A stretch of 64,000 nucleotides of DNA from Candidatus Eiseniibacteriota bacterium (GCA_963792585.1 CAWBWI010000006.1:832001-896000), one strand, 5' to 3'. Positions 1-64,000 are shown, counted from the stretch's first letter. Program-made: numbers and translations. The notes: generated by a model not told the origin, from the sequence alone.

Positions 1-90
1 ACCACGGGCCATGAAGATGGGCGAGCCCTGCGCCTTGCGCCCTCCTTCGACCCGCCGGGACTCTCGCTCGTCCTGACCTTCTCCCGCTGA
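1..90 (+). CDS. 3' end of a gene truncated by the window edge (hypothetical)
   Basis: Frame 1 is open from base 1 to TGA at 88-90 (...RLAPSFDPPGLSLVLTFSR*). It is followed by hairpins and a convergent gene. Confidence 0.35.
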   Translation, partial: TTGHEDGRALRLAPSFDPPGLSLVLTFSR

Positions 91-111
91 TCCGGCTTTC
101 CGGAAAGGAGA

Positions 112-145
112 CGGCGGCGCGGACCCTCACGAGTCCCCGCCGCCG
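112..145. terminator. GC-rich hairpin between convergent genes, possible bidirectional terminator
   Basis: CGGCGGCG (112-119) pairs with CGCCGCCG (138-145), just past the stop of the minus-strand gene at 170. Confidence 0.4.
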
Positions 146-169
146 CCCTTGGAATCGAACTCCTGCCCG

Positions 170-3100
170 CTACTCGAGCAGCATCATCTTCTTCGTCGCG
201 GTCTCGCTCTCGGACTGGATCTTGTAGAGATAGATCCCGGATGGGACCGCGTGCCCCAGGTCGTCCCGGCCGTCCCAAACAACGGAATGCTCACCGGCCG
301 ACAGGACGCCATCGACGAGACTGCGAATCGCACGCCCGCTCACGTCGAAGACCGTCAGCTGCGCCGCGCCGCCCACCGCCAATGAGAAGCGGACCGTCGT
401 CCTCGGATTGAAGGGGTTGGGCCGGTTCTGATCGAGCGAGAAGTGCGCCGGCACGGACCCATCCGGCGCGTCCGCCCCGAGGAATCCCGTCGCGAGGATC
501 GCGAAATCGTCCACGGCGGCCTCCACGATCGACTCACCGAGAACGTCCTGTGCGATGAAGCGCACCCTCACCTGGGTGGTCAACGGGATGTAGTCGCTCA
601 AATCGAATTCCATCAGACGCCAGCTGCGGTCGCTGTCGGTCGTGTTCTCCAGATCGACCCAGCTCGACCCGTCGTTGGCGGACACCTGCACGATCCAGGC
701 ATCTTCGTTCGGGTTGTTGGCCGTGTTGTTCGTGAACCAGCGGTAGTACCGCAAGACGACGATGCCATCGACATCCACGTTGATGCGAGGAGAGGTGACC
801 GTGGTCCGCCCCCCGTCGACGTCGTTGGCGCCCTGACCCGCGCCCACGGCGGCGTTGCCGGTCACCCAGCACGAACGCCCCGGATCGGCGGTGTGGTCGC
901 TCTCCGGCTGCACCGGATCACTCCCGCTGTAGGTTCCGTTCGGATCGACCCGGACCCACAGACCCGTTGTGGCGGTGTCGTTCGGACCGCCCACCGTCCA
1001 ACCTCGATCGAATTCCATGTCGTCGTCGAAGAGGGCGACCACGGGCTCGACGTAGAAGTGGTAGAGCTGCCCGGGCGCACCGGCGGGGCTCACGCCGATG
1101 TTGTCCCCCGTGTCCCGCGCCTGAATGTAGTACTCGACCAGCGTGTGCCAGGGCTGGCCGGGGATTTGCCCGATATAGACATTCGGCCCCTGGCTGGCGA
1201 GGCTGGTTGGAGTGAAGGCGCCACCGTTCGTGCGGTAGAACAGGGTCGCCTCCGCGAGCGGAGAGAAATCGGTGATCGTCGCCTGCGCGACATAGGGGCC
1301 GATCGTATCGCTGCGGCTCACGAGGACCGCGTGCAGGATCTGGGGGACCGAGATGTCCCGCAGCGAGAAGTTGACCTGCTCCGTCGATCCGGCCGCGATG
1401 ACGATCCCGCTCACCGAATCCGGGGCGAAACCAACGTGCGTCGCCCGCAGCGAGTAGGTCCCGGGAGCCTCCTGCGCGGAGTAGCTCCCATCGGCGCCCG
1501 TTGTGTACTGATGCCCGTTCTCGATCACGGTGATCGTCGATGCGGGAAGCGGAGCCTCGTTGGCCGACTGGTTACTGACGACTCCCGAGATGATCCCGGC
1601 GATCACCTCGCGTGTCGGAATGAAGCGGATGGCCCTTCCCGCCACGACCTGCGCGGCTCCCGGCGGATACTGGTTGAAGAAGGTGATCAGGATGCCGTCA
1701 TCCTGCAACTCGTTCTCGATGCCGACCGTCGCGTACCCGTCGGTATTGTCGGGGAAGCTGACCGTGTTGTACTGGAACAGGATCTCGCCATCCCCCGTCT
1801 CGGTCGGATGGTAGGCGGGATCGTACAAGATCATCTCGACGGTTTCAGTGGCGTTGCCGACCATGTTCTTCATCCGACTCCACTCGACAATGAAGGTGTG
1901 GTTGTCGGTGTCGTGCTTCGTCAGGATCTTCGAGGTGCCGCTCTGGATGTACAGGTCGTCCCAGAAGGCTGCGATCATCGCTTGCGGGCCGCCCGCGCCC
2001 GGGATCGTCCAGTTGCGGTACTCCTGATTGTATTGCGACCCCATCGCGAGCCATCCGTTGGAACAGAGGGTCGCCTTGTAGTAGGTGCCGCCGTAGTAGG
2101 TGAACGGGAACGGCAGATCGATCAACTTCGACTTGTCCTGCTGGTCGCCGTTGTCGGCGAGGTTGTGCTGTACGGCGTTCGGATCACCGTCGAGCTCGAT
2201 CCAGCTGTAGGTCGGCGCCTCCGGATAGGCGGTATCCGTGTTGTCGAATGCGTAGTAGCCGTACCGGTCCGGTCCGCACGGATCGGTCGTGGCGCGCGTC
2301 CCGATGGGGATCTCCACCGTGGTGGTGTCGATCGTTCCGTTCGAGAAGCTGAGGAGCACCTGGATCTTCCCCCGATACCCACGATACGTCTCGGGCGCGG
2401 CGTGAATCGTGAAGGTGTCGGCCGTGTTCTCCTCGATCGCGCCCACATTGATCGTGGCATAGGTGCCCAACCCGTCCGGCACGTCGATGAACTCGCTCTG
2501 TGTCAAAAGGGTCGCGGTCGGGTTGACTGCGGCCGCCCCGCCGAGATTGCGCAGGGAGATCTTGAGGGTTCCCGTCTCGCCGGGATCGAGCAGCCCGTTG
2601 CCGCCAACGTCTGTGAGTTGGAAGCTCTCCGCGACGAGATCGGCGGAAACGACGGTCACGTCGATGATGGAGTGATAGTTGTTGGACCCCGACTGCGCAT
2701 CCAAGTTGAGACGGACCGTCTGGCCGTGAGGACAGGCTCTCGCCACGCTGAAGATGAACGGGTCCGAGGCCGTTGCGGTTCCCCCCGCGGGAATGTCGCC
2801 GAAGATCACATCGGCGCGCGTGATCTGCACGTATGGATCGGCGGAGCTGATGTGGGCCGTCACGCCGGGCGCGAGCTGGGTGCCGAAGTTCTTCAACACC
2901 ACCGGCAGCTCGATCGTTTCGCCCGGATTGACCGACGCATCCCCGTTGCCTGAGCTTCCCCCGACACCATCGTCGTCGATCGTGGACCCGAAGTAGGAGA
3001 CATAGGCCGTGGCCCCGGCGACGGGGATCGACGCAAAGTAGGGGTAATGGTTGTGCTTGGTCACGGTGATCTTCAGATCGCCGGCCGTCGCAGCGTTGAC

Positions 3101-4999
3101 CGGCAGGTCGACGAAGCCCTGCGCATCGGTGAGCCCTGTAACGTAGATCTCGCTTCCCTTCCAGAGACAGACCTGCGCGTCCGCGATGGCGACATCCTGC
3201 TCCGTCATGACGGTGACGCCCACGGCGTTCGTGCCGATGGCCACGCTGGCGGGATGGCTGACGTTCATTGCGTCGGGATAGCCGGTGAAGCACTCGCCCG
3301 CCGGATCGCCCATGAGGTTGTTCCACTGCGACCAGATGACCACGCGGTTCGGGTCGACACCTTGATAGTTGGCGTAGAGCTCGTATTTCCCCCGCGTGAG
3401 CGCGGAGCCCATCGTGAAGAGATCCTGATAGGTCAGCCCATACATGATGCCGTAGTGGACGCAGTTGTTGAACCGCGTGTGAGTCCCCGTGGTGGCGGTC
3501 CCGATCGCGCCGAGACCTCCCTTCGGCGCGGTCGCAGTCCCCGCGCGGAGGAAGCCCTCGGACCGCGACGTCCCGCCGGAGAAGGAGCCGGTATCACAGG
3601 TGATCGTGACAACGAACGGCAGCTTCCAACCGTTGCTGAGGGCGTAGGTGTTGCTGTTCCCCCAGCCGCTCATCTGCCAGTAGCCTCGGTAGCTGAAGAT
3701 CGTGTCGCCGCGGTTCAGCGCGGTGGACATTTGACTGACGAAGTTGCCGCCGAAGATGGTGTCGATCTGGGTGTAGCCGATCTCCCTGAGGCGGTGCTTG
3801 ATCCACTGCTGGACTTGGATCGTGCTGATCCCCGAGGCGCCGGCGTCGCCGACCAGGCAAGCGCGCTTGAACCAGTCCGGATCCGACTGCACGTACGGCG
3901 CGCTTTCGTATCCGACGACCTTTGCGACCTCGGTCTCCAGTTCGGCCAGCGAGCTGATCGAGAGGCGGCCGATGTGCGCGTCGGCGAGGATGTCCCCGCC
4001 TTCGAGCTGCGTGTAGGGATGGTCCCCTTCCCCGTTGTAGCCGGAGAGGTTCTCGAACCAGGTCTGAATCGCAAAGCTGCCGTCCGCATCACCGACCAGG
4101 CAGATGTACTCGGGCGGATTCGGCCATGTGTTGTATGCGTTCTGTATCCAGTTCTTGATGCTGCTGGTGCTCGTCCCGGTTTGCGCGGTCGTCGCGAGGA
4201 CGACCGGAGATCCCTTGCGCGTGCGCCAGTCGACGAGGGGCTGCAACCGGGAGATCACGCCGTTGTCGTTCGGGCAGATGATCAGGTACGTCCCATTCTG
4301 GATGGTGACTCCCGCCGGCGGACCCGAGTAGTTGACAACAAGACCCCGGTAGAGCTGATCGAAGCTCGGCGCCATCGTGGACCGGTGGATCGTGCGGACG
4401 TTCTCCTCGCTCTTACCCTGGAAGCTCACGTCGACCCGCATCCGCTCGGCGACGCGGAGCGTCCCGGTGGAGGGGTTGTAGCGAACCGGATGGAACTTCA
4501 AGCTCACGAGGCGCAGATCACGGGCGATCGCGGGGCTGCCGGCCTTCACTGCCGGCGCCTCATCGAACCCGTTGTGCGCATACGACGCCGCATCGAGAGC
4601 GAATGCGCCTCCCGGCTCGTCCGACTGCATCGGGACGACGCGGTAGCCGGCCAGATCTTCCTCCGCCTCGGGGACAACCGTGACCGACACCGCGGCGTCG
4701 TCGGGGATCGCGAGCAGCCTGCTGAACGTGGGCAGGGCCGGCGACCCGATATCGCCCTCCACGATCCCGCCCGGGATCGTCACCATCTGGAACGCTTCGG
4801 TCCCATTGGTGACTTCCTCGACCGTCAACGTGGGCATCTCGAATACGAGACTCACCCCGCGGCTGTCCGAGGAAATGACCCGAATCTGCGGGAGATCCTC
4901 GGGTTTGTCGGAGGGGGTGGTGCGGATCGTCGGCGCACCCTGGGCCACCGTCGCGGAGATCAGGATGCAGACCAGACCAAGGGCAGAAAGCAGACGCAT
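170..4999 (-). CDS. Secreted C25 (gingipain-like) family protein with propeptide, Ig-like and carboxypeptidase-regulatory-like domains, and C-terminal FlgD-Ig sorting domain
   Basis: ATG 4999 with GGAGG RBS and signal peptide MRLLSALGLVCILIS. C25 motifs YICLVGD, DHPY, HIGRLS, TITCDTGSF, NLMGDP. C-terminus QNRPNPFNPRTTVRF...WDGRDD...SGIYLYK. Confidence 0.85.
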   Translation of the reverse strand: MRLLSALGLVCILISATVAQGAPTIRTTPSDKPEDLPQIRVISSDSRGVSLVFEMPTLTVEEVTNGTEAFQMVTIPGGIVEGDIGSPALPTFSRLLAIPDDAAVSVTVVPEAEEDLAGYRVVPMQSDEPGGAFALDAASYAHNGFDEAPAVKAGSPAIARDLRLVSLKFHPVRYNPSTGTLRVAERMRVDVSFQGKSEENVRTIHRSTMAPSFDQLYRGLVVNYSGPPAGVTIQNGTYLIICPNDNGVISRLQPLVDWRTRKGSPVVLATTAQTGTSTSSIKNWIQNAYNTWPNPPEYICLVGDADGSFAIQTWFENLSGYNGEGDHPYTQLEGGDILADAHIGRLSISSLAELETEVAKVVGYESAPYVQSDPDWFKRACLVGDAGASGISTIQVQQWIKHRLREIGYTQIDTIFGGNFVSQMSTALNRGDTIFSYRGYWQMSGWGNSNTYALSNGWKLPFVVTITCDTGSFSGGTSRSEGFLRAGTATAPKGGLGAIGTATTGTHTRFNNCVHYGIMYGLTYQDLFTMGSALTRGKYELYANYQGVDPNRVVIWSQWNNLMGDPAGECFTGYPDAMNVSHPASVAIGTNAVGVTVMTEQDVAIADAQVCLWKGSEIYVTGLTDAQGFVDLPVNAATAGDLKITVTKHNHYPYFASIPVAGATAYVSYFGSTIDDDGVGGSSGNGDASVNPGETIELPVVLKNFGTQLAPGVTAHISSADPYVQITRADVIFGDIPAGGTATASDPFIFSVARACPHGQTVRLNLDAQSGSNNYHSIIDVTVVSADLVAESFQLTDVGGNGLLDPGETGTLKISLRNLGGAAAVNPTATLLTQSEFIDVPDGLGTYATINVGAIEENTADTFTIHAAPETYRGYRGKIQVLLSFSNGTIDTTTVEIPIGTRATTDPCGPDRYGYYAFDNTDTAYPEAPTYSWIELDGDPNAVQHNLADNGDQQDKSKLIDLPFPFTYYGGTYYKATLCSNGWLAMGSQYNQEYRNWTIPGAGGPQAMIAAFWDDLYIQSGTSKILTKHDTDNHTFIVEWSRMKNMVGNATETVEMILYDPAYHPTETGDGEILFQYNTVSFPDNTDGYATVGIENELQDDGILITFFNQYPPGAAQVVAGRAIRFIPTREVIAGIISGVVSNQSANEAPLPASTITVIENGHQYTTGADGSYSAQEAPGTYSLRATHVGFAPDSVSGIVIAAGSTEQVNFSLRDISVPQILHAVLVSRSDTIGPYVAQATITDFSPLAEATLFYRTNGGAFTPTSLASQGPNVYIGQIPGQPWHTLVEYYIQARDTGDNIGVSPAGAPGQLYHFYVEPVVALFDDDMEFDRGWTVGGPNDTATTGLWVRVDPNGTYSGSDPVQPESDHTADPGRSCWVTGNAAVGAGQGANDVDGGRTTVTSPRINVDVDGIVVLRYYRWFTNNTANNPNEDAWIVQVSANDGSSWVDLENTTDSDRSWRLMEFDLSDYIPLTTQVRVRFIAQDVLGESIVEAAVDDFAILATGFLGADAPDGSVPAHFSLDQNRPNPFNPRTTVRFSLAVGGAAQLTVFDVSGRAIRSLVDGVLSAGEHSVVWDGRDDLGHAVPSGIYLYKIQSESETATKKMMLLE

Positions 5000-5191
5000 C
5001 GGTTCCTCCAGAATTCCTAATGGGAAGATGCGGGAGTGAAGCTTCAAGAAGATGTAACCCCTCTATCCATGGGTCGACACGGCCATTCCTATAGTACTCC
5101 TTTCGATCGGCTTGGGGAAGAAGTGGCCGCGAACCGGGGCGTTCAGGATCGTCCCGCAGTGGGTTTCCGGCTCGTCCCAAAGGCCGCAACA

Positions 5192-5200
5192 TGCTATAAT
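5192..5200 (+). promoter_or_regulatory. Extended -10 promoter element (TGnTATAAT)
   Basis: TGCTATAAT about 47 nt upstream of ATG 5247, in the divergent intergenic region. Confidence 0.55.
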
Positions 5201-5246
5201 TTGGGTGCTTCGGTCCAGGGCCTGAAACAACTGCGAGGAGCCATCT

Positions 5247-6902
5247 ATGAACCGCATATCTGCTGTCGTGCTTGTCCTGATTCTGTTCGCCGTGCCGGCA
5301 GGCGCAGTCACCCGTAACGTTCCGGGGGACTATCCGACCATTCAAGCGGCCGTCAACGCCTCCAATGCCGGAGACGTCGTCCAGGTCGCGGCCGGGACCT
5401 ATGGGGATGTAACGCATCAGCCGGGCAATGGCGACACGACACGGTGCGCCGTGATCATGAAATCAGGAATCACCATCGACGGCGCGGGCCCCGGGCAGAC
5501 GATCATCAATGCCGACTCCCTCGGCCGGGGAATTCACTGCCAGCGGGTCACGAACGTGACGATCCGCGACCTCACGATCCGGAGGGCCTATGCCCCCGTC
5601 CACGGCGCAGGCATCTTCATGAGGGATACCTCCACGGTGGCGGTCTTCAATTGCGAGATCAAGGACTGCTTCGACGGCGGCGTGATCTACCTCAATGGCT
5701 GCTCCGGCACGCTCAACTTGTGCACGATCACCAACAACCTCTCCAAGCAAGGTGGCGGGGTGGCGATCGAGGATAACTGCAGCCCCATCGTCAACAACTG
5801 CACGATCTCGGGCAATCAGGCCCCCGTGGCCGGAGGCCTCTTCATTCGCGCCTTCTGCGCGCCCCGGATCGAGAACTGCACGATTTCGAACAACCAACTG
5901 AACTCGGCCAACGGCGCGGGAGGCGGGGTCGCCGTCCTGAACAGCGCCCCCATTTTCATCAATACGAAGATCCTGAACAACGTGGGCGACGGGATCGGCG
6001 GCGGGATCGAGATCGTCGACAGCGCGGACGTAACGATGAGCGGGTGCACGATTCAGGGCAATTCGACGAGCGCGGCATACGGCCCCGGCGGCGGCGTCTA
6101 CCTCGAGTTCTCCAGCCTGGCCATGACCAATTGCCTGATCAGCCGCAATACGATGGCTGGCAGCGGCTCTGACGGCGCCGGGATCTTCGCCTTCTTCGCT
6201 AACACGATCACCCTGAGCCAGGTGACGATCGCGGCCAACGCCAACAACAGCGGCCAGGCCGGGGGCGCGGGCGGAATCGCCGTCTGGTTCGGATCTCCGA
6301 CGATCTCCAAGTCGATCATCGCGTTCAACAGTCCGGGAGCAGCGCTCGTTTGCCTCGACGGCGGCGACAATCCCACCGTCTCCTGCTCCGACATCTATGG
6401 GAACCAGGGCGGCAACGCGATCTGCGGGACGGACGGGGGTCACAACTTCTCCCTCGATCCGTTGTTCTGCGACCTGGCGAACAACAACTTCCGGCTCCAG
6501 ATGACCTCTCCCTGCTACCCGGGACATCATCCGGACGGCGGGTTCGCGTGCAACAGGGACCGGATCGGCGGCGTCGACCCGGGCTGCAATCCCGCCGACG
6601 CGGACGAAGCCGCCGCGATCCCGGCGGAGACGCGTCTTATCCGCAACCTGCCAAACCCGTTCCATCCTCCCACGACGATCGAATATGAAGTCGCTCGGGC
6701 CGGGCACGTCGTCCTGCGGATATTCGACGTCTCGGGCCGTCAGATCCGGAGCCTGGAGAATCGGGACCTGCCGGCGGGCCGTTACACGGCCCAGTGGGAC
6801 GGGCGCGACGAGGACGGCAAGGCCGTCTCGAGCGGCGTCTACTTCTACCGGCTGAGAGTCAACGGCGCCGAAGCGACGCGCCGGATGGTCCTGACCCGAT
6901 AA
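5247..6902 (+). CDS. Secreted right-handed parallel beta-helix repeat protein with C-terminal FlgD-Ig domain
   Basis: Signal peptide; VPGDYPTIQAAV start typical of pectin-lyase-fold proteins; repeated CTIxxN...GGG motifs; DPLFCD; C-terminal PNPF...WDGRD...SGVYFYRL. Confidence 0.85.
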   Translation: MNRISAVVLVLILFAVPAGAVTRNVPGDYPTIQAAVNASNAGDVVQVAAGTYGDVTHQPGNGDTTRCAVIMKSGITIDGAGPGQTIINADSLGRGIHCQRVTNVTIRDLTIRRAYAPVHGAGIFMRDTSTVAVFNCEIKDCFDGGVIYLNGCSGTLNLCTITNNLSKQGGGVAIEDNCSPIVNNCTISGNQAPVAGGLFIRAFCAPRIENCTISNNQLNSANGAGGGVAVLNSAPIFINTKILNNVGDGIGGGIEIVDSADVTMSGCTIQGNSTSAAYGPGGGVYLEFSSLAMTNCLISRNTMAGSGSDGAGIFAFFANTITLSQVTIAANANNSGQAGGAGGIAVWFGSPTISKSIIAFNSPGAALVCLDGGDNPTVSCSDIYGNQGGNAICGTDGGHNFSLDPLFCDLANNNFRLQMTSPCYPGHHPDGGFACNRDRIGGVDPGCNPADADEAAAIPAETRLIRNLPNPFHPPTTIEYEVARAGHVVLRIFDVSGRQIRSLENRDLPAGRYTAQWDGRDEDGKAVSSGVYFYRLRVNGAEATRRMVLTR

Positions 6903-6919
6903 TCTCGGAAGTCACCCCA

Positions 6920-6962
6920 CGCCCCCCGCATCCGGTCGGATCGCGGGGGGCGCTGCTTTTTT
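6920..6962 (+). terminator. Rho-independent terminator
   Basis: CGCCCCCCGC...GCGGGGGGCG stem followed by a T6 run, just after the stop at 6902. Confidence 0.7.
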
Positions 6963-7059
6963 ATCTTCTTGCGGCGCTTGATGGTATCATCGGGAACGCG
7001 ACCGGACCGCTGCGACGGTGGATGGCGGGTTGGGGCTTGTTGGACACATGGGAGGAGCG

Positions 7060-10000
7060 ATGCGGACCATCCTGATCCTGTCGGTAATGCTGTCACTGGC
7101 GACCGCCGCGGTCGCCGTCGAAATTGCGGGGCCACCCGCCGGTTCGGCGATTCACTGCACTGCGCAAGTCTCGTCGGGGCGGACCATCTTGACCCTTCAG
7201 GATGACGCCAGCAGTCCCTTTGCGGATGCAATCTCGCGGCTCGTGGTCCTCCCCCCGGAGGGGACGCCGCGGGTCCGTCTTCTCTCGACCGATGACGGCG
7301 ACGATCCCCCGATCGACGTGACGACGGGACCGCCGATGATCCTGCGGGGCCTTCGCGTTCTCCCCGTGACGATCACCGCGCGCGCATCGGAGTCCGGCAA
7401 GACGAGCGAACCGATGCCGCACACGATTCAGATCGATGTGCGCTGCGACGAGGCGGGCGCGTCGACCGCGATCGACTCCCCCGCGCTTCGGTTCAGCCGC
7501 GGGTTCTTCGAACCGCTCGCCGGGGTGATCGCGCCCGAGCAGCTCGCAATGATTCCCGCGACCGCCGAAGGCACCTACCTGATCGTGACCGATCCCCAGT
7601 TCCTTGCGGCGGTGGAGCCGTTCGCCGCCTGGAAGCGGGCCAAAGGGCTGGATGTGGTCGTCGTCACGACCGACGTGACCGGTCACCAGAACAACGAGAT
7701 CCGCAACTACATCCAGGGTCTCTATGACTCCCAGACGCCGCCCCAGTATGTCCTTCTGGTCGGCGACACGCCCGACGCCTCGTTCAACGGCGGAGTCCCC
7801 GGCTTCGACTTCGCGGGAACGATCTCGGATCTCCCGTTCAGCTTGATGGACGGTGACGACTTCCTTCCCGATCTACTCGTGGGACGCCTCTCCGCCCGGT
7901 CTCTGGAGCAGGCTCAGACAATCGTCGCGAAGATCCTCCGGCACGAGCAAAACCCCTACACGGAGGAAGGGACCGACTGGTTCCAGCGCGGTCTCGTCGT
8001 CGCGGCCGACTACGCCTCCTCCACACCGGTCCCGGTGTCCCGGTGGTGCCGCAATCAACTCCTGGACCTGGGATACGCCGCGGTCGACTCGGTTTACTTC
8101 CCGCCGCATTGGGGCACGGGCGCGATCCTCATTCCTAGATCGATCAACGCCGGCGTTTCGGTCGTGAGTTACCGCGGTTGGGCGTACGGGATCTTCGGGT
8201 GGGAACCGCCCCACTTCACCCTGACCGAGATCGCCGGCCTCACCAACGGCTGGAAGCTTCCGGTCGTCTTCAGCTTCGTCTGCCAGAACAACGACTTCAA
8301 GGAGCCCGAGTGCTTCGGGGAGGCATGGATTCGCGCCGGCACGGCGACGGAACCCAAGGGCGCGGTGGCTTTCGTCGGGAATAGCGAACCGTGGTCGCAC
8401 ACCCGTTTCAACGACGCGGCAGCGATCGGCGCCTTCGAGGCGATGTCCTCGGGCACCCGCCGGATGGGCGAGATCCTCACATCGTTCAAGATGGGGTGGC
8501 TCACCCAGTTCCCGGCCGAGGTCCCCTTCAGCGGCGATGGGAAGGAATCGGTCGAGTACTACTTCTACATCTACAGCCTGCTCGGCGATCCGGAGATGGA
8601 GATGTGGATGGCTCCCCCCCGGCCCATCACGGTCTCCTATGCCAATCCTCTCCCGATCGGCGGCAACTTCCTGGATGTCTCCGTCACCACCTCGGGCGAT
8701 CCGGTCGCGGGAGTCCGCGTCGGGCTGACCCAGAACGGGGCTCGAATCGGGAGCGGATGGACGGATGCTTCGGGAATCGCCCACGTCCCGGCCGCGCTCG
8801 CAACGGCCGGCGAGGTCATCGTCACGGTCACCGGAAAGGGCGTGGCCCCGTTCGGCGGAACGGCCGAAGTGCAGGCGGGCCTGCCGTTCCTCTCGGTCCA
8901 GTCGACCGGGATCGATGACGACGGCCAGGGCGCCAGCTCGGGCAACGGAGACCTCGTCGCCAACCCCGGAGAGACGATCGAGCTCCTCGTGAGCCTCCGA
9001 AATCAGGGATCCACGGCCGCAACGGGAGTGCAAGGGACGCTCTCACCCGTCGGAGGAATCTCCATCATTTCGGGCGCGGCCGACTTCCCGGACATCCCCG
9101 CCGGCGGAACGGCAGCGAGCAGCTCGCCCTTCGTCGTGCGCGTCGATGCCGGCGCCGAGAACGGCCTCGTGGGGCGTCTGCGCCTCGATGTCGGGGCCGG
9201 AGCGATTCACTCCGTCTCCGACCTGGTTCTCGATGTGGTTGCCGCCGATCTCATCGCGGCTCAGGTTGTCGTCGACGGCGACGGCGTGCTGGATCCGGGC
9301 GAAGAGGGAAACCTGAGTGTTTCCTTCCGGAACGCGGGAGCCGTCCCGACCGGAACCATGTCCGGCATCCTGCGAACCAGCACCCCCGACCTCGTCGCTC
9401 TGGTCGATTCCACCGCCGACTATGCTTCGATCCCGTCAGGTGAACTCGGCGGGCTCGTCAACGCATTCCGCCTGAGGGTGGCTCCGGACGCCGGGATCGG
9501 GCGTGTGGCCGTGCTCCGAGCGATCCTGACGTGCGGGGGCGGCCAGATCATCGAGACGTCCTTCTCGGTGTCGATCGGCAGCGTCGACCACAGCGCCCCG
9601 TTGGGTCCCGACGCGTTCGGCTATTACGCCTACGACAACAGCGACACGGACTATCCGGCCGGCGCCCCGACGTTTGACTGGGTGACCTGCTCGACGGTCT
9701 ACGGCGGGCAGGGGACGAAGCTGTCGCTGGCAGACAATCAGGTCGCCGTCGTCGACTTGCCCTTCCCGTTCACCTACTACGGGAGCTCCTACGACCGGAT
9801 CGCCGTGAGCGACAACGGGTGGGTCTCGTTCGATACCTCGACCTACTACGACTACTACAACTGGCACATGCCCAACATCTACGGCAACGGCGCCCAGATC
9901 GCCCCGTTCTGGGACAACCTGGACCCGATGAAGAAGCGGTACGGGGTCGGAATCGCGGACGGGGTCTATACCTGGTTCGATGAAGCACACCATCGATTCG

Positions 10001-10866
10001 TGATCGAGTGGAGTCGCATGCCCAACTTCAACCCGAACTTCGACGAGCTGCAGACCTTCGAGCTGATCATCGAGGATCCGCAATACCACCCGACCGGTTC
10101 GGGAAACGGGAGTTTTCTGTTCCAGTACAAGCAGGTCACGAACAACGACAGCGACCGCATGTTCGCAACGGTCGGGATCGAGAGCGCGGCCGAGGATGTC
10201 GGGCTCGAGTACACCTACTCGAACCTCTATCCGGGCGCCTGCTCGCCGTTGGGATCGGGCCTGGCGATCCGCTTCGCGACCGATCCCCCGCGCTATGACC
10301 CGGCGAAGCTTCGCACCTTCTCCGCCCGAGAGTTCGGCTCCGGCATTGTGCTGTCCTGGGAGCCGTCCGACGATCGCCCGCGAAGCGGATACCGCGTGTA
10401 TCGCGGACCGGTGGACGGCGGCTACGGGCTGCTCACGGAATCCCCGATAGAGGCTTCGTCGAGATCGTTCGTCGACACGATGGCCGATCCCGACTCCAGT
10501 TACTCCTACCGGATCGGATCCCTGGATCCGTTTGGTCGGGAGACCCTGCTAGGGCCGTTCCCATACCTGGGGCGCGGGGCGGCCGGTCCGACGCTCGCCC
10601 TCGACACACGGACGCCGAACCCGTTCAAGGGTGTGGTCGACCTGACCTATGCGCTGCCCCGACGGGGAATCGTCGAACTTCGCGTCCACGATCTCTCGGG
10701 CCGCCTCGTCCGGACCCTGCTGAGCGGAACGGCGGACGCAGGGCTATGGACGACGAGTTGGGACGGGAAGGACGACGCGGGCCGCGATCTCCCGAGCGGG
10801 ATCTACCTCTGCAGGCTGAGCGCGGGAAGGGAATACCGAAACCTCAAGCTGACGCTCCTTCGATGA
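7060..10866 (+). CDS. Second secreted C25 (gingipain-like) family protein with C-terminal FlgD-Ig domain
   Basis: ATG 7060 after GGAGGAG; signal peptide; motifs YVLLVGD, SDLPF, LVGRLS, FVCQNNDF, SLLGDP; C-terminal PNPF...WDGKDD...SGIYLCRL. Shares the NPGETIEL and GPDxxGYYAxD blocks with the 170-4999 protein. Confidence 0.85.
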   Translation: MRTILILSVMLSLATAAVAVEIAGPPAGSAIHCTAQVSSGRTILTLQDDASSPFADAISRLVVLPPEGTPRVRLLSTDDGDDPPIDVTTGPPMILRGLRVLPVTITARASESGKTSEPMPHTIQIDVRCDEAGASTAIDSPALRFSRGFFEPLAGVIAPEQLAMIPATAEGTYLIVTDPQFLAAVEPFAAWKRAKGLDVVVVTTDVTGHQNNEIRNYIQGLYDSQTPPQYVLLVGDTPDASFNGGVPGFDFAGTISDLPFSLMDGDDFLPDLLVGRLSARSLEQAQTIVAKILRHEQNPYTEEGTDWFQRGLVVAADYASSTPVPVSRWCRNQLLDLGYAAVDSVYFPPHWGTGAILIPRSINAGVSVVSYRGWAYGIFGWEPPHFTLTEIAGLTNGWKLPVVFSFVCQNNDFKEPECFGEAWIRAGTATEPKGAVAFVGNSEPWSHTRFNDAAAIGAFEAMSSGTRRMGEILTSFKMGWLTQFPAEVPFSGDGKESVEYYFYIYSLLGDPEMEMWMAPPRPITVSYANPLPIGGNFLDVSVTTSGDPVAGVRVGLTQNGARIGSGWTDASGIAHVPAALATAGEVIVTVTGKGVAPFGGTAEVQAGLPFLSVQSTGIDDDGQGASSGNGDLVANPGETIELLVSLRNQGSTAATGVQGTLSPVGGISIISGAADFPDIPAGGTAASSSPFVVRVDAGAENGLVGRLRLDVGAGAIHSVSDLVLDVVAADLIAAQVVVDGDGVLDPGEEGNLSVSFRNAGAVPTGTMSGILRTSTPDLVALVDSTADYASIPSGELGGLVNAFRLRVAPDAGIGRVAVLRAILTCGGGQIIETSFSVSIGSVDHSAPLGPDAFGYYAYDNSDTDYPAGAPTFDWVTCSTVYGGQGTKLSLADNQVAVVDLPFPFTYYGSSYDRIAVSDNGWVSFDTSTYYDYYNWHMPNIYGNGAQIAPFWDNLDPMKKRYGVGIADGVYTWFDEAHHRFVIEWSRMPNFNPNFDELQTFELIIEDPQYHPTGSGNGSFLFQYKQVTNNDSDRMFATVGIESAAEDVGLEYTYSNLYPGACSPLGSGLAIRFATDPPRYDPAKLRTFSAREFGSGIVLSWEPSDDRPRSGYRVYRGPVDGGYGLLTESPIEASSRSFVDTMADPDSSYSYRIGSLDPFGRETLLGPFPYLGRGAAGPTLALDTRTPNPFKGVVDLTYALPRRGIVELRVHDLSGRLVRTLLSGTADAGLWTTSWDGKDDAGRDLPSGIYLCRLSAGREYRNLKLTLLR

Positions 10867-10978
10867 GCCCGCCGGACTGACCGGGGCCGGGAGCGCATAT
10901 CGACAATGACTTGGGGCGGACCGCGCAGGCGGCCCGCCCCGATTCGTTGAAGCCCCCTGGCCATGATGCGCCGGGAGC

Positions 10979-11344
10979 CTACGTGCAGACGATCTTGACC
11001 GCCGCGTCCTCGTCCGGGGCGTTCGGAACCACGTCGAGGATGCGCACGACATTCAGGATCGTCTGCGCGCGCCCCTGGACGGAGGCGATGCACATCTTTC
11101 CGCCCGCATTGGTCACGGATGTATAGCAGGCCGCGATGATCCCGACCCCTGCGCTGGAGATCATGCTGACGCCCCGCAAATCGATCACCACGCGTGCGGG
11201 CCCTTTGCGGGACTCCAGTTGCACCTGCTCGAGGAACGCATACGTTTCGGGGCCGCTATCGAGCATCCCACTCAGGCGGAACACGGACACACCCGCGTCC
11301 GCCCGCTCGGTCCGCTCCACCTGGAGTTTGTCCCACTTCGACAC
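10979..11344 (-). CDS. STAS domain anti-sigma factor antagonist
   Basis: 121 aa; LSGMLD, VVIDLRGVSMISSAGVG (conserved phosphorylatable Ser motif); AAGGAG RBS before GTG. Confidence 0.85.
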   Translation of the reverse strand: MSKWDKLQVERTERADAGVSVFRLSGMLDSGPETYAFLEQVQLESRKGPARVVIDLRGVSMISSAGVGIIAACYTSVTNAGGKMCIASVQGRAQTILNVVRILDVVPNAPDEDAAVKIVCT

Positions 11345-11519
11345 GGTCGACTCCTTCCCGCCACTCGGGGCGACGGGAGATGCTGGTCCGTCCGGGCGCC
11401 GGTGTCAACTCGCCGATTGCACTGCCATCCAACCCATTGTTCAGGCACCGCTCCCTCCCTGCCGACAATTGCCTCGGTATGCAGGCCGCCCCGAGGGATC
11501 GGGCGGCCGTGGAGGCAGC

Positions 11520-12035
11520 ATGAAATTCTACGCGATCGTGGCCGCACTCGCTCTTCTGCTCGGGATGGGATGCGAGACTGCAAGTACCAGCACTGAGGTT
11601 CTCAAGCACTTGCCGGTGGACAACACGGACGGGCTCCTCACGCAGTCCGGCGTCGCGCTCGATCATGCCGTCACCAGCGACGGCGCCGGGGCGCTCCGCA
11701 TCGACGCCGCGGGACCGACCGTCGTCCGGCTCTACGAGGTCTCGGGGCTTTCGATCGAGGACGCGCGCCTCATCTACCGGGCGAGGGTGAAGACGGAGAA
11801 CCTGGAAGGCCAAGCATTCCTGGAGATGTGGTGCGTCTTCCCGGGGACGGGCGAGTTCCTCTCCCGCTCGCTCCAGAGCCCCATGAGTGGCACGGTCGAT
11901 TGGTCCACTCAGGAGACTCCATTCTTCCTTCAGAAGGGGCAGAAGCCCGAACTCGTGAAACTCAACGTCGTCGTCAACGGCCGCGGAACGCTCTGGATCG
12001 ACGACATCGTCCTCTCGAAGGGACCGCTGAAGTAA
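11520..12035 (+). CDS. Putative lipoprotein, galactose-binding-like/CBM-like beta-sandwich
   Basis: GGAGG RBS; lipobox-like LLGMGC; motifs LIYRARVKTENLEG, GTVDW, GTLWIDDI. Confidence 0.7.
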   Translation: MKFYAIVAALALLLGMGCETASTSTEVLKHLPVDNTDGLLTQSGVALDHAVTSDGAGALRIDAAGPTVVRLYEVSGLSIEDARLIYRARVKTENLEGQAFLEMWCVFPGTGEFLSRSLQSPMSGTVDWSTQETPFFLQKGQKPELVKLNVVVNGRGTLWIDDIVLSKGPLK

Positions 12036-12122
12036 GTCCTGCGGGCCTGGTTCCATCGGTCGCGGATACGCCGTCGGACCTCAGAACGCGGCCCGACGGC
12101 GTTTGCAGCTGCGGAAGGGCGG

Positions 12123-14576
12123 CTACCGGATCGTCCGCACCACCCGGAACCCCAGAACGTCATCCTTCGAGTTCGGATAGAAGGCGTCCCGGGAAGCCGA
12201 TCGGCAGTACTGAGCCCATGCGTACCAGGACCCTCCACGGCGAACCCGCTGCACGCCGGTGGCCGGCCCCTCGGGGTCGATCACGACCTGGGTCCCGAGA
12301 TCCCCGTACCAATCCCAGCACCACTCCCAGACGTTTCCGTGCATGTCGTAGGAACCGGATGGGCCGGCGCCCTTCGACTTCACATCGTGTGTCGTGTTGC
12401 CGGAGTTCCCGCAGAACCAGCCGACTGCATCGATGACGGGGTCCGGCGATCCGAGGGAGTCGACGCAGGCGGGTTCGTCCAGATCGCCGCCCGGGAGGGC
12501 GGTCGCGCTGCCCGCGCGGCAGGTGGACTCCCACTCGGCTTCCGTCGGGAGCCTCCATCCGTCGGCTTCACGGTCCCAGGTGACGTTCTCCCCATCGATG
12601 ACATACGCCGGGGTCTTCCCCTCCAGACTCGAACGGGCATTGCAGTACTCAACCGCCTCGAGCCAGGTCACGCTCTCGACGGGACGCTGCGGCCCGACGA
12701 AGCGGGAGGGATTGGCGCCCATCAGGGCCTGGTACTCCGCCTGGGTCACTTCATGGTCGGAGATTTCAAGTTCCCGTGTGAGGACGACGGTGTGCAGGGT
12801 CTCGTCAGGGTCCCGGCCGACCTCCCCCGATGGGCTGCCCATCACGAAGGACTCGCCGACGAAGGGCCCATCGAAGACGTCGGTTCCAACGGGGTGTCCG
12901 TGTCCGTCGTTGAAGTGGAAGGAATAGGCGTAGCTGCCGCTGGGCCGGGTCGTTTCGTACTGGTAGACGGCCCCCGCCCTGTGGTCCCCGCTCACGAACC
13001 GCATCTCGAACGACAGGTCGCCGACCATCAGCATCGCTTCGACGGGAACGTCCCCGTCACCGTCGGCATAGGTGACCGAATAGACGAAGGGAGTCGCGCC
13101 GGGAGAGCCGGTCAGCGGGGTGACCGATCCTCCCTGAAGAGTCGGCGCCACGTTTCCGGACGGGGTGGTCTCGGAAGCCACGTTCGAGAGCCCGGACACG
13201 TTGCCCGCGCCGTCGGATGTTTTCATGGCGAAGTAGTAGAGGGTCGCCGGGATCAAGCCGTTGACCTCGAGCTGCTGCTCGGTGCCGCTCCGCTCGGGCG
13301 ACGGCTCGCCGCTGCAAGGGGTCGCGACTTCCCACGTGTCGTTCGTGATCGCTGAAGTCGCGTAGCGGATGTCGTATGCCGTCGCCGTTCCGGTGTAGAG
13401 ATCGTTGCCCGGCGCGGTCCAGCTCACGCGCAGACTCGTCGAGTCGACGGGAGCGACCGCCAGGTCCCCGACCGCGGCCGGCGGGGTGCGGTCCACGAAG
13501 GAGTCACCGCCGCTGACGACCAGCAAGCCATCGAAACGATCGCTGACGGCGATCGTGCCCGAGGATGCGAGGCCGACGCCGGTCGCGTATGTCGTCACGA
13601 TCGTTCCGGTCAGGACCGGATTCTCGGGATCGCGAACGTCGATCGTGTGGAGTCCGCCGTCCTGCGCCGCGATGAAGGCCGTCCCATCGCGCACAAGGAT
13701 CGCGCGGCAGGTTCCGGGTAGGGCAAGCGTGCCCACGATGACCGGCACATCCGATTCGTGGATGGCCATGATCACGAGGCCGTTCAGGCCGTCGGCAACG
13801 TAGGCGTAGCCGCTACGGCTGACGGGGTCGACATCGATCGCGACACCGAGCGCCTTGCCGGGAGTGTCGGTCGCGGAGACGAGCTTCACCACACCGAGCG
13901 TACGCACACGGACGTCCATGACCGCGAGACCCATTTCATCGTCGGCGACATAGGCCCAGCCGTTCGCCACCGCGATCGACTTCGCATACCCGCGCGTCGG
14001 GGCGAAGACACCGTTGTAGCGCAGCAGACCGGGGATGCTCGGGTCTGATTCGAAGATGCGGATCCCGTGCCAGTTCTCGGCGAGGTAGACGATGTAGGGG
14101 TTCGCGGGACTACTTGGGAGCTCGATGAAGAGCCCGTTGCCGTCTACGGCCGTCGTCCCCTGCTGGAAGGAAAAGGCGCTGTCCGGTTCGGAGACGTTGT
14201 AGGTCGTGATCCCCTCGGTCCCCTCCACGACGAAGGCGATGTCGGTGGCGCCCGTCGCTGTGGGAGTACTGGCGACGCGGACCGACTCGGCGAACTTCTT
14301 CGTGTCGGTTGTCGTGACGAGGACCGGGTTGTGCGGGTCGGCGATGTTCACGACCGCGAGCCCTGCCTCACCGCCGGCCACATAGGCATAGTCCCCCAGG
14401 ACGGCCACGTCCTCGGGGCCGCTCGGAAGCGGGATGCTCGCCACGACTTGATACGGAGAATGGGGCGGCTTGTAGAGGTCCTGCTCGCCGCAGCCCGCCA
14501 GCAAGGCGACGACCAAGATCGGCAACGGCAACGCCCATCGACATCCCTCGAAACCCGTCTTCCCCGTCCGCGTCAT
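12123..14576 (-). CDS. Lipoprotein with LVIVD beta-propeller repeats, fibronectin type III domain and C-terminal SUMF1/FGE-sulfatase-like domain
   Basis: Lipobox LLAGC; repeated YAYVA...GL.V.D motifs; WTAPGND FN3 motif; F.MGS, EVTQAEY, RLPTEAEWE, DMHGNVWEWCWDWY, RGGSW, GFRVVR. Confidence 0.85.
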   Translation of the reverse strand: MTRTGKTGFEGCRWALPLPILVVALLAGCGEQDLYKPPHSPYQVVASIPLPSGPEDVAVLGDYAYVAGGEAGLAVVNIADPHNPVLVTTTDTKKFAESVRVASTPTATGATDIAFVVEGTEGITTYNVSEPDSAFSFQQGTTAVDGNGLFIELPSSPANPYIVYLAENWHGIRIFESDPSIPGLLRYNGVFAPTRGYAKSIAVANGWAYVADDEMGLAVMDVRVRTLGVVKLVSATDTPGKALGVAIDVDPVSRSGYAYVADGLNGLVIMAIHESDVPVIVGTLALPGTCRAILVRDGTAFIAAQDGGLHTIDVRDPENPVLTGTIVTTYATGVGLASSGTIAVSDRFDGLLVVSGGDSFVDRTPPAAVGDLAVAPVDSTSLRVSWTAPGNDLYTGTATAYDIRYATSAITNDTWEVATPCSGEPSPERSGTEQQLEVNGLIPATLYYFAMKTSDGAGNVSGLSNVASETTPSGNVAPTLQGGSVTPLTGSPGATPFVYSVTYADGDGDVPVEAMLMVGDLSFEMRFVSGDHRAGAVYQYETTRPSGSYAYSFHFNDGHGHPVGTDVFDGPFVGESFVMGSPSGEVGRDPDETLHTVVLTRELEISDHEVTQAEYQALMGANPSRFVGPQRPVESVTWLEAVEYCNARSSLEGKTPAYVIDGENVTWDREADGWRLPTEAEWESTCRAGSATALPGGDLDEPACVDSLGSPDPVIDAVGWFCGNSGNTTHDVKSKGAGPSGSYDMHGNVWEWCWDWYGDLGTQVVIDPEGPATGVQRVRRGGSWYAWAQYCRSASRDAFYPNSKDDVLGFRVVRTIR

Positions 14577-14635
14577 CGATCGTCTCCTGTTTCGCCGGTC
14601 CGCCCGGCGGTCCGCTCCACGCGTCGCCTATCCCG

Positions 14636-15829
14636 CTAGAACGGGTAGACCGCGCTCACCCAAACTCGGTTGTTCTTGTAGTCCTTTTCGTCCGCTGCAT
14701 CGGCGCCCTTGTTGGCGGGCAAGGAACTCACCCGCTGCGTGTAGCGGTATCCCGCAGAGAGCGCTACCGGGCCGAAGAGCGGCGCGGTATCCACACCGCC
14801 CTCGAACACGTTCACCTCGTCCTTCCGGCCTACGTGAAGATCGTCTTCCCAGGGGGGACGGTCGGCCGTGAAGAAGTAGGCTTGGTACTGCCCCACCACG
14901 GAAATCGCCGTGAGCTTCCAAAGCCGGCCCTTCGGAAGCAGATTCACCTCGAACTCATAGAGGTCGCGCTCATAGGAAGGATCCCCGTCGTCGGATACAT
15001 CCTGGGTTTCCTGGACCGAGTCGCGCGCGCGCGCACGTACATTTGAGTAGGCGTAGCGCCCATTGAGCTTCACGGAAGGTCTAAGGCTGTAGCTCACATT
15101 TCCGACGGCATTCCATTCCCAGTTGTCGTTCTCCATGAAGGGACGATTGTAGAAACGGATCGTCCGCCCCACGTCGAGACGTGCCGTGACCTTGTCGCTG
15201 ACCCGTCGCGAGTATGCGAGGATGAAAGCGTTGCGGGCCGACTTGAAGGGTATCCAAGCGATCGGGACCGTCCGCGGGGTGTAGGGGGGACGATCCGACA
15301 GCTGGCGGATATAGGCCGACGGCGCATAGGTGTAGCTCGCCTCCAGGAAGTCGCGCGGGAACGTCTGCTGGCGCACACGGACCGACCATGCATCGTTGTT
15401 CTTGATGGGATTCTCGGCGTATTGCCATCGGGTCAGACCGAATCGGATGCTCGCGTTGCGGCCGCCGAAGAGCTTCGTGGCCATCGAGAAGGCGAGCTTC
15501 GGACTGACGATCATGTCATCGTAGGTCTTGGTGCGGAACTTGTAGGGCACGACATGCTGGCGAAATTCCAACAGCGTCCCTTCGGAGGATCGCAGGATGT
15601 TGTCGTCGTAGATGACCTGAAGCTCGAAACTCCCCGAGAGCTTGATCGATGGGGACTTTTTGGACTCGCGTGCCGCCGCCTTCGATTTGGTCTTGGATCT
15701 TGCCTTGGAGCTGGGTTTGGCGGCCAGATCCGTGGATCCGGCGGCGCGGTCAGCGGCATGTGCGTCGGCACCGCCCGCCCACAAGACGAGCGAGAGCAGA
15801 ATGACTCCCATCCGGATTTTCGCGTGCAT
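14636..15829 (-). CDS. Putative outer-membrane beta-barrel protein
   Basis: Signal peptide, YDDNI motif, alternating amphipathic strands, C-terminal VSAVYPF barrel signature. Co-oriented with the LVIVD/SUMF1 lipoprotein. Confidence 0.65.
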   Translation of the reverse strand: MHAKIRMGVILLSLVLWAGGADAHAADRAAGSTDLAAKPSSKARSKTKSKAAARESKKSPSIKLSGSFELQVIYDDNILRSSEGTLLEFRQHVVPYKFRTKTYDDMIVSPKLAFSMATKLFGGRNASIRFGLTRWQYAENPIKNNDAWSVRVRQQTFPRDFLEASYTYAPSAYIRQLSDRPPYTPRTVPIAWIPFKSARNAFILAYSRRVSDKVTARLDVGRTIRFYNRPFMENDNWEWNAVGNVSYSLRPSVKLNGRYAYSNVRARARDSVQETQDVSDDGDPSYERDLYEFEVNLLPKGRLWKLTAISVVGQYQAYFFTADRPPWEDDLHVGRKDEVNVFEGGVDTAPLFGPVALSAGYRYTQRVSSLPANKGADAADEKDYKNNRVWVSAVYPF

Positions 15830-16560
15830 GGACCGGTCCCTTCCGGTTTCCTGTGGCCGAACCGAAGCGCGGCGCGCGGGCGCCATCCCCCCCTCCGCCG
15901 GCAGCCCATCCCCGCCTTGGGGGATCTACCGCCGGTCAGGATACCTCATCGGAGAGGGCGGGCAAAGCTTCATCGCCTGCCCGCGTTACCGGTATTCCCG
16001 GGCCTCCCCCGGCGGGAGAGCCGGCAGCGGGTCTGCACTGTGAGGGCGGCCGACTTCATTTTTCAGTGATCTTAGCTATTTTTGACATGATCTCGGTGAC
16101 GCGTCCGGCCTGGGCCGGATCTCCGTGGGCGAAACGGGATTCGCGTCAGTCGTGCTTCCTCGAGATCGGATCGCGGCCGGCCCTGCGGCATCGGCTGTCA
16201 CCAATCCCCCACCACCGAGCCGGGGCGGAGCGTGGAGGTCCGCCTCCACCCGGGAACGCGGCATGATCTCGGCCGGGGTGGATCTGGGCGCGATCCCGGG
16301 GCGCGGCCAACAGGCGGGCGACCCGGCGATCCGAGGCCGCGCCCGTATCCGGCTTTGGCGGCGCAGCCATGTACGGGTGCCGGTCGCCGGCGCCGTCGAG
16401 GACTGCGAGATCGCGTTCGCGCGGGGGATCCTCGTTATCGTCCAGCGACTGCGCGCGCCAGACGATCGAGGCTCGACGACGCGGAGCAACGAGGGTCCGC
16501 GCGGACACAAGGAGCATGTGCGTGCGCATGACCGCGCGTATCGAGCTCCTCCGGGCACCG

Positions 16561-16690
16561 AAAGTAACTAATGTTAGGTGATGAATCCGCAGAGCTATTC
16601 GCCGCGATTCCGCGGTTCTCTTGCACGCTTTCACATAAGTCACGTGTTAAATCAATGTACATGATGTCATGATATCGCGTATAGTCGTCC
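16561..16690 (+). promoter_or_regulatory. AT-rich promoter/operator region upstream of the 16.8-29.6 kb cluster
   Basis: Locally AT-rich; TGTACA-N18-TATAGT (16656-16685) and a CATGA-TG-TCATG palindrome. Confidence 0.4.
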
Positions 16691-16788
16691 CACGGGCACA
16701 ACACGGCGACCAAGGCACGGGCTAGGAACAGGGACGGCACCAGGCCCCGGGGGGGGAACCGTCGTATGGGTCCGTAGAAGGTACGGCT

Positions 16789-17835
16789 ATGCCGCGTCCG
16801 ATGCTCACCCAATCCCAGTGCTCCGAAATCAGCGCCTCCGTCGACACGATCCTGAGTGCGAATCCCCGAGGGAACGGGGAACTCCACGCCTACGCGACCC
16901 GCTTCGTCCACCCCGTGCTGTCGAGGCAATTCCCCGAGATTCCGGCGCTATCCCTGAGGGTGGCCGGACTCATGGCACTACTTAAGCCTATTGGGGGGGG
17001 ACCGCCGCCCCCGATTCTCCATCACGACCTGGACAACCGGGTCGAGTGGATCCTGAACGCGACACGGTCCACACCGTTGAATCCCGCCGAACTGGAGACG
17101 CAAGTCGCCATCGCCTACGGATGCGGTTGGAGGCGAAGTGCCCGGAACGTCCGCCAGCCCCAATGGGATGCCGTTCACTGGGCCGATGCTGTGCGGGAAC
17201 TGGTCATTCCCGCAAAGAAGCACATCAGCAGAGTCTGTCGGCGATTGGAGACGGATGTCCCCGGATTCCGCCTTCCGGGCCACCTGGACGTCGAGATGCT
17301 GGGTAACTACGCCGTAGGGGTGTTCGTGGGAATGCGGCCCACGACCACCCGGGTGTACCACCACCTTCAGTCGATCCACAACTGGAACCCCATGATGGGA
17401 AGCCTCTATGGGTGGCTATTGAGGGCTATCGACGGCTTTGGCACCGTCAAAGGAAACCTACAGGTCAATCGCTTCCGCAATGGCATTCTGTACCCCGTCC
17501 TCGAGGACGACGGTCTGCTCGCGATCGGCCGGGTTGCCTACCGGGAGTGCGCCGACTGCACGACGAGGACCGAGTACGACACCGCCGGTTCATGCAGATC
17601 CTGCCGGCACGGCGCTTCGGGCAAGCAGTCGTTCATTGTCGACAATGTCCGGTTGATCTGGCCACCAGCCTACATCACCATCACCTTCCGGAAGTGCCGG
17701 AGACCGAAATGCAAAACCTACGTCCGTGGAACGCAAACCCACTGCCCGCGCTGCGGGGGAAACCTCTCCCCCCGACTGACTCATCTCTACGTCCACAGGT
17801 ATCTGATCGAAGAGGACACTCCGCAGACCCCGTAG
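16789..17835 (+). CDS. Hypothetical protein with possible degenerate ECF sigma region 2 and two C-terminal C4 zinc ribbons
   Basis: WNPMMGSLYGWLLRAI resembles the ECF sigma2 'FDPxxGSFxTWLxRI' motif. CADC...CRSC and CRRPKC...CPRC. Confidence 0.5.
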   Translation: MPRPMLTQSQCSEISASVDTILSANPRGNGELHAYATRFVHPVLSRQFPEIPALSLRVAGLMALLKPIGGGPPPPILHHDLDNRVEWILNATRSTPLNPAELETQVAIAYGCGWRRSARNVRQPQWDAVHWADAVRELVIPAKKHISRVCRRLETDVPGFRLPGHLDVEMLGNYAVGVFVGMRPTTTRVYHHLQSIHNWNPMMGSLYGWLLRAIDGFGTVKGNLQVNRFRNGILYPVLEDDGLLAIGRVAYRECADCTTRTEYDTAGSCRSCRHGASGKQSFIVDNVRLIWPPAYITITFRKCRRPKCKTYVRGTQTHCPRCGGNLSPRLTHLYVHRYLIEEDTPQTP

Positions 17836-17848
17836 GGGGGATTCACCG

Positions 17849-18538
17849 ATGAGTGCGGCAACAAACCGACGACTCGACGATCTCGCCTCGCTCTTGACCC
17901 AGGTGCGTTTCAGTCACGAGCACGCTGACTACAAGGAAAGCCGCATCTGGAGGATCTTCGTCTATCCCCGCAAGGGAAAAGGAGATCGCTTCGACGCGCT
18001 CCTTTCCGTAATCCCGCGCAGGGGCCGCGAGGAACTCGGCGCCGAGCTGCTTCTCACGCTGAGCGGAGGCGGAAAGTTCTGGCTCGTCAACGGGCCGACC
18101 AATGCCAAGGGCCAGGTCTGGTTCCGGGATCTGCCGTCCGGCGAATATGCTCCTCATCTCGGGACGATGCCGCTCCTCCCACCCCGCGTCCCCGTGGCGA
18201 ACGAGCGTCCCGCCGCCTCGAGCAAACGCAATGTGAATCCCCATCCGCCCGACGCTTGGCCATCCTACGTACTCGCGGATCGACGCATCTCCGCCGCACT
18301 CCAACAAGAAACATCCGGCCTTGCCGTGCTCACATGGAAGACCCTCGAACCGGAATTGGCGGGTATGCGCATCGGCTTCCAGATTGCCGGCGAAAGCGGC
18401 GAGGTTCTCCTCAATCCAAGAGGGCGATCGACGCGCCCGACCGCGCGATGGACCTTGCAGCAATCCTATGAGCAAGTCGCCGCGTTCCTTCCCCGTTTCA
18501 CAATTAAGAAGAGGAGACGAGGCGTGCGGAGCAGTTGA
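17849..18538 (+). CDS. Hypothetical protein with a carboxypeptidase-regulatory-like (prealbumin-like) segment
   Basis: Starts 13 nt after the upstream stop with a G-rich RBS; motif TNAKGQVWFRDLPSGEY; no signal peptide. Confidence 0.5.
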   Translation: MSAATNRRLDDLASLLTQVRFSHEHADYKESRIWRIFVYPRKGKGDRFDALLSVIPRRGREELGAELLLTLSGGGKFWLVNGPTNAKGQVWFRDLPSGEYAPHLGTMPLLPPRVPVANERPAASSKRNVNPHPPDAWPSYVLADRRISAALQQETSGLAVLTWKTLEPELAGMRIGFQIAGESGEVLLNPRGRSTRPTARWTLQQSYEQVAAFLPRFTIKKRRRGVRSS

Positions 18539-18657
18539 CGCGCCCTGCGCGGGCCCGGTCCGATCGCATCACGAAACCGGCCGTCCGCCGACCTCACCCG
18601 AGTTTCCACGAGCGCGAAGATTCTTCATTTTTCCTGCCGGTCCCCCGCCAAGAAGAC

Positions 18658-18674
18658 ACTAAGACATTCTTAGT
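18658..18674. promoter_or_regulatory. Perfect 7-3-7 inverted repeat, candidate operator
   Basis: ACTAAGA-CAT-TCTTAGT, overlapping an AAGACA direct repeat (18653-18658 and 18661-18666), in an AT-rich patch upstream of the Ubl/Pup operon. Confidence 0.45.
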
Positions 18675-19099
18675 CACTCCAGGCGCAGACGCGTCAGAAG
18701 GGGGTCCTCTCATGTCGTCCCGCAGTTGTCTTCCAGCCAAGCTCCACCCTCGTTGTCCCGGCAGGCCCGGCCTCTACTCGAACTCCTCCACCCTCCACCT
18801 CTCTCCTGCGCTCCCCTCGGCCATCGCTCTCGAGTCGATCCTCGCCCTGCGCGACGCGGACATACGGATTCGTCGGATCCGCCACGCGGCCGCGATCTCG
18901 ATCCATGTTCCTCCCTCGGAAACCAAAGCGACCCTAGAGACTCGGCGCGCGGCATAGCCCGCGCTCCGCGGACGCGACCGCATCCCCGGTGAAGGGACGG
19001 GCGCATGCGTTGCTGCGCGAAAGCGGGCGCGCGCTCCCACTCACCCGGGCTGAAAGCAGTCTCGTCGTGGTCGCCCACGATGGAAGGAGGAACCGCACC

Positions 19100-19726
19100 A
19101 TGGGGAAGGAACCGAACGCATCCGACTTCGACGATTCGGACGTCACCGAGCGGATTCGCAGGCTCGTGCGCCAGTTACGGATTCTGCACGAGAGGCTCAA
19201 CCGGATCGAGGAGTACGCGTATACCATTCTCGCGCTGCTCGAGGAGTTGGTCCAGGAAGTCGACACGAACCATGTTACGGCTCCCGCGGCCGCCTCGGGG
19301 CGGCCCGGCCGGATGATCCACGACCGGGCTGCGCTCCGTCGCATGGCCGAGTCGGGAGTCGCCTCGGTCAAGATCGAACGCCATGTCGACGGTTCGGCCA
19401 GTGTCCGCATCGACCGAAGCGACCCGTTCGAACTTTCGCCGGTCCTGGCCGACCTGCTCGAGATCCTCAGTCACGACTTCGGACGGATCACGGATGGCAT
19501 GGTTGGCTGGAAGTCCCGCGAGGAAGTTCGGCTTCTTCTGTCGAAGCAGGCGAACCGTGAAATCACCGAACACGCGCTCACCAACTCGATCTATCGACTC
19601 CGGAGCGAGTTGGAGTCGCGCGGCGGAGTGAATCCGTTCCTTCTGCAGACGACCAGGCGCGACGGGATCCGCTTCGCCGTCCTGCGACCGGGGCAATCAA
19701 CGGAATCGAAGGGAATCACCGAGTAA
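19100..19726 (+). CDS. Putative transcriptional regulator with N-terminal coiled coil and C-terminal OmpR-like winged helix
   Basis: AAGGAGG RBS. C-terminus LSPVLADLLEIL...KSREEV...ALTNSIYRLRSEL...LLQTTRRDGIRF matches the Trans_reg_C pattern. Confidence 0.7.
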   Translation: MGKEPNASDFDDSDVTERIRRLVRQLRILHERLNRIEEYAYTILALLEELVQEVDTNHVTAPAAASGRPGRMIHDRAALRRMAESGVASVKIERHVDGSASVRIDRSDPFELSPVLADLLEILSHDFGRITDGMVGWKSREEVRLLLSKQANREITEHALTNSIYRLRSELESRGGVNPFLLQTTRRDGIRFAVLRPGQSTESKGITE

Positions 19727-19737
19727 GGAGGTCTTCC

Positions 19738-20280
19738 ATGGCTCTGATCTGGATGAAGCGCGACACGATGGCCTGGGCGGCCCTGCCTCTCGAAGCCGGG
19801 AGAATCCGTCTCGATACGGATCCGCCCCGTCGTCTGGAGGACGAGGCGATCGGATCCTCAGACGCGGACGGGGTCCTGCTGCTGAGGCAGTCGGGGGAGG
19901 ATGGAACCGTCTGGATCCTCCTTGCCGACACGAGGTGGAACGTGCGCGTCAACGGGCTCCCCCTGCCCGCCGGAATTCGGGCCCTCGCGGACCGCGACGA
20001 GATCCGGATCGGGGGCATGGAGTCCTGGTACTTCTCGACCGAGGAGTCACCACAGGTCGTCCCATTCCCGGAGGGCGGCGCGAATATCCACTGCCCTCGC
20101 TGCACGTTGGAGATTCAACCCGGGCGGCCGGCCGTCCGCTGCCCGAACTGCGCGGTCTGGCACCACCAAGATCCGGACAGGAAACTCCCCTGCTGGACCT
20201 ACGGGGAACGCTGCGGCGGGTGCGATCTGCAGGAAACCTCTTCCGAGGCGGAGTTCCGGTGGACTCCGTGCGGGTTGTGA
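19738..20280 (+). CDS. FHA-like domain plus prokaryotic RING finger, putative E3 ligase
   Basis: TAAGGAGG RBS. VRVNGLPL...LADRDEIRIG is the C-terminal half of an FHA domain. CPRC-x12-CPNC-x3-HH...CW-x5-CGGC resembles Prok-RING_1. Confidence 0.7.
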   Translation: MALIWMKRDTMAWAALPLEAGRIRLDTDPPRRLEDEAIGSSDADGVLLLRQSGEDGTVWILLADTRWNVRVNGLPLPAGIRALADRDEIRIGGMESWYFSTEESPQVVPFPEGGANIHCPRCTLEIQPGRPAVRCPNCAVWHHQDPDRKLPCWTYGERCGGCDLQETSSEAEFRWTPCGL

Positions 20281-21389
20281 AACGCGTGGTGATCGTCGGG
20301 GCCGGCAACATCGGCTCGCACCTGGCGCCCATGATCGCCCGAATTGCCGAAGTCGGGCGGATCCTGGTGATCGATAGGGATCGATACGAGGGGAAGAACC
20401 TGACCGGGCAATCGATCACGGCCGCCGAGGTGGGTGGCGCGAAAGCGCGCGTGCAGGCGGCCGCGCTCCGCCGGATCTCTCCGGAGATCGAGGTTTCGTC
20501 GTTCGTCGGGGAGTTCGAGCACGTCCCCCTGGGATGGCTGCGCAGCGAGTTGATCCTTGGCTGCCTCGATTCGCGGCGCGGGAGGCAGAGCGTGAACGAA
20601 GCAGCCTTCCACCTCGGCATCCCATGGATCGACGGCGGCGTTCATCCCGACGGCCTCCTCGCGCGGGTGAACGTCTACCTCCCCGGCGCGGATCGTCCCT
20701 GCCTCGAGTGCGCCTGGGATGAGAACGACTACAGGAACATCGAGCAGGAGTATCCGTGCGAATCGGGCAAGGCCGGCGCGGTTCCATCGCCTCCCTCGAC
20801 TCAGGCGACGAATGCCCCTGCCGCCCTCGGCGCTCTGGCGGCCGCCTTGCAGGCGATCGAGGCCGGGAAGATCCTGACGGGTCGCGATGACCTCGTCGTG
20901 GGGGGTCGGCAGATCCAGATCGACGCCTCCCACCATACCCATTACGTGACGGCGTTTCGCCGAAACCACGCCTGCCGCTTCGGCGACCACGCCCCATGGA
21001 CGTTGATCGACCTCCCATCGGCCCCATCGAAGCTGAGGCTGCGCGACCTGGCGGCTCGTCTCCCCGGCAGTCCGGAGCCCCGCGATTGCGCGTTCTCGAT
21101 CGAGGGCCGGTCGTTCGCCCGCGCCCTGACATGTTCCGGGTGCGGTCGAAGGCGCGCCGTACTGCGCTTGGCGAAACTCCCGCCGGGTGGAGAAGGTCTC
21201 TGCCGGTCCTGCGGCGGTCGCATCGTGATCACCGGCGTCGACCGTCTCGATTGCATGGAGGGGAGCGAATTGCCCGCAAGAGATCTCGATCGCCCGCTCG
21301 GCGCGATCGGCGTCCGACCCGGCGACATCGTGCGCGCGGTTGCGGGAGAGGCGACTGCGCGCTTCGTGATCGGCGGAGATTCGGGGTGA
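20277..21389 (+). CDS. ThiF/E1-family ubiquitin-like activating enzyme with C-terminal zinc ribbon and possible ubiquitin-fold domain
   Basis: GTG start overlaps the upstream stop (GTGA). VIVGAGNIGS, DRDRYEGKNL, GCLDSRRGRQSVN, PWIDGG, PCLEC, candidate catalytic Cys in YPCE, then CSGC/CRSC. Confidence 0.85.
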   Translation: MKRVVIVGAGNIGSHLAPMIARIAEVGRILVIDRDRYEGKNLTGQSITAAEVGGAKARVQAAALRRISPEIEVSSFVGEFEHVPLGWLRSELILGCLDSRRGRQSVNEAAFHLGIPWIDGGVHPDGLLARVNVYLPGADRPCLECAWDENDYRNIEQEYPCESGKAGAVPSPPSTQATNAPAALGALAAALQAIEAGKILTGRDDLVVGGRQIQIDASHHTHYVTAFRRNHACRFGDHAPWTLIDLPSAPSKLRLRDLAARLPGSPEPRDCAFSIEGRSFARALTCSGCGRRRAVLRLAKLPPGGEGLCRSCGGRIVITGVDRLDCMEGSELPARDLDRPLGAIGVRPGDIVRAVAGEATARFVIGGDSG

Positions 21390-21522
21390 CGGAAGATAGA
21401 CCCGGGCGCGAAGCGATTGCGCTCGGACCTGTTGCATTCGGACGACACGTGATTTCCCGGCGCGAAACCGGAACGGGGGCCGAGCCGTGAAATCATGAGG
21501 TCGCGTCCAAGGAGGGGACCAA

Positions 21523-22047
21523 ATGGAAGACCGGATCTATGAAGCGTTCCTCGAAGAGCAGTTCGTCAGGGGAATGGAGCTCGCGCGCGCGAGCGACTTC
21601 CTCGAACTCGTTCCGGTGCACGGTGCGCCTCCGTCGATTTACGTCGCCACGTTCCATTCGAAGGGGCTCCTCCGCGCCCCGGATGGCGAGATCGTCGAGG
21701 GCGATCTCTTCGAGGTCGGCATCCGCTTGCCTCCCGAATACCTCCGTCGGGTCCATCCAGCCGAGATTCTGACCTGGCTCGGGCCTCCCACCATATTCCA
21801 TCCAAACGTGTCGTCTCCGTTCGTCTGCGTCGGCCGCATCGTGCCGGGCACGCCTCTCGTCGACATCCTCTACCAGGTCTTCGAGTTGATCGGCGGGACC
21901 AAGATCACGATGAACGAGGCGGACGCGCTCAACTTCGCCGCCTGTCAGTGGGCGCGGGCGCATCCGGAACGATTTCCGGTCGAGCGAAGACCTCTCAAGC
22001 GCCGCGCGATCCGCGTCGAGGCGCAGCCGGTGTCGGAGGCGTCATGA
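21523..22047 (+). CDS. UBC-fold E2 ubiquitin-like conjugating enzyme
   Basis: AAGGAGG RBS. F.V.I.LPPEY, then TIFHPNVSSPFVCVG (HPN motif plus catalytic Cys), then MNEADALNFAACQW, which matches the UBC C-terminal helix motif. Confidence 0.85.
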   Translation: MEDRIYEAFLEEQFVRGMELARASDFLELVPVHGAPPSIYVATFHSKGLLRAPDGEIVEGDLFEVGIRLPPEYLRRVHPAEILTWLGPPTIFHPNVSSPFVCVGRIVPGTPLVDILYQVFELIGGTKITMNEADALNFAACQWARAHPERFPVERRPLKRRAIRVEAQPVSEAS

Positions 22048-22952
22048 ACCGCTCATGGGAACGCCAGGAGACCGGAATCGCCCGCGCGATCCGGAAATCG
22101 GGCGCGGCATTTGCGAGGCCGGCGCCCGGCCGCTGGGAGCTCCACCTGTCGAACGGACATGCATTCAGCGTCGGCGCCGTCCTCGACACCGGCTGGCTCG
22201 TCCTCGAATCGCCGCTGCCCCGCTCGATGAGGATCCCGCCCGCGCCCGACTTGCTCTGCTCCAATGCCCACCTCCCGGGGCTGGCCAAGTTCGCCGACCG
22301 CGCATGCGGTAGGACCGTGAGCATCCAGGCGGAAATTCCGATCGGAGACGGGATCGACCTTGCCGCGCGGCTTCACGAGACTTTGAACGGCTTCTCTCGC
22401 GGCCATGCGATCGCCTCCGGGAAACCGATTCCGTACGGGGAGGCGTTCGGCGCGCCGGCGGACGACGCCCGAGCCTCTGCGGACCTCGCCGGCGGGGAAG
22501 CACTGGTGGCGCCCCGAGCGCTCGTTGCAGCGCTCCGGTCGGTCGGGTGGCCATACCTCGAACGCATCGACGGTTCGATCAGCGTGGAGCTGGAATCCGA
22601 TCACGGCTACCACCAGGCGCACCTCACGGCGGATCCGGAAGGGGCCTTCGCCGCGCGCGTCGGAGTGGCCGACTGGCGCGGCGCGTCGCCTCCCTCCCGG
22701 GAGGCCGCCGCATCCCTGCTGCTCGCGGCCAACAACGGTATGCGCATGGCCCGGGCCGTGGCGGTGGAGCAGGAAGAGCGCTGGGCGGGCCGATTCGAAG
22801 TCCGCCTCGGCAGCTCACCGTGCGACGCGGAGCTGCGTCACGTTCTCGCGGCGCTTTCCGTCGCGTGCCGTCACTGGGCGCGGGAGTTGAGATCACTAGA
22901 ACATCTTTCGACCGCCCAGGCATACCTGGCGGTTCGAGGGGGTCGGTCATGA
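22044..22952 (+). CDS. Hypothetical protein, probably tandem YbjN/T3SS-chaperone-like domains
   Basis: ATGA overlap with the E2 stop. Two similar halves, each with beta-strands followed by LL.xN (LLCSNAHLPGLAKF; LLLAANNGMRMARA) and a terminal helix. Confidence 0.5.
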   Translation: MNRSWERQETGIARAIRKSGAAFARPAPGRWELHLSNGHAFSVGAVLDTGWLVLESPLPRSMRIPPAPDLLCSNAHLPGLAKFADRACGRTVSIQAEIPIGDGIDLAARLHETLNGFSRGHAIASGKPIPYGEAFGAPADDARASADLAGGEALVAPRALVAALRSVGWPYLERIDGSISVELESDHGYHQAHLTADPEGAFAARVGVADWRGASPPSREAAASLLLAANNGMRMARAVAVEQEERWAGRFEVRLGSSPCDAELRHVLAALSVACRHWARELRSLEHLSTAQAYLAVRGGRS

Positions 22953-22994
22953 ACACCCGACTCGGCCGGAGGGAAATCCACACAGGAGGAAACC

Positions 22995-23285
22995 ATGGGA
23001 TCGGATGAGAAGACGGGACTCGCGCTCCTGGTGAGTGACGCGTCTCAGCAGAAGATGGCCAATGTTCGCGACGTGCCGCCCGACGCCAGCATCGGCGAAC
23101 TGGTCCAGGGGCTCCTGGAGTCGTTGAGGCTTCCGAGTCAGGACGCCTCGGGACGTCCCCTGACCTACTGGGCCCGCCTCGACCGGGAGGGGCGCCATGT
23201 CCACGCTTCGGAGCGGGTGGGAGAAGCGCTCCTGCCCGGCGACCACCTGATCTTGAGCCCGAACATCGACGCCGGAGGTTGTTAG
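22995..23285 (+). CDS. Ubiquitin-like beta-grasp protein with C-terminal AGG-C tail
   Basis: 96 aa, AGGAGG RBS; VPPDASIGELVQGLL helix; GDHLILSPNIDAGGC* (gcc gga ggt tgt tag); located between E2 and JAB. Confidence 0.8.
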   Translation: MGSDEKTGLALLVSDASQQKMANVRDVPPDASIGELVQGLLESLRLPSQDASGRPLTYWARLDREGRHVHASERVGEALLPGDHLILSPNIDAGGC

Positions 23286-23364
23286 GAAACCCGCTCGCGC
23301 AGACGCGCCGCAAGCGGCGCGCGCGTGCGGCGGCCGCGGATCACCACGGGGGAGGGACGAATCG

Positions 23365-24396
23365 ATGCTGACCAACCGGTGCCGTTTCGTGCTGCACGTC
23401 TTCCAGGGCGACGGGACGTCCCTCGGGCAATCGCCGGCCGAGATCGACTTCGAGCCGGCCCGTGAATGGACTCGGCTCCGAGCCATCCGACAGGGTTGCA
23501 CGCCCGCCGCCCTGTCCGGCGCGACCGAGTCCATCCTCCCCGTCTGGCACACCGAGATCGGGGAGCCGTATCTCGCGGGCTTTCGGGTCCGCCTCTCATT
23601 CGAGGACGGCGGGGTCACGTGCGCCTTTCCAATCACCTACTTCAAGGAAGCGGGCCAGGACGCCTCCAGGGCATACATGAAACGCGGCCACCTCAAGGAG
23701 GGCGATCGCTTCCTCTTCCTCGTAGCCGCACTTCCGGCGGATCCGACCGCGCGGCCTCGCAGGACCCTCGCGCTGACGACCGAGGAACTCATCCCGCAGC
23801 TGCCGATCCTGGAAACTCCGCTAACGGGCTTCGGCTGCGGCGTCGAATTCGCCGGACCCTCTGCGGACCGCGAGTTTCCCGTCTTCATCCCCCGCACGAT
23901 CCTGCAGGAGGCAGAGGAGCTCTGCCGTGCGGCGGGATCGATCGAGACGGGCGGGATCCTGATCGGCCGTCTCCATCGCGATCCGTCGATCCCGGAGGCC
24001 TTCCTCGAGATCACCGCCCAGATCCCGGCGCGGCATGCGATCGGGGAGAAGGCGAGCCTCACATTTACGCCCGACACCTGGGCGGACGCGCGCGCGGCAA
24101 TCGCCCTGCGCGCCCGCAATGAACTCAACGTCGGGTGGTGGCACTTCCACCCGGTCCGGTCCTGGTGCGATGGGTGCCCGCCGGAGAAAAAGCACGATTG
24201 CACCCTCGCCTGCAGCTTCTTCAGCGAGCAGGACCGGAAGCTTCACCGTGTCGTGTTTCCGGCCGCGTACAGCGTGGCCCTCGTCGTCAACGCCATCAAC
24301 TCGGGATCGATGACACCCTCGCTGTTCGGTTGGCGCGAAGGAACGATCACCGCCAGGGGCTTCTACCGCATCGACGCGCCCGTCACCGTCAACTGA
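23365..24396 (+). CDS. JAB/MPN+ (JAMM) metallo-isopeptidase with N-terminal extension
   Basis: ETGGILIG, VGWWHFHP...FFSEQD (E, HxH, SxxD). A Cys-rich insert lies inside the JAMM motif. Confidence 0.85.
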   Translation: MLTNRCRFVLHVFQGDGTSLGQSPAEIDFEPAREWTRLRAIRQGCTPAALSGATESILPVWHTEIGEPYLAGFRVRLSFEDGGVTCAFPITYFKEAGQDASRAYMKRGHLKEGDRFLFLVAALPADPTARPRRTLALTTEELIPQLPILETPLTGFGCGVEFAGPSADREFPVFIPRTILQEAEELCRAAGSIETGGILIGRLHRDPSIPEAFLEITAQIPARHAIGEKASLTFTPDTWADARAAIALRARNELNVGWWHFHPVRSWCDGCPPEKKHDCTLACSFFSEQDRKLHRVVFPAAYSVALVVNAINSGSMTPSLFGWREGTITARGFYRIDAPVTVN

Positions 24397-24426
24397 GCCA
24401 GTCCAACGGCTGTTCAAGGAGGAAAG

Positions 24427-26130
24427 ATGCCCCGTGCGGCCCGCACCCAGCCCTCGCTTCCGTTTCTTCTGGACATGCTCGTTCACAATGCCGGGGAGGA
24501 GCCGCTGGACGGGCCGTCGTTCCACCACCTCCAGAGCCTGCGCGGTCAGTCGCCGGAGGTGAACCGCGAGATCGACATGATGCTCCTCGATCGCATGCGC
24601 CACCTGCACCGCGGGATGGCGGAGATCCAGGCGAGGCAGGACGAGCTGCGCGCGGTGATCGAGAAGCTGGGGGCTCCCCCCTATCATCCCGCCATCTATC
24701 TGGGGACGACGGAAACGGCCCGCGGCACGCTTGCGGTCGTCCACCACGGCAATGGGCGACGGTTCGTATCGGTGTCCGATTCGTGCGACCTCTCCTCCCT
24801 GTCGAGAGGCGACGGCGTCCTCCTGACCAATGAGCTGAATTGCCTTCTCGAGCGCGCGCCCAACCCTTCGCTCGCATGCGGCGAGACGGCCGTCTTCGAC
24901 CGCCTCGTCTCGGAGGATCGGGCGGTCCTCAAGTCGCGCGACGAAGAGACCGTCGCATGCTTGAGCGGCCCGCTCTCGGAGATCGGGCTGCGCGCGGGCG
25001 ACATCGTGCGGTGGGACCGGGGCGCAGGACTTGCGTTCGAAAAGATTCCGTCATCGAACGAGTCGAGCTTCTTCCTGGAGCACACCCCGCAGGAGACCTT
25101 CGCCGACATCGGCGGGCTGGACGACCGGATCGAGAAGATCTGCACCGTGATCCGACTCCAGATGGAGTCCCCGGATCTGTCGCGAAAGTACCGACTGCCG
25201 CCGAAACGATCGATCCTCCTGGTCGGTCCCCCGGGGACCGGCAAGACCATGCTGGCGCGCGCTTTGGCCAACTGGGTCGCAACGTTGGCTCCGTCGGGGC
25301 GCAGCCGTTTCATGTCGATCAAACCCGGCGAGATGAACTCGATGTGGTACGGCCAATCGGAGGCGATCATCCGTCAGACCTTCCATGCGGCGCGCGAGGC
25401 GGGAGAGACCGATCCCGATGTGCCCGTCGTCCTCTTCTTCGACGAGGTCGACTCGATCGGCGCGGCCCGCGGCGGGGCGCTGGGCCACATCGACGATAAG
25501 GTCCTCGAGGCGTTCATGGTCGAGCTCGAGGGACTCCAGGACCGCGGGAACGTGCTCGTCGTCGCCGCCACGAACCGACGCGACCTGCTCGACAGCGCCC
25601 TGGTGCGGCCCGGACGCCTCGGGGACCTGGAGATTCGCGTTCCGAGGCCGGGGGTCGAGGAAGCGCGGGAAATCCTCCGCAAGTACCTGCGGGACGACAT
25701 GCCGTACGCCGCGAACGGAAACGGCGGCGACCCGGATCTCGAGCGCGCCGCGATCGTCGACGCCACGGTCTCCCGGATCTTCGCCCAGAACGGCGAGAGC
25801 GACGTGGCGACGGTCGTCTTCCGCGACGGGAAGCAGCGCACCGTCCAGATGAAGGACATCGTCAGCGGGGCGATGATCAAGAAGCTCGCACGGGACGCCT
25901 CGGAGGCCGCGTGCATCCGCGAGGGTTCCACCGGCGAGGCGGGGATCCGTCTCGAGGACATGCTGACCACACTCACGGCCGAAATGGAGATGGCCGCGCT
26001 CTCCCTGACCCCGGCCAATTGCCGGAGCCAGTTGGAGAACCTCCCTCAGGATGTCGACGTCGTACGGGTCGATCCGGTCCGCCGCCGCGTCGCAGGCCCG
26101 CACCACTACATCCGTCTACAGGAAGTCTGA
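24427..26130 (+). CDS. arc: ARC/Mpa-like proteasomal AAA+ ATPase
   Basis: N-terminal coiled coil then PPY, OB-like interdomain, FADIGGL, Walker A GPPGTGKT, Walker B VLFFDEVDS, SRH LVRPGRL, ARC-type FRDG...KDIVSGAMI. C-terminus HHYIRLQEV lacks GQYL. Confidence 0.85.
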   Translation: MPRAARTQPSLPFLLDMLVHNAGEEPLDGPSFHHLQSLRGQSPEVNREIDMMLLDRMRHLHRGMAEIQARQDELRAVIEKLGAPPYHPAIYLGTTETARGTLAVVHHGNGRRFVSVSDSCDLSSLSRGDGVLLTNELNCLLERAPNPSLACGETAVFDRLVSEDRAVLKSRDEETVACLSGPLSEIGLRAGDIVRWDRGAGLAFEKIPSSNESSFFLEHTPQETFADIGGLDDRIEKICTVIRLQMESPDLSRKYRLPPKRSILLVGPPGTGKTMLARALANWVATLAPSGRSRFMSIKPGEMNSMWYGQSEAIIRQTFHAAREAGETDPDVPVVLFFDEVDSIGAARGGALGHIDDKVLEAFMVELEGLQDRGNVLVVAATNRRDLLDSALVRPGRLGDLEIRVPRPGVEEAREILRKYLRDDMPYAANGNGGDPDLERAAIVDATVSRIFAQNGESDVATVVFRDGKQRTVQMKDIVSGAMIKKLARDASEAACIREGSTGEAGIRLEDMLTTLTAEMEMAALSLTPANCRSQLENLPQDVDVVRVDPVRRRVAGPHHYIRLQEV

Positions 26131-26131
26131 C

Positions 26132-27772
26132 ATGAGGAGACAGGGAAGACGTCGGAGGCGTGTGAACTCGTCGAACTTCGGTCCGCAGATCCCAAAACTG
26201 TGTGGGGCGGACGTCGAGCTGGGCAATTTCGTGCTCGGCGTTGGGGCCGGCGATGACACATGCGCGGAGGCGGCCCATGCGCTTCTCTACCGGATCGAGG
26301 GATTGCCGCGACGACGGTGGTACCAGCAACAGGCGCTCGCCTACACGGACTCCATGGGGGTGCTGCACATCACCCCCGGCCGAACCAATCCGCAGGACTG
26401 GGGACGGCGGTACCTCTCCTCGAACGGGGGTTGCGTCTACATCGATCTGAATCACCTGGAGATCTGTCTCCCCGAGGTCCGGAGCGCCTGGGATCACGTA
26501 GCCGCCTGGCACGCGATGCTCCGGATCGCCCGCGCGGCGCAAGAGGCCACGATCGCACACCGCTCGTCCGAACGCCGGATCCAGGTCCTCGCGAACAACA
26601 GCGACGGCCGGGGCAACTCCTATGGGAGCCACCTCGACCTTCTCGTGACGCGGCAGGCCTGGGACAACATCTTCGAGCGCAAGCTCCAGTATCAGCTCTT
26701 CCTCGCCGCGCACCAGGTGTCGAGCATCGTGTATGCGGGCGCGGGCAAGGTGGGGAGCGAGAACCGCGCCCCCGACGCGACCTTCCAGCTCTCGCAGCGG
26801 GCCGACTTCTTCGAGCGGATTTGCGGGGTGGAGACGACCTTCAACCGGCCGATCGTCAACTCGCGCGACGAAGCCCTGTGCGGGCGCTCGTCGATCCAAG
26901 AAGAGAACGTCCCGGCCGATCGGATGGCCCGCCTCCACGTGATCTTCTACGACAGCACTCTGAGCCATGTCGCCTCCCTGCTGAAGGTGGGCGCGATGCA
27001 GATCGTCCTGGCGATGATCGAGGCCGAGTGCGTGCCGATCCGGTTCGCGCTGGAGGATCCGCTGCGGGCCCTGCGGGAGTGGAGCCGGGATCCCGCGATG
27101 CGGGTCCGGGCCGAAACCGTCGGCGGGGCTCACCTGACCGCCGTCGAGCTGCAGATGCGGATCGTAGAACAGGCCCGTCGCTTCATCGATCGTGGTGGTT
27201 GCGACGGCATCGTCCCGCGGGCCGAGGAGATCCTCTCCCTCTGGGAGGAGACCCTCACCCTGCTCGAGGCGGGGGACATCGCGACCCTCGCCCCACGCGT
27301 CGACTGGGCGTTGAAGCTCACGGCGCTGACCCGCGCTCTCGACCGCAGGAGGGATCTGGACTGGGGATCCCCGGAAATCAAATACCTCGACCACCTGTAT
27401 TCGAGTCTCGACCCGAACGAGGGGCTCTATTGGGGCTACGAACGCAGTGGGGTCACCCAATCGGTGGTGTCCGAACTCGAGATCGACCGTTTCGTGTCCG
27501 AGCCGCCCGCCGACACGCGCGCATGGAGTCGCGCGCACCTGATGCGCCTCGCTGGTCCCGACCGGATCGACGATGTGGATTGGGACTCGATCCGCTTTCG
27601 TCTGAACGGGGACGGCGCCTGGACACGGCGCCGCACCTTCGAGATGGCCGATCCCCTCGCCTTCACCGAGGCCGAGGCCGCGTCGATCGTCTACAGCGGC
27701 GCCGACCTGGAGACCGTCCTGGATGCACTCGAAGAACTCAATGAAAGGAGCGTGAGCCATGTCACCGGGTGA
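26132..27772 (+). CDS. dop: Dop-like Pup deamidase/depupylase (PafA/Dop family), divergent
   Basis: KLCGADVELG, long W-containing loop, NGGCVYIDLNHLE, NNSDGRGNSYGSH, GAGKVG, FQLSQRADFFE, ETTFNRPIVNSRDE, RLHVI, DWDSI; located between arc and pup. The start could instead be GTG 26162. Confidence 0.75.
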   Translation: MRRQGRRRRRVNSSNFGPQIPKLCGADVELGNFVLGVGAGDDTCAEAAHALLYRIEGLPRRRWYQQQALAYTDSMGVLHITPGRTNPQDWGRRYLSSNGGCVYIDLNHLEICLPEVRSAWDHVAAWHAMLRIARAAQEATIAHRSSERRIQVLANNSDGRGNSYGSHLDLLVTRQAWDNIFERKLQYQLFLAAHQVSSIVYAGAGKVGSENRAPDATFQLSQRADFFERICGVETTFNRPIVNSRDEALCGRSSIQEENVPADRMARLHVIFYDSTLSHVASLLKVGAMQIVLAMIEAECVPIRFALEDPLRALREWSRDPAMRVRAETVGGAHLTAVELQMRIVEQARRFIDRGGCDGIVPRAEEILSLWEETLTLLEAGDIATLAPRVDWALKLTALTRALDRRRDLDWGSPEIKYLDHLYSSLDPNEGLYWGYERSGVTQSVVSELEIDRFVSEPPADTRAWSRAHLMRLAGPDRIDDVDWDSIRFRLNGDGAWTRRRTFEMADPLAFTEAEAASIVYSGADLETVLDALEELNERSVSHVTG

Positions 27773-27968
27773 TGAATTGAGGATCCGGCCCGCGACCCAA
27801 CGACAGGGGCCCGGCAGCGAAGCGGCGGCAGAGGGGGGAGGATCCCTCGAAAGCCTCCGCGCCCAGGGAGAACGGCTTCTGGCCGCGAGCGATGAGGCAA
27901 TCGACCGGGCCCTCTCGGGAGACAGCGAGGCATTCCACCGCGCGAACAGGCAACACGGAGGTCAGTAG
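27759..27968 (+). CDS. pup: Pup-like prokaryotic ubiquitin-like protein ending GGQ
   Basis: 69 aa, AAAGGAG RBS, low-complexity N-terminus, helical DEAIDRAL. C-terminus EAFHRANRQHGGQ* parallels Pup's FVRAYVQKGGQ. Overlaps the dop stop. Confidence 0.85.
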   Translation: MSPGDELRIRPATQRQGPGSEAAAEGGGSLESLRAQGERLLAASDEAIDRALSGDSEAFHRANRQHGGQ

Positions 27969-27970
27969 CC

Positions 27971-29623
27971 TTGGTTCCGCGCCTCATGGGGTTGGAGTCG
28001 GAGTACGCCCTCGCCGGCCATGGACCGGCGAGGGATTCCGCGGGCCCGGACGCGTTGCTCTCCCTGCTGCAGGAAACCGCCAGAAATCGGCTGCTGCATC
28101 TTTCCGGCATGCGGGACGCCGGGATCTTTCTGGCCAACGGATCGCGGTTCTACATCGACGCCGGCGGACACCCTGAGATGTGTTCTCCCGAGTGCACCAA
28201 CCCTTGGGATCTCGTTCGTTACTGCTTTGCAAATGAGCGCACGCTCTCCGGACTGCTCGACGCCATGCGTGGCTCCCTGCCGCCCGGCGCCGACCTCGCC
28301 CTGTACAAGTGCAACGTCGACTACGGCGGGACCCGCGCGACCTGGGGATGCCACGAGAGCTATCTCCACCGGATGGACCCCTGCCCGCTCCATGAGCAAC
28401 TGATCCCCCACCTCGTCTCGCGTGTCATCTATGCGGGGGCCGGAGGTTTCGACTCGACCTCTTCGGGTCTGACATTCCTGCTGTCGCCGCGCGCCGCCCA
28501 CATCTTCCGCGTCTCCTCGGATCAATCGACCGGGGACCGCGGGATCATTCACACGAAGGACGAATCCCTGACGAACCGCCGCTATCACCGCCTCCATCTG
28601 ATCCTGGGGGAGAGCCTCTGCTCCGAGACCGCGCTGTGGCTGAAGTTCGGGGTGACAGCGCTGATCGTCGGCATGGTCGAAGGAGGGCTCCTCCCGGGGC
28701 GCGACGTCGAACTCGCCGATCCGCTGGCCGCGTTCCGAACCTTCGCCGGGGATCCCACGTGCCGGGCGACCGCCCCATCCCGCGACGGGCGCCGGCTGAG
28801 CGCCCTCGCGATCCAGCGTGTCTACCTCGCGTATGCGGAATCGCACCTGGGCGCCGCGTTCATGCCCGAATGGACGGAACGTGTCTGCGCCGCGTGGCGG
28901 GGCTGCCTGGATCGCCTCGAGGGGGCCCCGACCTCGGTCGCAACCACCCTCGACTGGGCGATCAAGTACGCCCTCTTCACCGCCCACCTCCACCGTCAGG
29001 GAACGAGCTGGGAAGCAATGCTTTGCTGGACGGAGGTGATCGACGAGATCTATCGCTGCGCCCGGTTGGGTGGCATGACGGAGCGGCCCGTCACACTGGA
29101 GAAGCTGATCGGTCCCCGGGGGCCGATGCGCATGACCGCGGTCGGCCTCTCGCCGCTCCTGCGCGAACACGGCGAGGCCTGGGACCGGCTACCCCGTTTC
29201 CAGCAGGTGCGGCGCGAGCTGTTCGAGCTGGATGTGCGCTTCGGAGAGATCGGAATGCGCGGGCTCTTCAGTCGGATGGATCGCGCCGGCCTCCTATCGC
29301 ACAAAGTCGAAGGGGTGGAGCCGATCGATCCGGCCACCTCCGTTCCCCCGGCGGAGGGGCGGGCCCACCTGCGCGGAGAGTGGATCCGCCATCTCGCGAG
29401 CGCCCGCAAGCGGGCACAGTGCGACTGGGAGTCGGTCATGGACTATGAGCGCGGCCGGGTCCTCGATCTCGGCGACCCCTTCGCGACGGAGGAGACATGG
29501 ATGGACTTCCCGGAGTACGAGCGCAATGCGATGGGTCCGTCGGGATTCGGGCTCGCGGAGGACTCCCTCCGAATCCGGCGCATCCTCCTCCGTCGTCACC
29601 TGGCCGGCACGGAGGAGGGCTGA
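27971..29623 (+). CDS. pafA: PafA-like Pup-protein ligase
   Basis: RLMGLESEY, FLANGSRFYIDAGGHPE, WGCHESYL, LIPHLVSR...GAG, LSPRAAHI, RLHLILGE, LDWAIK, PP..RAHLRGEWI, DW, DPF. Starts 2 nt after the pup stop (TTG; ATG 27986 is an alternative). Confidence 0.85.
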   Translation: MVPRLMGLESEYALAGHGPARDSAGPDALLSLLQETARNRLLHLSGMRDAGIFLANGSRFYIDAGGHPEMCSPECTNPWDLVRYCFANERTLSGLLDAMRGSLPPGADLALYKCNVDYGGTRATWGCHESYLHRMDPCPLHEQLIPHLVSRVIYAGAGGFDSTSSGLTFLLSPRAAHIFRVSSDQSTGDRGIIHTKDESLTNRRYHRLHLILGESLCSETALWLKFGVTALIVGMVEGGLLPGRDVELADPLAAFRTFAGDPTCRATAPSRDGRRLSALAIQRVYLAYAESHLGAAFMPEWTERVCAAWRGCLDRLEGAPTSVATTLDWAIKYALFTAHLHRQGTSWEAMLCWTEVIDEIYRCARLGGMTERPVTLEKLIGPRGPMRMTAVGLSPLLREHGEAWDRLPRFQQVRRELFELDVRFGEIGMRGLFSRMDRAGLLSHKVEGVEPIDPATSVPPAEGRAHLRGEWIRHLASARKRAQCDWESVMDYERGRVLDLGDPFATEETWMDFPEYERNAMGPSGFGLAEDSLRIRRILLRRHLAGTEEG

Positions 29624-29804
29624 AGGCGGCGGAGGACGCAAGCCCGCGCCGCGCAGCTGCGCTTGCCGTTCGACTGAGTCTGTAAGACGCAGGTAAGAGG
29701 CGCCTGGGATCTTCCTCTCATCCACCCGACATCGGTTCCGTCACGCGCTCGGACGAGGGCGGAGAAGGGACCGGAGCCGTCGGGAGGAGAAAAGGAGGTC
29801 CAAG

Positions 29805-31343
29805 ATGACCACCCATGGGGCACTCGATCGGTTCTCCAGGTCCGACTCGCCCTCGAATCGAACCGCGGGATGGATGGCAGCGGCCGCGACGGCGGCGAGC
29901 GCACTTCTGCTGCTCGCTGCGATCGTGGGTGTCGCACAAGCCCGGATCTGTCTCTCGAACATGAAGATCAACAATGCGTCTCCGGTCCTGATCCACTGCG
30001 GGGACACGGTGAATCTCGACTGCTCCGTCGACTACGAGATCGACAACGAGACGATGAGCGCGGGCCCCTGCATCAATGTTGCCGCGCCCGCCGACCTCAC
30101 GGCGCAAATCTGGGACGACGACGGGTGGTTTGGACACGAATGGTACAAGTCATGGATGGTCACCATTCCGGATGACCCCCCGTCGGGGACGGTCAACTTC
30201 ACCATTCCGTTGGACTGCACCAGCGCACCCGAGTGCGAGGACTGCAAGATCCTGGGGGACGAAAACGAGGCCGAGGTCTTCCTAGCCTTCTGGAATGAGC
30301 TGAGTTGTCCGGGTTCCGCGGTCACGATCGCCCGCTGCATCTGCGGCAATTGCGGCCACCGGACCTCCCTGGGAGACGGCGGCGGCGTGCGGGGCACGGT
30401 GGCGACGTTCGACTGGAACACCGACGCGCCATTCCAGGCGGTGATGGGCTTCAGCGGCGCGATTCGGTTCGACCCGAACGCCTACCAGTACTCATCGCTG
30501 GTATTCACCGATCCCTTCGTCCAAGCCCACGCGCAGGTGACTCCGACCGCGACCGGCGTCGCATTCCAGGCTCATTTCCCGGCCCCGTACGACCTGCTGG
30601 TCGGCTCCTTCGGGCAACTGGATCTCGGAATCCTGCCGAACGCCCCGCTGGCGGAGACTTGGATCGCGTTCGATCCTCAGACGGTCTTCTTGGATCAGGC
30701 CGGGCAGTCGATTCCTTGCTGCAAGGTGGATGGAGTCGGACGCACCCTTCCGGTCGACCAAACCGCTCCGCAGATCATCGCGCCCCTCGTGACCTTCGAT
30801 TCCTGCACGCTGATGGGGCGGCCGGGAAGCATCGTGGATGAATACCTTGGGCTCGTTCCCAACTACGTCACGGTGGATGCGTACATGGGCAACGAGTATC
30901 TCGGATTTCGGGATGTCGATCCGGACGGGAGTTTTTCCTTCCCGAATCTCACGCTTCCGGCGGGATCGGTGATTCAATTCTTCGCGCACGACCGCAACGG
31001 AAACACGGGGCAGACCCAGTTCGGCCCGGCCGGGTCCTGCACCGCGACCGTCGATGAACCGTCTCTCGAGGCCGGCGGGATTCGGCTCGCGCCGAATCCG
31101 TTGCGTGATCGAGGGGTCATCACCTTCCATATCCCCGAAGCGGGCTCCGGGACGCTGGAGGTCCTGGACGCCGCCGGCCGCTCGGTGCGACGGATGGATC
31201 TGCCCGCACTCCGCGCGGGAACGCAGGAACTCCCGTGGGACGGCCGGGACGATCGTGGGGAGCTGCTTCCGTCGGGCATCTACTACTATCGTGTGCGGAC
31301 GGCCGATCGGCTGTTCCGTGGAAGCCTCGCGGTCATTCACTGA
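29805..31343 (+). CDS. Secreted Cys-containing protein with cohesin-like domain and C-terminal FlgD-Ig domain
   Basis: AAGGAGG RBS, hydrophobic signal, GFSGAIRFDP cohesin-like motif, C-terminal APNP...WDGRDD...SGIYYYRV. Confidence 0.7.
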   Translation: MTTHGALDRFSRSDSPSNRTAGWMAAAATAASALLLLAAIVGVAQARICLSNMKINNASPVLIHCGDTVNLDCSVDYEIDNETMSAGPCINVAAPADLTAQIWDDDGWFGHEWYKSWMVTIPDDPPSGTVNFTIPLDCTSAPECEDCKILGDENEAEVFLAFWNELSCPGSAVTIARCICGNCGHRTSLGDGGGVRGTVATFDWNTDAPFQAVMGFSGAIRFDPNAYQYSSLVFTDPFVQAHAQVTPTATGVAFQAHFPAPYDLLVGSFGQLDLGILPNAPLAETWIAFDPQTVFLDQAGQSIPCCKVDGVGRTLPVDQTAPQIIAPLVTFDSCTLMGRPGSIVDEYLGLVPNYVTVDAYMGNEYLGFRDVDPDGSFSFPNLTLPAGSVIQFFAHDRNGNTGQTQFGPAGSCTATVDEPSLEAGGIRLAPNPLRDRGVITFHIPEAGSGTLEVLDAAGRSVRRMDLPALRAGTQELPWDGRDDRGELLPSGIYYYRVRTADRLFRGSLAVIH

Positions 31344-31460
31344 TCCGGGGGCGGGTTCACCAGTCGGGTCCCGGTGATCGCGGCGTGCGATCGCCGGGAC
31401 TTGACGCTATCCTGAGATCCACCCCCAGCCGATAGGGTGCCGCCGACCAGGGAGGACCTC

Positions 31461-31844
31461 GTGAACCGGGAACCGATCGACCCCGCCGGGCTCGCCACGC
31501 TCGCCACGATCGAGCGGTTCAACGCGGCATTCAACCTTCACGACGTACCGGCCATCATGGCGCTGATGACGGATGACTGTGTCTTCGAGAGCACGCGTCC
31601 GACGCCGGATGGACAGAAGGTCGCCGGCCGGGTCGCAGTGCGGCAATTCTGGGAGGAGTTCTTCGGTCGATCGCCCCATGCGAGATTCGAGACCGAAGAG
31701 GCGTTCGCGACCGGGGATCGCGCCGTCGTCCGTTGGGTCTACCACTGGGTACGGGATGGCGTTCCAGGACATGTCCGCGGAATCGATCTCTTCCGCGTCC
31801 GGGACGGTAAAGTGGCCGAGAAGATGTCGTACGTGAAAGGGTGA
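31461..31844 (+). CDS. SnoaL-like / NTF2 family protein
   Basis: GGAGG RBS then GTG; FNAAFNLHD...LMTDDCVF...GDRAVVRW...RGIDLFRVRDGKVAEK. Confidence 0.85.
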   Translation: MNREPIDPAGLATLATIERFNAAFNLHDVPAIMALMTDDCVFESTRPTPDGQKVAGRVAVRQFWEEFFGRSPHARFETEEAFATGDRAVVRWVYHWVRDGVPGHVRGIDLFRVRDGKVAEKMSYVKG

Positions 31845-31933
31845 TCGCCGGATCCGATCCGCGCGTCCATGATTCTCGGAGTGGACCCTGATCGCCGGCG
31901 GATCCCGACGCTCCCGGCCCTAAGGCCGTCCCG

Positions 31934-33457
31934 TCACTCGAGGATTCGCCATTCCACACGCGACGGATCGCTCCGTCCGATTCTCTTGAGTTCATCGAGC
32001 GCCCGGGTGAGAGCCTGCGGTCCGCCAAGCTTCATCACGATCACGGTTCGCCCCTCCGCGGTTCCCACGAGCAGGACGTCGCGCGTCTCCTCCCGCAACT
32101 CCCGGAGCCGATCGGTCAACAGGGGAAGCTCCGTTTCGAGCGCTGACAACTGATCGGTCTGCCCGGAACCGACGGCCACGATCAGCGTCGCGCCCTGCTC
32201 GCGAACGTAGCCGAGGGCCCCCTCCCCGTCCGCGGGCTCGGAGGAATAGATGCTCGAGATGCGGAATTGTCTGCGCATCGCGTCGCGGACTTCCGCGGAG
32301 CGCATCGTCTCCCCGTCCGTGAGGAGGACGATCTCGCGGAACAGGGCATCGAACTGGAACGGCGCATCCGGGAATTTCGCCTGGAAAATCTCAACGCTCT
32401 GCCGGGCAAACGCCCGGTCGAGCGTCCTCCCCTGCGTGAGGTAGTCCGTCACCAGCGGGGAAATCGCTTTGGCGAACCCGTCGATCGCCGCATCCGCATA
32501 CCACTGGGTCTCGTCCCGATGTCCCGTCACCTGCTCGAAGCCCCACCCGTTTCCGACGGCCGTGGCGAGGGCTTCGTTGATCAGGGAGTGGGCGACTTTG
32601 GAGTGCGGCGTGCCGATGTCTGCATAGAATGACTCGAATTCCCTCTGGAATGCCGCGGACTGAGACTCGTACAGTGAGTGGCACATCTCGTGAAACATCA
32701 CTGCGAACCGACCGGGAAGGTCCTCCTCGTCGAGGAGCACTGCGACCGTTTCCAGGCTACCCACGGATTCGGCGCTGGTGCTCCCCTGCTTCGCCGGGAT
32801 TGGGTAGAGCGCGACGGTGAAGGGCAGGTCTCGCGGCCAGGCGGCCCCATAGAAAAGCGCGGCCGCATCGAACATCACGTCGAGTTGCGCCTCGGGGGCG
32901 ATCCGTTGGAACCGCGCAACGTAGTCGACGAGCTTTGTCTCGTTGGATCTCCAGATCAGGGAATCGTAGATCGCCTCGAACGACGAGAGGATCTCGAAGT
33001 AGCGGTCCTGCTGGGCAAGAGGCAGGAGACCCTGCGTCGTCCTCCGCAGTTCGGTCAGATCGCGGGCATCCAGGGTGCGCCACGTGAACAGCTGTTCGAG
33101 CGTGGCGCCGTTGGGACGACCCGACGGGAATCCCTCGAAATCCACCCCCTGCTGCAGATTGCGGTGGATCGCCTTGAACTCGGCGATCCGCGCCTGGGTC
33201 TCCGGCGTGTTGTAGGGACTCGCGCGGAAGATGTCGCCGAGAACGCGCGGGCGGCTCGGAACATCCGCGATCGTGGTGGCGAACATGAAGAGACCGAAGA
33301 TGCGGCCCGTGCGGTATTCGACGCGGACTGCCGCCAGAGAGGGAATCGAAAGGACGCCGAGGAGGCATGCGAGAATGAATGTCGAGGCGACGCGGCACGC
33401 GCCGCGCCGCGGGCCCGATGGATGTCCATCCACACAGGCCGCCGTCTGCTCAGCCAC
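31934..33457 (-). CDS. Secreted putative zinc metallopeptidase (HEXXH)
   Basis: Signal peptide; FHEMCH followed by NEALA (gluzincin-like third ligand). Start overlaps the DUF1801 gene stop. Confidence 0.6.
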   Translation of the reverse strand: MAEQTAACVDGHPSGPRRGACRVASTFILACLLGVLSIPSLAAVRVEYRTGRIFGLFMFATTIADVPSRPRVLGDIFRASPYNTPETQARIAEFKAIHRNLQQGVDFEGFPSGRPNGATLEQLFTWRTLDARDLTELRRTTQGLLPLAQQDRYFEILSSFEAIYDSLIWRSNETKLVDYVARFQRIAPEAQLDVMFDAAALFYGAAWPRDLPFTVALYPIPAKQGSTSAESVGSLETVAVLLDEEDLPGRFAVMFHEMCHSLYESQSAAFQREFESFYADIGTPHSKVAHSLINEALATAVGNGWGFEQVTGHRDETQWYADAAIDGFAKAISPLVTDYLTQGRTLDRAFARQSVEIFQAKFPDAPFQFDALFREIVLLTDGETMRSAEVRDAMRRQFRISSIYSSEPADGEGALGYVREQGATLIVAVGSGQTDQLSALETELPLLTDRLRELREETRDVLLVGTAEGRTVIVMKLGGPQALTRALDELKRIGRSDPSRVEWRILE

Positions 33458-33908
33458 GTCCCTTTCTCCCGCCCCGGATTTCCTTGGCTCTCCGAATGTA
33501 CTCCTCCATCGGAAGCGTCGCGATCGCCCGGCCGATCACGTCGAGGGGAAGATCCTCCGCCGTCTTGAATCGCACACACGACTTCCCGGCATCGAGACGT
33601 TTGCCGCTCGTCTTGAAGTCGGCTTCGAATTTCTCACGCGCCGGGCCGTCCATGTAGATCGCCATGAGGTAGACGGAGTTGTAGTTCTTCTGCGCCCCGA
33701 GGGCCGCATACAGGAGCGGCTGGCCGTTGTAGGTGTCCGGATAGGCTTCCAGTGGGACGTAGTAGCCGATGAGCCCGAACGACACCCCCTCCTCGTAGCC
33801 CTTCGGCAGATGTTTGCGGATCGTCTTGCGCACGGTCTCGATTGCCTTGCGGCGGTCCTCGGGCAGCGCGGCGAGGTACTCTGCCACCGTCATTGCGTCG
33901 CTCTTCAT
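33450..33908 (-). CDS. DUF1801 domain protein
   Basis: TVAEYLAALPEDRR...YEEG...YYVP...ALGAQKNY...DAGKSCVRFK; AGGAG RBS. Confidence 0.85.
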   Translation of the reverse strand: MKSDAMTVAEYLAALPEDRRKAIETVRKTIRKHLPKGYEEGVSFGLIGYYVPLEAYPDTYNGQPLLYAALGAQKNYNSVYLMAIYMDGPAREKFEADFKTSGKRLDAGKSCVRFKTAEDLPLDVIGRAIATLPMEEYIRRAKEIRGGRKGRG

Positions 33909-33915
33909 GGGTCTC

Positions 33916-36909
33916 CTATTGCAGTACGACCAGCTTGGCCGTGCGGATCTCACCGGCCGCGGCAAGCCTGCACAAGTACAATCCCGATGCAGCGGTCCGG
34001 GCATCCCACACGGCGGTGTGCCATCCCGCCGTCTGGACGCCGTCGGCGATGCGGGCCACGCGCCTCCCGGTCACGTCGAAGACTTCCAGGCGCACTTGGC
34101 CGGCCCGGGGCAGGAGATACTCGATCGTGGCGGTGCTCCGCGTGGGATTCGGCCTGCCTCCGCGAAGCTCGATCTCCGGCCGTCGTCCGAACGCATCGTC
34201 GGACACGAGGGATGGCGAGGGTTCCGCACGGACGTCTTCCCACCGGACGACCGCGTTCGCCGACGCCGCTGTGAAACGGACCTGGATGTAGCGAATGTTG
34301 CTCGGATAGGGAAGAGCGAGCGGCAGGTCGGCCGCCTGCCAGGGTTCCCACTCGATCAAGCGAACGTCGTCGAACCAAGCATAGTTCTCACCGGACTCGG
34401 GCTTGTCCATGTGCGGACGCAAATTGAAGAAGTGGGCCGATTCGGTCGCTACGAAGTCGCTCCAGAGATACGTCCAGTCGGCCGTGCCGCTGATCGGCGC
34501 CCCCGCCTCCTGCGACGCAAGGAGCTGTCCCCCCCGGCTGGCGAAGACCCTCGCGAGGATCCCCGCGGAGACCGCGCTCTGCGTCTTCACCCATCCGCAC
34601 ACCGAAAAGTCGGTTCCGCCGAGGGCGGCGGGGTAGCCGTCGAGATCCGTCTGGACCGGCCCGGTGTTGTTCGAGGTGCGGTGCTGTCGGAGCGAACGCA
34701 CGCCGGAGTGTGCGGTCGTGGCGTCGTAGACCTCATCGGCGCTGTTGAGATTCCAGAAGGTGGCCCCTTCTTGCTCCATGCTCCCATGCCAGAGGATCTC
34801 GCGGCCGACACGAACCTCCGCGAGGCCCGCACCTTCGACCGCCGTGACGCGAGAGAGCGTCCCGAGCCCCTCCCTCTCGATCGGGATCGAGACGTAACGG
34901 CCCTCGATCTGGCTGAGCGGAACGGTCGCCTCGTGCGCTTCGGGCGTCCAGACGATGCTTTCCGGATGAAGCTGAATCGTCCCCATCATCGCCTCGGGAT
35001 CGACGGTGACGATGGTGTTCAGTTCGCGCGAGTAGTCTGCTTGCCTGTCGAGAATCTCCCTCCCCAGTCGACCCGACGCGGGTTGGGGGATCTTTTCATC
35101 GATGAAGGCGGGTCGGAATGTGAAAGAGCGGAATCCGCTCTTCGTGAACTCCGAGTTCAGCACGAGGGTCGGCATCGTCTCGGCAAAGGACTGATCGAAG
35201 ACGAAGTTGCCGAGGGAGTGCGCGATCAGGACCCCGTAGTAGACCTCGAATCCCTGCAGTACATGGGGATGGTGGGCGATCACGAGATCCGCCCCCTCGT
35301 CGACAGCCCGCCATTTGAGTTGCCGGTCCGTGAAGGATGGGCGGGTCGGGAAGCGGACGTCCATCATACCGGGCACCGGTCCCTCGGCGTCGAGAGCCGC
35401 CTCGAGGGCGGCCGGGTCGACATCCCTCTTTCCCGGATCGATGGCGTACTCGATCCCGGCATGGAGCTGCACGACGGTGAGATCCGCCAGCGGCTTGGTG
35501 GCCGCGATCGAGATCCCGAGTTGCGGCTCGATCAGGTAGGCGAATCCGAGCTTGTTCATCGCGGCGTCCAGGAACGGCTGATAGTTGTACTCGCGCCCGG
35601 TTCGGTTACACATCCCCAGGAATGCGATCGACGTCCCCCGCTCGGTCCAGTACGTCGGCGTGAACGCCTGGTATTCATCCAGCCCGGCGCCGGTCCAGCG
35701 GATCCGGGCACCGTCGAGCGTCTCGATCGTCTCCTCGAGCCCGCGCCGCATGTAGTCGGCCGCGTGGTTGTTCCCGAGGGAGACGACGTCGATGCCGGCA
35801 TAGACGAGGCCGGCCACGTTCGACGGCCTCGCCCGGAAGACGATCGACTTCGTCGGGTGCCGTTCCCCCTCGTCCGTGAAGGGCATCTCGTTGTTGCAGA
35901 CGCTGATGTCGGCCGCATCGCCGTAGATCGGCTTCGTTGGAATGAACATCCACTCCGGTCCATGCTGATCGATCAGGCCACCGGGTTCGTCGTAGGCGCG
36001 GGCGAGCATCACGTCGCCCACGAAGTTCATCTTCACGGGCGGATCGAAGCCGCCCGGGTCAACACGCACCTCCAAGGTGTCGTGACCCCACATCCCGCTC
36101 TCGTCGCGCACATCGAGCGACACGGTGTATGTATGGTCCGACGTGACGATGAAATCGTGGCTCGGGTCCTGCAGGTTGCTGAAGGTGCTGTCGCCGAAAT
36201 CCCACGAATAGGTCCACTGCTGGCTGTCCGGGTCATCGACCTGTGCGTGGAAGTTCACGGAGACCCGCCAGAGGCCCGCGCGCACAGATTGAACATTCTG
36301 CCGACCCTGCACGATCTCGACTCCAGGAGCCACGGGCAGGTCGGAGGTCACGTCGACGATATCGTCGAAGAGGACGATCCCCTTGAGCCCCGCATCTCGA
36401 TCGTTGAGGTAGATCAGGCGGGAGACGCTGGGGTAGTAGCCGTATCGCGCATACCAATCGCGCCCCACGGGCAGCAGGTACTCGTTCCAGACGCCGGTCT
36501 CGAACGCGCCCTGGTACGAGACGTCCCAATCGCTCCCCGACTGGAGCTGGGTGCCCGCGAATGCGTAGAAGAGCCGGTTCACGCCGTCGTCGATGCCGAA
36601 GCCCTGGATCTCACCGAGCTCCTCGATGTATGCGGCAACGCCCCAAACCGTCCCCGCCTCGATCGGGTAGGCGACGATCGGTTGGGCTTTCCAGGTATTG
36701 CCGAACAGGCGCAACGAGTAGTTCGAATCGTTGTGGGAGTTCGCGTGGGTGAGGCTCCAGTCGTTCGGATCGATGTCCTGGTCCTCGTAGGACTCGAGAA
36801 CGACCTGACCCGACTCGAAATCGGCAAGGACGACACCCCGAACCGCCTGGGCGGAAGCGGTGGAAGCCAGGAGCGCGACCAGACAGGCGGCAAGTGCGAA
36901 CCGGAGCAT
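33916..36909 (-). CDS. CapA-family (PGA_cap metallophosphoesterase) protein fused to PKD, CBM-like and FlgD-Ig domains
   Basis: Signal peptide; YSWDFGD PKD motif; FVGDVML, NNEMP, SLGNNHAADY, LHAGIEY, HHPHVLQ, SLGNFVFDQ; C-terminal PNP...WDA...SGLYLCRL. Confidence 0.85.
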   Translation of the reverse strand: MLRFALAACLVALLASTASAQAVRGVVLADFESGQVVLESYEDQDIDPNDWSLTHANSHNDSNYSLRLFGNTWKAQPIVAYPIEAGTVWGVAAYIEELGEIQGFGIDDGVNRLFYAFAGTQLQSGSDWDVSYQGAFETGVWNEYLLPVGRDWYARYGYYPSVSRLIYLNDRDAGLKGIVLFDDIVDVTSDLPVAPGVEIVQGRQNVQSVRAGLWRVSVNFHAQVDDPDSQQWTYSWDFGDSTFSNLQDPSHDFIVTSDHTYTVSLDVRDESGMWGHDTLEVRVDPGGFDPPVKMNFVGDVMLARAYDEPGGLIDQHGPEWMFIPTKPIYGDAADISVCNNEMPFTDEGERHPTKSIVFRARPSNVAGLVYAGIDVVSLGNNHAADYMRRGLEETIETLDGARIRWTGAGLDEYQAFTPTYWTERGTSIAFLGMCNRTGREYNYQPFLDAAMNKLGFAYLIEPQLGISIAATKPLADLTVVQLHAGIEYAIDPGKRDVDPAALEAALDAEGPVPGMMDVRFPTRPSFTDRQLKWRAVDEGADLVIAHHPHVLQGFEVYYGVLIAHSLGNFVFDQSFAETMPTLVLNSEFTKSGFRSFTFRPAFIDEKIPQPASGRLGREILDRQADYSRELNTIVTVDPEAMMGTIQLHPESIVWTPEAHEATVPLSQIEGRYVSIPIEREGLGTLSRVTAVEGAGLAEVRVGREILWHGSMEQEGATFWNLNSADEVYDATTAHSGVRSLRQHRTSNNTGPVQTDLDGYPAALGGTDFSVCGWVKTQSAVSAGILARVFASRGGQLLASQEAGAPISGTADWTYLWSDFVATESAHFFNLRPHMDKPESGENYAWFDDVRLIEWEPWQAADLPLALPYPSNIRYIQVRFTAASANAVVRWEDVRAEPSPSLVSDDAFGRRPEIELRGGRPNPTRSTATIEYLLPRAGQVRLEVFDVTGRRVARIADGVQTAGWHTAVWDARTAASGLYLCRLAAAGEIRTAKLVVLQ

Positions 36910-36957
36910 CCCTCAGTCCTCCTAACATACGATGCGGCGCATGAATGCGACCCCACG

Positions 36958-36966
36958 ATCATACCA
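36958..36966 (-). promoter_or_regulatory. Extended -10 element (TGGTATGAT) for the CapA-family gene
   Basis: The reverse complement of ATCATACCA lies about 49 nt upstream of ATG 36909. A TACACT at 37007-37012 may serve the divergent gene. Confidence 0.45.
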
Positions 36967-37052
36967 CGCCGAGGGCTCCCCCCTTGCCCCCATCCCGCCG
37001 AAGACGTACACTGAATGGGCGCGAAACCGGCCGATCCGAGGAGAGCAACCCC

Positions 37053-38639
37053 ATGCAGCGAGCCGTATTCCGCCTACCGCTGTCCTCCCTTCTCCGAGGG
37101 TTCCGCCACACCGTGGCCTTGGGGCTGGCTCTTTCGACCATGGCCGGCCTGTTCCCGCGAACGGCCTCGGGGCTCCCACCCGAGGGATCCCCGGACGCCG
37201 AGGAGTGCACGATCGCGGTCATGGCCGGCAGGGCGACGCCCGACGGCCGTCCAATCCTCTGGAAGAACCGGGATGCGGCCTACCTCAATAATGAGGTCTC
37301 GTATTTCACCGACGGAGCCTACCGCTACGTTGCCCTGATCAACGCGGGGGACCCCGGCAACGCGTGGATCGGCGTGAACGAGCGGGGCTTTGCGATTCTG
37401 AACGCCCTCTCCTACAACCTTCCCGACAACTTCCAGGGCGGGATCACCAACGGCATGTTGATGAAGCGGGCGCTGCAAACATGCGCCTCGGTCGGTGACT
37501 TCAAGAAGCTCATGATCCAGACCAACACGACCGGCCGCGAGAATCCCGCGAATCTGGCCGTGATCGACGCGATGGGCGGGGCGGAGATCTACGAGGCCGG
37601 AAATCTCAGCTTCACCCGGTTCGATGTCGCCAATCCCCAGGTCGCTCCCATGGGCTTCCTGGTCCGCACCAACTTCTCGATGTCCGCCGATACGACAACC
37701 TCGGACACCTGGCGCTACAATCGCTGTCGCCGCCTCATCAAGGACGCCGTCGCGGATTCGAGCGCCGGCGTTTCGTTCATGCTCCAAAAGGTCGCTCGCG
37801 ACCTGCGCGCCGTCGACCTGGACCCCTATCCCCTGCCCTTCGAGGGTGCGCCCCCGGGATGGCCCTCGGCATTCGGCTACGTCAACACCTCGAACACCAT
37901 CAACCGGCGCACAACGGTGGCGGGCGGCGCGATCCACGGTGTCGCCCCGGGAGAAGATCCGCTCCTCTCGACCTTCTGGGCGGTTCTGGGACAACCGGTC
38001 CTCTCGATTCCGGTCCCGGTCTGGGTCGCGGGCGGGACCACGCCCGCCGAGCTGGACGGTCCGTACACGGCGCCTTTCTGCGACGCGTCGATAGAGCGTT
38101 TTCAGGCGGCCTACGACTACATGTATTCGAGTTCGCTCCTGAACACCCGGGACATCGTCAACGAGACACGCCTGGGCTTCCTCACCCAATGCGAGCGGAT
38201 CGAGCGCTGGCTCCTTCCGGAGGTGCGGCGGACCGTCGAAACCTGGCGGGTGAACGGCGTGGACCCCACAGCGGTGGCCGCCTACGAGCATGCGATCTCC
38301 ACGGACGCCTATGCGCGTTACACCAACCCCGACTGGCGGATACCGGTGATCTACGCCGGAGGGGGAACCCGGTGGCGGGCGACCCCGAATCCGATGCGGG
38401 CGGACGTCGAGATTCACTATGAACTGCCCGACGACCCGCCGTCGGTCTGGACCGTGGATCTGTTCGACGCGACGGGTCGCCGGATTCGACGGCTCACGTC
38501 CTGCGACGCATCCCGGATCGGGACCCTCGATTGGGACGGTTGTGACGGAGAGGGCTCCCGTGTGGTCACGGGGGTCTACTTCCTCAAACCGAGCTGGCCG
38601 GCCGGCGCGGAAGGGACATCCCTCGTCGTGGTTCGATAG
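37053..38639 (+). CDS. Secreted Cys-nucleophile Ntn hydrolase (C45/AAT-like) with C-terminal FlgD-Ig domain
   Basis: Signal peptide, then E-CTIAVMAG...DGRPILWKNRD, GVNERGFAILN, RTNF; C-terminal PNP...WDGCD...GVYF. Confidence 0.8.
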   Translation: MQRAVFRLPLSSLLRGFRHTVALGLALSTMAGLFPRTASGLPPEGSPDAEECTIAVMAGRATPDGRPILWKNRDAAYLNNEVSYFTDGAYRYVALINAGDPGNAWIGVNERGFAILNALSYNLPDNFQGGITNGMLMKRALQTCASVGDFKKLMIQTNTTGRENPANLAVIDAMGGAEIYEAGNLSFTRFDVANPQVAPMGFLVRTNFSMSADTTTSDTWRYNRCRRLIKDAVADSSAGVSFMLQKVARDLRAVDLDPYPLPFEGAPPGWPSAFGYVNTSNTINRRTTVAGGAIHGVAPGEDPLLSTFWAVLGQPVLSIPVPVWVAGGTTPAELDGPYTAPFCDASIERFQAAYDYMYSSSLLNTRDIVNETRLGFLTQCERIERWLLPEVRRTVETWRVNGVDPTAVAAYEHAISTDAYARYTNPDWRIPVIYAGGGTRWRATPNPMRADVEIHYELPDDPPSVWTVDLFDATGRRIRRLTSCDASRIGTLDWDGCDGEGSRVVTGVYFLKPSWPAGAEGTSLVVVR

Positions 38640-38884
38640 GCGCGCCCGCGGCGCGGGGGGCTTCCTTTCATCCGCTTTCGGCATTTTCCTCCGGCATCCC
38701 GGCGGTCGGGTGCGCGGAATCGCCTCATTTCCAGGCTTTCCGCCGCCCTTGGCGGCCGACGCCCCGCGGGGTATGATTGAGTGGGTTTCTTCCGCGGGCC
38801 CGACACGAGGGCGGGGTGGCCTACGAGGGGCGCCGGGATACCGCGCGAAGATGGGGGTTGCCGCTCGACTGACTCCGCGGAGGC

Positions 38885-40056
38885 GTGGTGGCGATTCTGG
38901 TTCTGTTGCTGCTGTTCGTACTCGCGCTGTGGATCCGCGAAGCGTGGATTCACCGGCGCGCGCTCCGTTCCATCCCCATCCGGGTGCATGTGAACGGTAG
39001 CCGCGGCAAATCATCGGTCGTCCGGCTTGTCGCGGCCGCCATGCGGGAGGGAGGCGTGCGGACCGTCGCCAAGACGACGGGATCGAAGGCGCGCTTCATC
39101 CACACCGACGGCAGTGAGAACGCCCGTGATCCGCCTGAGCACACCGAACATCTGCGAGCAGATCGGCATTCTCGAGAACGGCCCGCATGGAACGGGCGCA
39201 GGCGATCGTCATGGAGTGCATGGCGGTCCGCCCCGATCTGCAGAAGATCTGCGAAGCGCACATCATGCACTCGACGATCGGCGTGATCACCAACATCCGC
39301 CCCGACCACCTCGACGTCATGGGGCCGACGGTGGCCGACGTGGCCGTCGCCCTCTCCTCGACCGTTCCCCGCGGCGGAACGACGGTGATCGGTGACGCGC
39401 GTTACACGATCCAGATGCAGAGGGTGGCGGACGAGCGCGGCTCGAAACTGCTCGTCGCCAAACCGGAGGATGTCCCCGAGGGGGCGATGGAGGGGTTCGC
39501 CTACTTCGAACACGAAGAGAACGTCGCGACCGCCCTTCAGGTGACGCGGACCCTCGGGATTCCCGACGTGGTCGCGATGAAAGGTATGTACAAGGCGATC
39601 CCGGACGTCGGCGCCTGCACTTGTCTGGCGACTTCCCCACAAGGGCAAGTGATCGAGTTCGTTAACATCTTCGCCGCCAACGACCTGGAATCGACGATCA
39701 CCATCTGGCAGCGGCTGGGGCTGGGGAATCCGAGTGAAGTGCCGACTTCGCGCTCATCAACCTTCGCGCGGACAGGGTCGATCGCTCGCTCCAGTACGCC
39801 GAGGCGGTAGAGGTCGGCCTTCACGCAGACGACTACGTCCTCATCGGAGGCGTGCCCGAGAGCGTCCAGAGACGATTCGAGAAAGCGGTGCCGGCCGGGC
39901 GCCTGACCGTCATCGGCAACGCCGAGCCGCGGTCATCTTCGATCGGATCGCGGAGATGGTGTCCGACCGCGCGCGCGTCGGGGGCATCGGCAACATCGGC
40001 GGATCGGGCATCAGATCCTCGCACACGTCACGAAGCATGGAGGTCCATCATGCTGA
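38885..40056 (+). CDS. capB: Poly-gamma-glutamate synthase CapB/PgsB, frameshifted in this sequence (end approximate)
   Basis: IPIRVHVNGSRGKSS, KTTG, PNICEQ, MECMAVRP, ITNIRPDHLDVMGPT, FAAND, NLRADRVDRS and GIGNIGG are spread over several frames, with shifts near 39120, 39180, 39750, 39930 and 40010. Confidence 0.85.
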
Positions 40057-40503
40057 TCGCCGAAGCGATCGGCCTGGGTCTCGTCGCGAGCCTGCTCTTC
40101 ACCGAGGCGATCGGCTTCGCGGCGGGCGGGTTCGTCGTCCCGGGCTACATCGCTCTCTATCTCGACCGGCCGTACCAGTTGCTCGGAACGGTGCTCGCCG
40201 CGCTCGCTCACCTACGGTTGCCTGAAGCTCGCCAGTCGGCTCCTGCTGATCTACGGCCGCCGCACGCTGGTGCTCGCCGTGCTGCTCGGCTTCATCTTCG
40301 GACGCGCTGACCACGCACATTCCGAGCTTCGGTCTCGGCATCGGTCGAGCGGGGCGTTGACAGCGATCGGCTTCATCATCCCCGGTTTGCTCGCCTACTG
40401 GATGACCCGCCAGGGGATCATCCAGACCCTCGCGGCGATGGGCGTCGCATCGGTCCTGGTCCGGCTCGCGCTGATCATCCTCCATGGAGGCTGCCCTCCT
40501 TGA
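40050..40503 (+). CDS. capC: Poly-gamma-glutamate biosynthesis protein CapC/PgsC, frameshifted in this sequence
   Basis: IGLGLVASLLFTEAIGFAAGGFVVPGYIALY, LIYGRR, IGFIIPGLLAYWMTRQG in different frames. Confidence 0.85.
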
Positions 40504-41673
40504 AACACGCCTTCTCTAGCGCCACGGCATGGACCCGACGCGCCGACCTCTTCCTGGTGGCGCTCGCGGTGCTGGGCATCGGCTTCCACATCCTCTCGGA
40601 GGTGACGCGGCGGCTTGCCCCCCAGGACTACCTCCAGGAGAAGATGATGGCGGCGACCGAAGCCGTCCGCTGCTTCGAGGCGGTCCGCGAAGCCCGCGTC
40701 GGGACTCCGGGCGACGCTCGACAAGGAGAACGACCCGGGGGCGAGCGGGCTGATCGGCCAGGAGTTCACCCTGATCACGACCGACCGCGGCGTCCTCGAC
40801 TCCAAGCTCACGACGACAAACCCCAACTTCGCGGCCGTCTTCGTGCAGTACTTCCACGACCTGAACCTGAAGCCCGGCGACCCGGTCGCGATTGCGATGA
40901 CCGGATCCTTCCCGGCATTGAATATCTCCATACTCGCCGCCGCGGAGACGATGAAACTGAAGCCGCTCGTGGTCACCTCCGTCGGCGCGAGCATGTGGGG
41001 CGCGAACGATCCCAGCTTCACTTGGCTCGACATGGAGAAGCTGCTGACCGAGAAGGGCCTCCTCCACACGCGCAGCCTTGCGGCGTCGGTGGGGGGCAGC
41101 AACGACCGGGGCAGGGGGTTGAGCCCCGAAGGGCGCCGCCTGCTGCGTGAATCGATCGCGCGCAACGACATCCCGCTGATCTCCGAGCCGACGCTCGATC
41201 AGTCGGCCGAGAAGCGCGTCCAGATCTTCAACGAGGCCGCCGGCGCCAGGGGTGTCCGCGCGTACGTGAACATCGGAGGCGGCTCGGCGAGCGTGGGGAA
41301 TGCGCAGAGCGCAAACCTGATTCCTCCCGGGATCAATACCGCGCTCAAGCCGTACAACTGGACGCAACGCGGCGCGCTCCACCACTACGCCTCCAAGCGC
41401 GTCCCCATCGTCCACCTGCTCAATATCGAGGAGATCGCCTCCGCTGCCGGGCTGCCGCTCACTCCCGAGTCGATCCCGCCGGTCGGCGAAGGCGACATCT
41501 TCTATCGCGAGGCATACGACCTCCGGGTCACGGTCCCCACATTCCTGATCTACCTAGTGCTCTGCTTCGGCGTGCTGCGGGCACGGAACCATGCCGCACG
41601 CGCCGCGCGAGAGGTCGCCACTCCGTTGCCGATCCCCGGTATCACCGGGCAACCGGCCGGTGAAAGGAGTTGA
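40500..41673 (+). CDS. pgsW: Poly-gamma-glutamate system protein PgsW, one frameshift near 40715
   Basis: GLIGQEFTLITTDRG.L.SKLTTTNPNFAA, GSFPALNI, SVGASMWGAN, YVNIGGG; directly follows capC. Confidence 0.8.
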
Positions 41674-41675
41674 GG

Positions 41676-42608
41676 ATGTTGAAGAGGCGATCCTGCGGTG
41701 CGGTCGTCATGGTTGCGTGTGGATTGCTGCTCAGCGGGATTACCACGGAGTCGGCGAACGCCGCCAAGAAGACATCGAACCGGATCCGCCCCACGACGAG
41801 CGCCGGAAGCGTGAAGGTCCTGATCGGGAAGAAGTCAGGAACCTACTTCAAGGCGACGAAGGCGAAGCCTGTGGAATTCACGATCAGGGGCCCTGCCACG
41901 ATCCGGATCATGTCGCGCTACCTGTTTCCCTCTCCGGAACTGACCAAGACGACATCGTATGGTTTCCGCGTCGAAGTTGGGACGACCGTCCTGCGCACCG
42001 TGACGGAGAAGGCGGGCATCAGCAAGAGCGCCGGCCTCGTGGGGGGCGCAAAGATCGGCACGCTGGAGAAATCGATCATCCGCTTTCCGGCCGGCGCCCA
42101 TCGCGTGCGCATCGTGCCGGTCGACGGAGCGGCGTCGATCGCCGTGAGGGTGCTGAAAGGCACCGGCAAGAAGGCGGCGATCAAATGGACCCCGTTCCAA
42201 CCCGATGCCGGAGCGAAGGCGGTCCGGCTGCACGAAAAGGATCAGGAATCGACTGTCTATCGCTTCAGCACGTCGCAACCGGTCGGTGTCTCTCTTCGCG
42301 GGCCGCTCAAGATGCGGGTGGTCACCCGGCTCGATTTCGGTCTCACAAACGGGGTCACCCAGAGCTACGTCATCAAGGCGACGCTCGACGGGAAGCCGTG
42401 GAAGAGTTTTGCGCAGAAGTCGACGGCGAGCCACACGGCGACCTATCCGGAGCTCACGCAGATCACGCCCGGGAAGGGGCAGACCTTCGTGCTGGACGTT
42501 CCGTCGGGTTCCCACAAAATCCAGCTCGAGTTGACCGGCACCACCGCTGGCGGCGCCTCGGTGCGGATCCAGATCCCGCAGCGGGAACCAAAGACTTCGG
42601 CGCGATAG
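41676..42608 (+). CDS. Secreted Lys-rich hypothetical protein with two similar beta-sandwich halves, last gene of the PGA operon
   Basis: Signal peptide; internal duplication (PVEFTIRGPATIRIMSR / PVGVSLRGPLKMRVVTR); starts 2 nt after the pgsW stop. Confidence 0.65.
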   Translation: MLKRRSCGAVVMVACGLLLSGITTESANAAKKTSNRIRPTTSAGSVKVLIGKKSGTYFKATKAKPVEFTIRGPATIRIMSRYLFPSPELTKTTSYGFRVEVGTTVLRTVTEKAGISKSAGLVGGAKIGTLEKSIIRFPAGAHRVRIVPVDGAASIAVRVLKGTGKKAAIKWTPFQPDAGAKAVRLHEKDQESTVYRFSTSQPVGVSLRGPLKMRVVTRLDFGLTNGVTQSYVIKATLDGKPWKSFAQKSTASHTATYPELTQITPGKGQTFVLDVPSGSHKIQLELTGTTAGGASVRIQIPQREPKTSAR

Positions 42609-42794
42609 GCTCCCACTCGGGAGCCGGATGATGGGGGCGCGCTCGGCGCCCCTATTGCCGTCGGAGCCGGCGGCCCGCCGACGAGGAACCCGCAGATGCG
42701 CAACGGGCGCCCGAGATCAACGATCCCGGAGCGCCCGCGCTCTTCCCAACCCCGGAAGAGCTTCGTTACGACCGTGCGGCCCCCGCCTTCCGCG

Positions 42795-43787
42795 CTAAGC
42801 CTCCCACCCTTGCAAGATCTGGATATAATTCGCCCGCTCGTAGGCTTTCGGATCCGGCGACTTCAGAAGGTTCATGCTGCCCTGCATCTGCCGGAGCGAT
42901 TCGTACTCGTGCTCCTCCATCCAGCGTCCCAATCCCTCGAGGAGCTTCTTCAGTTCCGCCGGCCCGTGCATGAGCAAGGCCGATACCATCTGGACGGCGT
43001 GGGCGCCCGTCATCACCGCCTTCACCGCATCCACCGCGGAGTGCACCCCCCCGGAGACGGCGAGCGAGGGGCGAAGGTGACCTGAGAGGATCGCCAACCA
43101 CCGCAGCCGCAGGTTCAGTTCCGTCGAGGTGGAGTAGTGGAGGGTCCTGCGGACCTCGAGCGCATCCACGTCGATGTCCGGCTGATAGAAGCGATTGAAC
43201 AGCACCAGGCCGTCCGCGCCGGCCGCGTCGAGCCGACGGGCAAAGTGCGGGAGCGAGGAGTAGAACGGCGAGAGCTTCACCGCCACCGGAATCGTCACGG
43301 CCTTCTTGACCTCCTGCACCATGTCGACTGCGGTGTTCTCGACCTCCGTCGAACCCACCGTCGGGTCGGTCGGCAGGTAGTAGACGTTCAACTCGAGCGC
43401 GTTGGCCCCCGCCTGCTGCATCTGCTTCGCATAGGAGAGCCAGCCCCCCGTCGTGACCCCGTTGAGGGAGGCGATGACGGGGATCTTCACGGCGCTCTTG
43501 ATCTTGCGGATCTGGGCGAGATAGTCATCGGGGCCCAGCCGGTAGGCTTCGGGGCGGGGGAAATAGGAGGTCGCTTCCGCGAACGACTCCGCGTGCGCGT
43601 CGACATTGCGGAGAGAGGCTGACTGCTCCTGCGTGATCTGCTCCTCGAAGAGCGAGTTCATGACGATCGCGGACGCGCCCGCATCCTCGAGGCGTCGGAC
43701 CATATCGAGATCGGTGGCCATCGGGGAGGCACCCGGCATGATCGGGTGCGCGAGCTTCAACCCCAGGTAAGTCGTCGAGAGATCCAT
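42795..43787 (-). CDS. Dihydroorotate dehydrogenase-like flavoprotein
   Basis: MDLSTTYLGLKL, SLFEEQI, IPVIASLNG, ALELNVY, PVAVKLSP, LVLFNRFYQPDID. This family is commonly found next to PFOR. Confidence 0.9.
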   Translation of the reverse strand: MDLSTTYLGLKLAHPIMPGASPMATDLDMVRRLEDAGASAIVMNSLFEEQITQEQSASLRNVDAHAESFAEATSYFPRPEAYRLGPDDYLAQIRKIKSAVKIPVIASLNGVTTGGWLSYAKQMQQAGANALELNVYYLPTDPTVGSTEVENTAVDMVQEVKKAVTIPVAVKLSPFYSSLPHFARRLDAAGADGLVLFNRFYQPDIDVDALEVRRTLHYSTSTELNLRLRWLAILSGHLRPSLAVSGGVHSAVDAVKAVMTGAHAVQMVSALLMHGPAELKKLLEGLGRWMEEHEYESLRQMQGSMNLLKSPDPKAYERANYIQILQGWEA

Positions 43788-43796
43788 CGTCCCCTC

Positions 43797-47401
<3,605 letters not shown>

Positions 47402-47789
47402 GGAGTCCCTCCTAGAGAGCAACGGAACAGAAGGCGTCCGTCCGACCGGCATTCCGTTCGGACGCGCGACGCCACCCGGAGCGCTTCGTGAACTCAGGTC
47501 TGGGGATGGATATGCGGAAGCCCGCGCGCTCGGGCGCGCGTCGACGGCTCAGGTTGGACACGTCGTGCACCCCACACCCCACGTCCCGATGAGCGCCGGA
47601 TCCCTGACCCGGTCGCCGAGACCAGCTGAGCGGCCGCCCAAACTTCAAGGAGGCGGCCGAGGCGGCCCCCCGGCCTTTGATCGACCGGAGCCGGGTCACC
47701 CTTCACTCGTCTCCCAGAGGCCGACGGTAGAACATCCTCAAGTGAGTGGCAACCTCTTCCCCGCGCTTTCCTTTTATCGATGCCAGCGC

Positions 47790-47890
47790 TGAATAAGACT
47801 AACTAATATATCCATTGGATAGATGTGTAGGACCCATAGGCAGTTAGCTATTGCATTAGACCCCCTAAACGGTGGTATCCATTCTTTCGC
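47790..47890. promoter_or_regulatory. AT-rich divergent promoter region with TATCCA-T-TGGATA palindrome
   Basis: Inverted repeat at 47809-47821 and a further TATCCA at 47876-47881, between PFOR and the cytochrome cluster. Confidence 0.45.
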
Positions 47891-48061
47891 AGGGACTCGT
47901 GTAAGGAACACGGCCGCGAGGGCCGATGGTGTCCCTGGATAGGTGGGGCGAGGGCTGTCCCGCCCCGACTACGCGAGAGGGCCGCTCGCGTCGATCGGTA
48001 CGTTCATCTCCTGGATGGGCAGCGCAGGTGCGTTGACTGCCTCGGGGAAAAGGAGGTCCGA

Positions 48062-49744
48062 ATGAGAGTGCGTCCCCTCATCGCGGGGTTGTTGATCCTG
48101 GTTGCCGTCGGATTCGCTGGATGCAGCGACGACGACAACGACAACAACCCGACACCACCGGCGTTGACCGCCGAGATCGCCGCGCCTGCAACGACGACGA
48201 CCGGCGCCATCGTCACCTTGATCGCCACGGCGTCGCCGGCCGGTTCGGGTTACACCTACGCTTGGACCGCGAGCGGCGGTATCCTGCGCGCCGCGGGCAA
48301 CGACACGACGCAGTGGGTCGCTCCTGATGACGACGGAACCTACGAGATCTCCGTCGTGATCGGGGACGGCACCAAGTCGGCGACGACGAAGAAGTCGATC
48401 GTCGCATCGAACTATGTCGCTGCGGTCGAACCGCACTACGTCGGCGGTGAGACATGCAAGACCTGCCATAACGCGGTGCACCAGGATTGGGCCGCTACCG
48501 GGCACGCGGGCGCCCTCGCCACGCTGGTCGCCGAGGGTATGGGGGCGAACACGTTCTGTCTCCCATGCCACACCGTTGGATACAACACGGCGACCGCCAA
48601 TGGTGGATTCGACGAGCAGGCGGTGCCGAGACTCGCAAACGTCCAGTGCGAGAACTGCCACGGTCCTGGAAGCGCCCACGCGGGCAATCCAAGTGTTGTG
48701 AAGCCTCCGAAGTCGGTCGAGGCCTCTCTCTGCGGGAGTTGCCACGAGGGCGAACACCACCCGACCTATTCGGAGTGGGACGAGTCGGGTCACGGCTCGA
48801 TCCTCGAGAACCCAGAGATGGTCGGAGAGGCTGCGCGCGCGGCCTGCGCGAAGTGCCACAATGGTGCGGTGGCCAAGGACTACCTCAACGACCCGGTCAA
48901 CTTCGTCCCGCCCACGTCCGCTCCGACGGACACGCTGGACATCACCTGCGTGGTCTGTCATGACGCGCACGGGAATGACAACAAGTCCAACCTTCGCAAT
49001 GCCGTGCTCGACGTCGCTCTCCCTGATGGCGTCCACCCCGAGGCGGGGGCCGGCCGCCTCTGCATCGCCTGTCACAACCAGCGCCGGACGCCCACCGACA
49101 TCGAAGGTCAGGTCAACGACGGTACGAGTCGCCTCGGCCCGCACCACAGCGTCCAGGGTGACATGCTCGCGGGCTCGGGGGCCTACGAAGCGGTCAACCC
49201 CGCGTTCTCCTTCGCGACCAGCAAGCACGTGATGATCCAGGACGGTTGCATCAGCTGCCACAATCATCACATCCCGTTCGCGCCGGGCGTGCCTGCGTAC
49301 ACCGGCCACGAGTTCAAGCCGGTCAAGGAGGCCTGCCAGCCGTGCCACGGCACGCTCGATTCATTCGAGAGCGTCGCGGCAAAGGATGACTACGACGGTG
49401 ACGGGCAGGTCGAGGGTGTCCAACTGGAGGTCAAGGGGCTGATGTTCGCACTCGCCGAGACGATCATCGAGGCGACCCCTGCGGACAGCACCGCGGATCG
49501 GGCTACGCTCCAGGCGGCGTTGCCGGCGAACGAGGACGAGGCGTACGACGGCTTCATCGGCGCTGTCGGCCCCGCGGGCAACTCAACGCGGGACCAGCGC
49601 ATGGCCGGCTACAACCTCGCCTTCGTGGCCTACGATCAGAGCAAGGGCGTGCACAACGCCGTCTACTCGATCCAGCTTCTCCAGCAAAGCGCTCTGGCGC
49701 TGAACACGGGCAAGCTGGGACACGCCAAGATCTTGGTGGAGTAG
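48062..49744 (+). CDS. Multiheme c-type cytochrome lipoprotein (9 CxxCH) with N-terminal Ig/PKD-like domain
   Basis: AAGGAGG RBS; lipobox FAGC; CKTCH, CLPCH, CENCH, CGSCH, CAKCH, CVVCH, CIACH, CISCH, CQPCH; C-terminal GVHN. Confidence 0.9.
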   Translation: MRVRPLIAGLLILVAVGFAGCSDDDNDNNPTPPALTAEIAAPATTTTGAIVTLIATASPAGSGYTYAWTASGGILRAAGNDTTQWVAPDDDGTYEISVVIGDGTKSATTKKSIVASNYVAAVEPHYVGGETCKTCHNAVHQDWAATGHAGALATLVAEGMGANTFCLPCHTVGYNTATANGGFDEQAVPRLANVQCENCHGPGSAHAGNPSVVKPPKSVEASLCGSCHEGEHHPTYSEWDESGHGSILENPEMVGEAARAACAKCHNGAVAKDYLNDPVNFVPPTSAPTDTLDITCVVCHDAHGNDNKSNLRNAVLDVALPDGVHPEAGAGRLCIACHNQRRTPTDIEGQVNDGTSRLGPHHSVQGDMLAGSGAYEAVNPAFSFATSKHVMIQDGCISCHNHHIPFAPGVPAYTGHEFKPVKEACQPCHGTLDSFESVAAKDDYDGDGQVEGVQLEVKGLMFALAETIIEATPADSTADRATLQAALPANEDEAYDGFIGAVGPAGNSTRDQRMAGYNLAFVAYDQSKGVHNAVYSIQLLQQSALALNTGKLGHAKILVE

Positions 49745-49767
49745 CGCCGTCGAGATCGATGACACTC

Positions 49768-49800
49768 GGAGGGGGCGGGGCAACCCGCCCTCTTCTGTTT
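49768..49800 (+). terminator. Rho-independent terminator-like hairpin
   Basis: GGGCGGG-GCAA-CCCGCCC followed by TCTTCTGTTT. Confidence 0.6.
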
Positions 49801-49928
49801 CGCCCTCCACTTGACACAAACGGGAACTCCGATGCAGTCTAGGTGTGCTTTGGTTGGGTCCCGATCGACCGGGCTGCGGGACCCTACGGGTCATCAAGGG
49901 TTGACGGAGTCGTAGGGAGGCACAAGAG

Positions 49929-50477
49929 ATGCGGTTCTGGTCTTATCTGTCTGTGGCCGGGCTGGTTGCGCTTGTCGTGGCCGCCATGGTCGTCCCCAGC
50001 CTGACTTCCGCCGAGGAGGGGAAGGATGCCGTCGCCGCCAAGTATGTCGGCGTCGGCGCGTGCAAGCCCTGTCACATGGGCGAGGCGAAGGGCAAGATCT
50101 ACGAATCATGGATGGGATCGGCCCACGCGAAGGCGTTCGAGAAACTCGGCGCCGAGAATCAGAAGAATGACGCCTGCCTGGGTTGCCACACGACGGGCAA
50201 GGGCAAGACGATCGCCGCCGGCAAGACGGCTACAGATCTCCAGGGCGTTCAGTGCGAGGCCTGCCACGGCGCGGGCAGCGAGTACAAGGCCCTATCGGTG
50301 ATGAAGGACAAGGCAGCTTCGGCGGCCAAGGGGCTCGTCGCTCCGACCGAGAAGGTCTGCGCAAGCTGCCACACCGGCGCACTTCCCAAGGAGTGCTGGG
50401 CGGGCGCGGCGGCTGCTCCGAAGTTCGTGTTCGCGGAGGCCGCGAAGAAGATCGAGCACCACGTCCCCAAGAAGTAG
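49929..50477 (+). CDS. Periplasmic tetraheme cytochrome c (c554-like)
   Basis: Signal peptide; YVGVGACKPCH, CLGCH, VQCEACHG, CASCH. Confidence 0.9.
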   Translation: MRFWSYLSVAGLVALVVAAMVVPSLTSAEEGKDAVAAKYVGVGACKPCHMGEAKGKIYESWMGSAHAKAFEKLGAENQKNDACLGCHTTGKGKTIAAGKTATDLQGVQCEACHGAGSEYKALSVMKDKAASAAKGLVAPTEKVCASCHTGALPKECWAGAAAAPKFVFAEAAKKIEHHVPKK

Positions 50478-50503
50478 TCGATTCACACGGTTTCGAGATC
50501 TCT

Positions 50504-50543
50504 GGTGCGGCGATCCGGTTGAACCGGGTCGCCGCGCTGTTTA
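50504..50543 (+). terminator. Rho-independent terminator-like hairpin
   Basis: GCGGCGATCCGG-TTGAA-CCGGGTCGCCGC followed by GCTGTTT. Confidence 0.55.
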
Positions 50544-50865
50544 ACGCGGGCTCTCCTCCCCCCCCTTATTCGGTGTAGCGAATCAAAATCACAAGATAAG
50601 TATTCTGTGGCCCGTTTCATGCCGATGGGAGAAGTATATTTGCGGTCGTGGTTCGGGTCCGTCCGACCCGGGCTTCACGGATCGCAAGGACTGCGCTCGA
50701 CCAGGCACCGGCCGCCCTGATCGCCGCGGAGTTGGGTAAGAGAGGGTGGTGGGTGTGCGGTTACCGTCGACGATCCTATCGCAGTGCTTTACACCCAACC
50801 CCGCAGGACCCAGAATCTCCAACCGGTCCTCGTCATCCTGCGTCCAAACGCACAGGGGGTTCGTG

Positions 50866-51483
50866 ATGAAACGAGCGAAGCTCGCGGTGTGGCCGATCGC
50901 TTTCCTTTTCCTCGCGCCGCTGGCCTGGAGCGGCTGCGCGAAGAACAGCAGCGATCCGGTGATCCTCAATCCAGGTCCGGGGCAACTGGCGGCCAGGGAA
51001 GGTTTCATCGCCGCGGACCAACGGGTCAATGAGCTGCGGGCGGGTGGGCACCCGGTCATCGCCTGCGCGACGTGCCATTCGTACGCCGTCGGCGGTCCCG
51101 TCAATCGGGACTGCTCCGACTGCCACAGCACGAAGGCGGAAAGCCTGAACCATCCCGCGCTGGCGCGGTGCGTCGACTGCCACATGCCAAGGGCGACGAA
51201 GCAGAAGGCTTCGTCGACGATCTATGCCGCGGACGTTCGGACCCATGTGATCCGTATCCGGCCGGAACCGGAGCGGAAGGGGTCGATGTTCGAAGAAGCC
51301 GACGGGCTCGAAATCGTCGATGTGGGCCCGGGTCTCACCCTCGACCTGGCATGCTACGGCTGCCACAAGGACGAGCGCGGCGTCGGCGGCAACTACAGCC
51401 GCAAGACGTTGAAGCAGCTCGCGGACAAGGCGCCCTACATCCACGCGAACGACGCGGCCCGCATGGGCAAGGAGGGCAAATGA
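50866..51483 (+). CDS. Tetraheme cytochrome c lipoprotein
   Basis: Lipobox WSGC; CATCH, CSDCH, CVDCH, CYGCH. Confidence 0.85.
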   Translation: MKRAKLAVWPIAFLFLAPLAWSGCAKNSSDPVILNPGPGQLAAREGFIAADQRVNELRAGGHPVIACATCHSYAVGGPVNRDCSDCHSTKAESLNHPALARCVDCHMPRATKQKASSTIYAADVRTHVIRIRPEPERKGSMFEEADGLEIVDVGPGLTLDLACYGCHKDERGVGGNYSRKTLKQLADKAPYIHANDAARMGKEGK

Positions 51484-52805
51484 GCAGGCTCAGGGGCTGG
51501 CGGGTCGCGGCGATCATCGTCCTCGCCGCCGGATCGCTCCTCGCAACCAGCGCAGGGGCCTGGCGCCTGAACGGATCGAGCAGCACGGCCGCGTACGTCC
51601 AGGAGGTCGCGAAGACGGGCTTCGAGGACACGTTCGAGAACCGCACGCGCCTCTACGAACGGCTCCGCATCGATGTCATGGAGCTGGCAGATCCGAAGCT
51701 CTCCCTCCACACCTATGGGACGCTGAGCAACGATGTCACGAACCAGAGCCTTGGAGACACGAGGACGCGTCTCTACAACGCCTACCTCCAGTACCGTCCG
51801 GCTCCCGCAGGAACGGACGCCCTGCGCTATGACATCCGGTTGGGCCGCCAGTGGGTCCTCTCGGGCGTGGGTGCGGGCACGATCGACGGGCTCATGGTTT
51901 CGACCGATCGTCCGGGATGGGGCGGCCTGACGCTCTTCGGGGGCACCCTGGGAATGGACACGCGGGACCAACTCCGATTCGACGCGCCGAAGGACTCGCG
52001 TCGTTTCGGCGGCGACCTGCGCATCCTACCCCGCGTCTCGGAGGGATACGAACCCGAACTCGGCGTGAGCTTCGCGGCGACGAGCCGCAACGACGTCGAC
52101 GAGAACCAGAAGATCGGCGCGCGGGCCGCCCTTCGCGTCCGTCGGCAGCTGCGGCTATGGACCGAAGTCCGCCACGACCTCCTGCTCGATCGAACCTATG
52201 GGACGGCGGCCGGAGTCGAGTTCCTGAAGCCCGACAAGCAAATGCGCCTGTGGGCGGAGTTCAACCGCAGGACTCCTGCGTTCCCGGCGACCTCATTCTT
52301 CTCGGTCTGGGATACGAAGCCGGTCTCGGACGTCCGGGGCGGCGTCGGCATGGGAGTCGCGGGACCGGTTCGGTTGATCCTCGACTTCACGCGAACCGAC
52401 TTCCGCGCACAGACGAAGTACGTCGACGTGGGGGGCGCACAGGTCAGCCGCTCGAAGGTCGATCGCGCGACCTCCTATAGGGTCGTCCTCGAGCGCAACG
52501 CGGCGCAGATCGGAGTCCGGTTCTCCAGCGGCTTCGGCGGCGACCGGACGGGTCTGGTCGCATCCTTGAACCAGGATATCGGGGAGCGCGTGAACGTGAA
52601 CCTCGATCTCGGCTACGAAACCTACGACTACGGATCCAACGCGTACGAGGACAACACCGCGACGACCGGGATCCTCGCGCTGAGCTACAAGGCGGCCCGG
52701 AACACCCGCATCACCACACAGATCGAGGCCATGAACAACCGAGACCTCAAGCAGGACATCCGCCTGCTCGCCCGCGTCGACCAGCGCTTCCGGCTGGGAC
52801 GCTAG
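51480..52805 (+). CDS. Outer-membrane beta-barrel (porin) within the cytochrome cluster
   Basis: ATGA overlap; signal peptide; LYNAYLQY, IRLGRQ, IDG motifs; amphipathic strands; C-terminal VDQRF. Confidence 0.75.
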   Translation: MSRLRGWRVAAIIVLAAGSLLATSAGAWRLNGSSSTAAYVQEVAKTGFEDTFENRTRLYERLRIDVMELADPKLSLHTYGTLSNDVTNQSLGDTRTRLYNAYLQYRPAPAGTDALRYDIRLGRQWVLSGVGAGTIDGLMVSTDRPGWGGLTLFGGTLGMDTRDQLRFDAPKDSRRFGGDLRILPRVSEGYEPELGVSFAATSRNDVDENQKIGARAALRVRRQLRLWTEVRHDLLLDRTYGTAAGVEFLKPDKQMRLWAEFNRRTPAFPATSFFSVWDTKPVSDVRGGVGMGVAGPVRLILDFTRTDFRAQTKYVDVGGAQVSRSKVDRATSYRVVLERNAAQIGVRFSSGFGGDRTGLVASLNQDIGERVNVNLDLGYETYDYGSNAYEDNTATTGILALSYKAARNTRITTQIEAMNNRDLKQDIRLLARVDQRFRLGR

Positions 52806-52820
52806 CAAGGAGACCGAACC

Positions 52821-53855
52821 ATGAAGCGAATCGATCATCTGCGGGTGCTCCTGATCTCGCTGGGTGCGGTGACGCTCGCGATGTTCCTGACCGTCAACGG
52901 GCGCGCGGGCTGGACCTTCCCACACGCGAAGCACTCCGAGGCCTCCGGCGTCGCCTGCGCGGACTGTCACACGTCCGCCGCGCAGAGTACGTCGGGCAAG
53001 GACGACCTCCGTCCGAAGACCGACACCTGCGTCAACTGCCATACGCCCGAAGACCTCACGAACTACGGATACGTCGAACCGGGCAAGCGATCGAGCGGTT
53101 TCCCGAAGTTCTCGCACGAGCAACACCTCGCGATCGATGGGACGGACTGCGCCTACTGCCACGGCTCGCTGACCGATCTGAAGCTGGTCGGCACGGGCAA
53201 GGGGCAGATCGGCCATGCCGTCTGCTTCGAGTGCCACGACGGGACGAAGGCCCCGAACGAGTGCGAGGGTTGCCACGCCAACATCGAGAAGGTGCGGCCT
53301 CTCGATCATGCTCCGGACTATCTTCACAGCCACCAGTTCTCGGCCCGCGGTGCGGCGGAGAAGTGCGAGGAATGCCACCGTCAGAGCACGCTGTGCAGCG
53401 ATTGCCACACGGGCGACAACGTCCTCTTCAGCAGCCACGACCGGAACTTCGTATTCACGCACGCGGAAGCGGCGCGCAAGCACGAGAGCGATTGCCTCTC
53501 CTGCCACAACCAGCAGACCTGCAACGACTGTCACATGCAGGAGCGCGTGAAGCCGACGAATCACGGCTCCAACTGGACCTCGGGCACAAACCAGCACGCC
53601 ACCGAGGCCAAGCGTGACATCGGCTACTGCGCAAGCTGCCACGAGCAGGACGACCCGGTCTGCATCGTCTGCCATCGCGACGCGCGCACCGGCAAGGGGA
53701 ACGACACAAGCATCCATCCGAGCGATTTCAACGATTACGACGTCAAGGGGCCGTGGCACGACGACGATTCGTATTTCTGCTACGACTGCCACAGGAAGAG
53801 CCAGGCAACGGACGGGTTCTGCGGCTATTGCCATAGCGCGGATCGCAAGGACTGA
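52821..53855 (+). CDS. Periplasmic multiheme cytochrome c (13 CxxCH; c3/c7-like N-terminus)
   Basis: Signal peptide; FPHAKH and FSHEQH motifs; 13 CxxCH from CADCH to CGYCH. Confidence 0.9.
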   Translation: MKRIDHLRVLLISLGAVTLAMFLTVNGRAGWTFPHAKHSEASGVACADCHTSAAQSTSGKDDLRPKTDTCVNCHTPEDLTNYGYVEPGKRSSGFPKFSHEQHLAIDGTDCAYCHGSLTDLKLVGTGKGQIGHAVCFECHDGTKAPNECEGCHANIEKVRPLDHAPDYLHSHQFSARGAAEKCEECHRQSTLCSDCHTGDNVLFSSHDRNFVFTHAEAARKHESDCLSCHNQQTCNDCHMQERVKPTNHGSNWTSGTNQHATEAKRDIGYCASCHEQDDPVCIVCHRDARTGKGNDTSIHPSDFNDYDVKGPWHDDDSYFCYDCHRKSQATDGFCGYCHSADRKD

Positions 53856-53871
53856 CGGAGGACCGAACCAC

Positions 53872-55305
53872 GTGATCATCGGCGGCGTCCGCGACTTCAT
53901 CCTGAGAACGACCCGGCATCCCCTGGGCTTCGTGGGCCTGAACATCACGACGATCTCGGGCATCCTGCTCGTCGTGCTGCTGGCCGCGCAGTTGTTCGGT
54001 TTCGCGGGCAATCCCTACATAGGGATCGTCACCTTCGGAATCCTGCCGGGGTTGTTCGTTCTCGGACTTCTGGTGATGCCCATCTCTTCGTGGCTCTATC
54101 GGCGGCGGATGGCGAGGGGTGGGACCGACGCCGGTCTCTATCCGATCTACGACCTGAACAAGGTCAACATTCGCAGTCGGCTGATGTTCATCGGCGTGAT
54201 GACGGCGATCAATCTGACGATTGTCGCCGTCCTCGCCTACCGCGGTCTCGAGTTCATGGATTCGGTCAGCTTCTGCGGGCAGACGTGCCACCCGATCATG
54301 AAGCCGGAATTCACCGTCTACCAGACCTCACCCCACTCGAGGGTGCGCTGCGTGGACTGCCACATCGGACCCGGCGCCTCGTGGTTCGTCAAGAGCAAGC
54401 TTTCGGGATCGCGGCAGGTGTTCGTCCAGTTGGCGGGGACCTGGCCGAAGCCGATCAAGACGCCGGTCGACAATTTGCGGCCCTCCCGGGATACGTGCGA
54501 GGAGTGTCACTGGCCGGAGAAGTTCCACGGCGACAAGATGATGGTGAAAACACACTATCAGGAAGATGAAGCGAACACGCCGATCAAGACCGTTCTCCTG
54601 TTGAAGGTCGGGGGTGGGAATCCGGAATCGGGATTCCCGCGGGGCATCCACTCCCATATCATGAACCGCATCTACTACCGGTCGGATGAGCGGAGAGAGC
54701 TGATCCCCTACGTACGCGTCGAACGGGCCGACGGAACCTCCACTGAGTACAAGAAGGCGGGGATGGAGACCCTTCCCGATTCGATCGCTTCGAGACCTCT
54801 GCGCCTGATGGACTGCATCGACTGCCACAATCGCCCCACCCATGTTTATCGAATGCCCGCGCGAGCTCTCGACGAGGCGCTGGCGGCCGGACAGCTCCCG
54901 ACTTCGCTTCCGTTCCTGAAGCGCGAGGCACTGAAGGCGATCACGCAGACCTATCCGGACGCGGCTTCCGCCCGCGAGCAGATCACATCCTCCCTCGCGT
55001 CGTTCTACCGAACCAACTACCCCGACCTCCTCGCGTCGGATGCCGCGGGGATCGAGAAGGCCGTCTCGGGGGTGGTCGGCATCTGGTCGCAATACGTCTA
55101 CCCCGAGCTGAACATCAGCTGGGGAACTTACCCCGATCACATCGGCCACCAGGACTTCGCCGGTTGCTTCCGCTGTCACGACGAGGAGCATGTTTCGAGC
55201 GAGGGGAAGACGATTTCCCAGGACTGCTCGACGTGCCACAACCTCCTGGCGGTCGAAGAGGAGAACCCGGAGGTCCTCAAAACGCTCTTCCCCGAAGGGC
55301 AGTAG
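53872..55305 (+). CDS. NapC/NirT-family membrane-anchored multiheme cytochrome (quinol dehydrogenase-like)
   Basis: Three N-terminal TM helices; FCGQTCH (CX3CH), SPHSRVRCVDCHIGPGA, CEECH, CIDCH, CFRCH, CSTCH. Confidence 0.85.
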   Translation: MIIGGVRDFILRTTRHPLGFVGLNITTISGILLVVLLAAQLFGFAGNPYIGIVTFGILPGLFVLGLLVMPISSWLYRRRMARGGTDAGLYPIYDLNKVNIRSRLMFIGVMTAINLTIVAVLAYRGLEFMDSVSFCGQTCHPIMKPEFTVYQTSPHSRVRCVDCHIGPGASWFVKSKLSGSRQVFVQLAGTWPKPIKTPVDNLRPSRDTCEECHWPEKFHGDKMMVKTHYQEDEANTPIKTVLLLKVGGGNPESGFPRGIHSHIMNRIYYRSDERRELIPYVRVERADGTSTEYKKAGMETLPDSIASRPLRLMDCIDCHNRPTHVYRMPARALDEALAAGQLPTSLPFLKREALKAITQTYPDAASAREQITSSLASFYRTNYPDLLASDAAGIEKAVSGVVGIWSQYVYPELNISWGTYPDHIGHQDFAGCFRCHDEEHVSSEGKTISQDCSTCHNLLAVEEENPEVLKTLFPEGQ

Positions 55306-55322
55306 ATCTTACGGAGGCTCTC

Positions 55323-57293
55323 GTGCTCGCTCGCGCGCTCCTCGCCTTCATGGCGCTCCTCGCGATCAGTCCCGCGGCGTCGTTCGCCGTCACCAATGAC
55401 GAGTGCCTCGAATGCCACTCCGATCCCTCCATCCAGAAGGAGGGCGAGGGGGGCAAGACGATCCCCCTCTACGTCCCGGCGACCGAGTTCGGCAGCTCCG
55501 TCCACGCCGCATTCAACTGCGTCGACTGCCACACGGACTACAATCCGGACGGTCACCCCGGCCCGCTCGGCAAGGTCGACTGCGGCACCTGTCACGCCGA
55601 CGCGATGGCGGCCTATGCGACGAGCATCCACGGTCAAGCCGTTGCGAAGGGGATCGCCGACGCCCCGACCTGCTCCGATTGTCACGGGACGCACGGAATC
55701 ACATCGCCGTCGAATCCCGCGTCGAACGCCAATCCGCTTCGAATCGTCGGCACGTGCGCACGCTGCCATGCGAGCCCGGAGATCGTCCGGAAGTATGACA
55801 TGTCGGCGGAAGCGCCCATCGACGCTTATCTCAAGAGCGTTCACGGCCGCGCGCTCATGATCGACGGAAACGCCGACGCTCCGAACTGCAGCACCTGCCA
55901 CCCGGCGCACACGATGCTGCCCGCCCACGACCCCGCGAGCACGGTCGCGCGTGCCAATATCCCCGGGACATGCGGGCAGTGTCACGGCGATATCGTCGCC
56001 ATCTACTCCGAGAGCATCCACGGGGTGGCCGCCGCGCGCGGCGTCACCGACTCGCCGGTATGCACGGACTGCCACGGCGAGCACTCGATCCAGGAGCCGA
56101 CCAATCCGGCGTCGTCGGTATTCCCCGCGAACATCGCGAAAACGACCTGCACGCGCTGCCACAGCTCGCAGATCCTGTCGGGCCGCTACGGGTTCGACGC
56201 GACCCGGATCGAAACCTACAGGGAGACGTATCACGGGCTGGCGAGCAAGAAGGGGGCGCTCAACGTAGCCAACTGCGCCTCGTGTCACGGCGTGCACAAC
56301 ATCTTCCCGAGCGCCGACGCCCGTTCGACGGTCAACAGGGCGAGTCTCCAGAAGACCTGCGGGACCTGCCACCCGAACGCGAGCGTCGAGTTCGCGTCGA
56401 TCCAGGTCCATCCGTCGATCTCCGGACCGGGCTCCCCCGCCCAAACCGTGCAGCGGCCGCGGGACATCGCGAAGTCGATCTACATCATGCTGCTGCTCGT
56501 GGTGATCGGCGGGATGGCTGTGCACAACATCATCATCTGGGTCCATCATGTGATCGAGAAGCGCCGGCGCGAGTTGAGGAAGCCGCGGGTCCGCCGCTTC
56601 GAGCGATTCGAGGCGGTCGAGCACGTGATCCTGTTGGTGAGCTTCTTCACGCTGGTGTTCACCGGGTTCGCGCTGAAGTTCGCCGATTCGAGTTGGGTGA
56701 GGCTCACGGAGCAGATCGGAATGACCGAGGCGGTGCGCGGGATCGTCCACCGCGTGGCGGCCGTCGTCATGATCGGCATCTCGCTGGTCCACCTGGGATT
56801 CCTGCTGCTCACGCGACCGGGCAGGCGGGAGCTGGCCGCCTTGCGCCCGACGATGCGCGATGTGACCGACTTCGTCCACAACATGGCCTACAATCTGCGT
56901 CTTCGGACCGACCGGCCGACCTTCCCCCACTTCGACTACACGGAGAAGGCCGAGTACCTGGCGCTGATCTGGGGCACGATCGTGATGGTCTTCACCGGTT
57001 TCGTCCTCTGGTTTCCGACCTATTTCACGAGGATCTTGCCCGGGTGGATATTCGAGGTCTCGGAGGTCGTTCACTACTACGAAGCGTGGCTGGCCTTCCT
57101 CGCAATCGTCGTCTGGCATTTCTTCTATGTGCTGTTCGGCCCGGAGGCCTCACCGATGAGCGTCACCTGGATGGACGGGATGACGACGGTGGATCACGCG
57201 CTCCACAAGCACGGAGGTCTGCAGCCGCACCAGGAGGTCCAGTATCCGGACGGCGAGGAGCCGCCGGCGAGCGGGAAGCACCCGTCGGCCTAG
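55323..57293 (+). CDS. Multiheme cytochrome c (11 CxxCH) fused to a cytochrome b membrane domain (CbcL-like)
   Basis: GGAGG RBS then GTG; 11 CxxCH; then TM helices with EH...LVFTG, HRVAA, EKAEYLALIWG, HYYEA...WHFF. Confidence 0.88.
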   Translation: MLARALLAFMALLAISPAASFAVTNDECLECHSDPSIQKEGEGGKTIPLYVPATEFGSSVHAAFNCVDCHTDYNPDGHPGPLGKVDCGTCHADAMAAYATSIHGQAVAKGIADAPTCSDCHGTHGITSPSNPASNANPLRIVGTCARCHASPEIVRKYDMSAEAPIDAYLKSVHGRALMIDGNADAPNCSTCHPAHTMLPAHDPASTVARANIPGTCGQCHGDIVAIYSESIHGVAAARGVTDSPVCTDCHGEHSIQEPTNPASSVFPANIAKTTCTRCHSSQILSGRYGFDATRIETYRETYHGLASKKGALNVANCASCHGVHNIFPSADARSTVNRASLQKTCGTCHPNASVEFASIQVHPSISGPGSPAQTVQRPRDIAKSIYIMLLLVVIGGMAVHNIIIWVHHVIEKRRRELRKPRVRRFERFEAVEHVILLVSFFTLVFTGFALKFADSSWVRLTEQIGMTEAVRGIVHRVAAVVMIGISLVHLGFLLLTRPGRRELAALRPTMRDVTDFVHNMAYNLRLRTDRPTFPHFDYTEKAEYLALIWGTIVMVFTGFVLWFPTYFTRILPGWIFEVSEVVHYYEAWLAFLAIVVWHFFYVLFGPEASPMSVTWMDGMTTVDHALHKHGGLQPHQEVQYPDGEEPPASGKHPSA

Positions 57294-58569
57294 CGCATTC
57301 CCCCCGCGCCCGCTCGGGCGCCCTCTTCCATGCAGAGGCGGACCGGCGCCTCCCCGTAGATCCCGACCGGGAAGAGGTACGGGACGAGGCCGAGGAGAAA
57401 CTGCCGCATCTTGAGCGCCTGATGACTCGCATAGTGCTCGGTGTGGATCGTTCTGAGGTAGGTCTCGAGGGTGTAGACCTGGAGTTCGACGGGAAAGAAG
57501 TATGGCGGCGAGTCGGGCGCGTGCGGCGGCCGGTAGAGAACGTCCAGCTCGCACTTGAAGACGCGGTACCCGGCGCCGGAGTATGGGTTCAGCTCGCTGC
57601 TAAGGCTGGTTCCCGAGAGCGTGTCGGTGACGTTCTTGATCCGGAACGGCCCTCCGAACAGGTCGACGAGCACCTCCTTGAGGTGCTCGACCTCCAGCAG
57701 ATCCTCGACGATGAACATCGCGCCGATCAGATCCTTGATCTGGCGGGGATCGTTCTCGCCCTTGCGGATCATCTTGCTCACGATCGAGCCGTTGCGGCGG
57801 CGGTGGAGCCCCGACCGGATCTCGGTCGCTGCAGGGCGTAATGCGTACTGCCCCGCTGGTACTGGTACGGGATGATCTCCTTCTTGAACCGGCAGGAATA
57901 GAAGTAGACGTGCAGGCGGATCGGCCTGCCTTGATAGAGCATCTCGATCACTTGCAGGTCGAAAGCTCCAACGCTCCTGCCCTTCGCGGGTCGATCGATT
58001 GATCGAGTACTCCATCGACACACCGTCGGGGCCGATGCCGAAGAAGACGTCGAGGGTGCGGCGGTCGGCAACGTCGGTGAAGAGATGCCTCTCGAGGAGC
58101 GTTTCGAAGAACCGTTTGTGTGCCACCCCGTCCTCGACGTCCCGCGAGTGATCGACGTCGAAGAACAGCTTCGTCATGTAGAGTTTTCGCTGCGCCTCGA
58201 AGCGGATCCGGGGATCGGTGTTCATGAAGATCATCGAGAACAGCTCGAGGATGTCGGTGCACTCGCCCACCTCGGGGATCGGTTGGACGATCCCCCGGAC
58301 GTCGGCGGGGAGCAGATCCGGACGATGTCGCGGATGTATTGCGTCGCCTCGGTGAGGTAGTATCGCGCCGTCTCGAGATTGGCGGCGAGTTCGTGCGTCT
58401 CGCCGGGGGCGTGGAGCATGCGGTTCAACAGATCGTTGTACGGCGCCGTCCCCTGCAGGATGCTGAGGTACTCGCGATAGAGCATGCGAAAGGCCGCCGG
58501 GTCGCGTTCCGAAAGCGCCGGATCGAGGAGAGGATGTGCCGTGTAATCGGGCGGGGGGATCTTTCCCAT
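57290..58569 (-). CDS. RelA/SpoT-like nucleotidyltransferase-domain protein, frameshifted in this sequence
   Basis: GGAGG RBS, MGKIPPP start. C-terminal SIVSKMIRKG...IKDLIGAMFIV...SGAGYR...VELQVYT...SH. Coding segments switch frame near 58310, 57960 and 57830. Confidence 0.55.
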
Positions 58570-58628
58570 GCCTCCATGCTCCTAGGATCGTGCCGATCCG
58601 GTCCGCTACCTCGACGGTCGAGGATAAC

Positions 58629-59501
58629 ATGGACGCCATGAACACCCAAGACGCACGGCCGGTCTCTCCCGGAGCATTGATGGAGATGCTCTCCGCGGGA
58701 CCTCGAGCCGGTCCCAGGGTGATCGACCTGCGACCGCGCGCCGCATTTGAGGCCGGCCACCTGCCGGGCTCGAGCCGGCTTGGATTCGATGAGATCGAGA
58801 TCGCCTACCTGCGCCCCCCCCGATGGCGTCCGCTCATCGTTGTTGCCGATGATGCGATCCAGGCGGATGATGCGGCCCGCATGCTGCGGGGTCATGGGCA
58901 TCTGGCGCGGGGACTGTCGATCGGGATCAGCCACGTGCCGGGATCCCGTGAAGAGGGGCCCGAACACCGACCCGTCTGGGAGCCGTCTCCGCTCGTGGAG
59001 TGCTGGGTCGATCGAATCCCCGCCGGCGAGGCTTGCGACCTTGCCTGTGGATCGGGACGCGACGCGGTCTACATGGCCATGCGCGGGCACACGGTCACCG
59101 CGATCGACGTCCTTCCCGATGCTCTCGAGCAGGGGGCGCACCTTGCGGAACGCCACGGGGTGAGGGTCCGGTTCGTTTGTGACGATGTCGAGGCTCACAT
59201 GGATGGGTGGACGGGCCCGTGGAACCTGATCAACGTGCAGCGATTCCTTCATCGCGAGATGCTCCGTCCATTGAGGGAGCGGTTGACCGACGGCGGGTTC
59301 CTCCTGTACGAGACCTTCCTCGAGCAGCAGGCGCGAACCGGGAAGAAGCCGCGGAATCTGGCGTTCTTGCTGAGAAGCGGCGAGTTGCTCGAGGCGGCCG
59401 CCGGACTCGATGTTCTGCACTATCGTGAGGGAACCACCGACGCGGGCGACTCCACTGCAGCCCTCGTCGCGCGCAAAGGAGGCGAGCGTGCACCGAGATG
59501 A
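58629..59501 (+). CDS. Rhodanese-like domain plus class I SAM methyltransferase (TehB-like)
   Basis: VIDLRPRAAFEAGHLPGS; DLACGSGRDAVYMA...VTAID; RFLHR; GGFLLYETF. Confidence 0.8.
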   Translation: MDAMNTQDARPVSPGALMEMLSAGPRAGPRVIDLRPRAAFEAGHLPGSSRLGFDEIEIAYLRPPRWRPLIVVADDAIQADDAARMLRGHGHLARGLSIGISHVPGSREEGPEHRPVWEPSPLVECWVDRIPAGEACDLACGSGRDAVYMAMRGHTVTAIDVLPDALEQGAHLAERHGVRVRFVCDDVEAHMDGWTGPWNLINVQRFLHREMLRPLRERLTDGGFLLYETFLEQQARTGKKPRNLAFLLRSGELLEAAAGLDVLHYREGTTDAGDSTAALVARKGGERAPR

Positions 59502-60156
59502 TGCGCTGCCCACGTTGCCGCTGGCGGTCGATCCCGGGATCGCGACGCGGATTCGGGTCGGCTCGTTCATGCTCGACGGGGTCTCGGCCGGAGACCGGCC
59601 TACCAGTCTGGACGAGGAGTTCGCGCGTCTGGAAACGCGCTACCGGCAACTGTGGAAAGAACCGGTCGACGCTCACGATGCGCTCCATCCCGCACGCAAG
59701 CTGTACCATGCGCTCGGAATCGATCCGTCCAAGACGCGTCCCTCGTCGGAGGCGCTGCTGCGGCGGGTACTCCTCGGTAAGGGCTTGTACCGCGTGAATG
59801 CGGTCGTGGACGCGGCGAATCTCGCCTCGCTCTCCTTGTTGCTGCCGGTCGGCCTCTATGACCTGGACAAGATCTCCCCGCCCGTGACCCTGCGATTCGG
59901 GGCCGAGGAGGAGTCGTACGAGGGAATCCGAAAGGACCAGGTCCACCTGGGGCACCGGCCGACGCTGGTCGATGCGGGGGGTCCGTTCGGCAATCCCACG
60001 TCGGATTCGTTGCGCACGTCGGTGACGGACGCGACGCGGTCGGTCTGGTTCGTTCTCTTCGCTCCCTCGGATCATCCGGAACCGGCTATGCGGGATGAGC
60101 TGCGCAGAGCGCACGATATTCTGAAGCGACACGCTTGCGTCGCGGAAGGAGGGTGA
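59488..60156 (+). CDS. B3/B4 domain protein (PheT-like tRNA editing domain)
   Basis: LGIDPSKTRPSSEALLRR, VNAVVDAANLASL, GLYDLDKI, GPFGNPTSDS. Confidence 0.88.
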   Translation: MHRDDALPTLPLAVDPGIATRIRVGSFMLDGVSAGDRPTSLDEEFARLETRYRQLWKEPVDAHDALHPARKLYHALGIDPSKTRPSSEALLRRVLLGKGLYRVNAVVDAANLASLSLLLPVGLYDLDKISPPVTLRFGAEEESYEGIRKDQVHLGHRPTLVDAGGPFGNPTSDSLRTSVTDATRSVWFVLFAPSDHPEPAMRDELRRAHDILKRHACVAEGG

Positions 60157-60158
60157 GC

Positions 60159-60926
60159 ATGACCGACTCGGGCGATGCCGGTGGGGGGCGTGATCGGGGC
60201 GGTAGGGGCGACTCCGGGGGCAGGAACGATCCGAGCGGTAGGGGCGATCGGGCGATGATCGGAACCCTGGCAATCATCTGCCTGCTGATCGGGAACGTGA
60301 TCCTCGGCTCCTCCTGCGCCACAACGAAGCCGCGGCAGGCCGCCGGCGTGGAGGCGACTTTACGGGGGGAGTTCCCCGGGGCGGTCCTCGCGGTCGATGT
60401 CGAGGCTGGAAGGGTGCGGGTCGTTTCCTCCGCTTGGGATCAGATGGACGGGAAGGCCCAGTACACGTTCAAGAGAACGTGCGCCGAACGGATTGCGAGG
60501 GCCGGCGGGCCCGAGGACACCGTATTCCTCGTCAACGGCGAGGAAGTCGCCGTGTCCCACGGCGGATCGACTTCCGCCGAACCCGCGTTGTCCGGATCCC
60601 GGGCGGAGCCCGGGACCCGTCGGGCGGATGTGGAGCGGGCGGACGGCCGCTCGACTCCGGTAGAGGTCATGCCGGTCCTCCTCTCCCTTCCACCACCAGT
60701 CTATCCGGCGGAAGCCCGGAAGATGGGAACGGAGGGGCTCGTCCTCGTCCGGGCCCTTATCGGCAAGGACGGGCGCGTCGAGGAGGTCCGCATCTTCCAT
60801 GGCGTGACGGGCCTCGATGAGGCGGCCATGGAGAGTGTTCGGCGGGCCCGGTTCGAACCGGCCCTGGAACGGGGCGAACCGGTCCGGGTCTGGGTCCAGG
60901 TCCCGATCAGGTTCACGCTCGACTGA
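60159..60926 (+). CDS. TonB C-terminal domain protein (energy transducer TonB-like)
   Basis: TM segment; PVYPAEARKMGTEGLVLVRALIGKDGRV...LDEAA...FEPA...PIRFTL. The start could instead be ATG 60255. Confidence 0.8.
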   Translation: MTDSGDAGGGRDRGGRGDSGGRNDPSGRGDRAMIGTLAIICLLIGNVILGSSCATTKPRQAAGVEATLRGEFPGAVLAVDVEAGRVRVVSSAWDQMDGKAQYTFKRTCAERIARAGGPEDTVFLVNGEEVAVSHGGSTSAEPALSGSRAEPGTRRADVERADGRSTPVEVMPVLLSLPPPVYPAEARKMGTEGLVLVRALIGKDGRVEEVRIFHGVTGLDEAAMESVRRARFEPALERGEPVRVWVQVPIRFTLD

Positions 60927-60931
60927 CCGGC

Positions 60932-62059
60932 TCAGTCCAACCGCACCAGCTCGAAGGGTAGACGTCCGGTCGGGACCGGTTGCGCGATTCCTGAGATCAC
61001 GCGGCCGGTCAGCGCATCGAAGATGCGCAGACCCGGCGTCGTATAGGTCCGATCACACACGATCAGGTACCCGCATGCAGTGACCGCGAGGTCCGCGAGA
61101 TCGTAACCGGTGGACGTGTGGATCGGCTCGATCCGCGCCCCCGTTCTCACGTCGAAGGCGACCAGCACGGTGATCGAGGAGAGGTTGGCGATGGTCGCGT
61201 AACCGCGATCGTTCGGTCCGAGCGCGAAGTCGATCAGGTCCCCGCCGAGATCCTCCTCGCGGGTGAGCCAGCCGGTGGAACGGCGCGTCCCGAGATCGAT
61301 TTTCTCCACGCCTCCATCCAGCGCGCCATACGTGCCCACCTCGGGGATCAAGAGGACCGACGAGGTCCCGTCCCAGATCATCGGCGCCGAGGGGTTCAGA
61401 CCCTCCAGCGGGATTGCCTGGACCCCGGGGGTCACAGCATCGACGTCCACGATCGCGTTCGTGCGCGTGTCCAGCACGACCAGATACGAGGGGGCGATCG
61501 GCAGGTAGGTCGCGCCGCCGAAGTCGATTCGATCGACCGTGATGTAGAGATAGGGAGCCTGGTAGAAGAGACGGTCCATGTCGGGAACGCTGTCGGCGTC
61601 GGCGAAGCGACGAAGCGAGATCGTGTCGCGTGGCGCGCCCGTGCGGGGGTCGACCTCGAGGAGCCCGTCGGAGCCGTTCCGACTCACGTAGGCGCGGTCG
61701 GGCGCGATCAGCGCGATGTCGTGCGGATTGGATCCCGCCCCCACGGAGAACTGCCGGATCGTCGCATATCCGTGTGCAGGGTCGATCACTTGTACATTGT
61801 CGGCGCCGGTGCGGTTGATCACATAGACGAGACCGTCATGGACCCGGGCGACGGCATCCGGATGAATCGAAGCAAGGTCCTGTCGCACCGTGCCGGTCGA
61901 GTCCGCGGAGACCTCGGAGAGCCCTCCACTAGCGTAGTCGGTCGTGACAACGACGTATGACCCGCACTCGGGCGGCAGATGGTCGCCCGGCTTCGTCGCA
62001 TCGTCCTCACAGCCGACGACGGCAAGGGCGAGGAACAGGGCAAAGATCGGCTGGCGCAT
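60932..62059 (-). CDS. YncE-like beta-propeller lipoprotein associated with the TonB-dependent receptor
   Basis: Lipobox VVGC; VYVINR, GSNPHDIA, RAYVS repeats. Confidence 0.75.
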   Translation of the reverse strand: MRQPIFALFLALAVVGCEDDATKPGDHLPPECGSYVVVTTDYASGGLSEVSADSTGTVRQDLASIHPDAVARVHDGLVYVINRTGADNVQVIDPAHGYATIRQFSVGAGSNPHDIALIAPDRAYVSRNGSDGLLEVDPRTGAPRDTISLRRFADADSVPDMDRLFYQAPYLYITVDRIDFGGATYLPIAPSYLVVLDTRTNAIVDVDAVTPGVQAIPLEGLNPSAPMIWDGTSSVLLIPEVGTYGALDGGVEKIDLGTRRSTGWLTREEDLGGDLIDFALGPNDRGYATIANLSSITVLVAFDVRTGARIEPIHTSTGYDLADLAVTACGYLIVCDRTYTTPGLRIFDALTGRVISGIAQPVPTGRLPFELVRLD

Positions 62060-62073
62060 CGGTCGGTCCCCTT

Positions 62074-64000
62074 TCATTGGACGGTCCATGTCAGATCGAT
62101 GAGAACGGATCGACCGGGGAGCGGAAACCCGTCAACATCCTGCGCGCGGCGATCGGCGAGATTGCGGACGGTGACGGTGGCCTCGAGGGGCCGCCGCGGG
62201 AGTTTCCACGTCATCTCGATATCCTGAAGGACGCGACTTCCCCGCCGGCGCTCGGCGGTGTTGTAACGGTCCCGCTCGATCGAGGATTCCGTGTCGATCG
62301 TGTGTGCGAGACGGATCGAGGCGTTCTCGTACCGCGTTTCGATCGATGCCTGGGCGAGCGGCTGATACGGCAGGCGTTTGCCATGGTAGACAGGGCTCGG
62401 GCCGTCGTCGCGGGCGTCCTGGACGGAGGTCGTCGCCGTGAGGCCGAGGACGGACCGCGATCGGATCGTAAGCGTTCCGCGCGCCACGAGTTCGGCGCCG
62501 CGGACCCGCGTGCGTTCGAGGTTCTGGGCACGCGTCGTGCGCTGGCTGTTCTGGATCCAGACGATCGCCTCTCGTGTGCGCGTCTCGAAGGCGGCGGCCT
62601 CGATCGATGTCCGCAAGCTCGGAGTCGGTATCCACCTCGCGTTCGCACCGACGTCCCACGCGACTCCGCGCTCAGGAACCAGCTCCGGATTCCCGACCTG
62701 GATCCCCGACTGGCCGTAGAGCTCCGTGAAAGTCGGGAGGCGGAGGGTCTGACCCCAGGAACCGCGAAGGGTCACGCCGCCGCCCAATTCGTACGAAGCG
62801 CCGACGCGTGCGTGCGGAAGGGTGCGATCGCCCCGGACGGCATCGTCCCCCGGAAGATCCGGAGAGCTCGGAGTGCCGCCATCGAGCTGCTCGTCCACGA
62901 AAAGAACCCGTTCGTCCGCCGAGACGGTCGCTCTTCCGAGTCGATATCCGAGCTCGATTCCTGCGCTGCGCGAGAGCCTCCGTCGCGTTGGACCCGTGGT
63001 CCCCCGGAGGCGATCTTCAGGCGTCCAACGCTCCCGCACGATCGTCGCGTCGAGCCGTCCGCGCACGGCCGCCCCCGTAGGACCACCGCTCAACGTGGCG
63101 CGCAGTCCGTCGGCGATCAGCCGACTTCGCGTATCGGCGCGGCCGAGCCCGACCTCCGCCGCGGGATTGCGGTAGTGGTCGATGTCCTCCTGCCTGTGGA
63201 GGGTAAACTTCCAGTCCACGCGGCTCGCGGCGGGGGTTAGCACCGCCCCATGGGCATCGGCATCGGCCGGCGTCGAGGGGTCTCCACGCGAGCCGATCGA
63301 GAGGCTCTGCATCCACCTGCGGAAGCGATCCCGGACGTGGTGCGTCTGGAGATTCTCCGTGCCCGGTACGCCGGTGTCCTTCCAAAGACCGTGACCGGTG
63401 GTCTCGACTTGCACATTGCCGGCCGTCGCGAGCGCACGCAACAGGAGGTCCTCTTGGTGGAAGGCATTATTGGTCCTGCGCACGATCCGATCGTCCGAGG
63501 ACTCGAATCGCGTGCCGCCACGGTCGAGATAGGGATAGTCGCCGCGGCTGGACAGACGGCCTCCCGCGGCAAGGAACGAGAAGGAACCATGCGCGACGCC
63601 GCCGGCACCGGAGAAGCTCGTGGTCCCGAACGAGCCGGCAGACGCCCGGAAGCGAAACGGAGAATCGAATCGCGCGGGAGAGATCAGACGGACGGACCCG
63701 GCCGCGGCATGGTCCGAGCCGCCGGAGAGCGGGCCGCTTGCAATCTCGACGCGGTCGAATAGCCGTATCGGAAGCAGAGCTAGATTGGCCATCGCGTCGG
63801 AGGCGCTCGAGAGCGGGACATCGTCGATGTAGATCTGCACCTGGGATGGGCTGCTGCCGCGTACCGAGGCGAGACTCATCGATCCGAGTCCGCCGTATCG
63901 GCGGACGCTTACGCCGGCGGCGCGATCGAGCAGGTCCCCAAGATCGGCATTCGTGGGCACGTCCGCGCCCAGAGGAACGACCTGCACGAATCCGCGCGCG
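62074..64000 (-). CDS. TonB-dependent receptor (BtuB-like), 5' end outside the window
   Basis: Plug motif GVSVRRYGGLG...SVRGSSPSQVQIYIDDVPL; RLPTFTELYG...GNPELVPE; C-terminal NLAD...FPLPGRS. Confidence 0.88.
   Translation of the reverse strand, partial: ARGFVQVVPLGADVPTNADLGDLLDRAAGVSVRRYGGLGSMSLASVRGSSPSQVQIYIDDVPLSSASDAMANLALLPIRLFDRVEIASGPLSGGSDHAAAGSVRLISPARFDSPFRFRASAGSFGTTSFSGAGGVAHGSFSFLAAGGRLSSRGDYPYLDRGGTRFESSDDRIVRRTNNAFHQEDLLLRALATAGNVQVETTGHGLWKDTGVPGTENLQTHHVRDRFRRWMQSLSIGSRGDPSTPADADAHGAVLTPAASRVDWKFTLHRQEDIDHYRNPAAEVGLGRADTRSRLIADGLRATLSGGPTGAAVRGRLDATIVRERWTPEDRLRGTTGPTRRRLSRSAGIELGYRLGRATVSADERVLFVDEQLDGGTPSSPDLPGDDAVRGDRTLPHARVGASYELGGGVTLRGSWGQTLRLPTFTELYGQSGIQVGNPELVPERGVAWDVGANARWIPTPSLRTSIEAAAFETRTREAIVWIQNSQRTTRAQNLERTRVRGAELVARGTLTIRSRSVLGLTATTSVQDARDDGPSPVYHGKRLPYQPLAQASIETRYENASIRLAHTIDTESSIERDRYNTAERRRGSRVLQDIEMTWKLPRRPLEATVTVRNLADRRAQDVDGFPLPGRSVLIDLTWTVQ

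Follow-up and report, generated by a model that had tools for sequence, protein, structure and literature searches.

A conserved ten-gene bacterial cassette joining ubiquitin-type and Pup-type tagging genes, likely to unfold its targets rather than feed them to a proteasome

The window analysed here is a 64,000-nucleotide stretch of DNA from a Candidatus Eiseniibacteriota bacterium. An earlier note, made from the sequence alone, had singled out positions 24427-29623 as a Pup module with no 20S proteasome and with an ATPase lacking the docking tail. The module makes up the 3' half of a longer conserved operon of ten genes (19738-29623), in the order FHA-RING, E1, E2, tandem T3SS-chaperone-like protein, Ubl, JAB, ARC, Dop, Pup and PafA (Table 1), so that the earlier note had described half of the unit. 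As read from the sequence, start and stop codons overlap or almost abut at the junctions, and a ribosome binding site (RBS) lies ahead of every gene. E1 starts with a GTG that shares bases with the RING gene's stop codon (GTGA), the ATG of the chaperone-like gene overlaps the E2 stop, and the Dop-like ATG is found 1 nt past the ARC stop. The gene order ARC, Dop, Pup, PafA had been given correctly, as had the distance from the Pup stop to the PafA-like start, a TTG 2 nt further on that leaves no space for prcB and prcA between the two genes.

Table 1. Genes of the syntenic block, in window coordinates
Feature	Position	Strand	Basis or remark
245-aa regulator-like protein, possible C-terminal winged helix	18989..19726	+	first gene of syntenic block; upstream of ten-gene operon
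FHA-fold and RING-like zinc finger protein, 180 aa, candidate E3	19738..20280	+	AlphaFold/Foldseek, Prok-RING_1
E1-like adenylating enzyme, ThiF family, ~370 aa	20277..21389	+	ThiF match, conserved motifs
E2-like (UBC-like) protein, 174 aa, HPN...C motif	21523..22047	+	invariant motif, weak profile matches
302-aa protein, two T3SS-chaperone/YbjN-like domains in tandem	22044..22952	+	AlphaFold model and structure alignment
Ubiquitin-like modifier candidate (Ubl), 96 aa, ending ...DAGGC	22995..23285	+	conserved C-terminal Gly; identity among kin
JAB/JAMM metallopeptidase, 343 aa, with uncharacterised ~165-aa N-terminal domain	23365..24396	+	JAB models, motif
ARC/Mpa-like AAA+ ATPase (coiled coil, OB, AAA), non-GQYL C-terminus, 567 aa	24427..26130	+	TIGR03689, AAA, Prot_ATP_ID_OB_C
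Dop-like member of Pup-ligase family, 546 aa	26132..27772	+	Pup_ligase, TIGR03688
Pup-like modifier, 69 aa, ending GGQ (RQHGGQ)	27759..27968	+	RBS and ATG; profile against PDB Pup
PafA-like member of Pup-ligase family, 550 aa	27971..29623	+	Pup_ligase, TIGR03686

The regulator-like gene ahead of the operon encodes a protein with a weak Pfam match to Trans_reg_C (E 0.053, 14 bits, under cut-off). It is syntenic in all four loci from related genomes, at 31-56% identity, and its membership in the unit is uncertain because, among the 54 loci of the wider set, tblastn detects the gene in just 11. Three metatranscriptome runs yielded contigs of a strain that is ~95-96% identical; these contigs overlap the cassette in places and span the RING/E1, 302-aa gene/Ubl, Dop/Pup and Pup/PafA junctions. 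They hint at transcription of the cassette, although the flanks are covered at similar depth, such contigs resolve neither strand nor a single transcript, and DNA carry-over is possible.

The 5' half of the operon carries what looks like a ubiquitin-type conjugation set. In the AlphaFold model of the FHA-RING protein (pLDDT 92.2), the N-terminal ~110 residues resemble FHA domains by Foldseek (probability 1.00, best E 2.5e-3, TM to target about 0.6), with no match at E<=0.001. Its C-terminus scores 21.4 bits against Prok-RING_1, under the 29.1 cut-off, and across 45 sequences the eight putative zinc ligands follow the pattern C-x2-C-x12-C-x2-C-x4-H-x8-C-x6-C-x2-C, the seven Cys being invariant and the single His at least 90% conserved. 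The E1-like protein matches Pfam ThiF at 103.8 bits; both its GxGxxG motif and its CxxC pairs show conservation across 48 sequences. Profile evidence for the E2-like protein consists of a weak UQ_con match (E 0.069) and a top PDB match to a eukaryotic E2 (6op8_A, E 0.032); H93, P94, N95 and C102 are invariant in five sequences. The Ubl candidate has no HMM match in Pfam or NCBIfam, is 51-63% identical among kin, and ends in a conserved A-G or G-G followed by 0-5 extra residues (47 sequences). The JAB protein matches Prok-JAB under cut-off (E 0.0031) and the PADLOC JAB models at E 7.6e-8, and its E...HxH...SxxD motif is at least 95% conserved in 46 sequences. Between E2 and Ubl lies the 302-aa protein, which matches nothing in Pfam, NCBIfam or PADLOC. 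Its AlphaFold model (pLDDT 90.4, pTM 0.89) drew no Foldseek match at E<=0.001; VIA-align gave Z>=8 for 15 chains, with the N-terminal half aligning to SycH (1ttw_A, Z 10.3) and the C-terminal half to 8q8o_B (Z 10.9, 2.9 A rmsd over 127 residues).

The 3' half opens with an ATPase that scores 304.5 bits against TIGR03689 (cut-off 504.75), 105.6 bits against AAA and 40.7 bits against Prot_ATP_ID_OB_C. Its residues 57-519 align with Mpa residues 70-554, the Walker A and B motifs are kept across 41 sequences, and identity to a canonical ARC is 34% as far as residue 521, beyond which the tail does not align. The open reading frame ends ...AGPHHYIRLQEV. GQYL is described as the 20S docking motif (PMC8223512), and neither it nor a penultimate Tyr occurs in any of the 42 complete cassette homologues, all of which have a non-GQYL end of like kind. 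Most share the motif ...[HY]R[YF]Lxx[VA]A. The absence of GQYL was thus rightly noted; the docking tail is not deleted but replaced by another conserved motif. A sequencing error that masks a GQYL end, which the earlier note had raised as a possibility, is unlikely, because 42/42 homologues are non-GQYL and an independent DNA contig from a ~95%-identical strain has no indel near the ARC 3' end.

The two enzymes that follow both pass the Pfam Pup_ligase model, at 308 bits for the Dop-like and 294 bits for the PafA-like protein. With the NCBIfam models, the Dop-like protein scores 278.3 against TIGR03688 (Dop, cut-off 492.3) and 222.4 against the PafA model, and the PafA-like protein 230.9 against TIGR03686 (PafA, cut-off 551.3) and 226.8 against the Dop model, every score lying under its cut-off. 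In a tree each forms its own clade with support 100. Their orthology to Dop and PafA is uncertain, with SH-aLRT support of 61 and 74 and an alternative grouping that is not rejected (p-AU 0.485). The Dop-like protein has an insertion at the position of the canonical Dop loop, and its putative catalytic Asp and metal/ATP motifs are at least 95% conserved (40 sequences), with GxDxE-L in place of GxExEY and HL[DS] in place of HEN. In the PafA-like protein the GxExEY, D63 and HPE motifs are conserved (31 sequences), and the C-terminal domain carries a soluble-looking insertion of ~65 aa.

The gene for the tag had been named pup in the earlier note; its product is matched by none of the Pfam or NCBIfam models, whatever their name, even at E<=10. 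A small ORF ending G[QE] lies directly ahead of the PafA-like gene in 37 of 40 loci, the ends being 27 GGQ, 6 GGE, 3 SGQ and 1 TGQ, so that GGQ and GGE together account for 33/40. A family profile matches 871 representative clusters at E<=0.001, and its top PDB match is Pup (7px9_G), weakly, at E 0.0098; Pup chains make up five of the seven matches. A Pup-like tag of Gram-negative phyla, UBact, was reportedly described by Lehmann and colleagues in 2017.

The claim that no 20S proteasome accompanies these genes is borne out by genome searches. The source genome (5.4 Mb, 7 contigs, 84% complete) has a single PF00227 match, an HslV adjoining HslU; TIGR03690 reaches at best 13.8 bits in this 84%-complete assembly, and TIGR03691 returns nothing at E<=10. 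In all four cassette-bearing relatives (93-99% complete) the sole PF00227 match is likewise one HslV per genome, as it is in a further relative with a lone ligase-family gene (G015); these five HslV proteins are 59-77% identical to that of the source genome and each adjoins HslU. Among ten further cassette genomes from other phyla, PF00227 gives a single match over cut-off in seven, none in one, and an alpha/beta pair elsewhere in the genome in two. The single matches in the seven could be HslV, Anbu or BPH. In all, 20S genes were not found in 13 of 15 carrier genomes. Because a 20S partner is missing and the ATPase lacks a GQYL/HbYX end, degradation by 20S would not be expected; the module is most naturally read as one that unfolds or disassembles.

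Could the tagged proteins nonetheless be degraded, by an ATPase that docks through its ...[HY]R[YF]Lxx[VA]A end on HslV or another chambered peptidase? Conservation of the motif in most of the 42 ATPases suggests a binding function, and the motif could dock on an unrecognised protease. HslV is at hand in the six genomes inspected (the source genome, the four cassette-bearing kin and G015), and Kaur et al., in the relevant sentence of their paper, take the coupling of the two tagging systems as support for target degradation. However, the tail Tyr is not penultimate, and the terminal carboxylate geometry described for HbYX/GQYL (PMC8223512) therefore cannot be met. Moreover, HslV already has a partner of its own in HslU, encoded beside it, and the only protease gene conserved in the cassette is the JAB isopeptidase. 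Degradation by this route appears quite improbable.

A different alternative separates the two halves of the operon. The Pup-type genes would then be a self-sufficient module like that of Corynebacterium, which lost prcBA and unfolds Pup-tagged complexes, and the E1/E2/Ubl/JAB neighbours a separate system that merely travels along. The four Pup-type genes do form a complete set in canonical order, proteasome-less pupylation has a precedent in C. glutamicum (as related in PMC8223512), and some modularity is suggested by seven metagenome loci in which the PafA-like gene lies apart on the other strand. Against this, the halves stay together. Among loci with at least 8.3 kb downstream of E2, scored for Ubl, JAB, ARC, Dop and PafA, the arrangement is kept in 35 of 38, from more than 10 phyla, and FHA-RING and E1 are present in 47 of the 48 loci with enough upstream sequence. 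The reverse test, starting from metagenome loci found with the PafA-like profile, recovered genes of the ubiquitin-type half in 20 of 22; the other two (L152 and L168) have a PafA-like gene and no such genes within the sequence available. Linkage across phyla between proteins at 26-60% identity argues for joint selection.

Lineage points the same way. Two Myxococcota-type genomes (L099 and L100) carry the cassette together with a separate canonical locus, ARC(...SGQYL)-Dop-Pup-PrcB-PrcA-PafA, where their two alpha/beta pairs lie. The canonical locus passes 6/6 NCBIfam equivalog cut-offs, with the L099 Pup at 57.2 bits against TIGR03687 (cut-off 41.45), whereas the cassette proteins pass 0/4; cassette and canonical proteins are ~34% identical. 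Since both coexist in the same two genomes, the Pup-type half of the cassette is, on sequence grounds, a diverged lineage apart from the canonical system, and therefore not the product of a recent prcBA loss. The nearest cassette locus belongs to Candidatus Eisenbacteria, in agreement with the non-actinobacterial host proposed at the outset. The expectation of unfolding rather than degradation thus survives from the earlier note, in keeping with the missing 20S genes and GQYL end, while its picture of a stand-alone Corynebacterium-like locus does not, and we regard that picture as unlikely.

What the cassette does for its host is another matter. It may be a system of biological conflict, for example against phage, in which invader or self proteins are tagged and unfolded on infection, as in ubiquitin-like defence operons of the Bil and CBASS-Cap2/Cap3 type. 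Its distribution is patchy (of 40 relatives, 5 have Pup_ligase and 4 the full cassette), it is found in many phyla, and the cassette tree does not track taxonomy. The E1 and JAB proteins match PADLOC Cap2-like E1-E2 and Cap3-like JAB models, and the passage in Kaur et al. 2020 that mentions a coupled system stands in a paper on conflict systems. Yet none of the defence systems defined in PADLOC 2.0 matched the cassette, generic E1, JAB and AAA domain matches being all that was returned, and PADLOC matched none of the eight proteins that flank it in the window. No recognisable effector (nuclease, pore-former or NADase) is present, and the cassette is retained in each of the three genus g8 genomes that were searched. 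A conflict role therefore seems rather doubtful; it concerns biological role and is compatible with a two-tag unfolding mechanism.

We favour, with moderate confidence, the reading that the ten genes are such a two-tag system, in which the fate of a tagged protein would be unfolding by the ATPase and not proteasomal degradation. Ubl would first be cut back to its terminal Gly by the JAB peptidase, and E1, E2 and the FHA-RING protein would then place it on target lysines. On the Pup side, the Dop-like enzyme would convert the GGQ end of the tag to GGE by deamidation and would also take the tag off again, while its ligation to lysines would fall to the PafA-like enzyme. The disordered Pup-like tag would be caught by the coiled coils of the ARC-like hexamer, and the tagged protein would be threaded through the pore. 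As there is neither a 20S particle nor an HbYX/GQYL end, proteins so handled would end up unfolded, disassembled or inactivated. Rather than dock on a protease, the conserved ATPase tail (...[HY]R[YF]Lxx[VA]A) would, like the tandem T3SS-chaperone-like protein, serve contacts within the system, such as substrate hand-over.

A bolder version, which we put forward tentatively as a possible but not a probable one, is that the cassette is a bacterial counterpart of the 19S regulatory particle without its core. The FHA-RING E3 would set Ubl on a chosen target, and the PafA-like ligase would add the disordered Pup-like tag to Ubl or the target as a threading handle. The ARC-like ring would pull on the handle, JAB would strip Ubl at the pore as Rpn11 does, and the T3SS-chaperone-like protein would hold the unfolded chain. 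If so, two chemically unrelated tags act in series on one substrate.

Parts of this arrangement have been seen before, and no experiments on the cassette were found in the literature. Kaur et al. 2020 (eLife) devote one sentence to the coupling of a Ubl system with a Pup system. What they describe most likely belongs to this family of cassettes: it shares the prokaryotic E1/E2/RING/JAB Ubl set and the Pup-type conjugation genes, which here lie in one operon. In that sentence no lineages other than Thermofonsia and Planctomycete are named and the order of the genes is not stated, whereas the cassette is found here in more than 10 phyla; the ATPase tail, the absence of a proteasome and the chaperone-like gene are not mentioned in it.

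Other prokaryotic Ubl operons, namely the Caldiarchaeum cascade (PMC5654768) and the Bil and Cap2/Cap3 operons (PMC11601603), are like the cassette in their ThiF-type E1, HPN-Cys E2 and JAMM peptidase, and resemble it in a Ubl (a candidate one in the cassette) with C-terminal Gly and a short extension and in a small RING-like zinc finger. The cassette differs in that its RING-like finger shares a protein with an FHA-fold domain, a tandem T3SS-chaperone-like gene interrupts the set, and ARC, Dop, Pup and PafA are joined to it. Plesiocystis and Rhodopirellula were reported to encode membrane-anchored Pup ligases without proteasome linkage (Iyer, Burroughs and Aravind 2008, PMC2588565), and so share non-actinobacterial Pup/PafA genes unlinked to proteasome genes. 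Those ligases, as outlined there, have four inserted transmembrane segments and a membrane-protein gene as neighbour; the PafA-like insertion of the cassette, in contrast, looks soluble, and its neighbours are an ARC-like gene and the ubiquitin-type set.

In C. glutamicum, which has Pup, PafA, Dop and ARC without 20S subunits, pupylation leads to degradation-independent release of iron from ferritin (PMC8223512, citing Kuberl et al. 2016), the kind of outcome proposed here. Its locus, however, is the canonical actinobacterial one, with prcBA probably lost secondarily, whereas the cassette is a separate diverged lineage in Gram-negative-type phyla with a second, ubiquitin-type tagging set. With the actinobacterial Pup-proteasome system the cassette shares the ARC-Dop-Pup-PafA order, the coiled coil-OB-AAA architecture, two Pup_ligase paralogues and a small tag ending GG[QE]. 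It departs from that system in having no prcBA and no GQYL, in a tag that Pup models miss, in a PafA-like enzyme with an added insertion, in four proteins that all fall under the NCBIfam equivalog cut-offs, and in the ubiquitin-type set that is almost always joined to it.

Ubiquitin-type tagging, with its E1, E2 and E3 enzymes and a tag ending in Gly, and Pup-type tagging, with a glutamine-synthetase-like ligase and a tag ending in Glu, are taught as separate inventions of different organisms. The cassette in this window is a compact operon in which genes of both types surround a single unfoldase of the proteasomal kind, an arrangement conserved over many Gram-negative-type phyla, and the proteasome is absent from most of the carrier genomes. 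An earlier note on this DNA had described a Pup module without 20S proteasome genes. The genes, their coordinates and the missing 20S genes stand, but the module cannot be kept as the whole unit, since the Pup genes are half of a ten-gene cassette. The four-gene Pup module is present with coordinates and C-terminal letters exactly as noted, and reading the junction places the PafA-like start directly behind the Pup-like gene, as claimed. The ubiquitin-half (Ub-half) genes lie upstream of the ARC-like gene on the same strand, with stops and starts that overlap or nearly abut. Counting a 245-aa regulator-like gene at 18989, eleven genes (18989-29623) are syntenic in all four loci of relatives, at protein identities of 26-63%. 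The unit is a putative two-tag cassette of ten genes whose Pup part is a diverged lineage, and it is barely mentioned in print: one sentence in Kaur et al. (2020) speaks of a Ubl system coupled to a Pup system, and beyond it our search found nothing on a combined Ubl-Pup cassette and no experiment.

Genes of the two-tag cassette in the window, in operon order
Gene	Position	Strand	Features
FHA-RING protein	19738-20280	+	180 aa
E1		+	ThiF-type; GTG start overlaps preceding stop
E2-like protein		+	174 aa; HPN...Cys invariant
unk302		+	302 aa; no family match
Ubl candidate		+	96 aa; C-terminus AGGC
JAB peptidase		+	E...HxH...SxxD motif conserved
ARC-like ATPase	24427 (start of module)	+	567 aa; C-terminus ...AGPHHYIRLQEV
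Dop-like gene		+	546 aa; ATG one base 3' of ATPase stop
Pup-like gene	27759-27968	+	69 codons; C-terminus RQHGGQ; AAAGGAG ribosome-binding site in front
PafA-like gene	to 29623	+	550 aa; TTG start two bases 3' of Pup-like stop

The linkage of the two halves was followed in both directions. A forward scan with the E2 alignment against one genome per species gave 56 loci, 54 of them in the cassette family and two distant, from Solirubrobacter-type records. Record titles include Acidobacteriota, Gemmatimonadota, Planctomycetota, Verrucomicrobiota, Armatimonadota, Candidatus Eisenbacteria, Hydrogenedentota, Myxococcota, Binatia and others. The RING protein and E1 are found at 47 of the 48 loci with sufficient upstream sequence, and relatives of Ubl, JAB, ARC, Dop and PafA follow in order at 35 of the 38 with at least 8.3 kb 3' of E2; the three misses have nothing downstream (L060), no PafA hit (L075) or, in a divergent member, no Ubl hit (L081). 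The reverse test, with the PafA-like alignment against metagenome contigs, gave 385 relatives, of which 80 were kept and 22 had at least 8.6 kb upstream. Ten of these 22 loci show the full order and three lack the E1 hit alone; seven are rearranged, with the PafA-like gene separate and the remainder on the opposite strand within 10 kb, and two (L152 and L168) have no Ub-half gene in the stretch examined.

Several loci depart from the common layout. The rearranged variant in the metagenome contigs L134, L155, L166, L172, L183 and L147 has its PafA-like gene 4-6 kb off on the opposite strand, and the tag gene comes last in the unk302-Ubl-JAB-ARC-Dop-Pup block. One locus carries an additional E1 and a second PafA-like gene upstream of the cassette (L069:6233-8875), another has the PafA-like gene in two copies (L173), and a third has a second RING-protein relative, at 30% identity, downstream (L037:19064-19654). 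A relative of the same order (G015; L023/L010) holds a lone gene of the Pup_ligase family (152.6 bits, ~31% identity to the PafA-like protein); tblastn over the 20 kb around it gave no hits to ARC, a Dop-like partner, the tag or the Ub half.

Within the Ub half, structure models place two proteins that sequence families leave unassigned or below cut-off. The AlphaFold model of unk302 (pLDDT 90.4) shows the T3SS-chaperone/YbjN fold twice: in VIA-align the C-terminal half scores Z 10.9 and the N-terminal half Z 10.3, 15 chains reach a Z of at least 8, and Foldseek alone returned no match at E<=0.001. The 180-aa protein has two domains (model pLDDT 92.2). Every Foldseek hit to the N-terminal one is an FHA domain (probability 1.00, best E 2.5e-3); its alignment holds no conserved GR/SxxH phosphopeptide motif, and phospho-binding is therefore not claimed. 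In the C-terminal zinc finger, eight ligand positions are conserved, seven as invariant Cys and one as His at >=90%; the finger scores 21.4 bits against Prok-RING_1, under the cut-off. For the N-terminal domain of the JAB peptidase the best ESM Atlas score was 0.81, short of lead level. A Cys-rich insert, WCDGC...C...C, at residues ~258-275 (24138-24190) separates the two halves of its JAMM motif, HxH and SxxD; the insert is partly conserved across 46 sequences and may be an extra zinc site.

In the Pup half, Pfam and NCBIfam class the ATPase as proteasomal, with AAA and proteasomal OB domains; it reaches 304.5 bits on TIGR03689 against a cut-off of 504.75. The Dop-like and PafA-like proteins match the Pfam Pup_ligase family at 308 and 294 bits; with NCBIfam models the first leans to Dop (278 vs 222 bits for PafA) and the second barely to PafA (230.9 vs 226.8 bits for Dop). 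The window genome has no third Pup-ligase gene. A tree of 91 ligase-family sequences, from which the genome G054 was left out, puts cassette Dop-like and cassette PafA-like proteins in one clade each, both with support 100. Grouping of cassette Dop-like with canonical Dop proteins has support of 61 (91 rows) and 74 (a thinned set of 28 rows), and the alternative in which cassette Dop and PafA group together is not rejected (lnL difference 0.95, p-AU 0.485). The putative Dop and PafA labels therefore rest on HMM score preference, an insertion at the Dop-loop site of the Dop-like protein, and gene order. Could the cassette be a decayed remnant? This was rejected because active-site motifs are conserved: Walker A and B among 41 cassette ATPases, and active-site residues at >=95% across the Dop-like (40 sequences) and PafA-like proteins (31 sequences).

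The Pup-like reading frame matched no Pfam or NCBIfam model, even at E<=10. Among the 40 loci that have both ligase genes, 37 show a small ORF ending in G[QE] directly 5' of the PafA-like gene, the ends being GGQ in 27, GGE in 6, SGQ in 3 and TGQ in one. Pup is the best PDB match to a profile of 28 members (7px9_G, E 0.0098), and Pup chains make up five of the seven hits. Against 1.84 billion proteins the profile found 871 representative clusters at E<=0.001, the best 150 of which are all 61-72 aa. Judged by these profiles, the candidate tags are a large family of their own, distantly Pup-like, and the predominance of GGQ ends fits the need for a Dop-type deamidase. The tags are also poor in Lys (K/(K+R) 0.05 vs 0.12-0.23 in other cassette proteins), with none at all in 17 of 29 family members and in the window copy; among the cassette proteins the Ubl is richest in Lys, one of which, near residue 20, is conserved.

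The earlier note had also proposed that the ATPase lacks the GQYL docking end, and this holds across the family: neither GQYL nor a penultimate Tyr occurs in any of 42 complete cassette ATPases. Residues 57-519 align to residues 70-554 of Mpa, and alignment to canonical ARC runs to residue 521, leaving the last ~46 residues unaligned. Most of the 42 share the C-terminal consensus ...DLPQDVDVVxVEP(x7-10)[HY]R[YF]Lxx[VA]A, and the window end, ...HHYIRLQEV, is this tail plus two residues. A sequencing error masking GQYL was rejected, as the homologues' tails (n=42) and an independent DNA contig from a ~95%-identical strain, with no indel near the 3' end of ARC, speak against it. According to PMC8223512, GQYL acts through its penultimate aromatic residue and terminal carboxylate, a docking geometry that the cassette tail therefore cannot meet. 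Its conservation suggests that the tail has some binding role.

Is a 20S proteasome encoded elsewhere? The window genome (7 contigs, 5.4 Mb, 84% complete) has one PF00227 gene, HslV, with HslU directly 3'; the bacterial 20S beta-subunit model reached 13.8 bits at best and the alpha-subunit model gave nothing at E<=10. Because this completeness could hide a miss, relatives were examined. Pup_ligase is present in 5 of 40, and four of those (93-99% complete) have the same module and one PF00227 match apiece, in each case an HslV adjoining HslU with 59-77% identity to that of the window. The genome check for proteasome genes that the earlier note called for thus leaves HslV as the sole PF00227 match in the window genome and all four cassette-bearing relatives. 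Among ten further carriers from other phyla, PF00227 exceeds the family cut-off singly in seven (one of them, G045, with an extra hit of 17.1 bits, under the cut-off), is absent in one and forms an adjacent pair in two. A proteasome-independent outcome for the Pup half is a reasonable reading.

Parts of the cassette are covered by contigs from three metatranscriptome runs, at 95-96% identity to the window, which span the junctions RING/E1, unk302/Ubl, Dop/Pup and Pup/PafA; the upstream 18.9 kb has patchy coverage of similar depth in the same runs. This contig-level RNA evidence hints that the cassette is transcribed and is no proof of an operon transcript. Rfam found no family in 15800-31500, promoter and terminator scans did not exceed shuffled expectation, tandem repeats upstream came to two trivial rows, and PADLOC found no defence system in the flanks. 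Two plus-strand ORFs lie upstream of the cassette (16789-18538): the first encodes a Cys-rich protein of 348 aa whose zinc-ribbon hits are weak, the second (17849-18538) 229 aa with no annotation. A 2.8-kb RNA-library contig over 16877-18899 carries an insertion of 33 nt, near 18535-18549, that the window lacks. Large proteins at 29805-31343 and 33916-36909 carry FlgD_ig/T9SS-type C-terminal sorting domains (Por_Secre_tail 21.1 bits, just under cut-off), which fits an outer-membrane-bearing host of the FCB group. On the minus strand, 12123-14576 encodes an 817-aa protein with LVIVD repeats, an fn3 domain and an FGE-sulfatase domain.

Should the two tags work together, the cassette would offer a simple bacterial model of tag-unfoldase coupling, a way to test if signalling of the ubiquitin-like kind to AAA+ motors is older than the proteasome core, and a new route for regulated unfolding or inactivation of bacterial proteins.

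Pup systems outside Actinobacteria were already noted by Iyer et al. (2008; PMC2588565), who also describe membrane-anchored ligases, not linked to a proteasome, in two genomes. In an actinobacterial MAG titled Acidimicrobiia (G053; L047, L101/L102), a canonical Pup locus (561 and 548 bits on Pup_ligase) coexists with a fragmented cassette copy whose Dop-like frame holds two TGA and one TAG; this looks like a decaying cassette alongside a working canonical system. In the two carriers with an adjacent PF00227 pair (G043 and G050), the pair sits in a separate locus, in the order ARC-Dop-Pup-PrcB-PrcA-PafA, where ARC ends ...SGQYL and Pup ...VQRGGQ. All six of its proteins exceed their NCBIfam equivalog cut-offs (730, 587, 57, 298, 303 and 553 bits, in the order ARC, Dop, Pup, PrcB, PrcA, PafA), whereas the cassette proteins share ~34% identity with these counterparts and none exceeds such a cut-off. 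The Pup half belongs to a lineage that has diverged; it is not the canonical system minus prcBA.
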